The translations under genes were made by a program, and so were the position numbers. The notes below the pieces were generated by a model. The model did no database searches, had not been told where the DNA came from, and saw only the letters and a list, made by a program, of their open reading frames with translations. From Spirochaetia bacterium (GTDB lineage Bacteria > Spirochaetota > Spirochaetia > UBA9216): a stretch of DNA of 64,000 nucleotides. Below, one piece after another: positions 1 through 64,000 of this stretch (the stretch's first letter is position 1; each line of letters opens with the position of its first letter). The stretch spans positions 1,568,001 to 1,632,000 of the forward strand of contig CAXXYH010000004.1 of assembly GCA_963677925.2 (NCBI GenBank), written 5' to 3'.

Positions 1-1
1 T

Positions 2-292
2 GGGGACGGGGATCTTGAGTCAGTCGATGATGTTGCCTGGTACAGGGATAACAGCGAAGGGTCCACGCATGAAGTTGGTTTAAAATCGCCCAACGCCCTT
101 GGTTTATTTGATATGAGCGGCAATGTTTATGAATGGACTTTTGACTTTTATTCTTCAGGTCCTTTACGGCTTTTACGCGGAAGCAGCTGGATTGATTACC
201 AGAATAATGTTTTGATTAGCAGTAATACAAATAATTATCCATATAGCTCTTTCAATATATTTGGTTTCCGCCCCTGCAGGACTGCGGAATAA
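2..292 (+). CDS. 3' end of FGE-sulfatase/SUMF1 (CLec-fold) domain protein, truncated by window edge
   Basis: Frame 2 reads VAWYRDNS..HEVGLKSPNALGLFDMSGNVYEW..RLLRGSSW..GFRPCRTAE*; PNxLGLxDMxGNVxEW and GFR motifs. Confidence 0.9.
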   Translation, partial: GDGDLESVDDVAWYRDNSEGSTHEVGLKSPNALGLFDMSGNVYEWTFDFYSSGPLRLLRGSSWIDYQNNVLISSNTNNYPYSSFNIFGFRPCRTAE

Positions 293-317
293 ACTGCGGG
301 CTTATTGTCTTTAATCC

Positions 318-1568
318 TTACTTTCCCGCAAAACTCATTTTGAAATCCAGGCTTGATGGAGACTGAAAAACTGCAAGGCCGAAGAAGGGTATTGACGCAA
401 GGATATGATCGAATATGTCGGCCTGGATATTTTCATAGTTCGCCCAGACCTGGTCACGGCTGAATACGTATATTTCCAGCGGGATCCCCTTGTCGCCGGG
501 CTGAAGCTGGCGAACAAGAAATGTCATATTATCGTGAATGTTCGGGTTGTCGCGCAGGTAAGCTGCAAGGTAGGCCCTGAATACTCCCAGGTTTGTCATT
601 CGCCTGCCGTTGAGTTCGCGGGCGGTGTTGATCCCCTTTCCTGCATTATGAGCATCTATCTCTTCTTTCTTTTTTGGTATGAAATCACTGATAAGATCAA
701 TTTGCCGGAAATCTTCCAGCATTTCATCTGTACAGAATTTAACGCTGTTCATATCTATATTGATATGCCTCTTTATCCTTCTGCCGCCGGATTCACTCAT
801 GCCCCTCCAGTTTGTAAACGAACCTGAAATCAGGTTATAGATGGGGACGCTTACTATGGTTTTATCGAAATTCTGTACGGTCACAGTCTGCAGTTTTATA
901 TCAATTACATCACCGTCCGCGCCCTGACCGGGGACTGTAATCCAGTCGCCGATTCTTACCATATCGTTTCCCGAGAGCTGAATGGCGGCGACGAGCCCGA
1001 GTATTGAATCCTTGAATACCAGCATAAGCACTGCTGATAGTGCTCCGATACCTGAAAGCAGGCCAAGAGCCGAGCGGTCGATCAGGATTGAGATGACAAG
1101 TACTATAACCATGATGGCAGCGATAACCCTTACGATCTGCAGATATCCCTTGATAGGCCGATTTTTGGAAATCTCGTAGCTTGTATATATACGGTTCACA
1201 CCGGTAAGAAAAGAATTGAATACATTTAGAACTACCAGGATTATGTAGGCGAGTACCAGTCTCTGAAACCAGGATTCTAGGCTGCCGGCTTCCTGGAAAA
1301 CAAGGGGAAAGCTGAAATATAGAAACAGTCCGGGGACTATCTTTACAGCCTTCTGGAAAAGCCCTGTTTCAAGCAGGATGTCATCCCACTTTGTTTTTGT
1401 GCGTTTAACCGTGCGGGAAAGAATTGATATTACAATTCTGCTGATAACAAAGTTAAGGATAAGGCTTGCCAGGAGCAGTCCGGCAAAAAGAATCAGTACG
1501 CTCAGAATACCTGCAACGGAATCGCCAAGGCCGAGATTTGAAAGTAATGATGAAAGACTGCTGTCCAT
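318..1568 (-). CDS. mscS: small-conductance mechanosensitive channel (YbdG/MscM-like)
   Basis: FKDSILGLVAAIQLSGNDMVRIGDWI, NWRGMSESGGRRIKR and FLVRQLQP motifs; ATG at 1568 preceded by GGAGG (alternative start 1625). Confidence 0.9.
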   Translation of the reverse strand: MDSSLSSLLSNLGLGDSVAGILSVLILFAGLLLASLILNFVISRIVISILSRTVKRTKTKWDDILLETGLFQKAVKIVPGLFLYFSFPLVFQEAGSLESWFQRLVLAYIILVVLNVFNSFLTGVNRIYTSYEISKNRPIKGYLQIVRVIAAIMVIVLVISILIDRSALGLLSGIGALSAVLMLVFKDSILGLVAAIQLSGNDMVRIGDWITVPGQGADGDVIDIKLQTVTVQNFDKTIVSVPIYNLISGSFTNWRGMSESGGRRIKRHINIDMNSVKFCTDEMLEDFRQIDLISDFIPKKKEEIDAHNAGKGINTARELNGRRMTNLGVFRAYLAAYLRDNPNIHDNMTFLVRQLQPGDKGIPLEIYVFSRDQVWANYENIQADIFDHILASIPFFGLAVFQSPSSLDFKMSFAGK

Positions 1569-1613
1569 AAAAAATGCCTCCGGATTTATACCAGTCAGTA
1601 TAGTTCCGGAGGC
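1569..1613 (-). promoter_or_regulatory. GC-rich hairpin plus U-tract overlapping the mscS Shine-Dalgarno
   Basis: GCCTCCGGA (1576-1584) / TCCGGAGGC (1605-1613) inverted repeat with inner TATAC/GTATA pairing, followed on - strand by ATTTTTT-ATG. Confidence 0.5.
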
Positions 1614-1715
1614 CTCTTTCATCAACAGTTACCGTATTTACTTTATTATTTGAGTTTTTATTAAAATGTGTCATTAATACTAAGAACCAATATAAAATCG
1701 ATAATTGGAGTAAAT

Positions 1716-3020
1716 ATGAAAAAGTATTTATCCATCACTACAGTGATCAGTTTCCTGCTGATCCTGACTTCCTGTCCCTCAGAACCCGGATTAACCAGTG
1801 AAAAATCTATTACAGCTTTCAGTTTTAAAGCTTCGGCTAATTCAGGGCTAGCAGGCGATGTTTCCGGTACGATAAGCGGTACAAATATCAGCTTAACTCT
1901 TCCTGATGGAACCATTGTCACTGGCCTTGTTGCAAGTTTTACGGCTATTGGAGAATCTGTAGCAGTAGGCGGTACTGCACAGGTGAGCGGGACAACTGCC
2001 AACGACTTCAGCAGCCCTGTTGTTTATACTGTTACGGCAGCAGACGGAAGTACACAGGATTATACTGTTTCGGTAACAATCGAGGCTGCAGTTTCTACTG
2101 TTGAAACTGAAACCCGTACCGCCAACCTTGTCAGCTTTGATATGAACCGTGTACCAGCGGGTTGTTCTTTTACAATGAGTGAACACCTGGTTTCTTCTGA
2201 GTATGCAGTTCCCCATACTGTTACGCTTACAAAAAGCTACTGGATGGGGAAGACAGAGGTTCCCCAGGGGCTCTGGGAAGATGTGTGGGGGACCGACTGG
2301 CCGGGAACAGACCCCGACGGTTCCGGATACGGGTCGGGGAATGATTATCCGGCTTACTACATAGACTGGTTTGATACTGCTGCTTTCTGCAACCTTCTAA
2401 CTATAGCCGATGACAGTATTACAGTTTCTGAATTGGTATACTTTTCTGATATCGACCTGCTATCTCCATATTCTAAAGATGATGCCGCAGATCACGATCC
2501 GGTTTATGTTGACTGGAATGCCAAAGGCTACCGTATGCCTACCGAGGCGGAATGGGAATGTGCGGCAAGGTATGTAGACGGTACACAATGGAACTGCGGA
2601 GATCACATCTCCGGGGATACTGAATATGCATGTCTTCAGACAAATACAGGGGTACTCAGCGGTTCTCCTCTTGCAACAGAAGCCCGAATGAATGAGTATG
2701 CCTGGTCCACTTATAATAATACAGGTAGTGCCGGTGATCCTGGTTATGGGAACAAGAAGGTTGGTCAAAAGCTGCCCAATGCCCTCGGGCTTTATGATAT
2801 GAATGGCAATATCTGGGAATGGTGTCATGACTGGTATGCAAAGTCTTCTGTAACGGCTGAAACAGATCCAACCGGATCTGAAAGCGGTTCCTACCGTGTC
2901 AGCCGCGGCGGCAGTTGGAGTGTCAACAGAAATGATCTCCGCTCTGCCCAGCGTGGACTGGCCGGACCTGCTGCTGAAGGTAACGGGATGGGATTCCGTT
3001 TATGCAGGACTGCTGATTAG
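1716..3020 (+). CDS. lipoprotein: Ig-like (DUF5018-like) stalk plus FGE-sulfatase/CLec domain
   Basis: GGAG then ATG 1716; lipobox LILTSC; NDFSSPVVYTVTAADGS module; YRMPTEAEWE, PNALGLYDMNGNIWEWC, RGGSW, GFRLCR. Confidence 0.88.
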   Translation: MKKYLSITTVISFLLILTSCPSEPGLTSEKSITAFSFKASANSGLAGDVSGTISGTNISLTLPDGTIVTGLVASFTAIGESVAVGGTAQVSGTTANDFSSPVVYTVTAADGSTQDYTVSVTIEAAVSTVETETRTANLVSFDMNRVPAGCSFTMSEHLVSSEYAVPHTVTLTKSYWMGKTEVPQGLWEDVWGTDWPGTDPDGSGYGSGNDYPAYYIDWFDTAAFCNLLTIADDSITVSELVYFSDIDLLSPYSKDDAADHDPVYVDWNAKGYRMPTEAEWECAARYVDGTQWNCGDHISGDTEYACLQTNTGVLSGSPLATEARMNEYAWSTYNNTGSAGDPGYGNKKVGQKLPNALGLYDMNGNIWEWCHDWYAKSSVTAETDPTGSESGSYRVSRGGSWSVNRNDLRSAQRGLAGPAAEGNGMGFRLCRTAD

Positions 3021-3035
3021 TTTTCATAAAAACGG

Positions 3036-3068
3036 AAAAAAGCCTGCGGTCAAAATCGCAGGCTTTTT
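3036..3068. terminator. bidirectional intrinsic terminator
   Basis: AAAAAGCCTGCGGT-CAAA-ATCGCAGGCTTTTT between convergent ORFs. Confidence 0.8.
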
Positions 3069-3072
3069 AATT

Positions 3073-3289
3073 TTATTTTGATTCAGCATATTCCAGCCGG
3101 CCATTGAAGTAGAGAGTCGTCTTTCCTGACGAGGATGTATCTGCTCCGTAAAGCAGTACATTAATATCGCCATCGCCGTCTTTGCCTGCTGCAAGCAAAA
3201 TGATTGCAGACAGTATTAAAAAAAGCGGAGGCTGTGACTGCCATATTTTTAAATTTACCTTTATTGTTGTACTTTTTTTCATGGTTCAT
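3073..3289 (-). pseudogene. remnant of exported protein with FG-GAP/VCBS-like repeat fragment
   Basis: AGGAG-supported ATG at 3289 joins a hydrophobic signal (AFLILSAIILLAAG) and DGDGDINVLLYG..KTTLYFNG only if one T is removed from the T7 run (3218-3224). Confidence 0.45.
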
Positions 3290-3436
3290 AGTTTTTCTCC
3301 TGATACTTTTGCGTTTTTGTTGACTGTTTTCCTATTGAAAATGTATCATATAGGCAGGACGCAGCTTTCCTTTTCAGCCTTATATAACATGTTTCCTTAC
3401 GAATTCGTCCGGAAACGAGTTGTGGAGTTTTGATTT

Positions 3437-4126
3437 ATGAATGTTTATCCGCGCGGCGCTCTGCTTTTTCTTATCATTATTTCCGCAGCGGCTGTTCTGT
3501 GCGCAATTCTGATATTTTCAGGAAGTCAGCCTGCCGATTACAGTATCTCTGTTATTATCGTCTGGTCTGTTCTTGCTGTTTTAAGTGAATCCTTCTCGGT
3601 ATATATCTCCAGTGGAAATATCTATATCTCCACAATTGAGGCTGTTTTCTTCGGAGCCTACCTCTCCGGCGGACCGGTTTCTTCTTTGTTCTGCATACTG
3701 GCCACAGCTCTTTTTACAGTAAGAATACAGGAGAAGGGTCTGAGTTATATTTTTACAACTCCGCTGAGACTGACAATTTTCAATGTATCGCATTTTATAA
3801 TAATTCTGTTTTCGGTTGATTGGCTCTACGTCCATATAGCAGCAGCGGCAGCCGGTTCAAATATCCTTCCGGCTTTAATCACAGCTCCTGTGTTCTTTCT
3901 GTTTTCCTGTGTTTTCAACGCCCTGTTTTACAGACTTGAAGAAGGCCGCTCCTTTTTCAGATACCTTATCGATGTATTCAAACCCTATTATGCCGATGCA
4001 CTTCCGGCCAGCTTTGCAGCGGTAATTATTGCAATAACCTTTCCCGGGTACGGTATTTTATCTGTGCTGTTTTTTATAACTCCGATAATAGTGGCAAGGC
4101 TGGCATTCAGCGGCAGGAGCCATTGA
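3437..4126 (+). CDS. stand-alone integral-membrane sensor domain (MASE9-like)
   Basis: About 7 hydrophobic segments; LAVLSES, GP, IFTTP..IFN and P..ARLAF pattern resembles the membrane N-terminus of HD-GYP proteins; GGAG RBS. Confidence 0.6.
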   Translation: MNVYPRGALLFLIIISAAAVLCAILIFSGSQPADYSISVIIVWSVLAVLSESFSVYISSGNIYISTIEAVFFGAYLSGGPVSSLFCILATALFTVRIQEKGLSYIFTTPLRLTIFNVSHFIIILFSVDWLYVHIAAAAAGSNILPALITAPVFFLFSCVFNALFYRLEEGRSFFRYLIDVFKPYYADALPASFAAVIIAITFPGYGILSVLFFITPIIVARLAFSGRSH

Positions 4127-6009
4127 TGAGAAAGCCATCAGTTTTATCGGTACTTCTTGCATTGTATGCTTCAATACCGGTACTTATTGCAGGCCTTACT
4201 ATGGAAGGTCGAGGCGGCTTTTCTGTGGTTTACAGCCTCGTTATGTTTTTTATACAGTTTGTACTCATTGTTATTCTTTTCTGCATAAAATCCAGAAGCA
4301 GGGTTGTCGTTTTTTCAATACTGATATTTTTCTGGATTGCTGCTACCGGTGCAGCTTCAGGTATACTGTTTGATCGGGTTTATTATTCAATGTTTCTGTT
4401 CTACTATCCGGGACCGCTGCTGGCACTCAGCTACAGTCTGATTTTCCGGTTCTTCAGGAGGCAGATCTTTGATCAGCTGATCCGCGGATTGAATTTTATC
4501 ATAATTCTTCTTGCTTCATACTCGCTAATGCTTCTGTTTATGAGAATATATTTTCTATTCTCAAGTCATCAGATAGCTGAACCCTGGAGGCTTTTTTCCG
4601 GATTCTATGAGGCCGCCAACTATATTCCGGCTGTACTTTTTCTGATGAATCTAAAAAGCAGCGCTTCAAAAAAGCTGATATTTTTTGGGGGCAGGCTTTT
4701 TTTCAGGAATGATGATATTACTGCCTCATTCAACGGCACTCAGATCCAGATGCTGACTGCTGCTGAGCAGGGAGTGAAAATACGCTGCCGTGATTATTTC
4801 CGAAGCACAGGTGCAGACCTGAAAGGTCTGAACTGTGACGATGATAACGCCTGTAAGGCCTCGATGTGTCCGGGATATGCGGCGGTTTACCGATATGTCA
4901 CAGATCTCGGAAAGAAACTTGAGAACTATGGTATTGGAATGATTATCCCCCCCGAAAACAAACGTAACGTAGTGGAGGAAGGCTGGAGTCTTATTCTATA
5001 TCCTGATGTTGCTGTAGAGCATCGGAGAAAAAGATCCGTGTTTAGAGATATTACCGAAGGTAATTTTTCAGCCCTTCTTTCAGAAAAAGCCGTTCCGAAT
5101 ACTGTGAAGCCAAGGAAAAAACCTGGTCCTGTCTGGTTTATCCTTTCCCTGACCATTGCGGTAAGCGGTGCCCTGCTTTTCGCCTTCGAGACACCGGTAA
5201 ACAGCAGTATGAAATCCATAATTCTCTTCTGCGCAGTCCTCTCGCTTCTGGTTCTGCCGCTGCTTCTCCGTGAACGAAAAATAATATTCCGTACACAGAT
5301 TATTTCTGCAGTAATACTGTTCTTTCTTGCATACACTCTTAACCGGCATAATGAAATATTTGCTCTCTTTTCGGGCATCAGGAATTTTGTTATCTGTACA
5401 ATTATTTTTCTTATCCAGGTCCCCACCGTGGAATTCAGAAGCGGGAAACTGATAAGCAGGGACAGAACTTCAGGTATCATTTACTGGCTGATCTGGTTTT
5501 TTATGGTTATTCTTTCAATTTCCAGGGATATGCCTCAGTCTGCCGGGGTTCAGACCGCAGACGGATTTACACCTGATATCCTGGCTGTCATGGCCGACCG
5601 GATTCTTCTTATTGTGTTCTTTGTGATGTCGGTAATATTTTTTACTCTGCCCGGAAAGCTCCTTGAACATAGAAACGGTAGCGTTATTTTTATGGGCAGA
5701 CCTCTGATTACCGGACTCAGTGAGCCGAATATGGAATTACTTAATATGCTTCTTACCAAAGATGATGAGACTCTATACTGCTCTGAAATCCTCGAGCACC
5801 TGGAGCCTGAAACTGCAGAAGGATGTGCCCTGGGCTGCAAGGCCAGTTCCTGTCCCCATTACCAGAAGATTTATAAGCGGATACAGACAATAAGAAAATT
5901 TCTTGAGACATCCGGCATAGGGACGATAAAAAGTCCGGAAAGAAAGGCCTTCTCTAACCTTGAAGGCTGGCATCTTGCTTTGTATGAAGATGTGATGATT
6001 AGAAAATGA
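4126..6009 (+). CDS. internally duplicated multi-TM protein with two Cys4-containing OmpR-like winged-helix domains
   Basis: TGATG overlap with upstream gene, AGGAG RBS; two repeats of [TM bundle + C..C..CKASxCPxY...LExxGIGxIxxPE.K....EGWxL]. Confidence 0.7.
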   Translation: MRKPSVLSVLLALYASIPVLIAGLTMEGRGGFSVVYSLVMFFIQFVLIVILFCIKSRSRVVVFSILIFFWIAATGAASGILFDRVYYSMFLFYYPGPLLALSYSLIFRFFRRQIFDQLIRGLNFIIILLASYSLMLLFMRIYFLFSSHQIAEPWRLFSGFYEAANYIPAVLFLMNLKSSASKKLIFFGGRLFFRNDDITASFNGTQIQMLTAAEQGVKIRCRDYFRSTGADLKGLNCDDDNACKASMCPGYAAVYRYVTDLGKKLENYGIGMIIPPENKRNVVEEGWSLILYPDVAVEHRRKRSVFRDITEGNFSALLSEKAVPNTVKPRKKPGPVWFILSLTIAVSGALLFAFETPVNSSMKSIILFCAVLSLLVLPLLLRERKIIFRTQIISAVILFFLAYTLNRHNEIFALFSGIRNFVICTIIFLIQVPTVEFRSGKLISRDRTSGIIYWLIWFFMVILSISRDMPQSAGVQTADGFTPDILAVMADRILLIVFFVMSVIFFTLPGKLLEHRNGSVIFMGRPLITGLSEPNMELLNMLLTKDDETLYCSEILEHLEPETAEGCALGCKASSCPHYQKIYKRIQTIRKFLETSGIGTIKSPERKAFSNLEGWHLALYEDVMIRK

Positions 6010-6028
6010 TTTAGATCTTCAGATCTAC

Positions 6029-6433
6029 TCAGTCATCCTCATAAAGTTCATGAATATAGTCCCATGCTTCGGGTACATTCAACCTCAGCCTTGTGAGAAG
6101 CTCATAGTTATAATATAGAAGATCAATATGCTTTCTGCGGAAATCATTTGAATCATCAAAACTTTCACTGCTGAACTCCGGCAGTTTTTCATCCGGAAGG
6201 TCTGCAACCCTTTCTGCTTCGGCTGTAATTCCGGCCTTTGTGAAGAACAGAAAATCAGGTGTATCAATCATAAGCGTAGGGCTGAAGCTGAGCATTTCAA
6301 GTTCTTCGGCGGTCTGTTTTACAGACTCAGCGGCAGGGTCATCAGGAAGGTTATTAAATTTTTCCAGATAAGTTTTATCAATCATAATCAACTCCGAAAA
6401 TACTTTCCTCATATTACTTGATTTGTTTTTCAT
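6029..6433 (-). CDS. hypothetical acidic protein
   Basis: About 134-aa ORF filling the gap between convergent and divergent genes; start uncertain (6433 or 6412). Confidence 0.6.
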   Translation of the reverse strand: MKNKSSNMRKVFSELIMIDKTYLEKFNNLPDDPAAESVKQTAEELEMLSFSPTLMIDTPDFLFFTKAGITAEAERVADLPDEKLPEFSSESFDDSNDFRRKHIDLLYYNYELLTRLRLNVPEAWDYIHELYEDD

Positions 6434-6455
6434 CGCCAAGTATCCTGAATTTCAT

Positions 6456-7814
6456 ATGGATAAAAATGAACGAACTGAAATGCTTCGAAGCGGGAAGATA
6501 GGCACCGCACTACGGAATCTTGCTGTCCCCGCCGCGACAGCCATGCTTGTTAATGCCGTTTACAATGTAGTCGATACCGCCTTTATAGGGCTGTTAAATG
6601 ATACTCCTTCAATAGGCGCATCTGCAGTCGTTTTTCCGATATTTATGCTTATTGGGGCAATCGGGCTGACATTCGGCATGGGTGCCGGTTCAATGATCTC
6701 TAGAAAGCTCGGTGAGGAAAAGCCTGAAGAAGCAAGGTCTGCAGCCTCAACCGCTTTTTATACTACACTGGTTATAGGAATAGCCTTTGCCGTACTTGGC
6801 AATATTTTCATTGTACCCTTACTCCGGATTTTCGGAGCTACCGACTCTATTATGGACAGGGCTGTAATTTACGGCAGGATCATCATCGGCGGTTCGGTTT
6901 TTCAGATTATCAACATGTGTCTTAACAATATGCTTCGGGCTGAAGGTGCTGCAGGTTACAGCAGCCGCGGTTTAATATTGGGCGGCGGTCTTAACATGAT
7001 TCTTGACCCGGTTTTCATGTTTGTTTTTAAAATGGGACTCGCCGGTGCAGCCGCTGCAACCATTACTGCCCAGCTTATAAGCACGCTCTACCTTCTCCGT
7101 TATTTTGTTTTCTCAAAAGGCATACTAAAGCTGCGGCTGAAGGATTTTTCACCTACAGCAGTTATGTACAAACAGATTATGGCGATCGGAACCCCGACAT
7201 TAATCAGACAGCTTCTTACCAGCGGCGCAATGGGCGTTACAAATCTGGCCGCATCAATGTTCGGCGACTACGCGGTTGCCGGAGTGGGAATTACTCTGCG
7301 TGTAGTGTCACTTACGATGATGGTTTTCTTCGGTATCGGCCAGGGCCTTCAGCCGCTTGCCGGATTCAATTACGGAGCAAGACAGTATGACAGGGTAATT
7401 CAAACGGTTAAAAAGGCGGTCTCCTGGAACACCGTTTTCGGTCTTTTTATGTCAGCAGTTTTCCTGGTTTTTACCAGATTTATTGTAGGGATTTTTACCT
7501 CCGATCCGGAGGTGATGACAGCCGGAATAAACTTCATGCGGTTCGCCAGTATTACCCTTATCTTCGTCGGAGTTCAGAACTGCTTTGCGGCAATGTTTCA
7601 GGCTCATGGAAAGGGTCTTCAGGCAGGTGTACTTTCATCAGCAAGGCAGGGCCTGTTTCTCATTCCTGCAATGCTGATACTTCCCCGTTTTATCGGAATA
7701 AACGGTGTGGCAATAGCCCAGCCGCTTGCAGATATTCTCAGTTTTATCCTCACCCTGCCGATGGCGGTAAAGGAATTAAAACTGCTTAACAAAATGCATA
7801 AAGAAAAGCTATAA
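6456..7814 (+). CDS. MATE family efflux transporter (MepA-like)
   Basis: YNVVDTAFIG, LNMILDPVF, GLAGAAAAT and QPLAGFNYGA motifs; 12 TM. Confidence 0.92.
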   Translation: MDKNERTEMLRSGKIGTALRNLAVPAATAMLVNAVYNVVDTAFIGLLNDTPSIGASAVVFPIFMLIGAIGLTFGMGAGSMISRKLGEEKPEEARSAASTAFYTTLVIGIAFAVLGNIFIVPLLRIFGATDSIMDRAVIYGRIIIGGSVFQIINMCLNNMLRAEGAAGYSSRGLILGGGLNMILDPVFMFVFKMGLAGAAAATITAQLISTLYLLRYFVFSKGILKLRLKDFSPTAVMYKQIMAIGTPTLIRQLLTSGAMGVTNLAASMFGDYAVAGVGITLRVVSLTMMVFFGIGQGLQPLAGFNYGARQYDRVIQTVKKAVSWNTVFGLFMSAVFLVFTRFIVGIFTSDPEVMTAGINFMRFASITLIFVGVQNCFAAMFQAHGKGLQAGVLSSARQGLFLIPAMLILPRFIGINGVAIAQPLADILSFILTLPMAVKELKLLNKMHKEKL

Positions 7815-7833
7815 AATATATTTGGAGGAATAA

Positions 7834-9516
7834 ATGGCAAACGAAGCTGAAAAGATCATATATTCAATGGTCGGGGTCAGTAAGACCATCAACCAGAAGG
7901 TCATTCTCAAGGACATTTACCTGTCCTATTTTTACGGGGCAAAGATTGGTGTACTTGGTTTAAACGGATCCGGTAAATCTACACTTCTAAAAATTCTTGC
8001 GGGAGTTGATAAGGAGATTCAGGGCGAAACTGTAATATCCGAGGGCTTCACCATAGGTTACCTGGAGCAGGAACCCTATCTTGATCCTGAAATGACCGTA
8101 AAAGAAATTGTACAGCAGGGGGTGCAGGAAACTGTTGATCTGCTGGCTGAGTATGACAGCATCAATGAGAAATTCGCCGAGCCGATGGATGATGATGAGA
8201 TGAACAAACTGCTGGAAAGGCAGGGTGTTGTACAGGACAGGCTGGAAGATCTCGGAGCCTGGGATCTCGATTCAAGGCTTGAAATGGCAATGGATGCGTT
8301 GAGATGTCCGCCTGAAGATGTTAAAACCGGGATTCTATCAGGTGGTGAGAAAAGACGTGTTGCCCTCTGTAGACTGCTTCTTCAGAAACCTGATATCCTG
8401 CTGCTTGATGAGCCGACCAACCATCTTGATGCTGAAACTGTAGGATGGCTTGAACAGCATCTTCAGAAATACGAGGGAACCGTAATTGCAGTAACGCACG
8501 ACAGGTATTTCCTTGATAACGTTGCCGGCTGGATTCTTGAGCTTGATCGCGGAAAGGGCATACCCTGGAAGGGTAACTATTCTTCATGGCTTGAGCAGAA
8601 GCAGCAGCGTCTGGCCCAGGAGGAGAAGCAGGAATCCGCCCGCCAGAAAACCCTGCAGAACGAGCTTGAATGGATTCGGATGAGTCCAAAGGGCCGTCAT
8701 GCCAAAGCCAAAGCCAGGATTAATTCCTATGAGCAGTTATTAAATCAGAATACATCTGAAAAGGAATCAAAACTTCAGATCTTCATTCCGCAGGGGCCGC
8801 GACTGGGTGACATCGTAATTGAGACTGAGGGACTTAAAAAATCATATGACGATAAAATACTCATCGAAGGGCTTGATATGTCTATTCCGCCAGGAGCAAT
8901 TATCGGAATCATCGGCCCCAACGGTGCAGGTAAAACAACCCTGTTCAGGATGATTACCGGCGCAGAGACTCCGGATGAGGGCAACATCACTGTAGGGCAG
9001 ACCGTAAAGATTGCCCATGTCGACCAGATGCGGGAAATCCTTGATCCGGACAAATCGGTCTGGGAGCAGATCTCCGGCGGACATGAAACAATGAAACTGG
9101 GAAACAGAGAGCTTAACTCCAGAGCCTATGCAGCTCAGTTTAATTTCCAGGGTGCTGACCAGCAGAAGAAGATAGGGGTTCTCTCCGGTGGAGAAAGGAA
9201 CCGGGTGCAGCTTGCACTGATGCTGAAGGAAGGTTCAAATCTTCTGCTTCTTGACGAACCGACTAACGACCTTGATGTTAATACGATAAGGGCACTCGAA
9301 GAAGCAATTAATTCCTATGCAGGCTGTGTTGCTGTTATAAGCCATGACCGCTGGTTTCTGGACAGAATTGCGACGCATATTCTTGCCTTTGAGGGTGACA
9401 GCCAGGTATTTTTCTTTGAGGGAAATTATACTGAATATGAAGAGAACCGTAAAAAACGTCTTGGAATTGAAGCGGACAGACCGCATAGAATTAAATACCG
9501 AAATCTTACACGTTAG
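7834..9516 (+). CDS. ettA: energy-dependent translational throttle protein EttA (ABC-F)
   Basis: GAKIGVLGLNGSGKST, two ABC domains, GNYSSWLEQK linker, LEWIRMSPKGRHAK, C-terminal PHRIKYR. Confidence 0.95.
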   Translation: MANEAEKIIYSMVGVSKTINQKVILKDIYLSYFYGAKIGVLGLNGSGKSTLLKILAGVDKEIQGETVISEGFTIGYLEQEPYLDPEMTVKEIVQQGVQETVDLLAEYDSINEKFAEPMDDDEMNKLLERQGVVQDRLEDLGAWDLDSRLEMAMDALRCPPEDVKTGILSGGEKRRVALCRLLLQKPDILLLDEPTNHLDAETVGWLEQHLQKYEGTVIAVTHDRYFLDNVAGWILELDRGKGIPWKGNYSSWLEQKQQRLAQEEKQESARQKTLQNELEWIRMSPKGRHAKAKARINSYEQLLNQNTSEKESKLQIFIPQGPRLGDIVIETEGLKKSYDDKILIEGLDMSIPPGAIIGIIGPNGAGKTTLFRMITGAETPDEGNITVGQTVKIAHVDQMREILDPDKSVWEQISGGHETMKLGNRELNSRAYAAQFNFQGADQQKKIGVLSGGERNRVQLALMLKEGSNLLLLDEPTNDLDVNTIRALEEAINSYAGCVAVISHDRWFLDRIATHILAFEGDSQVFFFEGNYTEYEENRKKRLGIEADRPHRIKYRNLTR

Positions 9517-11686
9517 AAATTTCAGCCGGGCTGTCGGAATGAAAGACAGTCCGGTTTTTACCTGAATTTTTTGCCGCATACATTGCTGCATCAGCCTTTC
9601 TTATAAGTTCTTCCATATTAACTTCATCATCAGGATAAATAGAGGCGCCTATGCTTGTTCCTACATTGTACTTAATATTTTTAAGAATGATGTCCGAGTG
9701 CACTGCTTCAATTATTTTATCAGCAACAGAACGTACATTTTCAACCGTTCCAATATTATAAATGACGGCAATAAATTCATCCCCGCCTATTCTGGCTACA
9801 GTATCCGAGGTTCTAAGGGCATTTTTAATTCTTTGAGATACTGTTTTCAGCAGCTCATCACCGGCATCATGGCCCAGGGTATCATTGACCTGCTTGAATG
9901 AATCAAGATCCATATAAAGTACGGCAAGTTTTGTACTGTCCCGATCTGCCATTTTTATTCCGTTTTTAATAAGCTCTCTTAACAGATGTCTGTTCGGTAA
10001 ATCTGTCAGGGCATCATGATTGGCCATGTGGCTGATTCTTCGGTAGGCAATTTCAAGATTAACCTTTTCATCAGTAACTATCTTGTTCAGCATATTAAGC
10101 TCCGTATGAGCCTTTGAATTATCCAGTGCTACAGCAATGAATGATGCAACCGCACCCAGAAGGTTAAGATTAGCTTCGGTATATGAGTGTTCAAATGTGC
10201 TCTGGACAGTCAGGCATCCGAGTATTTCCCTGCCGTGCAGTATAGGCAGAAATATTGCAGAGTTAATTTCAATATTGAAACGGTTTTTCCAGCCTTTGAT
10301 ATATTTTTCAGTTTCGGCTGTTGTCGAAAAAAGCACCGGTTTTTCGTTTGTAATGCACCAGACAGAGAGGCTTGTTTTGTCATCCATTTTAATAATCAGA
10401 GGCTGCATTCTCTTGCCGTTCTCAATGAAAAATTTCATTGTAAGGTTATTTTCTTTTCTATCCAGCAGCGCGATGCCGAAGGATGTCATCTCGAGAAATT
10501 CCCCCAGGCTTTCATAAGTCCGGTGAAGTATTTCTTCCGGATCAAGTGATGATGTAATTTCCCGGCCGATGCGGTTGATGATCTTGATTTCCTTATTTGA
10601 ACGTTCCATTTCAAGAAATCTCATCCGGTAGGATTCCTTCTCTGTTTCTGTATGCTCCGTCTCATAAAGAATTGAAATCTTTCTCAGTCTGTTTTTAAGC
10701 CCGTCGTTTTTCTGGATCTGTTCGAATTCGTAAAACCTCAGAAAATATTCGCAGGCCTTTTTAAAATCACCCAGGTGCCTGCTGATGTGAGCCCTGCGCT
10801 TCATGCAGCGTCTAAGCAGATCCTGCAGATTCAGTTTTACTGCAATTGATTCAGCATCATCAATAAAATTCAGGGCCTTATCAAAATCCTGTCTGATTAT
10901 CTTAATTTCTCCAAGCCGGTAAAAACATTCAGCCTTTCCGAATTCGTGACCAATATCTGAAAACAGTTTCAGTGCATTTTCAAGTTTCGTTTCTGCATCT
11001 TCGAGTTTGTTGCTGTGTATCTGAACTCTGGCGCTGCCCAGCATAGCTGATGCTGTTAATATCCCGAAGCTGCTTATACTGTCCGAATCAAGAACACTTT
11101 GAAAATATTCTGCAGCAGATTCCATATCATCGGAGTCGATGGCTGATTTACCCATGTTTATAGTAATCTCGGCTTTTAACACAGGGTTTTCAACATAGGC
11201 TGCGACATTCTGAGCCTGGTGAAAGTAGCGGAGGGCTTCTTCTGTATTGTTAATCATTCGATGGATATCGCCTATTGCATTCAGAGTCTGAGCCTGAATA
11301 TTGATATCCTGATGCATTTCGCTCTGTGTCAGTGAAATAAAGTATTGGTTTAGTGAAGATTCGTAATTGCCCTTGGAAAACTCAGCCCGGCCAAGTGCGT
11401 TGCGCGCCGCCATTTCTCCATGCAGACTCCTCCGGTCGGAATCAAGCCTGAAAAGATCAAGAGACTGTTCAAGATGAGGAATTGCCGCATCAGGATTACA
11501 CAAAATCAGGTAACAGGACCCTATATTCAGAAAAGCTTCCGCTCTGCCGTAGCTGTAATCATTTTTTTCAGCAAGATCGGCGTTCCGCTGCGCCTCTGGA
11601 ATATATTTTTCCGGTTCGTTTAGAAGATTTTGATGAATCTCGGCGTTCTGGTCATCAATTTGATGAAACACATCATTCACATTCAT
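9506..11686 (-). CDS. diguanylate cyclase, TPR-GAF-GGDEF
   Basis: N-terminal TPR-like repeats, GAF (ILGCLTVQS), HDALTDLPNR, DLDSFKQVND, RTSD I-site then ARIGGDEF. Confidence 0.92.
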   Translation of the reverse strand: MNVNDVFHQIDDQNAEIHQNLLNEPEKYIPEAQRNADLAEKNDYSYGRAEAFLNIGSCYLILCNPDAAIPHLEQSLDLFRLDSDRRSLHGEMAARNALGRAEFSKGNYESSLNQYFISLTQSEMHQDINIQAQTLNAIGDIHRMINNTEEALRYFHQAQNVAAYVENPVLKAEITINMGKSAIDSDDMESAAEYFQSVLDSDSISSFGILTASAMLGSARVQIHSNKLEDAETKLENALKLFSDIGHEFGKAECFYRLGEIKIIRQDFDKALNFIDDAESIAVKLNLQDLLRRCMKRRAHISRHLGDFKKACEYFLRFYEFEQIQKNDGLKNRLRKISILYETEHTETEKESYRMRFLEMERSNKEIKIINRIGREITSSLDPEEILHRTYESLGEFLEMTSFGIALLDRKENNLTMKFFIENGKRMQPLIIKMDDKTSLSVWCITNEKPVLFSTTAETEKYIKGWKNRFNIEINSAIFLPILHGREILGCLTVQSTFEHSYTEANLNLLGAVASFIAVALDNSKAHTELNMLNKIVTDEKVNLEIAYRRISHMANHDALTDLPNRHLLRELIKNGIKMADRDSTKLAVLYMDLDSFKQVNDTLGHDAGDELLKTVSQRIKNALRTSDTVARIGGDEFIAVIYNIGTVENVRSVADKIIEAVHSDIILKNIKYNVGTSIGASIYPDDEVNMEELIRKADAAMYAAKNSGKNRTVFHSDSPAEISNV

Positions 11687-11751
11687 TGTTTTTTATCCTA
11701 TGATTATAGCAAAAGTATTTTTAATTACCAAGCTGAATATCGGAGAAATTT

Positions 11752-14598
11752 ATGTACATGAAAAAAATCTGCACATTACTATTGTCATTACTGCTGGTTT
11801 TTATAATAGCAGGCTGTGTTACTCCATCTGAGACTGATAATGGAGCTCTATCCGGGGAGCAGAAGTCTGAAGGTACACTGCTTCCACTTGATCCCCTTGT
11901 CAGTACCGGAGTTCTTGATAACGGTCTTACCTGGTATGTCCGGAAAAACAGTGAGCCGGAGAACAGAGCCTCGCTGAGGCTGGTTGTAAACGCCGGTTCG
12001 GTCCTCGAAGAGGCTGACCAGCAGGGGCTTGCTCATTTCTGTGAGCATATGGCCTTTAACGGCACCGAGCATTTCGAAAAATCAGCCCTTGTAGATTATC
12101 TTGAATCAATAGGTATGGCCTTCGGTCCCGAAATCAATGCTTATACCAGCTTTGATGAGACAGTCTATATGCTCGAAATACCCACCGATGATGATGAAAT
12201 TATTCATAATGCCTTTCAGGTTCTTGAAGACTGGGCCCATCTTGTCAGCTATGAGGATGAAGAAATTGAACTTGAACGCGGAGTCATTCAGGAGGAATGG
12301 CGTCTGGGCCGCGGAGCTTCAGGCCGAATTATGGATAAGCTGATTCCCGCTCTTTTTAAGGGATCTGAGTATGCTGAAAGGCTTCCTATCGGGAAGATAG
12401 ATGTTGTGATGAACGCTCCTGCGCAGCGGCTGCGTGATTTTTATGAAAAATGGTACCGTCCGGAACTGATGTCAGTAGTAGTTGTCGGTGATATAGAACC
12501 CGAATATGCCGAAGAACTGGTAAAACAGTATTTTTCGTTTGAAGCTCCGGAGACCGGTTATGAACGCCCAGTAATGAGCATTCCGGTAAATACGGAAGAC
12601 AGCGTCTGCCTTATTCCCGACCCTGAGCTTCCCTATGCATCGGTTGAAATATCCGCAGCCACCGGAGCTCCTGCAAGTCAGAGCACAGATCTTGACTACC
12701 GCCGGATGCTTCTTGAGTCAATAACCTGGACAATGTTCAACTCAAGGCTCGATGAAGCCGCCAGATCACCCGAACCGCCTTTTATTGGCGCAGGCGGCGG
12801 AACCGGCAGCCTTGTCAGGGCGAGTGAGTCGGTAAGCTGTTATGCGTCGGCTGACACCGATTCAGTGGAAGCTGCACTTTCAGGAATAGTAACCGAGCTT
12901 GAGCGGGCAGGACGCTACGGCTTTACGTCCACCGAGCTTGATAGAACTAAGGCTGATTACCTTAGAAATATTGAAAAATACTACAGGGATCGCGATAACC
13001 TCCAGTCTTCCGGATTTGCCCGCGAGCTTGTCGACTATTACCTTGAGGGTGTATTTATGCCTGGCATTGCGGGTGAGTATGAGCTTTATCAGCGGTTTGT
13101 TCCGTCGATAAGCCTTGAGGAAATAAATGCCTATGCTTCAATGATGATGCCTGCAAAGGGAAGACTGGTAACTGTTGCATATCCGGAAGGCGCCTCAGTT
13201 CCTTCAGAAGATGAACTGCTTGCCATTCTTGAGGCCGCGCCGGATCTTGAAATCGAAGCCTATGTTGATGAACAGTCACAGGGTGAGCTTGTTTCCGAAG
13301 TTCCTGTGCCCGGTGCTGTTGAATCGGCAGCCGAGTTCCCGGAATCGGGAGCTGTGCTCCTTCATCTTTCCAACGGAGCTGATGTTGTTCTCAAGGATAC
13401 TGAGTTCAGAGAGGATGAAATCCTTTTCTCTGCTTTCAGTCATGGAGGACTATCCCTTGTTACTGATGAGGATTTTATTTCAGGAAGATATGCTCCGCTG
13501 CTTCAGTCACAGAGCGGACTGGGCGAATTTGATGCTGTAGCCCTGCAGAAAAAACTCGCAGGTACAACAGTTAAACTCAGCCCCTATATTGCATCAAATT
13601 CAGAGGGCTTCACCGGCAGTTTTTCACCCGAGGAATCAAAGACATTCTTTGAGCTCCTGTATCTGTATTTTGAACAGCCTCTTTTTGATGAAGCGGTTCG
13701 TCAGAACCTGAGTACCCGTCTTGAAAGCATCATAGAAAACCGCAAAGCTGATCCTTCAAATGTATTTTACGATCGGGTAGGGGAGATTCTTACAAATAAC
13801 GATTTCAGAAACCGGCCCCTGGACAGCACCAGCCTTCCGATGTTTCAGACCGAAGCTGCAGCCCGTGTATATGCCGATCGATTCAGCGGTGCTGATGACT
13901 TTGTGTTTGTTTTTACCGGAAATCTCCACAGCAGAAATATTCTTCAGGAGATTCTGACCTATGTCGGCGGCCTTCCTGCTGGAAATCCTGAAGAGTCTGC
14001 AGTAGATCTCGGAGTCCGCGCTCCGCAGGGGATTATTTCAGAGAAGGTTGTGAAAGGCCTCGATCCTCAAAGCCGTGTTGTTATTGTATTCAGCGGAGAG
14101 CTGGACCAATGGGATGAAAATACAGACCTGCAGCTTGATACTGCCGCCTCGGTTATGGAGACAATCCTCCGTGAACGAATCCGTGAACAGCTTTCCGGAA
14201 CATATCACATTGCAGTATCCGCCTCGCTGAAAAGGGTTCCGGCTGCCACCTGGCAGGTAAGCATCAACTTCGGATGTGAACCGGAAAGAGCTGATGAACT
14301 TGCCGCTGAAATATTCAGCACGATTTCTGATGTTTCAGCAGGAACTCTTGATGAAAACTATATCCTCCGTCAGGAGGAACAGTACAGAAGGGCTTTTGAA
14401 AAAGAAATTCTTGAGAACAGCTACTGGCTTGATCATCTGGAAACCGCAATAGCATTCGGTGACGATCCTGATGACCAGCTTACCCCTGAAGAATTCCGGG
14501 ATAAAATTAGTGCTGAAAGTATTGTTGAAACCGTGGAACAGTACTTTACTCCAGAATCCTATGTAATGGTCGAACTTCTTCCTGAGGCACAGGAATAG
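11752..14598 (+). CDS. M16 family zinc protease lipoprotein (PqqL-like)
   Basis: Lipobox IIAGC; GLAHFCEHMAFNGT (HxxEH); NAYTSFDETVY. Confidence 0.92.
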   Translation: MYMKKICTLLLSLLLVFIIAGCVTPSETDNGALSGEQKSEGTLLPLDPLVSTGVLDNGLTWYVRKNSEPENRASLRLVVNAGSVLEEADQQGLAHFCEHMAFNGTEHFEKSALVDYLESIGMAFGPEINAYTSFDETVYMLEIPTDDDEIIHNAFQVLEDWAHLVSYEDEEIELERGVIQEEWRLGRGASGRIMDKLIPALFKGSEYAERLPIGKIDVVMNAPAQRLRDFYEKWYRPELMSVVVVGDIEPEYAEELVKQYFSFEAPETGYERPVMSIPVNTEDSVCLIPDPELPYASVEISAATGAPASQSTDLDYRRMLLESITWTMFNSRLDEAARSPEPPFIGAGGGTGSLVRASESVSCYASADTDSVEAALSGIVTELERAGRYGFTSTELDRTKADYLRNIEKYYRDRDNLQSSGFARELVDYYLEGVFMPGIAGEYELYQRFVPSISLEEINAYASMMMPAKGRLVTVAYPEGASVPSEDELLAILEAAPDLEIEAYVDEQSQGELVSEVPVPGAVESAAEFPESGAVLLHLSNGADVVLKDTEFREDEILFSAFSHGGLSLVTDEDFISGRYAPLLQSQSGLGEFDAVALQKKLAGTTVKLSPYIASNSEGFTGSFSPEESKTFFELLYLYFEQPLFDEAVRQNLSTRLESIIENRKADPSNVFYDRVGEILTNNDFRNRPLDSTSLPMFQTEAAARVYADRFSGADDFVFVFTGNLHSRNILQEILTYVGGLPAGNPEESAVDLGVRAPQGIISEKVVKGLDPQSRVVIVFSGELDQWDENTDLQLDTAASVMETILRERIREQLSGTYHIAVSASLKRVPAATWQVSINFGCEPERADELAAEIFSTISDVSAGTLDENYILRQEEQYRRAFEKEILENSYWLDHLETAIAFGDDPDDQLTPEEFRDKISAESIVETVEQYFTPESYVMVELLPEAQE

Positions 14599-14627
14599 TT
14601 ATGATAATTCTGATTCGAAGTTTTTAT

Positions 14628-15365
14628 TCAGTTCATGGCCTTTCCGCATGCAGGACAGGCCGGGTTTTTTGAGAGCTCTATGCTTGTAAACTCCCATTCG
14701 GTTCCATCGAATATCAGCAGCCTGTTTTTCAGGCTGCTTTTTTTTGTGCAGAGATATTTTACTGCTTCTGTAGCCTGGATTGAACCGGTTATTCCGGCGG
14801 TAGAGCCCAGAATGGGTATGGGCTCTTTATTCCTGATGTCTTCAGGGAATATGCACCTCAGACAGGCTGTTTCAGGCGGCATGAGCATTGAAACCTGTCC
14901 TGCAAGCCCCCGGACTCCGCCGTGGAGAAGGGGAACTCTATACTTCATGGAGTAATCGTTTATAACATAACGGGTGGCAATATTGTCCAGGCAGTCTATT
15001 ATCAGATCACAGTTTGCTGCTGCTTCAGCAAGGCTGTCCGAAATATCTGCATTATATGCAATTATATTTATTTCAGGATTTATCCCTGTAAGTCTTTCGG
15101 AAGCCGAATCGGTTTTGGGAACGCCGATACCGGCTGTCCCGTGAAGAAGCTGCCGGTTAAGATTGGAGAGCTCTACCTTGTCATTATCGCATATAACAAT
15201 TGTTCCGACTCCGGCCGCGGCAAGGTACATGGAAACAGGACTTCCAAGCCCTCCTGCTCCGGCTATCATGACACGTGAATTTTTAAGCATCTCCTGATCA
15301 ATTCTAATTCCGTCATCCAGATGAAGCTGTCTTGAATACCGCTTAAGTTCATTTTCACTTAACAT
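14628..15365 (-). CDS. ThiF/MoeB/HesA family adenylyltransferase
   Basis: RYSRQ, GAGGLGS, ELSNLNRQ, CLRC and CPAC Zn motifs; AGGAG before ATG 15365. Confidence 0.92.
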   Translation of the reverse strand: MLSENELKRYSRQLHLDDGIRIDQEMLKNSRVMIAGAGGLGSPVSMYLAAAGVGTIVICDNDKVELSNLNRQLLHGTAGIGVPKTDSASERLTGINPEINIIAYNADISDSLAEAAANCDLIIDCLDNIATRYVINDYSMKYRVPLLHGGVRGLAGQVSMLMPPETACLRCIFPEDIRNKEPIPILGSTAGITGSIQATEAVKYLCTKKSSLKNRLLIFDGTEWEFTSIELSKNPACPACGKAMN

Positions 15366-15414
15366 ATGCCCACTCCTTCTTGATAATATAGCATGAACAG
15401 ACGATATTCTAAAT

Positions 15415-15615
15415 ATGAACAATGGATCTGCAGCACCGGAGCGGGCACCAAACTGTCTGAAATGTGAATACTTCAAGGTGAGCTGGGACCCGGCATTCCC
15501 CCGTTCCTGTACTATGTTCGGTTTTAAGGGGAAACAGCTTCCCTCGGTATCACTGTATCAGGCAACAGGAAAGCACTGTCCCTCGTTCGTTAAATCGTCA
15601 AGAATACGTGACTGA
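15415..15615 (+). CDS. small Cys-rich protein (CxxC..WD..FP..C..FGFK family)
   Basis: CLKCEYFKVSWDPAFPRSCTMFGFKG..LP..G..CP pattern; 66 aa. Confidence 0.7.
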   Translation: MNNGSAAPERAPNCLKCEYFKVSWDPAFPRSCTMFGFKGKQLPSVSLYQATGKHCPSFVKSSRIRD

Positions 15616-15731
15616 AGGCTTTTCATGAAAACCCATAAGCATTATAATCTGAAAGCTTGAATAACCCTAAATTTTTGGTAAACATTTAAAAAACTGCAGT
15701 TTTTAAATGTAGCCTTTGTACGGAGTCTGTT

Positions 15732-16175
15732 TTGCAGGAACTGATAGTAAACAAGGCATTATTGACAGTTTTAATAGCTCTTGTTTCCGCACAGGTGCTA
15801 AAGGTCCTTACTGTCCTTATTTCCGAACGGACACTTAAGGTTTCCAGGCTGAGGGGAACCGGAGGGATGCCTTCATCGCATTCTGCCGCAGTAACGGCGC
15901 TTGCAACCGCGGTCGGAATGACCGAGGGCCTGGGCAGTCCGGAATTTGCCATTGCAACTGTTCTTGCGGTAGTTGTAATGTATGATGCATGCGGAATCAG
16001 ACGTGCTGCAGGCGAGCATGCCAAACTTATCAACGAGCTGACAAGCCAGCTAGAGAGTCTTTTCAAGGACGGATTTGAGCCTAAAACACTTGGAACCCTG
16101 CTCGGTCATACTCTGCCGCAGGTTTTTTTCGGCGGCCTTCTTGGAATACTTATCGCACTTTTAATGTATTTATAA
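15732..16175 (+). CDS. divergent PAP2 family protein (DUF212)
   Basis: TGGMPSSHSA, VMYDACGIRRAAGEHA and LGHT motifs. Confidence 0.9.
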   Translation: MQELIVNKALLTVLIALVSAQVLKVLTVLISERTLKVSRLRGTGGMPSSHSAAVTALATAVGMTEGLGSPEFAIATVLAVVVMYDACGIRRAAGEHAKLINELTSQLESLFKDGFEPKTLGTLLGHTLPQVFFGGLLGILIALLMYL

Positions 16176-16200
16176 CGAAATATCTTGGAGGATATTATAT

Positions 16201-17310
16201 ATGGGTCTTAACTGCGGGATAGTCGGACTTCCGAATGTCGGAAAATCTACTATTTTTTCTGCTCTTACATCTGCACCTGCGGAAGCAGCTAATTATCCGT
16301 TCTGTACGATCGATCCGAATGTCGGAATCGTAAATGTACCTGATGAACGGCTTGAAAAAATATCTGAAATTATCATACCTGCCAAAAAGATTCCGGCTGT
16401 AGTCGAATTCGTAGACATTGCCGGTCTTGTAAAGGGAGCTTCAAAGGGCGAGGGGCTTGGCAATCAGTTCCTGTCCCACATAAGGCAGGTAGGTGTAATT
16501 ATTCATGTCGTCAGATGTTTTGAGGATGAGGATATTACCCACGTAAGCGGTAAAATCGATCCTGCATCTGATATTGAAACAATCAATATCGAACTTGCCC
16601 TGGCCGACCTTTCAACCGTCGAAAAAAGGCTTGAGAAATCTGCAAAGAATCTCCGCTCACCGGACAAAGACATAGTAAAGAAAACAACCCTGATTCTTCC
16701 CGCCCTTGAAAAACTCAGGGATGCGCTTTCTGAGGGAACACCGGCCAGAGCTGTTGAGCTGACCGAAGATCAGCTGGAAGCTGTAAAGGAGCTTCAGCTT
16801 ATTACCATGAAAAAACAGATGTATCTCTGCAATGTTGACGAAGCCGGTCTTGCCGATGAGAACGACTACGTTAAGGCTGTTAAGGATATAGCCGCTGCTG
16901 AAGAAACCGAGGTTGAGGTTATCTGCGGCGCTCTTGAAGCTGATATTGCCGCACTGGAAACCGATGAGGAGAAAGCTGAGTTTCTGCAGGAGGCCGGGCT
17001 TGAAGAATCGGGGCTTGCAAGGCTTATTCACAAGGCCTACGCTGCACTCGGGCTTCGAACTTACTTTACTGCCGGAACCGATGAAAACCGGGCCTGGACT
17101 TTTAAAGCCGGAGCTCTCGCTCCCGAAGCTGCAGGTGTAATTCATACCGATTTTCAGAAAGGTTTTATCAAGGCTGAAGTCTATCACTGCGACGACCTCT
17201 TTTCTCTCGGTTCAGAAGACGCAATAAGAAAGGCAGGAAAGCTCAGACAGGAAGGAAAAAACTACATTGTCAAAGACGGCGATGTAATGCACTTTAAGTT
17301 TAACGTCTAA
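16201..17310 (+). CDS. ychF: redox-regulated ATPase YchF
   Basis: [44 protein letters not shown]-terminal FKFNV. Confidence 0.97.
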
Positions 17311-17389
17311 TCAAACTTTAAACTCGGTTAGTTTAAAGTTTGATTTTTAGTTATTTAAAATCCCATCGCCGATAGGATTCTAAATAACT
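17309..17389 (+). terminator. tandem hairpins downstream of ychF
   Basis: Perfect 16-bp stem AATCAAACTTTAAACT/AGTTTAAAGTTTGATT, then imperfect AGTTATTTA..TAAATAACT stem. Confidence 0.6.
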
Positions 17390-17460
17390 CAATTACATTT
17401 AAGGTAAGCAGATAAAAAGTCACTGACTTTTTATTTGCATTTAGTGTTTAGGGGAGCCTG

Positions 17461-18552
17461 GTGCTGTACAGGGAATATGGAAATACCGGAAAGAAGCTCT
17501 CGGTTATTGGTTTTGGAGGCATGCGCTTCGAAAACACCCGGGAGCTGGAAAAGTCCGCTGAAATGCTTTTGTATGCTTCGGAGCTCGGAATAAATTACTT
17601 CGATACAGCGCCTGCCTATCTTCATGGAAAATCTGAAAAAATATTCGGCCTTGCCTTTGAGCAAATGAACAGCTCGGGACAGGATTTCTATGTTTCTTCA
17701 AAGAGTGCCGCCTCAAAACCTTCAGTGATTCGTGAAGATTTGGAACATTCTCTTTCCCGAATGAAGCTTGATAAGCTCGACTTTTTCCATGTCTGGTGTG
17801 TCATGTCTCCTGAAGATTTTGAAAAACGAAGGCTTGCCGGTGTCCTTGAGGAGTTTCGCAAGATTCGTGAAGAAGGTCTTGCTGAGCATATCTGCATCTC
17901 GACTCATATGAACGGAGGCGAGATCAGAGATATGCTTGCAGAAGAAGAGTTTGACGGTATTACCCTCGGGTATTCAGCTGTCAACTTTCCTTTCCGTGAG
18001 GACGGGCTTCGGGCTGCTGCTGAAAAAAATATGGGCGTTGTTATCATGAATCCCCTCGGCGGCGGCACCATCGTAAATAATCCCGATGCCTTCTCCTTTC
18101 TGAAAAGCAGCCCTGAAGAAAACATTGTCGACAGTGCCCTGCATTTTCTGCTTTCCGATCCGGCAATAACAACAGCTCTGGTCGGCTTCGGCAGAAAAGA
18201 ACACATAAGCCGGGCAGCTGCGGCTGTTGAGAGTTTCAAAGCCGGAAAACCGGCTGAAATCGAAGCACTTAAGCTGAAAATCCAGGATGAATTCCAGAGC
18301 CTCTGCACAAGCTGCGGCTACTGCAATGTATGTCCCGAAGATATTAAGGTCTGGGCATATATGGAAGCCTATAACCATGTTATACTCAAGAGTCCTGAGA
18401 CAGCGGAACAGCGTGTCCGCTGGCACTGGCATGTGAGTATGAATGATCTTGAAAAATGTATAGAATGCGGCCGCTGTGAAGATGTCTGTACACAGCATCT
18501 TCCAATTATCGAAAGGTTCGGTCTGCTTAAAAAAGAATCAGGAGGCAAATGA
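17461..18552 (+). CDS. aldo/keto reductase with C-terminal 4Fe-4S domain
   Basis: GFGGMRF, GINYFDTAPAY, IMNPLGGG; CTSCGYCNVCP and CIECGRCEDVCTQ. Confidence 0.9.
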   Translation: MLYREYGNTGKKLSVIGFGGMRFENTRELEKSAEMLLYASELGINYFDTAPAYLHGKSEKIFGLAFEQMNSSGQDFYVSSKSAASKPSVIREDLEHSLSRMKLDKLDFFHVWCVMSPEDFEKRRLAGVLEEFRKIREEGLAEHICISTHMNGGEIRDMLAEEEFDGITLGYSAVNFPFREDGLRAAAEKNMGVVIMNPLGGGTIVNNPDAFSFLKSSPEENIVDSALHFLLSDPAITTALVGFGRKEHISRAAAAVESFKAGKPAEIEALKLKIQDEFQSLCTSCGYCNVCPEDIKVWAYMEAYNHVILKSPETAEQRVRWHWHVSMNDLEKCIECGRCEDVCTQHLPIIERFGLLKKESGGK

Positions 18553-19841
18553 AAGCCGGAGAAATGATTACGCGACCGTTCAGGATCTACTCGGGACTTG
18601 AGCGAAGTATTTATGTTCTGTTTTTTGCAAGGATAATTAACAGCCTGGGCTTTTTTGTTTACCCGTTCTTAACCCTTCTTCTTACCAATAAACTGGGTTA
18701 CTCGGCAAAGGATGCCGGAGTAATTCTGATGATCTGCAGTACAAGCTTTGTGCCCGGCTCTCTAATCGGAGGTAAACTCTCAGACCATATCGGCCGAAAG
18801 AAACTGCTGGTTACAGCTCAGCTTTGTTCCGCTGCATGTTTTCTTTCCTGTGCCTTTCTCAAAAACCAGCAGCTTATACCCTTTTTTATTATCGGGGCGG
18901 AGTTTTTCATGGGTGTAGTTCACCCGACAAGTCAGGCGATGGTTTTTGATCTGAGCAGGCCGGAAAACAGAAAAGCCGCTTTTTCACTATTGTATCTGGG
19001 ACATAATATCGGCTTTGCTGTGGGGCCACTTCTTGCCGGATTTCTATACAATAATCACACGAAATGGCTCTTTGCCGGCGATGCAATTACAACTTTTATC
19101 TCTGTAATGCTTGTTATCTTGCTTGTCGCTGAAACAAAACCCGACAGTGAACAGCTGCGTGCAAGCATGGCAGAGGCGGAGCTGGGCGGTAATTCTTCGG
19201 AACATGCAGTTGAGGGCAGTGTTTTTAAAGTCCTGTTTCAGCGCCCTATACTTCTCTGGTTTGTGTTTCTGGTAATGCTTCTGAACTTTGTATATGCCCA
19301 GATGTCCTTTTCTCTGCCGATCTTTATGAATGATACTTTCGGCAGCGACGGACCGATGCTCTTCGGCTCTGCCATGAGTTTTAACGCCGTTGTTGTTATT
19401 GCCGGAACTACACTTATAATATCGGCTACAAAGAATATGAAGCCGATACTGGCAACTGCCCTGACCGCAGTCCTCTATGCTTTCGGATTCGGTGCCATTT
19501 TTTTTGCAAAAACATTTGCTCTGATCATTATTACCGTTTTTATCTGGACAACCGGCGAAATACTCGGGGCGACGAATATAGATGTATTTATCGCCAATCA
19601 TACTCCGATGAGCCACCGGGGCAGAATCAATTCAATAGTGCCGATAATTATGGGTACAGGACAGGCTCTTTCTCCCTTCCTTGTAGGCGGTTTTATCGAA
19701 ATAGCTTCAGTTGAGATGGTATGGCCTCTGTGTTTTATTCTTGCTATGATAGCGGCAGCCGGGTTTACAGTTATGTATTTCTCGGATAAGAAAAAAGACA
19801 GGAAGCAGCCTGATGCAGGACAGACTTTACAAAATAGTTGA
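18549..19841 (+). CDS. MFS transporter
   Basis: GGKLSDHIGRK motif A; 12 TM. Confidence 0.9.
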   Translation: MKAGEMITRPFRIYSGLERSIYVLFFARIINSLGFFVYPFLTLLLTNKLGYSAKDAGVILMICSTSFVPGSLIGGKLSDHIGRKKLLVTAQLCSAACFLSCAFLKNQQLIPFFIIGAEFFMGVVHPTSQAMVFDLSRPENRKAAFSLLYLGHNIGFAVGPLLAGFLYNNHTKWLFAGDAITTFISVMLVILLVAETKPDSEQLRASMAEAELGGNSSEHAVEGSVFKVLFQRPILLWFVFLVMLLNFVYAQMSFSLPIFMNDTFGSDGPMLFGSAMSFNAVVVIAGTTLIISATKNMKPILATALTAVLYAFGFGAIFFAKTFALIIITVFIWTTGEILGATNIDVFIANHTPMSHRGRINSIVPIIMGTGQALSPFLVGGFIEIASVEMVWPLCFILAMIAAAGFTVMYFSDKKKDRKQPDAGQTLQNS

Positions 19842-20400
19842 ATTTATTCTGAATATTGCAGAAGCCGAGGAGCTTGAAGTGATTCAGGCGGCCCTGCATA
19901 AAAGACTCACCGATCCGGGAAGAGGCCGGCATATAGGAGTTAATCCCGGGAGAATCGCTTCTGAATCTGCCTCACGTATATCCGAACAGGTTGAAATGTC
20001 CAAAAATACGATATCGGAAATGGCGGCAAATTTTGCTGCCAATATAATCAGGCAGAATGCTCCGGAACTCAGTGAAGCTCAGGTACAGGAGCTGCTTGGT
20101 GAGTTTATGCCTGAATCTGCAGGCGGAAAGCCGAAGCGTGCAAGGGCTTCTTCAAGCGGTGCCGCAGGCGGCGGTCTCCCCGGCGGTTTACTTGTGCAGA
20201 TGGTTGATCAATTTGTTGAATACAGTCTCGGGGCCATGCCGCCTGCCGAGCAGATCCGTATGGAAGAGGAGATACCCGGCTGGAAAAAGAAATACTGGGA
20301 CGCCTTTCCTGAGCAGATTCGAAAACTGATATCACTTCTGCTTGAGGGCGAGATCGATCATGAACGTTTCAGCAGCCACATAAGGGAAGTCCTTTTGTAG
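19813..20400 (+). CDS. hypothetical protein
   Basis: 195-aa helical ORF co-directional with and overlapping the MFS gene end. Confidence 0.7.
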   Translation: MQDRLYKIVEFILNIAEAEELEVIQAALHKRLTDPGRGRHIGVNPGRIASESASRISEQVEMSKNTISEMAANFAANIIRQNAPELSEAQVQELLGEFMPESAGGKPKRARASSSGAAGGGLPGGLLVQMVDQFVEYSLGAMPPAEQIRMEEEIPGWKKKYWDAFPEQIRKLISLLLEGEIDHERFSSHIREVLL

Positions 20401-20422
20401 AAATCCTTCTAAACAAGCACTT

Positions 20423-21166
20423 CTAATTTTTGGACAGACCTTCAATCTTGGAAAATATATTCTTAAGCCTCTTTGCCTCACCGGCAGAAACTCCGGCTCT
20501 GGCAAAAATATCCCTGAAAAAACTTTTCATATCAGAATCATCAACCTGCTTGAAAAATCCTATGTTTTTCAGATTCCCTGCAATATCAGAGGTAAGGATG
20601 TCAAGTTCTTCTCTGTTTATCGGACGGTAGCCCTTGAACTCTTTTTCCTTGAGTGCTTCATGATAGATAACGTAGGTGATAAGCTGCACAGCGTGCGAGA
20701 GGTTCAGTGAAGGAAAGAGGTCTGATGACTGTATTCTTACCGCCGTGTTGCACAGGCCCAGATCATGCTCATTGAGGCCGGAAACCTCGTTGCCGAATAC
20801 TATCGCTATCCGGCTTTCTGTTGATTCGGCTTCCTCTTCAGCTGCGCAGAGCGGAAGTACAGCCTCAGCCAGGTTTTCGGGTGAAATGCTGAAATATTTT
20901 CTTTTTTTACCGCGTCTTCTTGAAATAGCAGCCGAGTAGACAGTTCCTTCAAGTGCCTTTTCAACTGATTCGGTGATGACCGCCTTTTCCAGAATATCGG
21001 AGGCATGGATTGCCGTGACTGCAGCCTTCTCAAAGTCCTCGGGAATGCTTCCGGCAATATAAAGTTTGCTGAAGCCCATGTTCTTCATTGCCCTGCATAC
21101 TGAGCCTATGTTTTTTGCCGATTGAGGGTTCTCGAGTATTATTCTGACATGTGAAAGGTTTACCAT
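20423..21166 (-). CDS. SPOUT RNA methyltransferase, TrmJ/LasT-like
   Basis: NIGSVCRAMKNMG, VFGNEVSGL, PSLNLSHAV. Confidence 0.88.
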   Translation of the reverse strand: MVNLSHVRIILENPQSAKNIGSVCRAMKNMGFSKLYIAGSIPEDFEKAAVTAIHASDILEKAVITESVEKALEGTVYSAAISRRRGKKRKYFSISPENLAEAVLPLCAAEEEAESTESRIAIVFGNEVSGLNEHDLGLCNTAVRIQSSDLFPSLNLSHAVQLITYVIYHEALKEKEFKGYRPINREELDILTSDIAGNLKNIGFFKQVDDSDMKSFFRDIFARAGVSAGEAKRLKNIFSKIEGLSKN

Positions 21167-21176
21167 AATCCTGCCT

Positions 21177-23195
21177 TTATGAAAGTGGTCTTATATTCAG
21201 TACTGAAGGGATGAGCCTTATGCTTTTTAGAACCTGTTTGTATTCGACGTCCCTTGTCATTTCCATTGTAAAGCTGCCCTTCAGGTTGCCTTTGTCGTTT
21301 TCCTCAAGCTTGCCTTCAATTAAATGACCGCCGTATTTTCGTACCGAGCCTTCAATCTCTGAGAAGAGGTCGTTGGTTATTTTCGAAACGACTTCAAAGC
21401 GCCTTGAAGTTATCGGTGATACAGCCTCCCATTCAACATCAATACTTCTCTCTTCGAACTCTTTGATGTTTTTCAGGTTGGTACAGTCTTTACGGTGAAC
21501 AATAATACCGCGGCCTCTGGAAACGTAGCCAATAATGCTGTCTCCCGTCACCGGATTGCAGCAGTTGGCCAGGCTTATCATCATATTTTTTTCATCACCG
21601 ATTTTAAAAACAACCTTCGTTGAGTTTATTACCCGCTTTATAATATCTGATGATGCTGAATCGGTCTGCTTTTCCGCTGCAGACGATTCGTAAGCCTTTG
21701 TTTCATGCACTTCAGCAGGAGCCTTGTGTTTGGCGATGATATTTTTTTCTATAATCAGATCTTCGTTATGCTTGTTGAGATACTGCCTGATCTTGTTTTT
21801 TGCTTTGGATGTCTTCGCCAGTCTGAGCCAGTTGATGTTAGGCTTGCCCTTGTTGGATGTAAGAACTTCAACAACCTGGGTATTTCTCAGCGGAGTGCTC
21901 AGTGGAATTATTGCTCCGTCAGCCTTTGCTCCGATACAGTGGTTTCCGACCTCGGTGTGAATGTGGTAGGCGAAGTCAATCGGCGTTGCATCCTTTGCCA
22001 GTTCAACTATATGGCCGCGCGGTGTGAACACATATATCGAATCCTTTAAAAGTTCACCCTTAATCTCGTCCCAGAATTCGACCTGGGGAATATGCAGCTC
22101 ATTCCAGCGTTTAAGCTTGTTGATGATTGCCAGATCTTCAGGTTTTGCCTTGTCGTTTGAGTCCGCTCCCTTATAGATCCAGTGTGCCGCAACCCCGTAT
22201 TCTGCGGTGTAATGCATTGCATATGAACGGATCTGAACCTCAAGCTTCCTTCCCTCGTTGCACATAACCGTTGTATGAAGGCTGCGGTACTGATTAGACT
22301 TCGGCATTGCAATGTAGTCTTTAAAACGGCCTTCGATAGGAGGCCACAGCCTGTGTACAATGCCCAGAATTGTGTAGCACTCATTCGGTGTATTGCAGAG
22401 TATCCGTATTGCAAGCAGATCGTTTATTTCATCAAGGGCTTTTTTACGCTTTTTCATCTTCCGGTATACCGAATAGATATGCTTTGCCCTGGTCTCCACC
22501 TCGATCTGAACACCTTCCGCGTGGGTCGCCTTAAGAATATCGCGTTCAACCTTTTTAAGGTAGTTAATATTTTCATTCTTAAGCGTGCTGATAGTCTCGC
22601 TCAGCTGCTTGTAGACTTCAGGCCTGAGGTGTTTAAGGGCCAGATCCTCCAGATCTGTTTTAAGCCCCGAAATACCCAGTCTGCCTGCAAGGGGGGCGTA
22701 AATTTCCAGACATTCGTTTGCAATTGACTTCCGCTTTGCCTCGGGCAGAAACTGAAGGGTTTTCATGTTATGCAGTTTATCCGCCAGCTTGATGATGATG
22801 ACCCTGATATCCTTGGTCATCGCAATCAGCATCTTCCGCATTGTCTCGGTTTCCTGGATGGTTTTGCTCTTGGCTTTTACGATGGAAATTTTGGTAACGC
22901 CGTCAACAAGGGCAACAACCTGGCGGCCGAATTCCTTCCGCATCTCAGTTTCAGAAGTGCTTGTATCTTCAAGAACATCATGAAGTAATGCTGCAATTAC
23001 AGTTTCATAGTCCATTCCCAGGTCGACCAGGAATTCAGCAACTGTCAGGGGATGTATGAAAAAAGGCTCGCCGCTGGCCCGTTTCTGGTCTCCGTGTTTT
23101 GTCTGGGCCCAAAGTACAGCCTTCATAATTCTGGCTCTTTCAGTGGGTCGGTAATTTGAAAGTTTATTCTCGAATTTCGTTATCTTGTGATCCAC
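21177..23195 (-). CDS. rel: bifunctional (p)ppGpp synthetase/hydrolase
   Basis: HxxQKRASGEPFFIHP, LLHDVLEDT, KLADKLHNM, YRSLHT, EVQIR, TGS domain; start uncertain (GTG 23195 chosen), overlaps prmC end. Confidence 0.93.
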   Translation of the reverse strand: MDHKITKFENKLSNYRPTERARIMKAVLWAQTKHGDQKRASGEPFFIHPLTVAEFLVDLGMDYETVIAALLHDVLEDTSTSETEMRKEFGRQVVALVDGVTKISIVKAKSKTIQETETMRKMLIAMTKDIRVIIIKLADKLHNMKTLQFLPEAKRKSIANECLEIYAPLAGRLGISGLKTDLEDLALKHLRPEVYKQLSETISTLKNENINYLKKVERDILKATHAEGVQIEVETRAKHIYSVYRKMKKRKKALDEINDLLAIRILCNTPNECYTILGIVHRLWPPIEGRFKDYIAMPKSNQYRSLHTTVMCNEGRKLEVQIRSYAMHYTAEYGVAAHWIYKGADSNDKAKPEDLAIINKLKRWNELHIPQVEFWDEIKGELLKDSIYVFTPRGHIVELAKDATPIDFAYHIHTEVGNHCIGAKADGAIIPLSTPLRNTQVVEVLTSNKGKPNINWLRLAKTSKAKNKIRQYLNKHNEDLIIEKNIIAKHKAPAEVHETKAYESSAAEKQTDSASSDIIKRVINSTKVVFKIGDEKNMMISLANCCNPVTGDSIIGYVSRGRGIIVHRKDCTNLKNIKEFEERSIDVEWEAVSPITSRRFEVVSKITNDLFSEIEGSVRKYGGHLIEGKLEENDKGNLKGSFTMEMTRDVEYKQVLKSIRLIPSVLNIRPLS

Positions 23196-24051
23196 AGCAT
23201 CTTCCGAATGTAACTCTGTCCTTGCCTGCAAGGTCTGTTAAAGTATCTGTTCCGGTAAAACCGGCATCTTTCATCAAATTCCGGATTTCTTCTGAATGTT
23301 TCCATCCGGCTTCTATTAAAAGATAGCTATTATCGGTCAGATAATCCATAGAAGATTCAACAATTATTCTGATAATATCAAGTCCGTCCGTTCCTCCGTC
23401 GAGGGCGAGTCTCGGTTCGGGCCAGTTCTGAGCCTGCATTTCGTCACAGACTTCCGCTTCCACGTAGGGCGGATTCGTCACAATGATATCATATTTACCA
23501 CGGATGTTTTCAAAAAGGTCACTCTGTATAAAACTGATCGACGCGTAAAGATGCCTGCTGTTCTTTCGGGCGGTTTCAAGTGCCTCGGCAGAAATATCTG
23601 AAGCAGTAATTTCCGCATAGGGGATTTCCTTCTTCAGTGTAACGGCTATGCATCCCGAGCCGGTACAGAGATCCAGAATCCTTACAGTTTCACCGTTTCT
23701 GTTGGCTTTCAGATCCGCGGCAATTTCAATGACTCTTTCCACCATTATTTCTGTTTCAGGCCTCGGAACAAGGACCCGTTCATCAACATAAAAATCCCTG
23801 CCGAAGAATTCCTTGACACCCCGGATATAGGAGACAGGATAGCCGTCGATTCGTCTTTTTATTAATTTTCTAAAGGCATCCGCAGTATCATCGGGGACTC
23901 TGTCGGAGTAGGAAGCAAGAAGCTTTTCCCGGCTTATGCCGGCAGCAAATGCAAGAAGAACCGAAGAATCAAGCGACGGCGTATCGCAGAATATCGTTCC
24001 GCAGCCTTCGAGAATCCCGGTTCCTTCTGCAAGAAGTTCTCTATATGTCAT
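23164..24051 (-). CDS. prmC: release factor glutamine methyltransferase
   Basis: VLVPRPETE, LDLCTGSGCIA, NPPY, ALDGGTDGL; follows prfA. Confidence 0.95.
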   Translation of the reverse strand: MTYRELLAEGTGILEGCGTIFCDTPSLDSSVLLAFAAGISREKLLASYSDRVPDDTADAFRKLIKRRIDGYPVSYIRGVKEFFGRDFYVDERVLVPRPETEIMVERVIEIAADLKANRNGETVRILDLCTGSGCIAVTLKKEIPYAEITASDISAEALETARKNSRHLYASISFIQSDLFENIRGKYDIIVTNPPYVEAEVCDEMQAQNWPEPRLALDGGTDGLDIIRIIVESSMDYLTDNSYLLIEAGWKHSEEIRNLMKDAGFTGTDTLTDLAGKDRVTFGRCCGSQDNEIRE

Positions 24052-24059
24052 TTTCTGTT

Positions 24060-25127
24060 TTACTGGGTGGCTTTGAGGTATTCTTCTCTGTCGCTCAGCT
24101 TCAGGGCTTCAATTACCTCGTTCATATCACCTTCAATGATGTAGTCCAGCCGGTAAAGGGTAAGGTTTATTCTGTGGTCGGTAAGTCTGTTCTGGGGGAA
24201 GTTGTATGTCCTGATGCGCTCTGAACGGTCACCCGAGCCAACCTGTGTTTTACGGGCATCTGCTCTTTCCTTCGCTTTTTTGGCTTCCTCGGCTTCGAGC
24301 AGTCTTGAACGGAGAACCCTCAGTGCCTTCGCCTTGTTCTTAATCTGGGATTTCTCATCCTGGCAGGTAACAACAACACCGGTGGGAAGGTGGGTAATTC
24401 GAACTGCAGAGTCTGTAGTATTAACGCTCTGGCCTCCGGGACCTGATGAGCGGAATACATCAATCTTGAGATCCTCGGTTTTGATATCGATATCAGTATC
24501 TTCAGCTTCGGGAAGTACCGCCACAGTAACTGCTGAAGTATGAACCCTTCCGCCGGATTCTGTGGACGGGACTCTCTGTACACGGTGAACACCGCTTTCA
24601 TACTTGAGATCACCATAGACATTCTTACCGCTTATTGAAAAGATTATTTCCTTGAAACCGCCGAGGTTTATTTCATTGGTCGACATTACTTCAAGTTTCC
24701 AGCCCCTGGTTTCAGACAGTCTTGAATACATCCGGAAAAGGTCTGCAGCAAACAGGGCTGCTTCATCACCGCCGGTTCCGGCCCTGATTTCCATGATGGT
24801 GTTCTTGCTGTCCAGAGGATCCTTTGGAATAAGCAGGGTTTTCAGTTTCTGTTCGGATTCTTCCAGACTCTCCTCGAGACCTTTGACCTCTTCCTTTGCC
24901 ATTTCCTTCATTTCCGGATCCGTCTCTTCTTCGATAAGAAGATTTGCATCCTCAAGTTCCTGCGAGAGTTTTTTGTAAACCCTGATCTCGGCAACTACTT
25001 CCTGAAGGTGGCTGTGCTCCTGGGCAATTTCTTTATATTTTTTGAGATCCTTCATAATATCCGGATCACTTATCTGAGTTTCGAGTGAATTATATCTTTC
25101 TTCTATTTCGTCAAGTCTGTCTATCAT
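24060..25127 (-). CDS. prfA: peptide chain release factor 1
   Basis: [23 protein letters not shown] (PxT), [19 protein letters not shown]. Confidence 0.97.
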
Positions 25128-25162
25128 TCAGACAGCATAACAGAAAAGTTCAGGCTTTTCAA
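25128..25162 (-). promoter_or_regulatory. sigma70-like promoter positioned for leaderless prfA mRNA
   Basis: TTGAAA-N17-TATGCT (extended TGn)-N6-ATG; no SD. Confidence 0.6.
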
Positions 25163-25172
25163 TCTGAGTCTT

Positions 25173-25739
25173 TTATCTCCTGGCAGGCTTTATAAAACCG
25201 AATATACTTCCGCAGAACCCTCCTATAAGGTGGGCAAACTGGGAGATATCGTCATGCCTGAAGGCATTGATCGCTTCGGTAGCAAGGTATAGCACCAGAA
25301 TAAGGACAAATGTAAGAGGAATCTCGCCGTTACGGTTATTTGTAAACGATGAAAGGAGTATCATCATGAATACTATTCCGCTTGCACCCAGCAGTGCAGT
25401 AGGGAAGAAGAAGGCGTTCAGCAGTCCCGTTACAATAGCTGTTACAAAGATCATGATAAACAGCGAGACAGAGCCGTATTTTTCTTCAAGAGCCGGTCCA
25501 AGAAGCAGCAGCAGTGCCATATTCGACAGCAGGTGATTCCATCCTGAGTGTCCCAGGGTATGAGTAAACAGGGTAATCCAGTCAATCGGATCTGATGTAT
25601 TGAAAATGCCCTTACCGGGTACCATGAAGTACGTAGGAATGAAATGGGTATTAAGCAGCTGATCAACAAGAATGAGAAGTGATGCAATAATTGCAAATGT
25701 CAGAGTCAGCGGCGCATTATATCTAATCTTTAGCGTCAT
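25173..25739 (-). CDS. rhomboid family intramembrane serine protease
   Basis: HSGWNHLLSN, GASG catalytic motif, AHLIGG; GGAG before ATG 25739. Confidence 0.9.
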   Translation of the reverse strand: MTLKIRYNAPLTLTFAIIASLLILVDQLLNTHFIPTYFMVPGKGIFNTSDPIDWITLFTHTLGHSGWNHLLSNMALLLLLGPALEEKYGSVSLFIMIFVTAIVTGLLNAFFFPTALLGASGIVFMMILLSSFTNNRNGEIPLTFVLILVLYLATEAINAFRHDDISQFAHLIGGFCGSIFGFIKPARR

Positions 25740-25819
25740 AGTTTTCTCCGGATATAAGATGTTTCCATTATATAATGAACGACACCTTTGAGGAAATATT
25801 TTAACAATAAAAATGGGGA

Positions 25820-25848
25820 TTGACAGTATTATTACGCGGAGGTATGGT
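25820..25848 (+). promoter_or_regulatory. sigma70-like promoter of tRNA-Arg
   Basis: TTGACA-N17-TATGGT ending 10 bp before the tRNA. Confidence 0.65.
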
Positions 25849-25858
25849 TTACTCACCT

Positions 25859-25932
25859 GGTCACGTAGCTCAGCTGGATAGAGCGCCTCCCTCCGGAGGA
25901 GGAGGCCGTGGGTTCGAATCCCGCCGTGATCA
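25859..25932 (+). tRNA. tRNA-Arg(CCG)
   Basis: GGTCACG/CGTGATC acceptor, D-arm AGCTCAGCTGGATAGAGC, anticodon arm CCTCC-CTCCGGA-GGAGG, GGTTCGAATCC T-arm; CCA not encoded. Confidence 0.95.
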
Positions 25933-25942
25933 AAAAAAGCCT

Positions 25943-26563
25943 TTATGCTTTCCTGTCAGGTTTATTGATCTCCATATGTGCATGAAATCCCTCCAGATCA
26001 TCCGGGAATTCCATTCTTGTTCCAAGCTGTTTAGCCAGGGAGATAATAAACTGCATCCCGAGAGTCTGCGAACCGGCGGGATCATAGTCTGATTCAAGTC
26101 CTCTGCCGTTGTCTTTATAATCAAGGATTATTTTTTCGTCTTCAAAGTGAAGCTTAAAACTTATGAGGCCTCCGCCCTTTGTGTAGTCAAAGGCATGGAA
26201 ATAGCTGTTTGTTACCATTTCCGAGATAATCTGGGCAATAGGCAGGGCTGTCTTAAAAGGGATTCTGATATTGTCAATTTCCTTCTCGATTTTCACGCCC
26301 GGATGCCGGTTGGAACAGACTCTCTGCAGCCTGCTTAATATATCATAGATCAGTTCCATGACGTTGACATACCTGTAATCTCCGCCGTGATACAGTTTTT
26401 CATAGGCTGTGGATATAACCATCTGTCTGTTCTGCAGGCAGGCTAAAAGCTGCTCCGCCGGAATGGTTTTTGTATATATCTTATGCAGATTGACCATTGC
26501 CGTCATAGTAGCGAGGTCGTTTTTGAGGTCATGAAATATTTCTCTGATTTCTTCTTCTTCCAT
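25943..26563 (-). CDS. sensor-less histidine kinase core (HisKA_2 + HATPase_c)
   Basis: HDLKNDL H-box variant, SEMVTNSYFHAF N-box, DNGRG, TLGMQFI. Confidence 0.8.
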   Translation of the reverse strand: MEEEEIREIFHDLKNDLATMTAMVNLHKIYTKTIPAEQLLACLQNRQMVISTAYEKLYHGGDYRYVNVMELIYDILSRLQRVCSNRHPGVKIEKEIDNIRIPFKTALPIAQIISEMVTNSYFHAFDYTKGGGLISFKLHFEDEKIILDYKDNGRGLESDYDPAGSQTLGMQFIISLAKQLGTRMEFPDDLEGFHAHMEINKPDRKA

Positions 26564-26621
26564 ATGGCTTAAATTTAGTTGTAATTGAATACGAATTCAA
26601 CAAAAGCTTTAATTTATTTAC

Positions 26622-27224
26622 TTAAACTTTACAAATATACCATCCCGAAGATTCTGTCACTGCCAAAGTCTGAATATCATCTGAATATTCAGAGAGTTCC
26701 TGCATGACATTATTCCTGAATCCGAAATAATCTGCACCTATAAGCAGTTCAAGAATCTCAATCAGCAGTACCGGAAGGATGGCGTGCCTGCCCTGGTAGT
26801 CATGGATTATCACAGTCTTTTCTGCAATCCGGAAGGCCTCGGAATAGAACTTCCTCCGCAGGCTTTTACGCATTCCGTGTGCCACAAAAGCGGCTGTAAC
26901 AGTGTCAAAGGAATTATCTTCAAAGGGGAGGCCCGCCAGAATATCGCCCTTTACGCAGTTGAGCTTTTTCTTTCTGGCCATCAGCATCATCGGGCCTGAG
27001 ATGTCTGTTCCCGACGCCCGGTATCCTTCCAGCTGAAGTGCATATGTAAAAGCGCCGGTTCCGCAGCCGATATCCAGAACACTTGAACCTTCCGGGCCAA
27101 GATGAGCTTTGTTGATGTTTATAACCTTCCGGTATTTATGCCAGAGCATTGGAAAGAAGGCTGTGTATATGAGGGATATGGAGGAGAATATCAGCTTGTG
27201 CATGAAAGAAACTATTTTTTTCAA
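26622..27224 (-). CDS. class I SAM-dependent methyltransferase
   Basis: VLDIGCGTG, LPFEDNSFD; overlaps MCP stop. Confidence 0.85.
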   Translation of the reverse strand: MKKIVSFMHKLIFSSISLIYTAFFPMLWHKYRKVININKAHLGPEGSSVLDIGCGTGAFTYALQLEGYRASGTDISGPMMLMARKKKLNCVKGDILAGLPFEDNSFDTVTAAFVAHGMRKSLRRKFYSEAFRIAEKTVIIHDYQGRHAILPVLLIEILELLIGADYFGFRNNVMQELSEYSDDIQTLAVTESSGWYICKV

Positions 27225-29125
27225 TCTTTTTCATACAGAGAGAACTCTTTAAGAAGGGAGTTCAGCTCATCTACCTTTTTAATATTAGCGGCTGTTATCC
27301 GGTTCATCTGTTCAAGTGCTTCAGTTATTGATTCACGGTTTTCTTTCTGATCCATGACGGAACTCTTAATAACAGAAAAACCGTTAAAAACGCTTTCAAT
27401 ACTATTCCTCATTATCCCTGTGTTTGATGTCTGCTCGGAAGAAAGGTTTTTAAGGTCCTCTGTAATTGACACCAGTCTTACTGAGGTCTGCAGCATTTCT
27501 TCAATTCCTGCAGTTTCTTCTTCTATTGCACGGTATATATTATGGAAATGGGTGAAGGTGAGTTCAACTGTATTTTTAATATCGCTGAATGAACTGTCGG
27601 CCTGCATTGTCATATCATTTCCGTATTCTATGGCCTCAAGCATTTCTTTTATCAGATTTGATATTCCTGTGGATTTTTCGGTACTGTTCTCTGAAAGCCT
27701 TCGAATCTCATCTGCAACTACAGCAAACCCTTTCCCGGAATCTCCTGCATGAGCCGCTTCAATTGCCGCATTTATTGCCAGAATGTCAATTTGTTCTGAT
27801 AAAAGATGCAGATGCTCCAGTATTTCCTCGACATGAATAGAGGAGTCCTCGACACGTCTGATTGAACCTATCAGATTGCTGATATGTTCGCTTCCGCTGG
27901 AGGTGATTTCCGTCAGGTTCGATGTAAGTTTTTCTACTTCCCTGGCTGCCTCATTTTCAGCCTTGATAGATGCCGCCATTTCCTCTATGGCACTTGAAGT
28001 CTGCTCAACAGAGGCGGCCTGTTCATCAATGTTTCCGGAAATAATGGAAAGAGAGCTGAAAAAATTATTTAAAACAGATCTGGTCTGTCCGATCTCCTTT
28101 TCCTGGTTTGACATTTCAATATCAATCCGGCTGATTGAATCAAGCAGTTTTTTGGTCGCATCAAAAAGGTCATGAAGTATTTTTCCAGTAAGGATGGATG
28201 TTTCTGAAACCTGCCGGCCGGTTTGATCAACTTTTATGACTAGATGCCTGATTTTTTCTATGAAGTTGTTAATCTCCGAGGCGATTCTTCCAGTATCGTC
28301 AAAATTAAAAAGCGTCACCTTCTTGGTCAGATCTCCGCTTCCTTTCGAAAGATCCTCCATTTTCCGCAGAAGCTGTTTTTTCTGTATTCGATCCTCGGTC
28401 AGGGCCAGTGCGGTATTTATGCAGAGAGGTATAAATCCGAGCAATGACAGGCCGGCAAGCGCTCCTGAATAATTTTTTGTAATGACGGGAATTCCGGTTT
28501 CATAAGAAACCGCGAAGTATCGCGAGGCATAGACCAGAATAAGAATAGTGTAAATAAAGCATGTTGCCATGATGAGAATCATTTTAATACGCACGAAAAC
28601 GTCGCTTTCGCCATCCTGCATTTCTGTCATATTGAGCTTTATTTTTACAGGGATTAAAATCCTGTTTATAACAAGTGCTGCTGTGACGGCACTCATACAG
28701 CCGGAGATACTGTTTGTGGAGAGGCTCCAGAAGTAGGGGACTCCTCCCCCTGTTTTGAATCCCTGCATTCCGTAAAACAGGGTTATAGCTGCCAGCCATA
28801 ATCCTGTATTTGTCAGAATCAGCAGCCATGGTACTCTAAGGCTTGCTTTACGGGCCCTGGAATAATTTTCAGCGGAATTGATATACGCGAACAGCGGTTT
28901 TAAAAACTTCAGTATGATAATCGTCTGAATCAGAGCAGACAACAGAAAAAGAAGATAAATAGAGGGCTGCAGCGCAAAACCGATCTTAACGGAAATGCTC
29001 TGATTTGCCGGTTTGAAAACCTGCAGTATGAACTGATTTGCCGTAAAGATCACTGCAGGTATCAATACTGCTGAAGCAGAGATTGCAATTTTGACCGGAC
29101 TGGTTCTGATTCCGTCTTTTTTCAT
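27221..29125 (-). CDS. methyl-accepting chemotaxis protein
   Basis: Multi-TM N-terminus, HAMP, ILAINAAIEAAHAGDSGKGFAVVADEIRRLSE. Confidence 0.93.
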   Translation of the reverse strand: MKKDGIRTSPVKIAISASAVLIPAVIFTANQFILQVFKPANQSISVKIGFALQPSIYLLFLLSALIQTIIILKFLKPLFAYINSAENYSRARKASLRVPWLLILTNTGLWLAAITLFYGMQGFKTGGGVPYFWSLSTNSISGCMSAVTAALVINRILIPVKIKLNMTEMQDGESDVFVRIKMILIMATCFIYTILILVYASRYFAVSYETGIPVITKNYSGALAGLSLLGFIPLCINTALALTEDRIQKKQLLRKMEDLSKGSGDLTKKVTLFNFDDTGRIASEINNFIEKIRHLVIKVDQTGRQVSETSILTGKILHDLFDATKKLLDSISRIDIEMSNQEKEIGQTRSVLNNFFSSLSIISGNIDEQAASVEQTSSAIEEMAASIKAENEAAREVEKLTSNLTEITSSGSEHISNLIGSIRRVEDSSIHVEEILEHLHLLSEQIDILAINAAIEAAHAGDSGKGFAVVADEIRRLSENSTEKSTGISNLIKEMLEAIEYGNDMTMQADSSFSDIKNTVELTFTHFHNIYRAIEEETAGIEEMLQTSVRLVSITEDLKNLSSEQTSNTGIMRNSIESVFNGFSVIKSSVMDQKENRESITEALEQMNRITAANIKKVDELNSLLKEFSLYEKD

Positions 29126-29160
29126 TACTTTATTATATAATTAATTATTTTACTCAGCAA
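29126..29160 (-). promoter_or_regulatory. sigma70-like promoter positioned for leaderless MCP mRNA
   Basis: TTGCTG-N17-TATAAT-N6-ATG; no SD. Confidence 0.6.
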
Positions 29161-29243
29161 TAAATGAAAAAATTTTAACTGTTTACTTACATGTCGGCAA
29201 TAAACATAGCCGGCTGCGGAAATTTCAGGCCGGCCCGGATTTT

Positions 29244-30601
29244 TTATTCTGATTTCTGCTGGACTTTGAGCCTTGAGTCAATCAGTACGCCGATGAAATA
29301 ACATCCGAATGCTCGGCAAGTGTCCAGACAGAGCTTAAGGCCAGGCCCATTCTGCCGAACACTATGCTCAGTGCTGCGCCTCCTGTTATTGTAATCAGGC
29401 CGGTGACTCTGCCGCCTTTTTTAAAATGAAAGATATCGAAGAACAGGGGCAGAAAGCACATCAGTATCCTTGATGTTGATACGGAAAGTTCTACTATATA
29501 GGCAGTCTTTCTGAACGCGAAAACCGCCACCGCTGCGGTGATGATTACAATAAAGACCCGTCCGTACCAGAGGTTTCTGGTGTTGCGGGTTATATCCCTT
29601 GTCACCATGGATGAAAGTGTAAGTATGATGGAATTGGAAGTTGATATACTGGCAAATACAATGCTGAGCGCCACAGCCATTCCCAGGCCTTTGCCCATCA
29701 ATCCGATAAGTCCGATAATTACATTATCACGGCCGGTTATTTCAGCAAGGTTTCCATTAATAGTAGCGTATTTGGCAGCGAAACCTATGAGACAGGTGAT
29801 AAGCGTATATGCTGTACCGACAACGGCGAAAAGAATAATCATCTTTCTAAATCCGTTTTTATCTTTGATGATGAACAGCCTCTGTACAACCTGCGGGTTC
29901 GTGAGCGCAAAAAAGGCCCAGGGAAGGGTCATATTGATAAAAAACACGGGGGTCCATACCCTGTTGGGAAAGGTTGAAGCTTCAAAACCGCCGAAACTGT
30001 CACCGGCCCAGACCAGTGCAATTACGGCAACCGCAATCATAAACAGGCCCTGAACAGCGTCGGTCAGTGCAACACCCCGCAGTCCGCCTATCAGCGACCA
30101 GATGCATATTAGCACTGCGGCGACAACCACGCCTGCACCGTAGCTTATGCCGAAATTACCGAAAATAATGGAAAGTCCGATTACCTGTGCAGCGGTATAT
30201 GGAACCAGTGCCAATATCGATACTGCCGCTCCGGCGGTGCCGGAATGCTTGCCGAATCTTGAAGAGAAGAGTTCCATCGGAGAAACCATACCCTCATCCC
30301 GGCTTATCTTCCAGATTCTCTTCCCGTATATTGAGAGGAGTATTACCGTAGCAACAAGGTAGGCAAGCTCAAAAATCATGGAACCGATTCCGGTTGAATA
30401 GGAAAGGCCTACAAGTCCGACCATCATAAAGGATGAATAGGTTGTTGCGGCATAGGTAAGGGCGCTTACCACCCAGTGGATTCCCCTTCCGCCTATGAAA
30501 TAGGATTCCTGCGAATTACCGCTTCTTGCTCTTCCCGCGTAAACAGCAATCCCTGTTCCTGCAGCAACATATATAATCATTAATACCATAAAGCCTGACA
30601 T
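29244..30601 (-). pseudogene. sodium:solute symporter (SSS) with 1-bp frameshift in last TM helix
   Basis: SYFIGGR, ATTYSSFMMVG, GGLRGVALTDAVQG, PQVVQR; main frame stops at 29282 but a shifted frame from about 29312 continues AFGCYFIGVLIDSRLKVQQKSE*. Confidence 0.75.
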
Positions 30602-30690
30602 TGCAGCCTCCTTGAAATTTAGCAGAATTTTACCTGCAGGGCTGAAAGTGTCAATTGAATATTAAAAAAAGAAAAAATGTGTAAATAAAA

Positions 30691-30720
30691 ATTGCATGCA
30701 ATATGATAGAAGTGTATAAT
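30691..30720 (+). promoter_or_regulatory. promoter of GABA operon with overlapping palindromic operator
   Basis: TTGCAT-N17-TATAAT; perfect palindrome ATTGCATGCAAT (30691-30702) over the -35, consistent with a GntR/FadR site. Confidence 0.6.
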
Positions 30721-30752
30721 GTTTTAAAATATCCAATACAATTAAGGAGAAT

Positions 30753-32021
30753 ATGATGCATCCATCAGAGATTGGTGAAATTTCATCAGTATGGACTCAT
30801 TCAACAGGAATCCTTGCAGATCATGCAAAGGGCTGCTGGTTTTACGATAAAGAAGGCAATTCCTACCTGGATTTCACCAGCGGAATAGGCGTAACAAATA
30901 CCGGACACTGCCACCCGAAGGTTGTTGAAGCTATAAAGAAGCAGTCAGAATCCATGATTTTCGGGCAGTTCAATATTGTCTACCACCAGCCTGTTGCTGA
31001 CCTGGTAAATGAATTGAAAACGGTTGTTCCGGCAGGGCTTGATACTTTCTTTTTTGCAAGCAGCGGTGCCGAGGCTGTTGAAGGTGCAGTGAAGCTTGCA
31101 AAGCATGCAACCGGGCGTCCAAATGTGATTGTTTTTAACGGCAGCTTTCACGGGCGTACCCATCTTACAATGGCAATGACAACAAGCAAGACAATATACA
31201 GAGAGGGGTATGCGCCGCTTGTCTCCGGTATCTATGTATCTCCTTATCCCTATTCCTTCTATTACGGATGGGATGATCAGACTACATGCGACTTTGCCAT
31301 AAAAGAATTAAAAAGGGTTCTTCTTGGGCAGACGAAGCCTTCCGAGACTGCTGCCATCATTATCGAGCCGGTTCTTGGTGAAGGCGGCTACGTCGTTCCG
31401 CCGAAGGGATTTCTGCAGGCGGTTCGGGACATCTGCGACGAATACGGTATTATGATGATTGCCGATGAGGTTCAGTCCGGATTCTGCAGAACGGGAAAGT
31501 TCTTTGCTGTTCAGCATGAAAATGTTCTTCCGGACATCATGACTATGGCAAAGGGGCTTGGATCAGGCGTCCCTATTTCGGGTATTGCCTACAAGCGTGA
31601 GCTGCAGGAAAAATGGGTTCCGGGCAGCCACGGAGGAACCTACTCGGGAAACACACTAGCCTGCGCAGCTGCTGCCGCAACAATCCGTGTAATGAAAGAG
31701 GAAAAGCTTGATCAGAATGCTGCCGAGCGCGGTGCCCAGCTGATGGACGGACTTAAAAAGCTTCAGCAGAAATATCCGGTTATAGCGGATGTCCGGGGAC
31801 TGGGCTGTATGGTTGCAACTGAGTTTATAAAGGATGGAAAACCGGACGCCGACACGGTAAAAGCTGTGATTAAGGCAGCCTTCGATGAGAAGCTTCTTAT
31901 GCTTAACTGCGGAACATTCGGCAACATCATCAGATGGATTCCGCCGCTGGTTGTTACTAAAGATGAAATGGATGATGCCCTCGAACGATTCAGCAGAGCA
32001 CTTGCGAAGGTCATAGGCTGA
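30753..32021 (+). CDS. gabT: class III aminotransferase, probable 4-aminobutyrate aminotransferase
   Basis: SGAEAVEGA, SFHGRT, EPVLGEGG, DEVQSG, MAKG, HGGTY; context with abfD. Confidence 0.8.
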   Translation: MMHPSEIGEISSVWTHSTGILADHAKGCWFYDKEGNSYLDFTSGIGVTNTGHCHPKVVEAIKKQSESMIFGQFNIVYHQPVADLVNELKTVVPAGLDTFFFASSGAEAVEGAVKLAKHATGRPNVIVFNGSFHGRTHLTMAMTTSKTIYREGYAPLVSGIYVSPYPYSFYYGWDDQTTCDFAIKELKRVLLGQTKPSETAAIIIEPVLGEGGYVVPPKGFLQAVRDICDEYGIMMIADEVQSGFCRTGKFFAVQHENVLPDIMTMAKGLGSGVPISGIAYKRELQEKWVPGSHGGTYSGNTLACAAAAATIRVMKEEKLDQNAAERGAQLMDGLKKLQQKYPVIADVRGLGCMVATEFIKDGKPDADTVKAVIKAAFDEKLLMLNCGTFGNIIRWIPPLVVTKDEMDDALERFSRALAKVIG

Positions 32022-32027
32022 TAACTA

Positions 32028-32687
32028 ATGGCAGAGAGACAGAAACTGGGCGACAAAGTATATGAACAGATCTCCGAGATGATTCTCAGGCAGGATATTG
32101 CCTGCGGTGAGCGTATTTCGGTAGATGCGCTGTCAAAAAAGCTTGGTGTCAGCCGTACACCGGTAACCGAGGCGATTCAGAGGCTTGCAAAGGAGGGAAT
32201 TGTGAATCTTTCCCTTCACCGAAGTGCCGAAGTATGTACATTCGGCAGAAAAGAGATCTCAGACCTCGGCTTTACCCGAATTGCACTTGATACAGTTGCG
32301 GTTCAGCTTGCAGTCCGTCACGGGAGCAATGCCGACTTTGACGAACTGAGGCTTATTGCCCAGCAATGTCTGGAAACTGCCAAGTCCGGGGATATATATA
32401 ACTGGATCAGGCTTGAATGTGATTTCCATCTGAGTCTGGCAAAGATCGGAAAGAACGACAATCTTGTTAAAATTATTGAAGAGCTTTATCTCAAGATAAG
32501 ACTGCTCCAGTTTGTTATCTATAAAAATACCGAAATCAGTCTGAAGATGATCGAACTTCATTTTGATATGGTTGATAAGCTCAAAGAGCGTGATGTTGAA
32601 GGTGTGATCAAGCTTATACACAGACATCTTGCCTATTTTTATGATCTTGATGATCACAGCATCAGAACAATGATAATTGACTTTTAG
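32028..32687 (+). CDS. GntR/FadR family regulator (FCD)
   Basis: LGVSRTPVTEAIQRL HTH; FH and H residues of FCD domain. Confidence 0.9.
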   Translation: MAERQKLGDKVYEQISEMILRQDIACGERISVDALSKKLGVSRTPVTEAIQRLAKEGIVNLSLHRSAEVCTFGRKEISDLGFTRIALDTVAVQLAVRHGSNADFDELRLIAQQCLETAKSGDIYNWIRLECDFHLSLAKIGKNDNLVKIIEELYLKIRLLQFVIYKNTEISLKMIELHFDMVDKLKERDVEGVIKLIHRHLAYFYDLDDHSIRTMIIDF

Positions 32688-32697
32688 GAGAACCAAT

Positions 32698-34158
32698 ATG
32701 GCATTAATGACAGGAAAAGAGTACAGAGAGAGCCTTAGAAACAGACGGCCTCTTAACGTTTACATGGCAGGGGAGAAAATTGATAACCCCTATGATCACC
32801 CTATTATCGCTGCATCAATAAATTCAATAGCACTCACCTATGAACTGGCCGAAGACCCTAAATACCGGGACGATATGACCGCCACATCGGCACTGACAGG
32901 AAAGACCATCAACCGTTTCTGTCACCTCCACCAGAGTCCTGAAGACCTCTATAAAAAGGTTGGAATGCAGAGACTTCTCGGTCAGAAATGCGGTACCTGT
33001 TTTCAGCGCTGTGTCGGCATGGATGCATTTAACGCTACGTTCTCGACTACATATGAAATGGATGAAAAATATGGAACAAACTACCATGAGCGGTTTAAGA
33101 AATACATGCTTGAGGTTGAAGAGAGAGACCTGGTTGTAGACGGATGTATGACAGACCCCAAGGGTGATCGCGGTAAGAGACCAAGTCAGCTTTCAGATCC
33201 TGATCTCTATGTTCATGTAGTTGAAAGAAGGGAAGACGGTATTGTTATAAAGGGCGCAAAGGCCCATCAGACAGGCTGCATCAACTCTCATCATGCCCTT
33301 GTAATGCCCACTATTACGATGACTGAAGAGGATAAGGAATGGGCTGTATGCTGTGCGGTTGAATCCGATGATCCGGGAATCACATACATCTACGGCCGCC
33401 AGTCATGCGATACAAGGCTGACTGAAGATCCGGACGGAGACAACATGGATGCCGGAAGTCCCCGATTCGGAGGACAGGAAGCACTTATGGTTTTTGACAA
33501 TGTATTTGTCCCCTGGGACAGGGTTTTCATGGATGGCGAATACGACTTCTCGGGAATGCTTGTTGAAAGATTTGCCGGATATCACCGCTCAAGCTACGCA
33601 TGCAAGACCGGTGTCGGTGATGTAGCAATCGGAGCCGCCCAGCTGATAGCAGAGTACAACGGCGCCGCAAAAGCCTCTCATGTAAAGGATAAAATTGTTG
33701 AGATGAATCATCTTAACGAAACTATATGGTCAAGCGCAGCTGCATGCGCATGGCTTGGAAAGAAGATGAAGGCGGGCAACTATCTTATCGACCTTCTTCT
33801 GGCAAACGTATGTAAGCAGAATGTAACCCGCTTTCCTTATGAGATAGCAAGGCTCCTTCAGGACATTGCCGGCGGTATCATGGTAACAATGCCCCATGCA
33901 AAGGACCTTAAGAATCCCGCCACCGCTGATCTGGTTAAAAAATACCTGGCAGGAGCGGAAGGTACCGATACAGTGGAAAGAATGAAGGTTCTCCGTCTTA
34001 TTGAGAACCTGACTATGGGAAGAGCCGCTGTTGGCTACCTCACCGAGTCAATGCACGGTGCAGGGTCTCCCCAGGCTCAGCGTATTATGATTGCAAGACA
34101 GGCTGATGTCCAGCGCAAAAAGGAATATGCCAAAAACCTTGCAGGAATAAAGGACTGA
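32698..34158 (+). CDS. abfD: 4-hydroxybutyryl-CoA dehydratase/vinylacetyl-CoA isomerase
   Basis: CFQRCVGMD, MTDPKGDR, YHRSSYACK (Fe-S ligands), ESMHGAGSPQAQ; AGGAG before ATG 32698. Confidence 0.95.
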   Translation: MALMTGKEYRESLRNRRPLNVYMAGEKIDNPYDHPIIAASINSIALTYELAEDPKYRDDMTATSALTGKTINRFCHLHQSPEDLYKKVGMQRLLGQKCGTCFQRCVGMDAFNATFSTTYEMDEKYGTNYHERFKKYMLEVEERDLVVDGCMTDPKGDRGKRPSQLSDPDLYVHVVERREDGIVIKGAKAHQTGCINSHHALVMPTITMTEEDKEWAVCCAVESDDPGITYIYGRQSCDTRLTEDPDGDNMDAGSPRFGGQEALMVFDNVFVPWDRVFMDGEYDFSGMLVERFAGYHRSSYACKTGVGDVAIGAAQLIAEYNGAAKASHVKDKIVEMNHLNETIWSSAAACAWLGKKMKAGNYLIDLLLANVCKQNVTRFPYEIARLLQDIAGGIMVTMPHAKDLKNPATADLVKKYLAGAEGTDTVERMKVLRLIENLTMGRAAVGYLTESMHGAGSPQAQRIMIARQADVQRKKEYAKNLAGIKD

Positions 34159-34166
34159 GGTGAGCT

Positions 34167-35459
34167 ATGAAGGACTTGAAAAGTCTGTATAAGCAGAAAC
34201 TGACGGATGCCGCCTCTGCGGTATCCGTTTCGGTGAAATCAGGGGACCAGGTTGTGCTGGGGCACTGTGCCGGCGTGCCGGTTGAACTCACTGCGGCTAT
34301 GACTGCGCAGGCTGAAAGACTGAATGACGTAAGGGTCTTCCACATGGTGCCCCTGCATGACTGCTCCTACTGCGCTCCTGAATACGAGGGAACCTTCCGG
34401 CATACGACAATATTTGCCGGAGGACCTACCAGGGGCTCGGTAAACGAGGGACGGGCGGACTTCATTCCCTGCTATTTCTCAGAGCTTCCCAGACGATTTA
34501 GAGAGAAGACGATCGACTGCGATGTCGCGATGATTATGGTATCGCCGCCTGATGAGCACGGTTTCATGAGCTACGGAATATCGGTTGATTACACGCTGCA
34601 GGCTGCGCAGTCCGCCCGTGTGGTTGTAGCAGAAGTTAACAGCAGGATGCCGCGGACCTTCGGTTCGTTCATTCATGTTTCGGAGATCGACTATCTTATT
34701 GAAACCGACTATGATCCCATTGAAATACCGCTCCCTAAAATTACCGAGGTTGAACAGAAGATAGGCAGCTACGTTGCAGAGCTTGTGCCAGACGGTGCGA
34801 ACCTTCAGCTGGGCATAGGCGCAATTCCCGATGCAGCCCTGCATTTTCTCACAGAGAAAAAAGATCTGGGAATCCACTCCGAGATGTTCTCCGACGGTGT
34901 TGTCGATCTTTATGAAAAGGGTGTTGTAACAAACCGCTTCAACAATCTCAATCCGGGGAAATTTGTGGCAACCTTTCTTATGGGCACAAAACGCCTTTAC
35001 AGCTTTGCCCACAACAACCCTGCCGTCATGATGAAACCGGTGGATTACACCAATAATGTACTTGTTGCCGGCCATTTGAAAAAACTGATTTCCATAAATT
35101 CTGCGATCGAGGTAGACCTTTACGGACAGGTATGTGCCGACATGATAGGGCCTAAGCAGTTTTCCGCGGTAGGCGGCCAGGTGGACTTTGTCCGGGCAGC
35201 CATGCATTCAGAAGGCGGAAAGTCGATAATTGCCTTCCCTTCAACTGGAAAGGGCGGACAGATCTCAAGGATTACTCCCTTATTGAAAGCAGGAGCCTGC
35301 GTGACTACCTCGCGTCATGATGTTGATTACATTGTAACAGAATATGGTATTGCAGCGCTCAAAGGCAAATCGAACTCACAGCGAGCACAGGAGCTTATTA
35401 ACATCGCCCATCCCGATTTCAGAGATGAGCTGAGCGCTGCACTGAAGAGGAATGACTGA
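34167..35459 (+). CDS. cat2: 4-hydroxybutyrate CoA-transferase (acetyl-CoA hydrolase/transferase family)
   Basis: LQLGIGAIP, DLGIHSEM, GGQVDF, TEYG; follows abfD. Confidence 0.85.
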   Translation: MKDLKSLYKQKLTDAASAVSVSVKSGDQVVLGHCAGVPVELTAAMTAQAERLNDVRVFHMVPLHDCSYCAPEYEGTFRHTTIFAGGPTRGSVNEGRADFIPCYFSELPRRFREKTIDCDVAMIMVSPPDEHGFMSYGISVDYTLQAAQSARVVVAEVNSRMPRTFGSFIHVSEIDYLIETDYDPIEIPLPKITEVEQKIGSYVAELVPDGANLQLGIGAIPDAALHFLTEKKDLGIHSEMFSDGVVDLYEKGVVTNRFNNLNPGKFVATFLMGTKRLYSFAHNNPAVMMKPVDYTNNVLVAGHLKKLISINSAIEVDLYGQVCADMIGPKQFSAVGGQVDFVRAAMHSEGGKSIIAFPSTGKGGQISRITPLLKAGACVTTSRHDVDYIVTEYGIAALKGKSNSQRAQELINIAHPDFRDELSAALKRND

Positions 35460-36259
35460 TGGAATATACCAAACTCAAACTTGAAATAGCCGGCGGCACT
35501 GCGGTTATCACTTTCTGCAGTCCGGAAACCCTGAATGCCCTTAACTCTCAGGCTCTGACTGAACTCGGCGACGCTGTAGCGGAAGTTAAGAAAGCCGCAG
35601 CGGCCGACAGAAGGCTTCGGGCGCTGATAATTACCGGTGAAGGCAAGGCCTTCGTTGCAGGTGCCGACATCAAAGAGATGAGCAGCATGGGCTCCGTTGA
35701 TGCCGCCGGTTTCTCGAGGTTCGGAAACAATGTTTTCGCTGCGATCGACAATCTGCCGATTCCGGTAATTGCGGCCGTGAACGGTTATGCCCTCGGAGGT
35801 GGGCTTGAACTCGTGCTTGCCTGTGATTTTGCCTACGCTGCGGAGACCGCTAAGCTTGGACTGCCCGAGACCACCCTCGGCATTATTCCCGGCTTCGGCG
35901 GCAGCAAGAGGCTTGCCGATCGGATAGGGAAGGCCGCCGCCAAGGAACTGGTATTCACCGGCAGAATGATCGATACCTCCGAAGCCCTGAGGCTGAGGAT
36001 TGTGAATCGGGTTGTTCCTGCGGAAAGCCTGCTCGACACAGTAAAAACGGTAGTGTCCGAGATTTCAAAATCGAGTCCCAATGCCGCATGTGAGGTTAAA
36101 GAGCTTCTGAATAAGTGTCAGGACAACAGCATTGAGGCAATGACTGCATTGGAATCAAATAAGTTCGGCCTTATTTTCGGTCATCCTGATTCAGCTGAAG
36201 GCCAGAAAGCCTTTATAGATAAACGGAAACCCGACTGGTACAAAGGAGATAAAAGTTGA
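35459..36259 (+). CDS. crt: enoyl-CoA hydratase (crotonase)
   Basis: AFVAGADI, AVNGYALGGGLEL, LPETTLGIIPGFGG. Confidence 0.88.
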   Translation: MEYTKLKLEIAGGTAVITFCSPETLNALNSQALTELGDAVAEVKKAAAADRRLRALIITGEGKAFVAGADIKEMSSMGSVDAAGFSRFGNNVFAAIDNLPIPVIAAVNGYALGGGLELVLACDFAYAAETAKLGLPETTLGIIPGFGGSKRLADRIGKAAAKELVFTGRMIDTSEALRLRIVNRVVPAESLLDTVKTVVSEISKSSPNAACEVKELLNKCQDNSIEAMTALESNKFGLIFGHPDSAEGQKAFIDKRKPDWYKGDKS

Positions 36260-37107
36260 ATATAGAAAAAGCAGGAATCTTCGGCGGCGGGACTATGGGA
36301 ACCGGAATAATTCAGGTTTTTGCTTCTGCCGGAATTAAAACACATCTTGTTTCAGTAGTGGAGGGTGAGGCGGCTCGCAGTCTTGCATCAATTACCCGGA
36401 ACCTTGATAAGCTTGTTCAGAAGGAAAAAATTACTGCTGAACGTAAGGATGAAATCCTCTCAAATATAAGCAGTTCCGCAGATGTACAGGATTTTGCGGA
36501 CTGCGGGATAGTCGTGGAAGCGGTTCTTGAAGACAGGGAACTGAAAAAAAACATATTCAGACAGGTTGAGGACGCTGTTTCTGAGCAGTGCATTATTGCC
36601 AGCAACACATCAACCATTTCTATCACCGAGCTCGCTTCTGCTGTTAAACTGCAGGAAAGGTTTATCGGGGTGCATTTTATGAATCCGGCACCTGTGATGC
36701 AGCTCATTGAGGTTATAACTGCTCTTCAAAGTTCGCAGGAGACAATAGATACAGTAATGGCTCTCTGTGAGAAGCTCGGAAAAACCGGAGTGCTTGTTAA
36801 GGATTCTCCGGGCTTTGTTCTTAATCGGATTCTGATTCCCCTTATCAACGAGGGGGCGGAATGTCTTGATAACGGTATCGCTGATGCTGAAGCGATCGAT
36901 TCAATAATGAAGCTGGGAGCTAATCATCCGATCGGACCGCTGGCACTCGGTGATCTTGTAGGTCTTGATGTCTGCCTCAAGATTATGGAAGTTTTATACA
37001 GTGATTTCGGCGATTCCAAATACCGGCCGTCACCGCTGCTTCGCAGAATGGTTGCTGCCGGATATCTCGGCAGAAAGACCGGACGCGGATTTTACACATA
37101 TAACTAA
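36256..37107 (+). CDS. hbd: 3-hydroxybutyryl-CoA dehydrogenase
   Basis: GGGTMGTGI, ASNTS, GVHFMNP, HPIGPLALGDLVGLD, GRKTGRGFY. Confidence 0.92.
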   Translation: MNIEKAGIFGGGTMGTGIIQVFASAGIKTHLVSVVEGEAARSLASITRNLDKLVQKEKITAERKDEILSNISSSADVQDFADCGIVVEAVLEDRELKKNIFRQVEDAVSEQCIIASNTSTISITELASAVKLQERFIGVHFMNPAPVMQLIEVITALQSSQETIDTVMALCEKLGKTGVLVKDSPGFVLNRILIPLINEGAECLDNGIADAEAIDSIMKLGANHPIGPLALGDLVGLDVCLKIMEVLYSDFGDSKYRPSPLLRRMVAAGYLGRKTGRGFYTYN

Positions 37108-37118
37108 GGAGATAAATT

Positions 37119-38258
37119 ATGATGAACATATGGCCTGTTCCGCAGGTGAAAATCGGAGAGAATGCAATAGCAGAAATTCCGGCAGCTCTGGATGCTCTTA
37201 GTGCAGATACAGTAATGGTGGTTACCGACCAGGGGATAATCAAGGTCGGAATCTACGATAAGGTTAAAAAAATTCTCGAAAATGCCGGAAAGAAGATTGT
37301 TCTTGTCGATGATGTTCAGCCGGATCCGAGTATGCAGCTGGTGGACAGTATTGCTGAAAAGGCACGTCACAGCGGTGCTGAGGCGGTTATCGGACTGGGC
37401 GGCGGTTCTTCAATAGATTCAGCCAAGGTAGCTGCGGCCCTTGTCGGAAATGAAGGCAGTATAAAGCAGTATCTCGGTGTCGGAATCCTTCCGAAGCCCG
37501 GACTGCCCATTCTTGCCGTTCCGACGACTGCGGGAACCGGTTCGGAGGTGACCTACCTCTCAATTCTCTCTGATCTTGAAAACGAGACAAAAAAGGGTTT
37601 CGGTACACCCTTTATCATGCCTAAATACGCCTTTCTTGATCCTCTGCTGACAGTAGGTCTTCCCCCGCACATTACCGCGCCTACCGGCATGGATGCTTTA
37701 TGCCACTGCGTTGAGGCCTATACCTCGGCCAATGCCACCGATTTCAGCGATTCACTGGCTGTAAAGGCTATTGAACTTATCGGAACTAATATCAGAACAG
37801 CCTTCAGCAACGGGGGCGATGTAAAAGCACGTGAAAATATGCTGCTTGGAAGCCTTATGGCCGGAATTGCCTTTGCAAATGCCGGAGTAACCGCGGTCCA
37901 CGCCTTTGCCTATCCGCTGGGAGGCATGTTTCATGTCCCGCACGGCATGGCTAACAGCCTGATGCTGCCTGTAATTATCAAGTTCAACGCCTCCGCAAAG
38001 AAAGAACGCTTCGGTCATGTTGCTGAACTGCTTTCGGGTAAGGCCGGCGCCGACTGGCAGGACTGTATTACAGAGGTTGAAAGGCTCTGTGTTGATGTAA
38101 AACTGCCCCGGAACCTGAAGGCAATTGATATTCCTGAATCGGCAATCCAGCCGATGTCGGTCTCGGTAATGGATCAGACAAGACTTCTTGTAAATAACCC
38201 GAGGGAGGTTACACAGAAAGACGCCTTTGATATTTATACAGAGGCCTGGGGACGCTGA
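37119..38258 (+). CDS. iron-containing alcohol dehydrogenase, probable 4-hydroxybutyrate dehydrogenase
   Basis: GGGSSIDSAK, PTTAGTGSE, DALCH, VHAFAY, PHG; specificity inferred from operon. Confidence 0.8.
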   Translation: MMNIWPVPQVKIGENAIAEIPAALDALSADTVMVVTDQGIIKVGIYDKVKKILENAGKKIVLVDDVQPDPSMQLVDSIAEKARHSGAEAVIGLGGGSSIDSAKVAAALVGNEGSIKQYLGVGILPKPGLPILAVPTTAGTGSEVTYLSILSDLENETKKGFGTPFIMPKYAFLDPLLTVGLPPHITAPTGMDALCHCVEAYTSANATDFSDSLAVKAIELIGTNIRTAFSNGGDVKARENMLLGSLMAGIAFANAGVTAVHAFAYPLGGMFHVPHGMANSLMLPVIIKFNASAKKERFGHVAELLSGKAGADWQDCITEVERLCVDVKLPRNLKAIDIPESAIQPMSVSVMDQTRLLVNNPREVTQKDAFDIYTEAWGR

Positions 38259-38340
38259 GGACTGCAAAACAGGAGACTGCAGTGCAGATAACCCAGCTGC
38301 AGAGGGCTGTGCTGCGTGCCGGGGCAGTAATCTTTGTTCC

Positions 38341-38379
38341 AAAAGTTGGCCGGAAATTCTCCGGTCAGCTCTTTTTTTC
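38341..38379 (+). terminator. intrinsic terminator of GABA operon
   Basis: GTTGGCCGGA-AATTC-TCCGGTCAGC followed by T-run. Confidence 0.7.
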
Positions 38380-38539
38380 TCTGATTTAAGTATCCTTGTC
38401 TTGATTCAAATCATGATTTTTATTACTTTTTATCTGCAGCCCGCGTCTTTAAAAAAAATTAAAACAGAAAAATCAATGAAAAGCCGAATTTAACCTTATA
38501 AGTGGAAGTTTGAATTTTAGTTTACTATAATGGAAGAGG

Positions 38540-40060
38540 ATGTCAGATAAGACCAGTATTACAACAAAAATGATTCACCGCATCATCAGCTCGTCGCTTG
38601 AATGGCTTCGTGAAGGAAGAAGTTTCTCTTCTCCGGTTATCGAATACCAGGGTAAGCGGGTGAACGGTCGCTTTTATATTAATATAACCAGGGTAAATGA
38701 GCATAACATCCATCTTCAGGAAATTCTTGTTGCAAATGACGGTGAAAACCGGATTTTCCGTAACTGGAGCTTTAAAAAAGACGGATACTGGCAGGTTCTG
38801 AGCCTCGAGCGCGAGGGCAGACATGTAATTCTTGTTAACCTGCTTGATGAACTTTCAGATCTTAATATCCGGATAGACAGCATCTACCGCAGACTTAATA
38901 ATTCCGGTTTCTACTATACCGAAGAGTTTATTGCAGCTGATTATGATTACAGTTTTGAGAAGCTTTCCCTCTCTAAAGGCAGAATCTCCCGTTTTTTCAG
39001 CGGAATTTACAACGAACTGGCCCTTCATCCGGCTGTTTTTGTTCCTATTTTGTCCCTCGCTGTTCTTGTTCTGGCCTTTTTTGTAGGAAGCTACTTTGTT
39101 CAGGTTAACCGGATACAGAAAGGCCTGGATGTAACTATCGACGAATATCTTCTTCAGATAGGCAATCAGATGAAGAATATCGATTCTTTCATGGCTGATG
39201 CGGGCGGCGAGCTCGAGGTTCTGAAAGAAAATATGGAGAAATCAAAGGCTGACTTTGATTTCAACCGCCATAATGCATATGTCAATGTCATGCGGCTGGC
39301 CGAGGAACTTACAAAGTATCTTCCCGCCCGAAAGGAAGCCTACCGCCTGATAGCTTCAAATATTCTTGAATCCGTTTCCTACGGTGAAATCATATATGAA
39401 ATGTCCCAGCTCCCGTCTGAAGAGTATCAGGCGAGAATTTTTCTGGCTACCGAGGAACAGAGGGTTAACCCCCTCAGCCGCTATGCACCTGTTTTCAGTG
39501 AGATGATATATCCTGTTGAGGTGGCAGGCCTTGATAATGACGGCCGCGGCTTCCGTATTACCGACGGCTATATGGAGAAGCGTGAAGATCCTCTCGGTTC
39601 AGGAGGAGTTTCTCCGCATTTTGCTGTTGATATCATCAATGTTGCCAATATTGATTTTATTTCCTATGCCGGTGAGATAGTCAGGGAAGGCATGCCGAAC
39701 GGTGATGTAGTAGCCTCTTTTGAAGGTGTTGTAAAGCGTACAGTAGAAAATGATTCGCGATATGGAAATACGGTAGAAATATCTCATGCTCTATCCCGCG
39801 AGATAAAGACCCTCTATCCGGATGCTGAGGCCTGGACAACTTTCTATGCCCATCTTTACGAAGATATTCCAGTTCAAAAAGATGACTGGGTAAATACCGG
39901 TGATACCATTGGACTCATAGGAAATACAGGCCGTTCTACCGGTCCTCATCTTCATTTTGAAGTTCGTATTTACCGTAAATCCGGTGCCTATGCAGATGAT
40001 GACGGAAACCGTTACGACAAGGTTAACCCATTCCCTCTCAGTAATAAAAAGAAAAGCTGA
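38540..40060 (+). CDS. membrane-anchored M23 metallopeptidase with coiled-coil stalk
   Basis: Single TM, HFAVD (HxxxD), YAHL, GNTGRSTGPHLHFE. Confidence 0.85.
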   Translation: MSDKTSITTKMIHRIISSSLEWLREGRSFSSPVIEYQGKRVNGRFYINITRVNEHNIHLQEILVANDGENRIFRNWSFKKDGYWQVLSLEREGRHVILVNLLDELSDLNIRIDSIYRRLNNSGFYYTEEFIAADYDYSFEKLSLSKGRISRFFSGIYNELALHPAVFVPILSLAVLVLAFFVGSYFVQVNRIQKGLDVTIDEYLLQIGNQMKNIDSFMADAGGELEVLKENMEKSKADFDFNRHNAYVNVMRLAEELTKYLPARKEAYRLIASNILESVSYGEIIYEMSQLPSEEYQARIFLATEEQRVNPLSRYAPVFSEMIYPVEVAGLDNDGRGFRITDGYMEKREDPLGSGGVSPHFAVDIINVANIDFISYAGEIVREGMPNGDVVASFEGVVKRTVENDSRYGNTVEISHALSREIKTLYPDAEAWTTFYAHLYEDIPVQKDDWVNTGDTIGLIGNTGRSTGPHLHFEVRIYRKSGAYADDDGNRYDKVNPFPLSNKKKS

Positions 40061-40065
40061 AATTC

Positions 40066-41163
40066 TTGAAATACCGCTATGCAGCTGTGATTCCTGCAGC
40101 AGGTCTTTCTTCCCGGATGGGACAAACCAAGGCCCTGATGGAGATCGGCGGGCTTCCGGTCATTGTACGTCTAATCAGAATGATCAGGCTTGCAGGGCTG
40201 TCTGATATCATAGCTGTTACCGGACATGACTCCGAAAAGATATCTCCTGTCGCAGAAAATGCCGGTGCCCGAACAGTTTACAATCCTGATTATCCGGAAG
40301 GCATGTTAACTTCGGTCAAGGCAGGGATAAGAGCCGCAGATCCCGCCGATGCGGTATTTATGCTCCCTGTTGATATTCCGCTTGTGACTGCATTTACACT
40401 AATTTCAATGATTGAACGCTATGAAGAATCTCCCGGCAGGATTGTTTATCCGGTTTTTAATGGAAGACGGGGACATCCTCCGCTTATTCCCTCTGTAATT
40501 TTCAATGACATTTTATCATATTCGGGTAAGGGCGGATTGAGAAAGTTTCTTGAAGCGGATGAAAATCTGTCCTCTGAGCTTGATATAGATGACCCCGGAA
40601 TCCTTAGAGATATGGATACTTCTGATAACTATTCGCAGCTTGTTGATTTCTATGCTGAATGCCAGTGCCCAAAGCCTGATAAGTGTCTGAGTCTGCTGGA
40701 ATATTACAGGCTGCCTAAACCTGTTGTTAAACATAGCAAAAAGACTGCTGAACTGGCAGCAGATATAGGAAGCCGTTTGAATTCTGCCGGGCTGGAGCTT
40801 TCCATCCCCCTGCTGCGGACTTCCGGATTACTTCATGATATAGCAAAAACACGTCCTGACCATGCAGCCCGTGGTGCCGGACTGCTTCGAATCCACGGCC
40901 TTGATAAAGCAGCTGATATTACTGCAGTGCATATGGACCGGGAGTTTAAAGCCGGTGAAACTCTGTCCGAGGCTTCAATACTGTATCTTGCAGATAAACT
41001 TCTTTCGGGCTGTGAAATAAGAACCCTCGATGAGCGGAGGGCCGAGTCTCTTGCAAAAAAAGCTGCTTTACCCGAAATTATAGAGGCTGTAAACCGCCGT
41101 TTTGATGCGGCGGAGGCCATCAGGGATGAAGTAGAAAGAATACTGAAGCAGCCCCTGTTTTAA
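40066..41163 (+). CDS. MocA/MobA-like nucleotidyltransferase fused to HD domain
   Basis: AAGLSSRMG..KAL, PVDIP, GHPP, then LLHDIAK and LADK. Confidence 0.85.
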   Translation: MKYRYAAVIPAAGLSSRMGQTKALMEIGGLPVIVRLIRMIRLAGLSDIIAVTGHDSEKISPVAENAGARTVYNPDYPEGMLTSVKAGIRAADPADAVFMLPVDIPLVTAFTLISMIERYEESPGRIVYPVFNGRRGHPPLIPSVIFNDILSYSGKGGLRKFLEADENLSSELDIDDPGILRDMDTSDNYSQLVDFYAECQCPKPDKCLSLLEYYRLPKPVVKHSKKTAELAADIGSRLNSAGLELSIPLLRTSGLLHDIAKTRPDHAARGAGLLRIHGLDKAADITAVHMDREFKAGETLSEASILYLADKLLSGCEIRTLDERRAESLAKKAALPEIIEAVNRRFDAAEAIRDEVERILKQPLF

Positions 41164-42302
41164 CCTGATTTTTTAAGAACGCAGACTGTTTCCAGGTGAT
41201 AGGTTTGAGGGAACATATCAAGCGGCTGTATGAGTGCAGTCTCATATGCCTGCTCACTGAAATATTTTAGATCTCTTACAAGGTCCGGCGGTGAGCATGA
41301 AACGTAAATAACCAGCGGCACCTTGAGTTCTGCGATTGCCGCGGCATGCTTTTTGAGCCCCCTTCTTGGCGGGTCAATGATAAGGCAGTCTGATTTTTTT
41401 ATCTCACCCAGGATTCTGTTTATTGAGTGATCAATATTTCGTTCATGGTATTCAATTCTGCAGTTTGAGCTGCCTTTTAGTGCAGCCCCTTCATTCGCCT
41501 TCCTTATGGCATTTATTGAATAATCCCAGCCGTTAATCGATGATGCCCTGTCATGAAGCTGAAGTGACAGATTTCCGTCTCCGCAGAATAAGTCTGCTGC
41601 ATTGAACGCCCTGGTTCCGAAATGCTCTGTCACAGCATCAAATACAATTTTCTGCAGTTTTTCGTTCATCCGGCTGTTGACCTGGACGAAATCAGCGCCG
41701 GGATCTTTTTCACTGTAGCGGATAAGGGTGTTGGTACTCCCTGAATCGTCGAGCCAGGCATCAAGCCCTGCCGCATGGCCTTTAAACGGAGGAACTTCTG
41801 TACCATCAAGTCTTTTGTCAAGCAGCATGCACTCGCTGATTCTCATGAACTGATTGGAGGCACGTTTATAGAAACCCTTTTCAGTCCGTCCGCTGTGCCT
41901 GTTTTTATGCAGCTTGAATCTGGCTATGCGGCGGTAGTGAAACTCGTCATCTGAACCTGTAACCGGCTGTATCTTTGATGCCGCTTCATCCTGTCCGGTT
42001 TTCAGAAAAGCACTTCTAAGTTCCCGCTCCTTTTCAGCCAGCTGGGTATTGTAGCCGATATGCTGCCACTGGCAGCCTCCGCATGTTCCGAAATACTCGC
42101 ATGGAGCAGTCCGCCTGGATGCTGAGGGTTCTAATATTTTAACGATTTCAGCCTTTCGGTAGCTTTTTTCCTTTCGGGTTATCTTAACCTCAAGCAGATC
42201 GCCGGGGGCACTGAAGGGCACAAAGTAAACGATATTTTCATGACGTCCTATTCCGTCGCCGCCGTAGGCAAGCGTATCTATTCTTAATCTTAGAGTATCC
42301 AT
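41160..42302 (-). CDS. TRAM-domain RNA uracil-5-methyltransferase (RlmD/RlmC-like)
   Basis: CEYFGTCGGC, DLFCGDG, DPPR, YVSC, DMFPQTYHLE. Confidence 0.9.
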   Translation of the reverse strand: MDTLRLRIDTLAYGGDGIGRHENIVYFVPFSAPGDLLEVKITRKEKSYRKAEIVKILEPSASRRTAPCEYFGTCGGCQWQHIGYNTQLAEKERELRSAFLKTGQDEAASKIQPVTGSDDEFHYRRIARFKLHKNRHSGRTEKGFYKRASNQFMRISECMLLDKRLDGTEVPPFKGHAAGLDAWLDDSGSTNTLIRYSEKDPGADFVQVNSRMNEKLQKIVFDAVTEHFGTRAFNAADLFCGDGNLSLQLHDRASSINGWDYSINAIRKANEGAALKGSSNCRIEYHERNIDHSINRILGEIKKSDCLIIDPPRRGLKKHAAAIAELKVPLVIYVSCSPPDLVRDLKYFSEQAYETALIQPLDMFPQTYHLETVCVLKKSG

Positions 42303-42321
42303 CGCTGCATAATAGCTTAGA

Positions 42322-43089
42322 TCAATATTTTACAGCAACGGTCGAAGCATCGATCCTGTGGATTCTCACTGTGATTCCGTAAAGCTCTGACAGTTTTTCT
42401 TCTGTAAAAAGCTCATGAAGGCTTCCGAATTCAATATTTCCTTTCTCCGGCATCATGATCAGGCTGTCTGCAATATCAGCTGCGGATTCCGGGGAGTGTG
42501 TTGTGAATATTACGGTACGGTTTTCATCTTTAAATGTCTTAATAATATCAAGCATCTGCCTGCGCCTTGAAGGGTCCAGGTGGTTTGACGGTTCATCCAA
42601 AAGCAGTATGTCCGGCTCCTGGGCAAGTGATCTTGCCATCAGCATTATCCTGGCTTCTCCTCCGCTGAGCGTCGGTATTTTCTGTTTTTCAAGATGTCTG
42701 CCGCTGACCCTCTCAAGAGCTGTTTTTACAGCTCTGTAATCAGTTCTGCCAGGCTGCTGAAGCGGCTGCAGGTATGGAGCCCTGCCAAGAAGCACATATT
42801 CCTGCACTGTATAATCAAAGCCCGGGTTTTCTGTCTGTGGAAGAAGGCTTATGGATCTTCCCCTTTCTGCATGACTGAGGACGGACAGCGGCCGGCCTCC
42901 AGTGAAAATTCGTCCGGAGTCAGGTTTCAGCCAGCCTAAAAGCAGATGCAGCAGTGTTGTTTTTCCTGAACCGTTCGGGCCGATTACTGCGCATATCTCA
43001 CCTTGAGGAATCTCCAATGTAAGATTATCAATAATTTTTTTTCCGCCGTATGAAAAACTGATATTTTCAAGTCTGTATGAGCAGTTCAT
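42322..43089 (-). CDS. metal-chelate (Fe/cobalamin) ABC transporter ATPase
   Basis: GPNGSGKTT, LSGGE, LLDEP. Confidence 0.9.
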   Translation of the reverse strand: MNCSYRLENISFSYGGKKIIDNLTLEIPQGEICAVIGPNGSGKTTLLHLLLGWLKPDSGRIFTGGRPLSVLSHAERGRSISLLPQTENPGFDYTVQEYVLLGRAPYLQPLQQPGRTDYRAVKTALERVSGRHLEKQKIPTLSGGEARIMLMARSLAQEPDILLLDEPSNHLDPSRRRQMLDIIKTFKDENRTVIFTTHSPESAADIADSLIMMPEKGNIEFGSLHELFTEEKLSELYGITVRIHRIDASTVAVKY

Positions 43090-44090
43090 CAGCCTGCAGC
43101 CTCCGTTTCGGGTCGGGTCATTATCAGGATGAACAATAGAACCCCTATGAGCGCTGTAAGAATCCCCAGCGGTATTTCTCCCGGAAGCAGAGCTCTTGAA
43201 ATATCATCGCATAACAGTCCGAATATACCTCCTGCAAGAGCAGCTCCCGGAAGAGCGTATCTGGCATCCGCTCCGAAGATTCTGCGTGAAAGATGGGGTA
43301 CTATAAGTCCCGCCCACTGGACGATTCCGGAAAGTGAAATCATTGCAGTGACCGGAATGACTGCCAGAAGCAGTACTGCCGCTCTTCCTGTTTTCGGGTT
43401 TATGCCAAGGCTGTATGCTGTCTGGTCTGAAGCTGCAAATATGTTTATCCGCCATCTGAACAGAATTAGAACAGTCATGGGGATAATAACCAGGGGCAGC
43501 ACTGTTATAACCTGTTTTGATGTTATCCCTGATAAGCCGCCCAGGAGCCAGAAGGTAAGCTCCGGAAGCTGGGTCAGGGGGTCGGCAAGTGTTTTTATAA
43601 GTCCCAGCCCGGCTGAGAAAAGGGCTGAAACAGCTATGCCTGCAAGAATAAGCCGCAGAAGCCAGCCTCCGAACCTTAGTTTATGGGCGATCAGATAACT
43701 AAGTACAAGGCCTGTAAGGCCGAATACTGCTGCCGAAGCCTGTGTCCACAGCATTGCCTGTCCCCCAAGCAGTATGGCAAGTCCCGCTCCGAATGCCGCT
43801 CCCTGGCTTACACCCAGGAATCCGGGTTCTACAAGCGGATTGGAGAATATGAGCTGAAAAACAAAGCCTCCGCAGCCAAGTGCAGCCCCCAGCAGGACCG
43901 CCGCCGTACAGCGCGGCAGACGGATTGAGACAAATATCTTTAATGCCATAGGGTCGTTTTTAAGTGTAGAAATACTGTTTATCCCTGGATTGGGGTAGCG
44001 GCCCAGCAGGAGCGAGAATGCGAAAATTAGTAGCAGTCCCGCTGAAAGCAGAACCAGACCGGTTCGCCCGGAAAGCCCCGGCCTTCTCAC
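43089..44090 (-). CDS. FecCD/BtuC family permease
   Basis: RLPR, NPLVEPGFLGVSQGA, GLIVPH, GEIPLG. Confidence 0.9.
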   Translation of the reverse strand: MRRPGLSGRTGLVLLSAGLLLIFAFSLLLGRYPNPGINSISTLKNDPMALKIFVSIRLPRCTAAVLLGAALGCGGFVFQLIFSNPLVEPGFLGVSQGAAFGAGLAILLGGQAMLWTQASAAVFGLTGLVLSYLIAHKLRFGGWLLRLILAGIAVSALFSAGLGLIKTLADPLTQLPELTFWLLGGLSGITSKQVITVLPLVIIPMTVLILFRWRINIFAASDQTAYSLGINPKTGRAAVLLLAVIPVTAMISLSGIVQWAGLIVPHLSRRIFGADARYALPGAALAGGIFGLLCDDISRALLPGEIPLGILTALIGVLLFILIMTRPETEAAG

Positions 44091-45109
44091 CTGTAATCTC
44101 CTGTGATTCTTGGAACGATTTCTGTCCGGGTTTTTTCACTGTTAAATCCGTAAACAGTGCTGTAAAAGCTGAAAAGTTTCTCATCAAGTCTCCCGGCGGG
44201 GAAAACATCGGGATGAAGCCGGTATCCAAGCCAGTTTAGGCCCAGTATCCATCTTGGATCTGGCTGATCCCAGCTTAAAAAATCTCCCGGAAAGGCAAGG
44301 ATTTCAGATTCAAGAAGCTTCCATACCGGATCTTTCTGCAGACTTGCAGTTACTGCAGCTGAATCATCATGATATGTAACAAGAAGTATTTTTTCAGGTT
44401 TCCATGCTGCTATCTGTTCAAATGAAACCGTCTGCCAGCTTTCCGAGGTAAGGCCTTCGGTCCACACCGGCTCACCTCCGGCCCATTGAACCATCCTTGT
44501 CTGTATCCAGTCAGCAGGAGGCACTTTCAATAATGTACTTCCGCCTTTTCGGCTGTAATAGAGAAATAGAACCCTGGATTTTGGGATTTCCGATCGCGAA
44601 ACAAGGGTCTGAGCTTCAATTCTTTCTTCTCTAAAATATGCTCTAAGATCTTCCGCCCTCAGGGGATTTCCGAAAAGATTTCCGAGAAGTTGAAGTTCAT
44701 CGTCATACTGTTCAGGCGACTCCATATTTATAAAAATCAGTGGTATTCCAAGCTTGTTCAGGCTCTCCGCTGCACTGCGCATATAGCTCTTAAGGACTAT
44801 TGCTGTAGGTTTATATGAGGCTGCTGTTTCGGGCTGAATTTCCATATCCAGAACAGCTTTTGTTTTAAATTCCGGGTCAACAAGCTGCTGAAAGCTGCCT
44901 CCGGCCTGGCTGGTACTTCCCATGGCAATCAGAGTATCGGGTGCTTCCGGAAACATGTAAAGCATATTCAATACAAGTGTATTTCCTCTTCCCCAGCATA
45001 TAATGCGCGGAGGTTCTGTAAGGTCAGAGGCTTCTGCGATAATCGGGGCTATTGATATTACTGCAAAAAGAAGAAAGAGGGCTTTTGATTTGATTTTTGA
45101 AATTTTCAT
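44087..45109 (-). CDS. ABC substrate-binding protein (BtuF/FepB-like)
   Basis: Signal peptide from ATG 45109; VSFEQIAAWKP, SWDQPDPRWILG. Confidence 0.85.
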   Translation of the reverse strand: MKISKIKSKALFLLFAVISIAPIIAEASDLTEPPRIICWGRGNTLVLNMLYMFPEAPDTLIAMGSTSQAGGSFQQLVDPEFKTKAVLDMEIQPETAASYKPTAIVLKSYMRSAAESLNKLGIPLIFINMESPEQYDDELQLLGNLFGNPLRAEDLRAYFREERIEAQTLVSRSEIPKSRVLFLYYSRKGGSTLLKVPPADWIQTRMVQWAGGEPVWTEGLTSESWQTVSFEQIAAWKPEKILLVTYHDDSAAVTASLQKDPVWKLLESEILAFPGDFLSWDQPDPRWILGLNWLGYRLHPDVFPAGRLDEKLFSFYSTVYGFNSEKTRTEIVPRITGDYR

Positions 45110-45133
45110 AGCAGGATCCTGTAAATCTGAATG

Positions 45134-45180
45134 ATATGAGCTTCTTGCAAAACTAACCGGGTTTTGCAGGAAGCTTATAT
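45134..45180. repeat. 20-bp inverted repeat upstream of ABC operon
   Basis: ATATGAGCTTCTTGCAAAAC-TAACCGG-GTTTTGCAGGAAGCTTATAT; both mismatches are G-U on + strand. Confidence 0.75.
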
Positions 45181-45238
45181 ATTTTGTCACAGGGGGAGGG
45201 TTCATGCAATTGATATTTTTTTCGAAATATGCTTTAAT

Positions 45239-45449
45239 ACAGCATCAGCGGTAATAAGGCGGGTATTTATTGATATTTGCGTAGTTGCTGACTGTTTTAA
45301 TGATAATTTATATTTTTATTCATGAATTATTAACATTCATGGTATAGTATATTATATATAAGAAAAAGAATTGTTTCAGATGACAGAACCCTGGTTACAT
45401 CGGCGGACAGAGGATCTTACGATTGAGGGTTTATCATCTGATTTTTTTT
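45239..45449 (+). ncRNA. candidate small structured RNA(s), unassigned
   Basis: Two promoter-like motifs each followed by a long G-U-containing hairpin and a T-run; no ORF. Confidence 0.3.
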
Positions 45450-45490
45450 GCCCTGATAAAAACAGCGTTTATAAGAAGCTGACTTAATAT

Positions 45491-45530
45491 AAAAAAAAGA
45501 GGATGAAGCGCTAGGCTGCATCCTCTTTTT
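45491..45530 (-). terminator. intrinsic terminator
   Basis: AAAAAGAGGATG..CATCCTCTTTTT hairpin just after the 45547 stop. Confidence 0.8.
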
Positions 45531-45546
45531 ATAAATAATAAAAGAA

Positions 45547-46011
45547 TTAGATACCGATTTTGGTCTTGAGGCCGAAGGTTACAACTCCTCCGTCTGATAC
45601 ATTAAAAACTCCGCCGTTGGTTGCAAGCCAGTCTACAAATACACCCATTCCTGTGAAAAGACCGTCTTTTTTGGTGAAAAAGTCGTATTCAAGACCTGCA
45701 CCGAAAGCAACTATTGGACCTGCAGTTTCAGCACCGGTAAAAAGTGAAATATAGGCGTTGTCAACCGGACTGACAGCTACATTGACTGCAGCTACACTGG
45801 TACCGCCGATGTCGAAAAACTTGAATCCGCCGCTGAAAGTGTTGTTGAAGTTGTAATCAACTCCGTAAACCTGTGTTGCATCAATTGTGTCTGCGATCAT
45901 GTCGTAACCTGCGCCTGCTCCTAGTGTGAAACTGAAGTGATCAGGACCTTCTGCAAATGCGCCTGCTGCTGCAACTAAAGCCACCAGCATAATCAGTACT
46001 ATTTTTTTCAT
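45547..46011 (-). CDS. exported protein, probable small outer-membrane beta-barrel
   Basis: Signal peptide ending AFA; alternating amphipathic strands (FSFTLGAGAGY, FGAGLEYDF, FGLKTKIGI); AGGAG RBS. Confidence 0.7.
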   Translation of the reverse strand: MKKIVLIMLVALVAAAGAFAEGPDHFSFTLGAGAGYDMIADTIDATQVYGVDYNFNNTFSGGFKFFDIGGTSVAAVNVAVSPVDNAYISLFTGAETAGPIVAFGAGLEYDFFTKKDGLFTGMGVFVDWLATNGGVFNVSDGGVVTFGLKTKIGI

Positions 46012-46146
46012 TAAGTACTCCTTTAAATAGTTTTGAATACTAAGTTAATAAAATGATTCTTCAGGGTCAACAAATACTGTGGCTTACTTTGCTTTTTAGG
46101 GTAAAGCCCTATACTTCAGGCACCGTTCATCATCGAAGTGCCCTGA

Positions 46147-47463
46147 TTACGGCTGTTGCCAGGCAAGCGGCAGATGATCGTTTATCAAAGCGCTGCCGTT
46201 TTCGAACTCGGTATGGAGCGTACTTGTACCTACATTCCAGCCGGAAAGATTCTGATTAAAGAGTTTGGCGTCAAAGAACATCCAACTCATATTGGTAACA
46301 CTGCTGACATTCCATTTTGAGAGATCTGCATTAAATTTATAAGCAGTGTCAAACATTGATTCCATATCTGTAACATTACCAACATTCCATTGTGAGATAT
46401 CTCCATTAAATACATATGCACGGACGAACATGCAATACATGTTTTTGACTTTATCAACACTCCAGCCGGAGATTTCCTGATTGAAAGTAATGGTATTGGC
46501 GAACATCCAGCTCATATCTTCAACATTGCCTACTTCCCAGCCTGAGATGTCCTGGTTGAAGGATTCAGCTGCATAGAACATCCAGCTCATATCTTCAACG
46601 CTGCTGACATCCCAGTCGGATATGTCCTGGTTGAAGGATTTGGCATTGCTGAACATATGATTCATATCTTTAACATTACTCACATCCCAGCCTGAAATAT
46701 CCTGGTTGAAACTTGTAAAATTTAAAAACAAATTATTCATATCAGTTATACCGGAAGTATCTGCCATACTAACGTTTAGATTATTTAAAATCATGGTGTC
46801 AAGTTCGGATCTATCAACGGTAATAAGCAGATTAACATCATACTCGCGGGTGCTGCCATCCTCTGCGGTTATTTTAAATACCACTGTATAAGAAAAATCG
46901 TCGGCGGAAGAATCGGTTTCCTGTTCCACACCGTCTGCAATAACTGAAACTCCTGTAGTTGTATATGTTGGAATAAGTGAGCTTACTATGGTGCTGATAT
47001 CTGCTGAGTATGGAATCCTGAGGGTTATCGCATTACCATCAATTACTCCAATCAAATCCTCACTTAATTTTGGATTCTTTTCACTTAAAAACGAGAACGA
47101 TGTAATCTCTCTGGCAGGATTCAGGGCTGCAGTAACTGTAACGGCATAATCTGAGGTACTGCCGTCTTCGGCTGTTACTCTATACGTTACCGGGGAAGTG
47201 AAATCATTAGCTGTTTCTCCGCTTACCTGTTCAATGCCATTAACCGAGACGCTTATACCGGTTGTTGTAAAGCTTGCAACCAGACTGCTTAAGTCTGTTG
47301 CATATGGTACAGTAACCGCTATTGCTGACCCGGTAATCTCTGCAATTGCCGCGGGGCTGATATCATTAAAACTGAATTCTGTTAAATCTGAAGTGGAGTT
47401 TGAGCATCCTGATATTACGGCTGCTATGAAAAGCGCCGGAAGCAATTGTTTTAGTTTTTTCAT
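46147..47463 (-). CDS. BspA/DUF285 repeat surface lipoprotein with two Ig-like stalk modules
   Basis: Lipobox ISGC; NDFTSPVTYRVTAEDGS and DFSYTVVFKITAEDGS modules; FNQDISxWDVSxVxDMxxMF repeats. Confidence 0.88.
   Translation of the reverse strand: MKKLKQLLPALFIAAVISGCSNSTSDLTEFSFNDISPAAIAEITGSAIAVTVPYATDLSSLVASFTTTGISVSVNGIEQVSGETANDFTSPVTYRVTAEDGSTSDYAVTVTAALNPAREITSFSFLSEKNPKLSEDLIGVIDGNAITLRIPYSADISTIVSSLIPTYTTTGVSVIADGVEQETDSSADDFSYTVVFKITAEDGSTREYDVNLLITVDRSELDTMILNNLNVSMADTSGITDMNNLFLNFTSFNQDISGWDVSNVKDMNHMFSNAKSFNQDISDWDVSSVEDMSWMFYAAESFNQDISGWEVGNVEDMSWMFANTITFNQEISGWSVDKVKNMYCMFVRAYVFNGDISQWNVGNVTDMESMFDTAYKFNADLSKWNVSSVTNMSWMFFDAKLFNQNLSGWNVGTSTLHTEFENGSALINDHLPLAWQQP
46228..46713 (-). 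repeat. about 6.5 tandem 75-bp (25-aa) DUF285 coding repeats
   Basis: TTGAA anchor recurs at 46485, 46560, 46635 and 46710. Confidence 0.85.
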
Positions 47464-47513
47464 ATATTTCTCCTGTATCTATAAGAAATAATAAAGTGAA
47501 CGCCGGAATTAAT

Positions 47514-47537
47514 CGTACGGATTTATAAATCCGTACG
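47514..47537. promoter_or_regulatory. perfect 24-bp palindrome, operator candidate
   Basis: CGTACGGATTTA|TAAATCCGTACG between divergent lipoprotein gene and glpK. Confidence 0.55.
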
Positions 47538-47637
47538 TTTTTTATTAATTTTTAATCCATAAAATTGATGAAATCATGATTCAATTTCTTATTGTGTTAT
47601 TTACCCACAGATTATAAAATGTCCTCCAGAGGTCCTT

Positions 47638-49152
47638 ATGAAAAAAAAATATGTCGGTGCAGTTGATCAGGGCACTACAAGTACAAGATTTATACTTTTT
47701 AATAAAAAAGGTCTGATAGAACATTCCTATCAGCTTGAACATAGGCAGATATTTCCAAAACCGGGCTGGGTTGAACATGACCCAATTGAAATATGGGAGA
47801 AAACCTGCACGGTTATTACAGAAACACTTAAAAGAAACAGTATCAGTCCTGATGAAATTGATTCCATCGGTATTACAAACCAGCGTGAAACAACGGTGGT
47901 CTGGGACCGCTATACGGGAAAACCTCTTCATAATGCCATTGTCTGGCAGGATACCAGAACCGGCGATATCATTGCACGTGCATCAGGCTCTGAAGGTCCG
48001 GATCGCTACCGTGAAAAGGTAGGCCTGCCTTTGAATACCTACTTTGCCGGGTCAAAAATGCAGTGGCTTTCGGAGAATTCTGAAGAGGTAAAATCGGCAG
48101 TAGAGAAGGGCCGCGCTGTATTTGGAACAATTGATTCATGGGTAGTATGGAACCTGACAGGCGGTGCAGACGGCGGTTCTTTTGTTACAGATGTTACCAA
48201 TGCCAGCAGAACTCTTCTGATGGATCTAAAAACACTGCAGTGGGATTCCGGGATGATGGAAGTTTTTAACGTTAATCCCGATTCTCTTCCCGAAATCCGG
48301 TCTTCCTCAGCTGCTGAACCCTATGGATTTACCAGGACGGATGGTCCTTTCGGTGCTTCCATACCTGTCTGCGGTATACTTGGGGATCAGCAGGCCGCCA
48401 TGTTCGGTCAGGCCTGTTTTAATCAGGGAAACAGCAAGAATACCTACGGAACCGGCTGTTTTATGCTGGCAAATACCGGTGAAGATATCGTTCATTCAAA
48501 ATACGGGCTTTTAACCACTGTCCTGTACAGAATAGGTAAGGAGAATCCCTGTTATGCCCTGGAAGGCTCAGTTGCCGTCGCAGGATCTCTTGTACAGTGG
48601 ATTCGGGATAATCTGGGGCTGATACAGAATTCCCCCGATATCGAGGAGCTTGCACTGAAGGTTGATGATAACGGCGGTGTGTATTTCGTTCCTGCTTTTT
48701 CGGGCTTATTTGCTCCCAGATGGCGTCCCGATGCAAGGGGGCTGATAATCGGCCTGACCGGCTACGCAAACTCATCCCACATAGCACGTGCCGTTCTGGA
48801 ATCCACCGCATTCCAAACACTTGAAATCTTCGATGCCATGGAAAAAGATGCCGGTATTGAGATTGATTCGCTGAAGGTTGACGGCGGTATGACTGCCAAT
48901 AACCTGCTTATGCAGTTTCAGGCTGATCTGCTTGATGTTCCGGTAATCAAACCCGTTGTTTCCGAAACCACAGCCCTTGGCGCCGCCTATGCCGCAGGAC
49001 TTGCTACAGGCTTCTGGGCTGACCGCAGGGAACTTTCTGAACACTGGGTTGAAGACAGACGATGGCTGCCGAAGATGAGCCAGAGTGAAAGGGAGTCGAG
49101 ATTTAAGGGCTGGAACCGCGCAGTGGAAAGAACATATAACTGGGAGACGTAA
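47638..49152 (+). CDS. glpK: glycerol kinase
   Basis: [46 protein letters not shown]. Confidence 0.96.
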
Positions 49153-49156
49153 GTAA

Positions 49157-50626
49157 ATGACCCTGATTCCGTTTTTTGCGAGGTTTTCGCTCGGTTATTA
49201 TCTGAATATTGTGATGTATTTCATTGTTTTAGGTGTTACGATCCGAATTCTTCTTGATAACCGGAATCCAAGCTGGTCTATATCAATGCTTCTGATTCTG
49301 TATTTTATTCCGATACTAGGACTCTTTATCTATTTCTTCAACGGTGTCGACTGGAAAAAGCGTAAAATTGTAAAACATATTCCTGAACGCATTTTTAAAA
49401 AGAATTTAAGTGATCTTATAGAGAAACAGACAAGCTTTCTGGAGAATGTTCCTTCGGATTTTGAAAATGACAGCGTGAAGATTATCAGAATGCTCTTAAA
49501 CAGCAGCGGTTCGATCATGACTATGAATAATGCCTGTACAATTTACAGCTCCGGAGAGACGCTTTTTAAGGATCTTATAGAAAATCTGAAAACCGCTGAG
49601 CGCTCGATTCATATGGAGTATTTTATCTGGAGATCTGATGAACTTGGACAGCAGATCAAGGATATTCTTATCAGCAAGGTAAAGGCCGGGGTTGAGGTAA
49701 GGCTGCTTTTTGACGGTGTGGGATGTTTCCGTGCCATGAGCCTTAAATATAAACGTGAACTTAGAAAAGCCGGAGTTAAAATACGGTATTTTCTTGATCC
49801 TCTGAATCCTTTCACAGGCTGGCTTCTTAATTACTGTAATCACCGGAAGATTCTTGTTATTGACGGAAAAACCGGATTCACAGGTGGAATGAATATAGGC
49901 CGGGAATATATTGATGGGGGAAAACGCTTTGAGACCTGGCGTGATACCCATATGAAACTTGAGGGTGATACTGTAAACCTCCTGCAGGCGGTTTTTATGG
50001 CCGACTGGGAAAACAGCGGCGGAAAACTGGTCAGTGAAGAGAAATACATTATTCCATCCGACATGTATCATACGGATTTACCTATGCAGATAATTACAAG
50101 CGGCCCCGATTCTGACTGGCACAGCCTTAAAGAGCTGTTTTTTACCCTTATTTCAAATGCAAATGAGGAAGTTCTTATTGCGAGCCCGTATTTTGTAATT
50201 GATTCTGCAATTGAAGAGGCAATCATTACTGCAGCTCTTTCGGGAGTCAGGATAAAGATAATCATGTGCGGAGCCCCGCCGGACAAATGGATTCCATTCT
50301 GGGTCGCCCAGACTTATTATGAACGGCTGATAGCAGCCGGGGCTGAGATTTACCAGTATCAGAAGGGATTTTATCACAGTAAATTCATTGCAGTGGACTC
50401 CAAGATTGCGACAGTAGGTACCTGTAATATGGATATCCGGAGTTTTCAGCTGCATTACGAAATAAATGCTATGTTTTATGACTCTGCTAAAGCTGAACAG
50501 CTTAGGAATGTGTTTATGGAAGACCTGTCGGGCAGCCGGAAGGTTACGCTCGAAGACTGTGAGCGGCTCTCATTTCTGAGTAAACTTCGAAACTCTGTCT
50601 TCAGAATCTTTGCGCCTCTGCTCTGA
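49157..50626 (+). CDS. cls: cardiolipin synthase
   Basis: Two N-terminal TM; HRKILVID and HSKFIAVD HKD motifs; WRDTH, SGPD. Confidence 0.93.
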   Translation: MTLIPFFARFSLGYYLNIVMYFIVLGVTIRILLDNRNPSWSISMLLILYFIPILGLFIYFFNGVDWKKRKIVKHIPERIFKKNLSDLIEKQTSFLENVPSDFENDSVKIIRMLLNSSGSIMTMNNACTIYSSGETLFKDLIENLKTAERSIHMEYFIWRSDELGQQIKDILISKVKAGVEVRLLFDGVGCFRAMSLKYKRELRKAGVKIRYFLDPLNPFTGWLLNYCNHRKILVIDGKTGFTGGMNIGREYIDGGKRFETWRDTHMKLEGDTVNLLQAVFMADWENSGGKLVSEEKYIIPSDMYHTDLPMQIITSGPDSDWHSLKELFFTLISNANEEVLIASPYFVIDSAIEEAIITAALSGVRIKIIMCGAPPDKWIPFWVAQTYYERLIAAGAEIYQYQKGFYHSKFIAVDSKIATVGTCNMDIRSFQLHYEINAMFYDSAKAEQLRNVFMEDLSGSRKVTLEDCERLSFLSKLRNSVFRIFAPLL

Positions 50627-50644
50627 ACTGAAAAACACCGGGAT

Positions 50645-50674
50645 AAAAAAAGACTCCCGGGGGTTGCCCGGGAG
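50645..50674 (-). terminator. intrinsic terminator between cls and transaldolase gene
   Basis: CTCCCGGG/CCCGGGAG stem with T-run on - strand. Confidence 0.75.
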
Positions 50675-50699
50675 CGGAAGGTTTATTATTAGGCCGATA

Positions 50700-51776
50700 T
50701 CATAGATCCGGATTTGGAACCATAAAGTCTCTGATTACTGCCAGGAGATCAGCATAGCCTGCGAGAAAGCCACGCAGTGTCCGGGCTGTTGCTCCGAAGG
50801 TTTCAAATTCTTCATGTGTAAGACCATCCGGTTCATATGCTTTGATAAAATCAGGAAATTTCTTTTTAAGCTCATCAATAATTGCAGGATCAACAGGGTC
50901 ATCCATTCTTGGTTTAACCTCAACATCTGACTGGTTGAACTGTACCTGCCATTTGTATGGAATAGTAAGAACTACGTCACCGCCGATGAATTCACTCCAC
51001 TGAAGGTGGTTTCTGTATGCTGCAGCAAGAAGTCTTGTTCGGAATCCCTTCTCGTTGTAATACTTGTAGGCATTCTTGAAAACGGCAACACCTGCCCAGT
51101 CAAGGACACCGGGAGTAACCGCAATGTTTTCTTTTGCTGCAATTACTTTCAGCCAGTCGTCAATCCGGCCTACCATTATGGTGCAGACAGGAGTCATTTT
51201 AGATACATCCTTGCCTTCGGCTTCCCGTCTCTTAAGTCCTCTTTCAACGGCTTCTGCAACTGCCACAGCCTGCGGACATGAAAAACTTACTGTTGCATTG
51301 ATATTAACACCGGCATATGTTGCTTCTTCAATGGCTTTCACTCCGGCTGCGGTTACAGGCATTTTTACCATCATGTTTTCAGCAAGTGTGTTGAAGCCGA
51401 TGGCCTGATCAGCCATTTTTTTCCAGTCACGATAGTACTGTGCATTGGTCTGTATGCTGATGCGTCCTTTCATGCCGTCATATTTCTTGAAGACAGGCAT
51501 AAGAAGTTCTGCGCCTTTAACAGCCATTTCTTCGTTAAGTTTCCATGCGATATCGATCTCAGTAGCTTCAGGCATTTCCTTAACAAGCTCTTTGATCCTG
51601 TCTTTCCAAAGATGCATCTCCTTTTTCAGCACATTTCCAACAATAACGGGGTTTGTTGTAGCTCCTGTTGCACCGTTTTCGATTGAATATTTAAGCTCTT
51701 CGATAGAACATGAATCATTCCATACATCGGTTGCTGTTGTTTCAACAGTCTCGTGAAGCGGACTTTTGTATCCCAT
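50700..51776 (-). CDS. transaldolase-family protein, non-canonical active site
   Basis: WNDS, TTNP, VKMP (Schiff-base Lys), INAT, VGRIDD; Gln at the TalB Glu96 position. Confidence 0.88.
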   Translation of the reverse strand: MGYKSPLHETVETTATDVWNDSCSIEELKYSIENGATGATTNPVIVGNVLKKEMHLWKDRIKELVKEMPEATEIDIAWKLNEEMAVKGAELLMPVFKKYDGMKGRISIQTNAQYYRDWKKMADQAIGFNTLAENMMVKMPVTAAGVKAIEEATYAGVNINATVSFSCPQAVAVAEAVERGLKRREAEGKDVSKMTPVCTIMVGRIDDWLKVIAAKENIAVTPGVLDWAGVAVFKNAYKYYNEKGFRTRLLAAAYRNHLQWSEFIGGDVVLTIPYKWQVQFNQSDVEVKPRMDDPVDPAIIDELKKKFPDFIKAYEPDGLTHEEFETFGATARTLRGFLAGYADLLAVIRDFMVPNPDL

Positions 51777-51815
51777 AAATGTCTCCTTCTGGATTTGTTT
51801 GGTATCTATTTAGAT

Positions 51816-51856
51816 AGTTTAGAACTTTATTTTTGATTTGTCAATTGTCAGACAAT
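51816..51856 (-). promoter_or_regulatory. promoter of transaldolase gene with adjacent palindrome
   Basis: TTGACA-N17-TAAACT on - strand; ATTGTCAGACAAT (51844-51856) abuts the -35. Confidence 0.5.
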
Positions 51857-51923
51857 ATGAAATTGTGATTTTATTACAATATGAGAATATTCATCGAATC
51901 TGTTCAAATAGATAAAAAATTAC

Positions 51924-51937
51924 TGCAAACGTTTGTA
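51924..51937. promoter_or_regulatory. LacI-type operator
   Basis: TGCAAACGTTTGTA, central AACGTT. Confidence 0.6.
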
Positions 51938-52079
51938 TGATAACGATAAAAAAATCACTTTATATTGAAAAACTGGACGAATGTTTTACATAATAAAAAT
52001 ATGTGCATTTTGGTTAAAAATGTCATAAATATTTATAGGTAAAAGAAATAAGCGAATTTTATTTAGATAAACTTTTCTG

Positions 52080-52131
52080 TTGACAAAGAAACAATCTAGA
52101 ATGATAATATCAGTAAATGACAACGTTTGCA
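52080..52131 (+). promoter_or_regulatory. iol operon promoter plus LacI-type operator
   Basis: TTGACA-N17-GATAAT, then TGACAACGTTTGCA (52118-52131). Confidence 0.7.
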
Positions 52132-52168
52132 AAGAAAGCTAAAACAATTCATTAAGGAGGATTATTTA

Positions 52169-53110
52169 ATGAAGAAAGGTTTGTTAGTACTTGTTGTATT
52201 ACTGGCGATTGCAGGAACAGTTTTTGCCGGTGGTCAGCAGGATGCAAAGAGCGGTTTTGAAGTAGGTTATGTTTGTAACAATTTTAACGACACATTCCAG
52301 ACCTATGTTATGGATGCTGCGGAAGCTTATTTCAATGAAAACGCAGACATCACAATTACTCTTCAGGATGCACAGGAAGATGTTATCAAGCAGCAGGACC
52401 TTGTTAACATTTTTATCGCGCAGGGTGTAGATGCTCTCATAGTAGTACCGGTAGATACCAGTGCAATGGGACCAATCGTAACTGCAGCAAATGAAGCTGG
52501 AATACCTCTCTGCTTCGTAAACAGAAACCCCTACGGCCAGGATGACCCACCCGCAAATGTTTACTATGTAGGCTCACAGGAAATCATTGCAGGTCAGCAG
52601 CAGATGAATGCAATGGGTGAACTTCTCGGCGGAAAGGGCGGAGTTGCTATCCTTATGGGTAAACTTGACAACGAAGGCGCTCTTAAGAGAACCGAAGGTA
52701 ACGAACAGGTTATCAGTGAAAAATATCCCAACATTAAAATTCTTGCAAAAGAAACCGGAAACTGGCAGAGAGACCAGGGAATGGTACTTACAGAGAACTG
52801 GCTGACTGCATACGGCTCAGGTCTTAACGGTATCCTTGCCAACAATGATGAAATGGCTCTCGGTGCTGTGGAAGCTCTTAAGGCTGCAGGAAGACAGGAT
52901 GTTTTTGTAATGGGTGTTGATGCTATACCTGATGCAAAGGTCGCAGTAGGAAGCGGTGATCTTGCAGCAACAGTTCTTCAGGATGCTGTTGGTCAGGGTA
53001 GAGGAAGTGCCATGGTTATCCATGAAGCACTTAAAGGTTCTACACCGGACAAGATCACATGGATACCGTTCGTTCTTATTACAAAAGAAAATCTTGCTGA
53101 TTTTCAGTAG
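52169..53110 (+). CDS. sugar (inositol) ABC substrate-binding protein
   Basis: AGGAGG RBS; RbsB-like fold motifs (VNR, YVGSQE, ANNDEMALGA, GVDA). Confidence 0.9.
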   Translation: MKKGLLVLVVLLAIAGTVFAGGQQDAKSGFEVGYVCNNFNDTFQTYVMDAAEAYFNENADITITLQDAQEDVIKQQDLVNIFIAQGVDALIVVPVDTSAMGPIVTAANEAGIPLCFVNRNPYGQDDPPANVYYVGSQEIIAGQQQMNAMGELLGGKGGVAILMGKLDNEGALKRTEGNEQVISEKYPNIKILAKETGNWQRDQGMVLTENWLTAYGSGLNGILANNDEMALGAVEALKAAGRQDVFVMGVDAIPDAKVAVGSGDLAATVLQDAVGQGRGSAMVIHEALKGSTPDKITWIPFVLITKENLADFQ

Positions 53111-53125
53111 AAAGAACTGTTAGAC

Positions 53126-53159
53126 AAAAAGGGAAAAGAGCAGTCTTTTCCCTTTTTTT
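53126..53159 (+). terminator. intra-operon hairpin after SBP gene
   Basis: AAAAAGGGAAAAGA-GCAG-TCTTTTCCCTTTTT. Confidence 0.75.
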
Positions 53160-53179
53160 AAACTGAAATGGAGTTTTAG

Positions 53180-54700
53180 ATGGACGAAGATAAGATTCTT
53201 CTGAAAATGTCGAATATTGTAAAAACTTTTCCGGGTGTACAGGCCCTGAAAGGTGTAGAGCTGATCGTTAGAAAAGGTGAGATTCATGCCCTCATGGGAG
53301 AAAACGGGGCTGGAAAATCAACCCTCGTAAAATGTTTAGCCGGTATTCACAGTCAGACTTCCGGAGAGATCCTTTTTGACGGAAAAATCCGGGAAAATTA
53401 TAACACGGCTCAGGCACTACGCATGGGTATCTCCATGATTCACCAGGAATTAAGCCCTGTACTTCACAGGACTATCATGGAGAACATATGGCTTGGCAGA
53501 GAGCCTCTTAATAAGTTCGGGCTGGTTGATCACAATAAAATGTATGAGATGACCAAAGATGTCCTTAAGCAGATTGATCTTAAAGAAGACCCCCGGACAC
53601 TGATGGTTAATCTGACTGTAGCGAAAATGCAGATGATTGAAATAGCCAAGGCTGTTTCCTATGATTCTAAACTTATCATTATGGATGAGCCCACATCGGC
53701 GCTTACAGATAAGGAAGTAAATCATCTTTTTGAGATCATGAGAAAGTTAAAGGCTCAGGGTAAGAGCATCATATATATTTCACACAAGCTTGATGAAATT
53801 TACGAGATAACGGATCAGGTAACAGTATACAGGGACGGTGATTATATCGGTTCCGAAAAAACCACTGAGCTGTCTGTAGATCGGATGATAAATATGATGG
53901 TCGGACGTAATGTCGATGAAATGTTTCCGAAAATTCCCTGCGAGATCGGTGATGTGAAGATGGAAGTAAAAAACCTTACACATCCGACATCTTTCAGTGA
54001 TGTTTCATTCACCGTTAGAAAGGGAGAGATCCTTGGTTTTGCCGGGCTGGTAGGCGCCGGACGGACAGAGGTAATTGAAACCATTTTCGGAATCAGAACA
54101 AGACAGTCAGGTGAAATCCTGATTGACGGTAAACCGGTCAAGATTGATTCTCCAAGGGATGCCATAAAGCTAAAATTAGCGCTTCTGACTGAAGACAGGC
54201 GTCTTTCGGGTATCTTTCCAATGCTTACAGTAAGACTGAATATGGCAATAGCCACCATTCCCAAATTTCTTAACCGGGCCGGTCTGCTGAAAACTAAAAA
54301 GCTCAAGGACACCTGTGACGAGTATGTAACAAAAATACAGGTTAAAACACCAAGTCTGATGCAGCGGATTGAAAACCTCAGCGGAGGAAACCAGCAGAAA
54401 GTACTGGTAGCTCGCTGGCTCATGACTAATCCGGAAATTCTCTTTCTGGACGAGCCTACAAGGGGAATTGATGTAGGTACCAAGGCTGAAATACACAAGC
54501 TGATAACCAAACTTGCAGGTGAGGGTAAATCAATAATAATGGTTTCCTCAGAGCTGCCGGAAGTCATGGGGATGAGCGACAGAATAGTAGTAATGCATGA
54601 GGGCCGGGTAACAGGAATTGTTGATAACGATGAATCACTTACACAGGAAGTATTGATGTCATACGCGACCAATACTCATTCCGGCAACAAGACGGCATAA
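53180..54700 (+). CDS. sugar ABC transporter ATPase (RbsA/MglA-like)
   Basis: GENGAGKST, MDEPT, GLVGAGRTE, LSGGNQQK. Confidence 0.95.
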   Translation: MDEDKILLKMSNIVKTFPGVQALKGVELIVRKGEIHALMGENGAGKSTLVKCLAGIHSQTSGEILFDGKIRENYNTAQALRMGISMIHQELSPVLHRTIMENIWLGREPLNKFGLVDHNKMYEMTKDVLKQIDLKEDPRTLMVNLTVAKMQMIEIAKAVSYDSKLIIMDEPTSALTDKEVNHLFEIMRKLKAQGKSIIYISHKLDEIYEITDQVTVYRDGDYIGSEKTTELSVDRMINMMVGRNVDEMFPKIPCEIGDVKMEVKNLTHPTSFSDVSFTVRKGEILGFAGLVGAGRTEVIETIFGIRTRQSGEILIDGKPVKIDSPRDAIKLKLALLTEDRRLSGIFPMLTVRLNMAIATIPKFLNRAGLLKTKKLKDTCDEYVTKIQVKTPSLMQRIENLSGGNQQKVLVARWLMTNPEILFLDEPTRGIDVGTKAEIHKLITKLAGEGKSIIMVSSELPEVMGMSDRIVVMHEGRVTGIVDNDESLTQEVLMSYATNTHSGNKTA

Positions 54701-54711
54701 GGAGGAAAAAA

Positions 54712-55713
54712 ATGAGCGATGTTAAATCGAGTTTTAATAATGCTGCTTTAAAGCAGACGCTTCAAAAATACGGAATTGTATTCGTACTTATTTTAATGAT
54801 TATCGGGTTGAGTATAGCCTCTCCGGCATTCCTGAGTCCGCATAATATTTTTAATGTTCTTACCCAGAGCGCAATCTTTGGAATTATGGCCCTGGGACTT
54901 ACATTTGTAATTATTGCAAAGGGAATTGACCTTTCAGTAGGTTCAGTTCTTGCTTTTTCAGGTGTTGTAGCCGCAAGTCTGGCTCAGGCTGCTACTGCAA
55001 CTACCAAATACTTTCCCAACCTTCCGGAACTTCCGGTTTTTGTTCCTATTCTGGCCGCACTTGCAATAGGCGCTCTCTGCGGCGGTATAAGCGGTGCGCT
55101 CATAGCGAAGACCAGGATCCCGGCATTTATTGCCACGCTCGGTATGATGACTGTTGCCAGAGGTTTTGCTCTTATCTACTCAGACGGTAAACCTGTAAGT
55201 ACACTCATTCCCGGAATGACTGCCCTTGGCGGAAAGCTGTTCGGCTTCCTCCCGATTCCGGTAATTATCTATGTGATAATGATAATCATCAGTTCAATCC
55301 TGCTGAACTACACGAGATTCGGAAAGAATACATATGCCATAGGCGGTAATATTACAGCAGCCGAGATTTCCGGTGTTAATGTCAGCAAGAACCTCATCGG
55401 AATATATGCATACAGCGGTCTTCTGGCAGGTCTTGCAGCTGTAGTTTTTGCCGGACGTGTAGGGTCTGTTCATCCCGGTGCTGCAACCGGTTATGAGCTT
55501 ACAGCAATCGCCGCAACAACAATCGGCGGAACCAGCCATTCAGGCGGTATCGGAACAATATGGGGAGCCTTTGTAGGTGCTCTGGTTCTGGCTGTTATGA
55601 GAAACGGTCTTACTCTTCTTGGTGTTGATGCCTACTGGCAGCAGGTTACTGAGGGTGCAATAATTGTAGTTGCAGTTATTATCGATATGCGTAAAAACGC
55701 TAAAAAGAAATAA
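54712..55713 (+). CDS. sugar ABC transporter permease
   Basis: [31 protein letters not shown]. Confidence 0.93.
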
Positions 55714-55724
55714 TCAGGATCGCA

Positions 55725-56738
55725 ATGAATACAGTAAGAATTGGGTCTGTAGGCCTGGGAAGGCTCGGTCTTGCCCATGCTGAGAATATTACAAACAGGA
55801 TTCAGGGAGCGCAGCTTACAGCGCTCTGTGATCTTGATGAAAAGAAACTCAATGAAACAGCTGACAGACTGGGTGTTAAAAACAGGTTCACAGCATTTGA
55901 TGACATGATTAAATCGGATGAAATTGATGCTGTTGTTCTTGTTTCTCCCTCAGCAATGCATACCGGGCAGATTGAAGCCGCGCTTGCTGCAGGAAAACAT
56001 GTGTTCTCTGAGAAACCGCTCGGAGTTACTGTTGATGAATGCCTGAAAGCCGAGAAGGCTGTAGAAAAATATTCCGACAAGGTTTTCATGCTGGGCTTTA
56101 TGCGGCGTTTTGATGAATCATACAAATATGCACATGACAAGGTTGCTGCTGGAGAAATCGGTACTCCGGTTCTGTTCAGATCCTACAGTCAGGACCCTGA
56201 GAAGTTTATCGATGGAGCAATAGCATTCGCCCCGCACAGCGGAGGTCAGTTTCTTGATATGGCTGTACATGATATAGACCTTGCCAGGTGGTTCCTCGAT
56301 GATGAGCCTGAAACTGTCTATGCAATAGGAGGCTGTTACGCTCATCCGGAATTTGCACAGTATCAGGATGGTGATAATGTTTCGGCTTTGATGAAGTTCA
56401 AAAAAGGCGCTATGGCCTTCCTGTTCGCAGGAAGAACTGCACCCCACGGTTATAATGTAGAAACCGAAATAATCGGTACGAAGGGTACTCTCCGAATCGC
56501 ATCGGTCCCCCAGAAAAACCTTGTTGAAATACTGGACCCATATGGTGTAAGAAGAGAATGCAGTGAAAACTTTCTGGAGAGGTTTGAATCGAGTTACGTC
56601 AATGAAATCCAGGAATTTGTAGACTGCATAATAAAAAATAAAAAACCCGGAGTTACCGTTTATGACGGAACGAGAGTTTCAGAGATAGCATACAAATGCA
56701 AAGAGGCTTTTGAGAAGGGCGAAATGTTGAGGTTTTAA
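55725..56738 (+). CDS. iolG: inositol dehydrogenase (Gfo/Idh/MocA)
   Basis: GLGRLG, EKP, GFMRRFD, DMAVHD, FLERF. Confidence 0.8.
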   Translation: MNTVRIGSVGLGRLGLAHAENITNRIQGAQLTALCDLDEKKLNETADRLGVKNRFTAFDDMIKSDEIDAVVLVSPSAMHTGQIEAALAAGKHVFSEKPLGVTVDECLKAEKAVEKYSDKVFMLGFMRRFDESYKYAHDKVAAGEIGTPVLFRSYSQDPEKFIDGAIAFAPHSGGQFLDMAVHDIDLARWFLDDEPETVYAIGGCYAHPEFAQYQDGDNVSALMKFKKGAMAFLFAGRTAPHGYNVETEIIGTKGTLRIASVPQKNLVEILDPYGVRRECSENFLERFESSYVNEIQEFVDCIIKNKKPGVTVYDGTRVSEIAYKCKEAFEKGEMLRF

Positions 56739-57764
56739 GTGAAGCGATCCCAGGTTACGATCAAAGATATAGCTGAAATTGCAGGAGTAAGTTTTTCCAC
56801 TGTTTCCCGATGTCTGAACGACAGTTCCGTTGTTTCGCCGGAGACCAAGAAGAAGGTCTGCGATATTGCGGATAAAATGGGCTTTGAGTTCAATTCTTCA
56901 GCGCGGGGGCTGATTACTTCGACTGTTGGAACTGTCGGAATTATTCTTCCGGAACAGTTTACCGAGATTTCAGTTAACGTATACCACGGGATGCTTATGA
57001 ACAGCCTGCGGACAAGCCTTGAAAAGGCTGATGTGGATTTGATAGTTACTTATCAGAAGAACCATTTTACAGGCAAAAACAATATTATGAGGCTGGTAAC
57101 GCGGCGGAAAATAGACGGACTGATAATGCTGGTTGAGAATATTGAACAGGAAACCCTGGACTTTCTTGAAGCAAGATCTGTTCCCTTTGTCTGCACTCAT
57201 TATCCGCCTGCTGATAACATCAAAAATCAGGATGTTATCTATACGGATCACTATGCAGGCGGCAAACTGGTGGCTGAACATCTTATAGGAAAGGGCCGGA
57301 GCCGGTTTATGATTCTTGCTGTTGAGGATGTTCACCTGGAGTTTCAGCTTCGTGAAAAAGGCTTCACAAAGGTAGTTAAGGAAGCCGGGTTTGAAGTCGC
57401 AAGGTTTGAAACAAAGTCGGTATTCAATGCTGCTTATGAGACAACTAGGTCGATGATTGATGAGGTCAGAAAGTACGATGCAGTTTTCGCTCTTAATGAT
57501 CTCATGGCACTTGGAACCATAAAAGCGCTGCTTGAAGCGGGTATCCGGGTTCCTGAAGATGTTGCGGTAGTCGGATACGACGACAGTGAGTTCAGCCGCT
57601 ACAGTGTTCCTATGCTGACTTCAGTGCATCAGCCCAAGGAAGAACTTGCCATGTTTGCGTGTCAGCGGCTTTTTCATCAGATGGAAAAGAAAAAAGAGAA
57701 GCAGGAGTTTCTGAAGAAATTGATGAGTATTCAGCCTGTTCTTATAGAAAGAGATTCCACCTGA
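56739..57764 (+). CDS. LacI family regulator
   Basis: TIKDIAEIAGVSFSTVSR; NDLMALG, VVGYDD, LTSVHQP. Confidence 0.92.
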   Translation: MKRSQVTIKDIAEIAGVSFSTVSRCLNDSSVVSPETKKKVCDIADKMGFEFNSSARGLITSTVGTVGIILPEQFTEISVNVYHGMLMNSLRTSLEKADVDLIVTYQKNHFTGKNNIMRLVTRRKIDGLIMLVENIEQETLDFLEARSVPFVCTHYPPADNIKNQDVIYTDHYAGGKLVAEHLIGKGRSRFMILAVEDVHLEFQLREKGFTKVVKEAGFEVARFETKSVFNAAYETTRSMIDEVRKYDAVFALNDLMALGTIKALLEAGIRVPEDVAVVGYDDSEFSRYSVPMLTSVHQPKEELAMFACQRLFHQMEKKKEKQEFLKKLMSIQPVLIERDST

Positions 57765-57798
57765 AACTTTTAAATTCTTTATTTAGAGAAGGTAAGTT

Positions 57799-58689
57799 AT
57801 GGATAAAAACAAAATTAAGCTGGGTATGGCCCCTATAGGCTGGACTAATGATGATCTTCCCGATCTGGGAAGTGAAAACTCTTTTCAGCAGTGTGTAAGT
57901 GAAATGGCTCTCGCCGGATTTACCGGTTCTGAGGTCGGTAATAAGTATCCCTCCGATGCTGCTGAGCTGAAACCCTATCTTGATATCAGGGGAATAAAGA
58001 TCTGCAATCAGTGGTTCAGTTCATTTCTCTGTTCACAGCCCTATGCCGAAGTTGAGAAGGCTTTCCGGGCGCAGCTTTCATTTCTGAAGGCTCTTGGAGC
58101 TGATGTTATCGGTCCTTCAGAGCAGACCAGATCGAGTCAGGGCCAGGCTGTTCCTGTATTTTCAGGAAAGGCTGTATTTGACACTGAAGAGTTCAAAAAG
58201 CTCACTGAGGGAATGAACAAGCTCGGAAAAATAGCAAAAGATGAAGGACTCAGGCTAGCCTTTCATCATCACATGGGTACAGGTGTACAGACTATAGAAG
58301 AAACTGAACGTTTTCTTAACGATACCGACCCGAATCTTGTCTATCTGCTTTTTGATTCAGGACATTTTGCCTATGCAGGTCAGGATCCGGTTGCCGCCCT
58401 GAAGAAGTTTATAAGCAGGGTCGGGCATGTACATCTTAAAGACATCAGAACTGATGTATATAAAGAAGTAACTGCCGCAGATTCATCCTTTCTTGATGCA
58501 GTACGGAAGGGTGTTTTTACAGTTCCGGGTGATGGAAGCATAGATTTTGATTCAATTTTCAGTCTGCTTGATGAAGCCGGATACGAGGGCTGGATGGTTG
58601 TTGAGGCTGAACAGGATCCTGCAAAAGCCAATCCATTTGAATATGCTTTGAAAGCAAGAAAATATATTCAGGAACACGCAGGGCTTTAA
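57799..58689 (+). CDS. iolE: myo-inosose-2 dehydratase
   Basis: APIGWTNDD, HHHMGT, DSGH, VHLKD, VEAEQDP. Confidence 0.95.
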   Translation: MDKNKIKLGMAPIGWTNDDLPDLGSENSFQQCVSEMALAGFTGSEVGNKYPSDAAELKPYLDIRGIKICNQWFSSFLCSQPYAEVEKAFRAQLSFLKALGADVIGPSEQTRSSQGQAVPVFSGKAVFDTEEFKKLTEGMNKLGKIAKDEGLRLAFHHHMGTGVQTIEETERFLNDTDPNLVYLLFDSGHFAYAGQDPVAALKKFISRVGHVHLKDIRTDVYKEVTAADSSFLDAVRKGVFTVPGDGSIDFDSIFSLLDEAGYEGWMVVEAEQDPAKANPFEYALKARKYIQEHAGL

Positions 58690-58709
58690 GCTCGTGTAAG
58701 GGAAGAGAA

Positions 58710-59723
58710 ATGAATAATAAAATTAAACTTGGAATTATCGGCGCAGGCCGTATAGCAAAGGTTCATGCCGAGAGTATTACATCGGCCATTGCAGCAGCTG
58801 AGATTAAAACTGTTGCCGATCCGTATATAAACGAAGAAACTGAAAAATGGTTCAGGGAAAAAGGCATACCCAATGTTACAAAGAATGCTGCAGATATCTT
58901 TAATGACAGTGAAATCGATGCTGTACTGATCTGTTCTTCAACAGATACACATGCGGAATTTACCAGAAAGGCGGCAGAATGCGGTAAGCATATCTTCTGT
59001 GAAAAGCCTCTTGATCTTGATATCGAACGAATCAAGGAAACCCTGAAAATTGTTGAAGCCGCAGGCGTTAAGTTCCAGATTGGTTTTAACAGACGCTTCG
59101 ATCACAACTTCAAGGCTGTAAGGGATGCAGTTGAAGCAGGTTCCGTGGGTGAACCTCATATTGTGAGAATAACCTCAAGAGACCCGGCGCCGCCTGACCC
59201 CAGATACATTGCTGTTTCCGGCGGTATATTCATGGATATGACTATTCATGATTTTGATATGGTCAGGTACTTAAGCGGCAGCGAAGTTGATGAGATTTAT
59301 GTTCAGGGTGCAGTTCTGGTAGATCCTGAAATTGGAAAGGCAGGCGATATTGATACCGCAGTGATTTCGATGAAACTTCAGAACGGAGCAATTGCAGTAA
59401 TCGACAACTCAAGAAAGGCTGCCTATGGATATGATCAGAGAGCAGAGGTTTTCGGAAGCAAGGGTGCTGTTGAAACCTCAAATGATGCTCCAAGCACTAT
59501 GGTTATGAGCAACGAAGCAGGTGTAACTGCTGAAAAACCACTGTACTTCTTTCTTGAAAGATACATGGAGTCATTCTCACGTGAAGTAAGAATGTTTATT
59601 GATTCAGTAAAGAACGGAACCGAAACACCGGTTGGGGCTCTTGATGCCCTGCGTCCTGTTCAGATAGCAAAGGCTGCACGTGAATCCCTTGATACCGGCA
59701 AGCCTGTAAAAGTTAACTACTAG
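58710..59723 (+). CDS. iolG: myo-inositol 2-dehydrogenase
   Basis: GAGRI, CEKP, GFNRRFD, SRDP, DMTIHDFD, YGYDQRAE, FFLERY. Confidence 0.92.
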   Translation: MNNKIKLGIIGAGRIAKVHAESITSAIAAAEIKTVADPYINEETEKWFREKGIPNVTKNAADIFNDSEIDAVLICSSTDTHAEFTRKAAECGKHIFCEKPLDLDIERIKETLKIVEAAGVKFQIGFNRRFDHNFKAVRDAVEAGSVGEPHIVRITSRDPAPPDPRYIAVSGGIFMDMTIHDFDMVRYLSGSEVDEIYVQGAVLVDPEIGKAGDIDTAVISMKLQNGAIAVIDNSRKAAYGYDQRAEVFGSKGAVETSNDAPSTMVMSNEAGVTAEKPLYFFLERYMESFSREVRMFIDSVKNGTETPVGALDALRPVQIAKAARESLDTGKPVKVNY

Positions 59724-59744
59724 TTTTCCAATAAGGGAGTTTAT

Positions 59745-60557
59745 ATGATTGCAAGAAAAGAAAAACCTTTTACGAAAGGCTATAATTCAATAACCGAGCA
59801 GCATGGGAAACATCCTGAAATGCTGCTTGATTTCGGAATACTGATGCTTGAGAGCGGTGAGGTTCATGAAGATTCTCAGAATAAGGAAAGAGCCTGGCTG
59901 CTTATTAAGGGTGAACTTTCCTTTGAATGGGAAGGTAAAACCGCCTCCGGTAAACGGATTTCATGCTTTGATGAAAATCCGGTAGTTCTTCATGTTCCGG
60001 CAGGTGTTGCTGTTAAAATTACCGCTGCGGCAGACTGTGAGATTGCAGTTGAAGCCTGCGATAATTCAAACAGTTTTAATGCCAGGTTTTACGCTCAGGA
60101 AGATATCAGGTGCGATATTTTCGGTGCCGGTACTCTTAACGAGGCTTCAACCAGGACTGTACGGACTGTATTTGACGGTGAAATTGAGCCGGCTTCAAAT
60201 ATGGTAATGGGCGAGGTTATAAATCATCCGGGAAAGTGGTCGAGCTTTCCTCCCCATGATCATCCGCATCCTGAAATTTATCATTACCGCTTTTTCCCGA
60301 AGCAGGGCTTCGGTGTTTCACTTCTTGAAGAGGATGCCTATGTGGTCAAGGACGGAGATTCAAGTCTGATTTTTCCTGACAAGACACATTCCCAGGTTGC
60401 TTCAGCCGGTTACGCAATGTACTACATCTGGATGATTGCCCACCTTCCCGGCGATAAATGGCTTCCCACAACAAGGTTCTTCAGAAAGGACCATGAATGG
60501 CTTAAGGAAAAGGATGCCAAAATCTGGCCTGAACTTAAGTATTCGGAAGCTGAATAG
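59745..60557 (+). CDS. iolB: 5-deoxy-glucuronate isomerase
   Basis: [25 protein letters not shown]. Confidence 0.9.
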
Positions 60558-60573
60558 GAGAACGGGAGAGAAA

Positions 60574-62508
60574 ATGAAAACAGTAAGATTAACAGTAGCC
60601 CAGGCACTTGTCCGTTTCCTCGATAACCAGTGGATTGAGTTCGATGGAAAGCAGAATAAGATGTTCAGAGGGGTTTTTACAATTTTCGGTCACGGAAACG
60701 TAGTCGGTCTTGGACAGGCGCTGGAAGAGGATGCCGGCGAACTCATCGTTCACCAGGGAAAGAATGAGCAGGGTATGGGACATGCCGCCATGGGATTTGC
60801 CAAGCAGATGCTCAGGAAGCAGATCTATGTCTGTACCTCATCTGTCGGACCCGGAGCAGCCAATATGGTTACAGCAGCCGCCAATGCCACGGCAAACAGA
60901 ATTCCTGTACTTTTTCTGCCGGGCGATACCTATGCTACAAGACAGCCGGATCCTGTTCTGCAGCAGGTTGAGAGATTCAGCGACTATACGGTAACCGTAA
61001 ACGATTCATTCAAGGCTGTAAGCCAGTACTGGGACAGGGTAAACCGTCCTGAACAGCTTATGACCGCTATGATAAATGCGGTGAGAGTGCTTACCGATCC
61101 TGCTGACACCGGCGCAGTAACTGTTGCGCTTCCGCAGGATGTTGAGGGAGAGGCATATGATTACCCTGAATCATTTTTTGATAAGCGTGTACATAGAATA
61201 GAAAGAAGACCGCCGACTGATGCTATGATAGCCGATGCGGTTAAGGCGGTTAAGGCTGCCAAAAAGCCGATGCTGATTTGCGGAGGGGGTGTACGCTACT
61301 CTGAGGCTGCCGAAGAATTCAGGAAATTTGCCGAGGAATTCAATATTCCCTTCGGTGAAACCCAGGCAGGCAAGTCCGCAATTGTATGGGATCATGAACT
61401 GAATCTCGGCGGTGTCGGAACAACCGGCAACCTCGCTGCAAATCTTATTGCTCCGGAAGCCGATCTTGTAATCGGAGTGGGTACAAGATATACCGACTTC
61501 ACAACAGCATCTAAATGGCTCTATCAGAATGAAGATGTCAAGTTTGTTAATATAAACGTAGCGCCTTTTGACAGCTACAAGATGGACGCTGTCAGGGTAA
61601 CTGCCGATGCGGGTGCAGCATTATCAAAGCTGACTGATGCACTTAAGGCTGATGGTTATAAGAGCAGCTGGAAGAACGAGATTGCAGACGCCCGGGCCAA
61701 ATGGGCAGCTGAACTGCAGAGGCTCTATGAAATTGATTTTACAGGTGAAGGCTTTGTTCCCGAGGTTGATGGTCAGCGTGATGAGATTCTTCCTGAATTC
61801 TACAGTCAGTTCGGTGCTGCACTCACTCAGACCAAGGTTTTAGGATTGCTTGATGCCAACCTTGCCGATGATTCAATTGTTGTAGGTGCTGCAGGGTCAC
61901 TCCCTGGAGATCTCCAGAGGGTCTGGCGGGCTAAAAGGCCTGAAACATACCATATGGAATACGGTTTTTCATGTATGGGTTATGAAATAAATGCTGCACT
62001 TGGTGTTAAGCTGGCCTGTCCTGAACAGGAAGTATATGCACTGGTCGGAGACGGTTCCTACATGATGCTTCATTCCGAACTGGTTACCGCCGTTCAGGAA
62101 GGCCGGAAGATAAATGTAATTCTTCTGGATAATGCCTCCTTCGGCTGTATCAATAATCTTCAGATGGAGCACGGTCAGGGCAGCTTCGGTACTGAAACCA
62201 GGCATAGAAATCCTGAAACCGGTAAACTTGACGGACCTTTTATCAATATCGATTATGCAATGAGCGCGGCAGCCTACGGCTGTAAAACCTATACTGCCAA
62301 AACAGAGGACGAACTTGTTGCCGCATTGGAAGATGCGAAGAAGCAGACTGTATCAACTCTAATCGACATCAAGGTTCTTCCCAAAACCATGACTCACGGT
62401 TATGAGGCTTTCTGGAGGGTCGGCAGTGCTGAAGTTGCTAAGAATCCCGAGATCGTCAACCTGAACAGGAATATGAAGGAAGAGCTTAAGAAAGCCAGAA
62501 AGTATTAA
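60574..62508 (+). CDS. iolD: 3D-(3,5/4)-trihydroxycyclohexane-1,2-dione acylhydrolase (TPP)
   Basis: [42 protein letters not shown]; ATG 60574. Confidence 0.96.
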
Positions 62509-62555
62509 AAATATCTCGCAAAATATTTAATAATTGTTTTATAATCATGATAACC

Positions 62556-62587
62556 GGGGCAGACAAGCTTATTGTTCTGCCCTTTTT
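62556..62587 (+). terminator. terminator after iolD
   Basis: GGGCAGA..TCTGCCC stem plus TTTTT. Confidence 0.65.
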
Positions 62588-62604
62588 ATTACCGTGGAGT
62601 CTTT

Positions 62605-63534
62605 GTGGAAGTGAAACTGTCAAACAAAAAAATGATAGGATGGTCAGTTGTTATTACTCTCTGTGCATTGTCCTGGGGAGGTATTCATCCCTCACTTAAA
62701 AGTGTACTAAATTCGGGCATGGCTCCTTTTCTGGCTGCCTTTCTTCGGTTTTTTATTGCCTCACTGACAACCCTGCCTTTCTGTTTAAAAAAATCAGAGG
62801 GCCGGAAGATGCTTGTTTTCAGGGATGCTGCAGTTATGGCAGTTCTGGGCCTCTACGGCGTAGGTTTCTTCTCACTGCTTTTAAGCTTCGGGCTCAGCTA
62901 CACGAATGCAACGAGCAGTTCGATTCTTATCAATTCCCAGCCTGTTTTCACTGTGTTTCTGGCGGCAGTGCTTCTTAAAGATAAAATAAAGACCCGGCCT
63001 CTGCTTGGTCTGATTCTCGGATGCTTCGGAATTATAATGGTTGTGACAAGGGGAGACTTTACCTCGCTTTCATTTGCCGATGATTATCTGATAGGTAACC
63101 TTATGTGTCTTGCTGGAGCTTTTTTTATCAGTCTGCATTATGTCTACCTGAAAAAATATATAAATATCTACGGATCAACTATTCCAAGTCTGATAACTTC
63201 AGTTTCGGGTGCAATAGTACTGCTTTTTGCCGCAATTGCGGGCGGCGCTGATTTTCGAAGCCTTGCAGATGTAAGTCCTGTCTCATGGCTGCAGATGCTT
63301 TATATAGGGGTTATTGCAACGGGATTATCCAATATTATTTTCAACAAGGCTCTGCATGTAATCGGTATCACAAAGGCTATCGGATTCAAGTTTCTTGTTC
63401 CGGTATTCGGAGTGGTTCTCTCCATTATACTTCTGGGTGAAAGAGCCAATCTCTGGGTTTATCTGGGTATTGCCGTTGTTCTTGCAGCAATAATGTTTAT
63501 ACAGATTCCCGGTAAAGCTAAAAAAAACGGCTGA
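62605..63534 (+). CDS. DMT/EamA family transporter
   Basis: 10 TM, SWG, AFLRF, PVF..LLKDK, LLGER; GTG start after GGAG (start uncertain). Confidence 0.88.
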   Translation: MEVKLSNKKMIGWSVVITLCALSWGGIHPSLKSVLNSGMAPFLAAFLRFFIASLTTLPFCLKKSEGRKMLVFRDAAVMAVLGLYGVGFFSLLLSFGLSYTNATSSSILINSQPVFTVFLAAVLLKDKIKTRPLLGLILGCFGIIMVVTRGDFTSLSFADDYLIGNLMCLAGAFFISLHYVYLKKYINIYGSTIPSLITSVSGAIVLLFAAIAGGADFRSLADVSPVSWLQMLYIGVIATGLSNIIFNKALHVIGITKAIGFKFLVPVFGVVLSIILLGERANLWVYLGIAVVLAAIMFIQIPGKAKKNG

Positions 63535-63555
63535 TTTAGTACTATCAGCCGTTTT
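63524..63555. terminator. hairpin between convergent genes
   Basis: AAAACGGCTGAT/ATCAGCCGTTTT. Confidence 0.7.
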
Positions 63556-63578
63556 CGGTGATCCTCTGAGCTTTTCTA

Positions 63579-63962
63579 TCAGCTTACTTTCTTGTCAATC
63601 TCTCTGAGTTTTTTTGTTGTCTCATTAATTCTGTATTCAATTGAATTAAGCATCCAGAAGATAAAGTGATTATATTTGTGCTGTGAATGTATCATCCATA
63701 CAATTTTGATTGATACAAGCAGGATTGATACTTCGATTGAGATATTACTTGGAAGCCAGTGTGTTGTAACTTCAAGTATGAAAAAAGTGAGAATCAGAAA
63801 GAGAAAGGCAATGTTTATAATATTGTCTCTTTTTGAATATGTCTGTCCCCCGATGCCTCCGATGAGGGTTTTTATTCTTTCTTTTTCCTTGTTGAATTCT
63901 GCTATCTCTTCCTGCAGCTGGAGCTGCTCTTCCTTAAGTTTTTCAAGATGTTCATTGTCCAT
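63579..63962 (-). CDS. hypothetical protein, coiled coil plus 2 TM
   Basis: GGAGG RBS; 127 aa with charged N-terminal helix and two hydrophobic segments. Confidence 0.75.
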   Translation of the reverse strand: MDNEHLEKLKEEQLQLQEEIAEFNKEKERIKTLIGGIGGQTYSKRDNIINIAFLFLILTFFILEVTTHWLPSNISIEVSILLVSIKIVWMIHSQHKYNHFIFWMLNSIEYRINETTKKLREIDKKVS

Positions 63963-64000
63963 TTTATGCGCCTCCGTGAGTGGAATTATACCAGTATACT

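Follow-up and report, generated by a model that had tools for sequence, protein, structure and literature searches.

The window analysed here, i.e. a stretch of 64 000 nucleotides from a Spirochaetia bacterium, encodes a variant transaldolase-family protein of 358 aa (TalQ; positions 50700–51776, minus strand), which would take over the last carbon–carbon cleavage in myo-inositol catabolism. It is likely that TalQ cleaves 2-deoxy-5-keto-D-gluconate (DKG) to malonate semialdehyde; that it does so as a DKG transaldolase which replaces IolC and IolJ and passes the dihydroxyacetone unit on to glyceraldehyde-3-phosphate is our best explanation and an evenly balanced proposition. Such a route would be undescribed, with no such family defined so far, and in the literature covered, which leaves subscription journals aside, no paper linked a transaldolase to DKG, iolB/iolD, malonate or tartronate semialdehyde, or 5-ketogluconate.

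TalQ is a member of the transaldolase/FSA superfamily. It matches the Pfam family PF00923 (TAL_FSA) with 148.6 bits (cut-off 27) over residues 18–286, and its AlphaFold model (pLDDT 96.9) has a TIM-barrel fold, with Foldseek matches to 7oey, 3r5e and 3clm (TM 0.80–0.82, E about 1e-17) and the transaldolases of N. gonorrhoeae and C. glutamicum among the structural matches. None of the NCBIfam transaldolase or FSA cut-offs was reached, the best score being that of NF002881 (116.9 bits vs 367), while TIGR00876 (86.1 vs 233.75), TIGR00874 (64.5 vs 396.2) and the FSA model TIGR00875 (43.9 vs 245.95) stayed below theirs as well. Pfam family and fold are shared with TalB and the long ‘mycobacterial-type’ transaldolases (1onr, 3r5e, 3clm), and TalQ resembles the long type in its length and in a helical insert after strand 5. 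However, sequence identity to these enzymes is only 20–24 %, and they belong to the pentose phosphate pathway, whereas the context of TalQ is inositol catabolism.

To place the active-site motifs of TalQ, the protein was aligned by MAFFT with TalB and FsaA of E. coli (sequences from NC_000913.3) and compared by HMMER with PDB entry 3r5e; codon positions were checked against the DNA, and conservation was counted in 77 TalQ-family sequences. The residue exchanges proposed in the first-pass annotation were all recovered in this way. The TalB motif RISTEVD corresponds to RISIQTN in TalQ (residues 105–111, 51444–51464), which places Gln109 (codon 51450–51452) opposite Glu96 of TalB and a Gln of FsaA; a Glu at this position, which would have undermined the earlier proposal, appeared neither with MAFFT nor with HMMER, nor in any of the 77 relatives. 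SPFVGR corresponds to TIMVGR (residues 199–204, 51165–51182), with Met201 (codon 51174–51176) at the site of TalB Phe178 and of the catalytic Tyr131 of FsaA, where the aligned FsaA motif reads APYVNR, and GASFR corresponds to AAAYR (residues 251–255, 51012–51026), with Ala253 at Ser226 and Arg255 at Arg228. Retained are the catalytic Asp of strand 1, Asp21 (TalB Asp17; codon 51714–51716), TTNP (residues 40–43) and the predicted Schiff-base lysine of strand 4, Lys138 (TalB Lys132; codon 51363–51365), all of these codons lying on the minus strand. Only Asp21 and TTNP fall just beyond the span of 50950–51500 to which the active site had been assigned, the other motifs being inside it.

Since Gln is found at position 96 (TalB numbering) in 77/77 family members, Met at position 178 in 77/77 and Ala at position 226 in 75/77 (Gly in the other two), the family has a fixed signature, which is not due to chance. 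The equivalents of TalB Asp17, Thr33, Asn35, Lys132, Thr156, Arg181 and Arg228 are each present in all 77 sequences, and that of Asn154 is also kept in TalQ. TalQ lacks two features of a classical transaldolase, i.e. the general acid–base Glu and the aromatic, non-protic Phe178 over the donor. The classical phosphate site, described in PMC3962226 as Arg181, Ser226 and Arg228, keeps both its Arg residues (Arg204 and Arg255 in TalQ) and loses its Ser, and TalB Ser176, tied in the same paper to the preference for a dihydroxyacetone donor, aligns with Thr199. With FsaA, TalQ shares the Gln, the Schiff-base Lys and the Asp, but it has Met instead of the catalytic Tyr, keeps Arg where FsaA has Lys at the Arg228 position, and is considerably longer (358 aa vs about 220 aa). 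The view that the site matches neither Tal nor Fsa thus held for the pair of catalytic positions, whereas position 96 taken by itself matches FSA. The absence of both Glu and Tyr suggests that the acid–base mechanism may be a different one, and the exchange of Ser for Ala with both Arg retained suggests an anion pocket that may fit a carboxylate.

TalQ is divergent from an operon with the order ABC transporter, iolG-iolE-iolG-iolB-iolD, all on the plus strand. The sugar ABC transporter (52127–55713) consists of a binding protein resembling MglB/RbsB with scores under the cut-offs (52127–53110), an ATPase (53180–54700) and a permease (54712–55713), the latter two being assigned by Pfam on the proteins of relatives rather than on the copies of the window. 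It is followed by a first inositol 2-dehydrogenase, IolG (55725–56738; TIGR04380, 376.7 bits, cut-off 355), a LacI-family regulator (56739–57764; NCBIfam RbsR/LacI models, under the equivalog cut-offs), the myo-inosose-2 dehydratase IolE (57799–58689; TIGR04379, 409.4 bits, cut-off 290), a second IolG (58710–59723; TIGR04380, 472.6 bits), a divergent member of the KduI/IolB family (59745–60557) and the trihydroxycyclohexane-1,2-dione hydrolase IolD (60574–62508; TIGR04377, 964.3 bits, cut-off 715). Since the IolB-like protein scores below its NCBIfam cut-off (TIGR04378, 102.8 bits vs 205), it is only a probable 5-deoxy-glucuronate isomerase; a relative with 79 % identity gives 175.4 bits on PF04962.

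Judged by their match to the consensus, a promoter-like site for TalQ (TTGACA-17-TAAACT, 10/12 positions) lies at 51816–51844 on the minus strand and one for the divergent ABC/iol operon (TTGACA-17-GATAAT, 11/12 positions) at 52080–52108 on the plus strand, and a terminator-like hairpin with a 9-pair stem (seven G–C pairs) and a following T run is located directly 3′ of the TalQ stop codon (50653–50675, minus strand). TalQ and the iol/ABC operon share putative LacI-type palindromic operator motifs, i.e. TGCAAACGTTTGTA at 51924–51937 and TGACAACGTTTGCA at 52118–52131, the latter just 3′ of the promoter-like site assigned to the ABC/iol operon. These are the only two matches in the window, and both are inside the 350-bp spacer common to the two transcription units. 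With the pattern derived from these two sites themselves, the genome contains four exact matches, three of which are in iol intergenic regions, including one upstream of a second IolB-IolD operon; the fourth (C3:1247880), situated among GGDEF/EAL genes, seems unrelated to iol and was set aside. Since a reversed-pattern control likewise gave four matches genome-wide, it is the placement of the motifs, and not their number, that links TalQ to the iol genes.

In the proposed reaction sequence, the adjacent IolG, IolE, IolD and IolB-like isomerase would turn inositol into DKG, which, seen from its keto end, is a look-alike of fructose-6-phosphate with CH2-COO- replacing CHOH-CH2-OPO3. Lys138 is predicted to form an imine with the C5 keto group of DKG, and the C3–C4 bond would break, so that malonate semialdehyde leaves and the bound dihydroxyacetone unit yields fructose-6-phosphate with glyceraldehyde-3-phosphate. 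Neither the kinase IolC nor the aldolase IolJ would be required, and phosphate would enter later via phosphofructokinase, of which the source genome includes a PPi-dependent form (868.6 bits). We infer the substrate, the products, and a transfer of the dihydroxyacetone unit instead of its release by hydrolysis, the last because Met, still hydrophobic and non-protic, occupies the Phe178/Tyr131 position. TalQ, a member of the transaldolase family, would act here as a class I (Schiff-base) enzyme.

TalQ would occupy the same place in the pathway as IolC with IolJ or the IolC-DUF2090 fusion, i.e. between the IolB step and the oxidation of malonate semialdehyde, and the bond proposed to be cleaved is also that cleaved at the canonical IolC/IolJ end according to PMC9007349 and PMC13311982. 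In contrast, neither the class II metal aldolase IolJ nor the LacD-like DUF2090 is homologous to TalQ, and both routes need prior ATP-dependent phosphorylation. The source genome lacks these enzymes, and so do nearly all TalQ loci. In the source genome (99.63 % complete), IolC was not found over its cut-off (best score 127.8 bits vs 300), and DUF2090 was not found at all.

The same pattern recurs in related loci. Among 80 TalQ loci from at least six phyla, a search within 10 kb gave IolB in 26, IolD in 24 and IolE in 26, with IolB and/or IolD in 34 (tallied from the locus table), an IolC-like gene in one and IolJ-like genes in none. Among the named genes directly adjoining TalQ, IolB is the most frequent (15/74 loci, in 14 of which it has the same orientation and is no more than 300 bp away), and loci with an iol context occur throughout the family tree and in six phyla. 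By tblastn, the 80 loci further contain MMSDH (10), aldehyde:ferredoxin oxidoreductase (11) and acylating aldehyde dehydrogenase (4, followed by a carboxyltransferase in 2), and one of these three types of aldehyde-oxidising enzymes is located no more than two genes from TalQ in 18/74 loci. For instance, one genome has an IolB-IolD-TalQ-MMSDH operon (G326; MMSDH 493 bits, cut-off 448.5), and another, lacking IolC, has IolB-TalQ beside MMSDH (G272; 537 bits). Cultivable carriers of a TalQ–iol cluster include Anoxynatronum buryatiense and A. sibiricum (L015, L019), whose IolC is distant from it. The linkage to IolB/IolD and malonate semialdehyde oxidation without IolC/IolJ thus holds for the window and for relatives, with exceptions in G318, L061 and the 10 of 33 genomes that have IolC. 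Together with the missing IolC/IolJ and the operators, these neighbourhoods and their aldehyde-oxidising enzymes support the earlier suggestion that TalQ is something other than the usual transaldolase of the pentose phosphate pathway and probably acts on an acid, DKG.

The source genome itself contains no canonical malonate semialdehyde dehydrogenase over the cut-off (best 323.5 bits vs 448.5). As an alternative, it contains a 54 % ortholog of the acylating aldehyde dehydrogenase seen in TalQ loci, situated about 3 kb from a carboxyltransferase/biotin-carrier/OAD-beta decarboxylase set, on the opposite strand and with a permease in between.

All of the DKG context would fit equally well if TalQ acted as an FSA-like lyase, releasing free dihydroxyacetone together with malonate semialdehyde and leaving the former to be phosphorylated by a kinase. 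The Gln at the Glu96 position is indeed the state of FsaA, a glycerol kinase gene (GlpK, 47638–49152) lies two genes from TalQ, and the source genome has a Dak1-containing kinase frame of 588 aa (417.8 bits), which defeats any attempt to rule out a lyase via a missing dihydroxyacetone kinase. Nevertheless, this Dak gene is about 430 kb away, no dihydroxyacetone kinase was recognised among the recurrent neighbour families, 15 of which could be named, and GlpK, found beside TalQ in just 4/80 loci, all of them close relatives, was rejected as a pathway partner. All 77 members have Met where FSA carries its acid–base Tyr131, and in TalB the exchange F178Y alone is reported to create aldolase activity (PMC3962226). 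We consider a lyase rather unlikely.

A housekeeping role in the pentose phosphate pathway, with a merely tolerated variant active site, has a few points in its favour. The source genome encodes a transketolase (838 bits) and no canonical transaldolase, its PF00923 genes being TalQ and one paralog only; both phosphate-site Arg are retained; relatives are named ‘transaldolase’ or ‘transaldolase family protein’ in public databases; and 46/80 loci have neither IolB nor IolD within 10 kb. Against this stand the scores under every NCBIfam transaldolase cut-off, the absence of the general acid–base Glu in 77/77 members and the recurrent linkage to IolB and IolD across phyla, as well as two genomes (G318 and G326) that carry a separate short Tal/FSA-type gene besides the TalQ of their iol cluster. 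Moreover, PPi-phosphofructokinase can bypass transaldolase via sedoheptulose-1,7-bisphosphate, as described in PMC7029132, and relatives can live without a transaldolase, given that a 99 % complete spirochaete genome (G283) with IolG-IolD-IolB has no PF00923 gene, and no IolC either. A housekeeping function is, in our view, quite improbable.

TalQ might also replace IolJ only. IolC or a different kinase would first phosphorylate DKG, and TalQ would split the resulting DKG-6-phosphate into dihydroxyacetone phosphate and malonate semialdehyde. IolC is over its cut-off in 10/33 genomes with TalQ near iol genes (MAG completeness being unstated and the relatives not independent), in L061 it lies next to TalQ between IolB and IolD, IolJ being absent from the surrounding 10 kb, and in G318 IolJ-like, IolC, IolB, TalQ and MMSDH genes form a single operon with IolC-IolB-TalQ contiguous. 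The latter genome, however, has its own IolJ-like gene, and IolC is missing from the remaining 23/33 genomes, from 9/9 TalQ- and IolD-positive Chloroflexota and from the near-complete source genome. The donors known for Tal/FSA enzymes have a free C1 hydroxyl, and the donor-site Ser176 is matched by a Thr in TalQ, both of which weigh against a phosphorylated substrate. This reading is very improbable.

IolC is also missing from genomes without TalQ. Among 56 IolD-positive Chloroflexota, nine have TalQ, 16 IolC, none both and 30 neither (with MAG completeness again unstated and relatives not independent), and IolD is adjoined either by IolC or, in G026 and G533, by TalQ. A sample of 301 includes eight TalQ-positive Spirochaetota, and four of these lack IolD. 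Considering these four and the 46/80 loci without IolB and IolD, many members of the family work away from iol clusters or with a different substrate.

For TalQ itself, another keto sugar acid as the true substrate (for example 5-keto-D-gluconate or D-fructuronate, with the iol linkage reflecting shared regulation or a side reaction) is the most improbable of the readings, as the tightest partner of the window's ortholog group is IolB and the downstream enzymes are of the malonate-semialdehyde type, even though half of the TalQ-positive Spirochaetota lack IolD, and 12 TalQ loci have an SDR neighbour and seven a GntR neighbour. The paralog in the source genome, which has the same residue signature but no more than 37 % identity to TalQ and a very long branch in the tree, is accompanied by genes for an SDR resembling gluconate-5-dehydrogenase (308.6 bits, cut-off 369) and for a tartronate semialdehyde reductase (474.2 bits, cut-off 397); its context speaks for this reading, its distance from TalQ against it.

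The proposed DKG transaldolase has a parallel in the sulfofructose transaldolase that plays the corresponding role in sulfoglycolysis (PMC8873060). As far as that paper describes it, this enzyme (BmSF-TAL, PDB 8bc3) shares the proposed logic, i.e. an unphosphorylated anionic fructose analogue is cleaved, the C3 unit enters glycolysis, an acid aldehyde is released and an EMP-like kinase and aldolase are bypassed. In contrast, there is no close sequence kinship, since BmSF-TAL is of the short type (226 aa) and TalQ matches 8bc3 only locally and weakly (28.5 bits, E 9.5e-6, about 70 residues at positions 105–174). The anion is a sulfonate there, whereas that of the TalQ substrate would be a carboxylate, one carbon nearer the scissile bond.

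If DKG cleavage by a transaldolase were confirmed, part of a recognised gap in inositol degradation would be filled, considering that in many inositol degraders IolJ, alone or together with IolC, is reported to be missing (PMC9007349, PMC13311982), a reaction absent from the models of pathway tools would be added, and a family widespread in Spirochaetota, Chloroflexota, Bacillota, Acidobacteriota and others would require re-annotation. A natural transaldolase scaffold without both known acid–base residues, accepting an unphosphorylated carboxylate donor, would also be of interest for biocatalysis.

More tentatively, TalQ may represent a family of keto-sugar-acid transaldolases without Glu/Tyr acid–base residues, acting on DKG in iol clusters and on 5-keto-gluconate or fructuronate in the case of the paralog, in which the carboxylate of the substrate itself perhaps assists in place of Glu or Tyr. 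On this broader and doubtful reading, the back-ends of inositol catabolism would be interchangeable as in sulfoglycolysis, with a kinase and aldolase (IolC/IolJ), a transaldolase (TalQ) or possibly a transketolase. If combined with PPi-phosphofructokinase, the route through TalQ would spend no ATP on activation, which could explain its spread among anaerobes. A hint at a transketolase is a split one inside the iol operon of one genome (G620). As a general answer for IolD-positive genomes without IolC and TalQ it was rejected, i.e. among 30 genomes it adjoins IolD in G620 only, and is 8 kb off in G340 and 20 kb in G600.

TalQ (358 aa), encoded on the minus strand at 50700-51776, belongs to the transaldolase (Tal)/fructose-6-phosphate aldolase (FSA) superfamily: it matches the Pfam model PF00923 (TAL_FSA) at 148.6 bits, and its AlphaFold model, built on 45 sequences (pLDDT 96.9, pTM 0.93), resembles the long-type transaldolases of Neisseria gonorrhoeae and Corynebacterium glutamicum (TM 0.80-0.82, 20-22 % identity). 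It stays, however, under the curated cut-off of all NCBIfam transaldolase/FSA models (best score 116.9 vs 367). The family is large: a search of 1.84 billion representatives retrieved 345 proteins at E <= 1e-30, with relatives publicly named only ‘transaldolase’ or ‘transaldolase family protein’.

We aligned TalQ and 14 relatives with E. coli TalB and FsaA (from NC_000913.3; TalB numbering checked on the fetched sequence). The first-pass annotation had proposed that three motifs depart from the Tal and FSA active sites, and all three equations proved correct: RISIQTN stands for RISTEVD of TalB, with Gln109 at the Glu96 position (FsaA also has Gln); TIMVGR for SPFVGR, with Met201 at the position of Phe178 and of the FsaA Tyr, and Arg204 at Arg181; and AAAYR for GASFR, with Ala253 at Ser226 and Arg255 at Arg228. 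The first two pairings were reproduced by HMMER against PDB 3r5e, and the codon coordinates of the motif residues were confirmed on the DNA. Asp17, TTNP and the Schiff-base Lys are retained, as had also been claimed, since Asp21, TTNP 40-43 and Lys138, together with Asn160 and Thr162, align with TalB Asp17, TTNP 33-36, Lys132, Asn154 and Thr156. Across 77 family sequences (TalQ, its paralog, 72 from related loci and three from other Spirochaetota), the Glu96 site is always Gln and the Phe178 site always Met, the Ser226 site is Ala in 75 and Gly in two, and the equivalents of Asp17, Thr33, Asn35, Lys132, Thr156, Arg181 and Arg228 are invariably kept. The Tyr of AAAYR varies (Tyr in 53, Phe in 22) and is therefore unlikely to be catalytic. 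Farther relatives keep the Gln but have Leu or Val at position 178, and some have lost Arg181. Among these distant subfamilies (30-39 % identity), P0134, P0187 and P0228 of alignment A1 combine the Gln with Leu at the Phe178 site and have GM, GF or GL in place of GR, i.e. no Arg181; their substrates may be neutral.

In contrast to classical transaldolases and FSA, TalQ carries the defining residues of neither, despite sharing the Gln with FsaA: both the acid-base Glu of Tal and the acid-base Tyr of FSA are missing. The roles assigned here to TalQ positions are taken over from the corresponding TalB and FSA residues; PDB titles of transaldolase mutants (D17A, N35A, E96A, T156A, S176A, F178Y, E96Q/F178Y) are in line with them. 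Further support comes from Sautner et al. 2015, as cited in PMC7029132, and from PMC3962226, which describes a TalB phosphate site of two Arg and one Ser and the conversion of TalB into a dihydroxyacetone aldolase by F178Y. With Lys, Asp, Thr and Asn all in place, the Schiff-base chemistry is probably of the usual kind, and the change of Ser to Ala with both Arg kept would be compatible with a smaller anion, nearer the scissile bond. The stand-in acid-base might, at a guess, be Asp21 with water, or the substrate's own carboxylate. Like the Phe of transferases, Met201 offers no proton, so that we favour transfer of a C3 unit to glyceraldehyde-3-phosphate over release of free dihydroxyacetone. 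A lyase mode with such a release is nevertheless conceivable, as a Dak1-type dihydroxyacetone kinase is encoded about 430 kb away in the same genome.

The myo-inositol derivative 2-deoxy-5-keto-D-gluconate (DKG) has a free CH2OH-CO-CHOH end and the D-threo configuration acted on by IolJ, a fructose-bisphosphate-aldolase homologue, and by transaldolases, and its retro-aldol cleavage at C3-C4 yields malonate semialdehyde. By inference from these structures, this chemistry fits TalQ.

The genomic context points in the same direction. A promoter-like site (51844-51816) and a terminator-like hairpin 3' of the stop codon (50675-50653), both on the minus strand and both consensus matches only, flank the gene, suggesting a single-gene transcription unit. 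Divergent from it runs an operon of a sugar ABC transporter, IolG (376.7 bits, cut-off 355), a LacI-family regulator, IolE (409.4 bits, cut-off 290), a second IolG (472.6 bits), an IolB-like isomerase (59745-60557, plus strand) and IolD (964.3 bits, cut-off 715), with no kinase or aldolase gene after IolD. Between the gene and this operon, a 350-bp spacer contains a pair of palindromic motifs of LacI type (51924-51937 and 52118-52131), the only matches across the 64-kb window. Since the pattern was derived from these two sites, an independent test must come from elsewhere in the genome. Three of the four exact genome-wide matches lie in iol spacers, the third at 7890-7903 in the LacI/IolB spacer of a second IolB-IolD operon (L113), and the fourth among GGDEF/EAL genes; a reversed-pattern control also gave four matches, so that the placement alone is informative, not the count. 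The L113 cluster (G000:C4:1044000-1063999, G000 being the window's own genome) comprises a LacI regulator, GFO-family dehydrogenases, IolB (8088-8912), IolD (8899-10851), an ABC transporter and an IolG-like gene; IolC, IolJ and TalQ are absent from it. The IolB-like isomerases accompanying TalQ score under the NCBIfam IolB cut-off of 205 in the window (102.8 bits), at L109:6487-7344 (166.5) and at L112:4377-5171 (120.8), and may represent a distinct IolB subtype judging from these scores; the IolB of the transketolase-type cluster of G620 (below) reaches 373.3. Elsewhere in the window (46147-47463, minus strand), the C-terminal half of a predicted 438-aa lipoprotein is made up of numerous ~25-residue tandem repeats with FNQDISxWDVSxVxxM as their motif.

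The 5.04 Mb genome (99.63 % complete) contains no IolC over the cut-off (best 127.8 bits vs 300), no methylmalonate-semialdehyde-type dehydrogenase (MMSDH) reaching its cut-off and no DUF2090, which Price et al. (PMC9007349) describe as an alternative aldolase for DKG-6-P. Its only PF00923 genes are TalQ and a 342-aa paralog, also with Gln and Met. Transketolase and PPi-phosphofructokinase are encoded, and therefore the pentose phosphate pathway could use a bypass through sedoheptulose-1,7-bisphosphate, as in clostridia (PMC7029132). The acylating aldehyde dehydrogenase found after TalQ in other genomes has a 54 % ortholog here, which adjoins a class-III aminotransferase; a carboxyltransferase/biotin-carrier/OAD-beta set lies on the opposite strand, ~3 kb off and past a permease. 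A route from malonate semialdehyde via malonyl-CoA to acetyl-CoA is thus plausible. This locus (L122, G000:C3:350000-367999), in which the acylating dehydrogenase is SauS-like and the permease of the uracil/xanthine type, looks like a route that leads to malonyl-CoA from beta-alanine or malonate semialdehyde and includes a Na+-pumping decarboxylase. An OAD-beta gene with an identical Pfam score lies in L117 (G000:C3:1240000-1255999), beside two ORFs of 158 and 516 aa that match the biotin carrier and the carboxyltransferase, respectively, by size alone.

Taking one genome per species, we found 80 TalQ loci in Spirochaetota, Chloroflexota, Bacillota, Acidobacteriota, Omnitrophota, Actinomycetota and others. 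By tblastn with the window proteins, IolB was found within 10 kb at 26, IolD at 24, IolE at 26 and IolG-like genes at 30 of them, and IolB and/or IolD at 34 by our own tally of the tblastn table. When neighbours were clustered de novo and named by Pfam and NCBIfam, the commonest named immediate neighbour was IolB (15 of 74 loci, 14 on the same strand <300 bp away), followed by IolD and MMSDH (seven each). Aldehyde-oxidising enzymes, i.e. MMSDH, aldehyde:ferredoxin oxidoreductase or SauS-like acylating dehydrogenase, lie at most two genes away at 18 of the 74, and at two loci (L078, L060) a carboxyltransferase comes after the acylating dehydrogenase. A quick maximum-likelihood tree shows iol contexts dispersed over the entire family and over different phyla. 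With IolC, IolJ-like and IolC-DUF2090 proteins of other Spirochaetota as queries, IolJ-like genes were found at none of the 80 loci and IolC-like genes at one (L061). TalQ is placed between the DKG maker and a malonate semialdehyde consumer in G326, with IolB-IolD-TalQ-MMSDH (MMSDH 493 bits) and no IolC or IolJ on that contig, and in G272, a genome without IolC, where IolD-IolE-IolG is followed by IolB-TalQ adjoining MMSDH (537 bits). At four Chloroflexota loci (L021:2883-11074, L023, L025 and L051), TalQ comes after an ABC transporter, a protein whose C-terminal domain is that of L-fucose isomerase, and aldehyde:ferredoxin oxidoreductase, with no iol genes nearby; these enzymes may act on another sugar.

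Among 301 sampled Spirochaetota, 14 have IolD and eight a TalQ ortholog (E <= 1e-100), IolD being present in 4/8 TalQ-positive vs 10/293 other genomes. Those ten carry IolC over the cut-off in seven cases, borderline in one and not at all in two; in the seven it usually adjoins IolD, twice as a fusion of IolC-DUF2090 size. IolD occurs in 57 of 301 sampled Chloroflexota, and of the 56 analysed (one unpublished genome was left out) nine have TalQ, 16 have IolC over the cut-off, one more is borderline for it, and none has both (hypergeometric chance of zero overlap ~0.04 by hand arithmetic, uncorrected for relatedness). TalQ lies <~11 kb from IolD in five of these nine, directly adjacent in G026 and G533.

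Several results speak against the reading of TalQ as a DKG transaldolase. TalQ can coexist with the full canonical set, as IolJ-like gene, IolC (342.6 bits), IolB, TalQ and MMSDH are contiguous in G318; at L061, IolC lies between IolB and IolD beside TalQ, and 10 of 33 genomes with TalQ near iol genes have IolC over the cut-off (23 do not; completeness not reported). Missing IolC is also common without TalQ: 30 of the 56 Chloroflexota lack both IolC and any TalQ-like gene, and the spirochaete G283, whose genome is 99 % complete, carries contiguous IolG-IolD-IolB (L114, G283:C1:2512000-2531999) but no IolC, TalQ or other PF00923 gene anywhere, so other solutions must exist. Moreover, 46 of the 80 loci have neither IolB nor IolD nearby and four of the eight TalQ-positive Spirochaetota lack IolD, so part of the family works elsewhere. 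In the Chloroflexota genome G620, without IolC or TalQ, a split transketolase (two ORFs) heads an IolG-IolB-IolD-IolG-IolE operon (L124, G620:C1:1644000-1663999, ~7046-14834, minus strand; IolB 373.3 bits), so that the pathway may also have an end of transketolase type, comparable to sulfo-TK. Of the 30 Chloroflexota lacking both IolC and TalQ, only two others, G340 (8 kb) and G600 (20 kb), have similar genes in the neighbourhood of IolD.

Taken together, TalQ probably cleaves DKG to malonate semialdehyde; for the full role of DKG transaldolase, cleaving DKG and passing the C3 unit to glyceraldehyde-3-phosphate, the chances appear about even. The closest functional analogue would be sulfofructose transaldolase (PMC8873060), whose sequence likeness to TalQ is only remote (28.5 bits). 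IolC/IolJ and IolC-DUF2090 are described as pathway ends in PMC9007349, and a Dysosmobacter paper (PMC13311982) still seeks the missing IolJ among class II aldolases. Full-text searches outside subscription journals, in which an earlier description is possible, yielded no transaldolase linked to DKG or iol genes.

The paralog (L115:10760-11788, minus strand; L115 is G000:C4:264000-283999) is 37 % identical to TalQ and neighbours a gluconate-5-dehydrogenase-like SDR (308.6 bits, cut-off 369), a GntR regulator and an MFS transporter, and farther along lie a GhrB-like reductase, a CdaR regulator and tartronate semialdehyde reductase (474.2 bits, cut-off 397). Judging from these neighbours, the paralog may split 5-keto-D-gluconate or D-fructuronate, with tartronate semialdehyde as a product.
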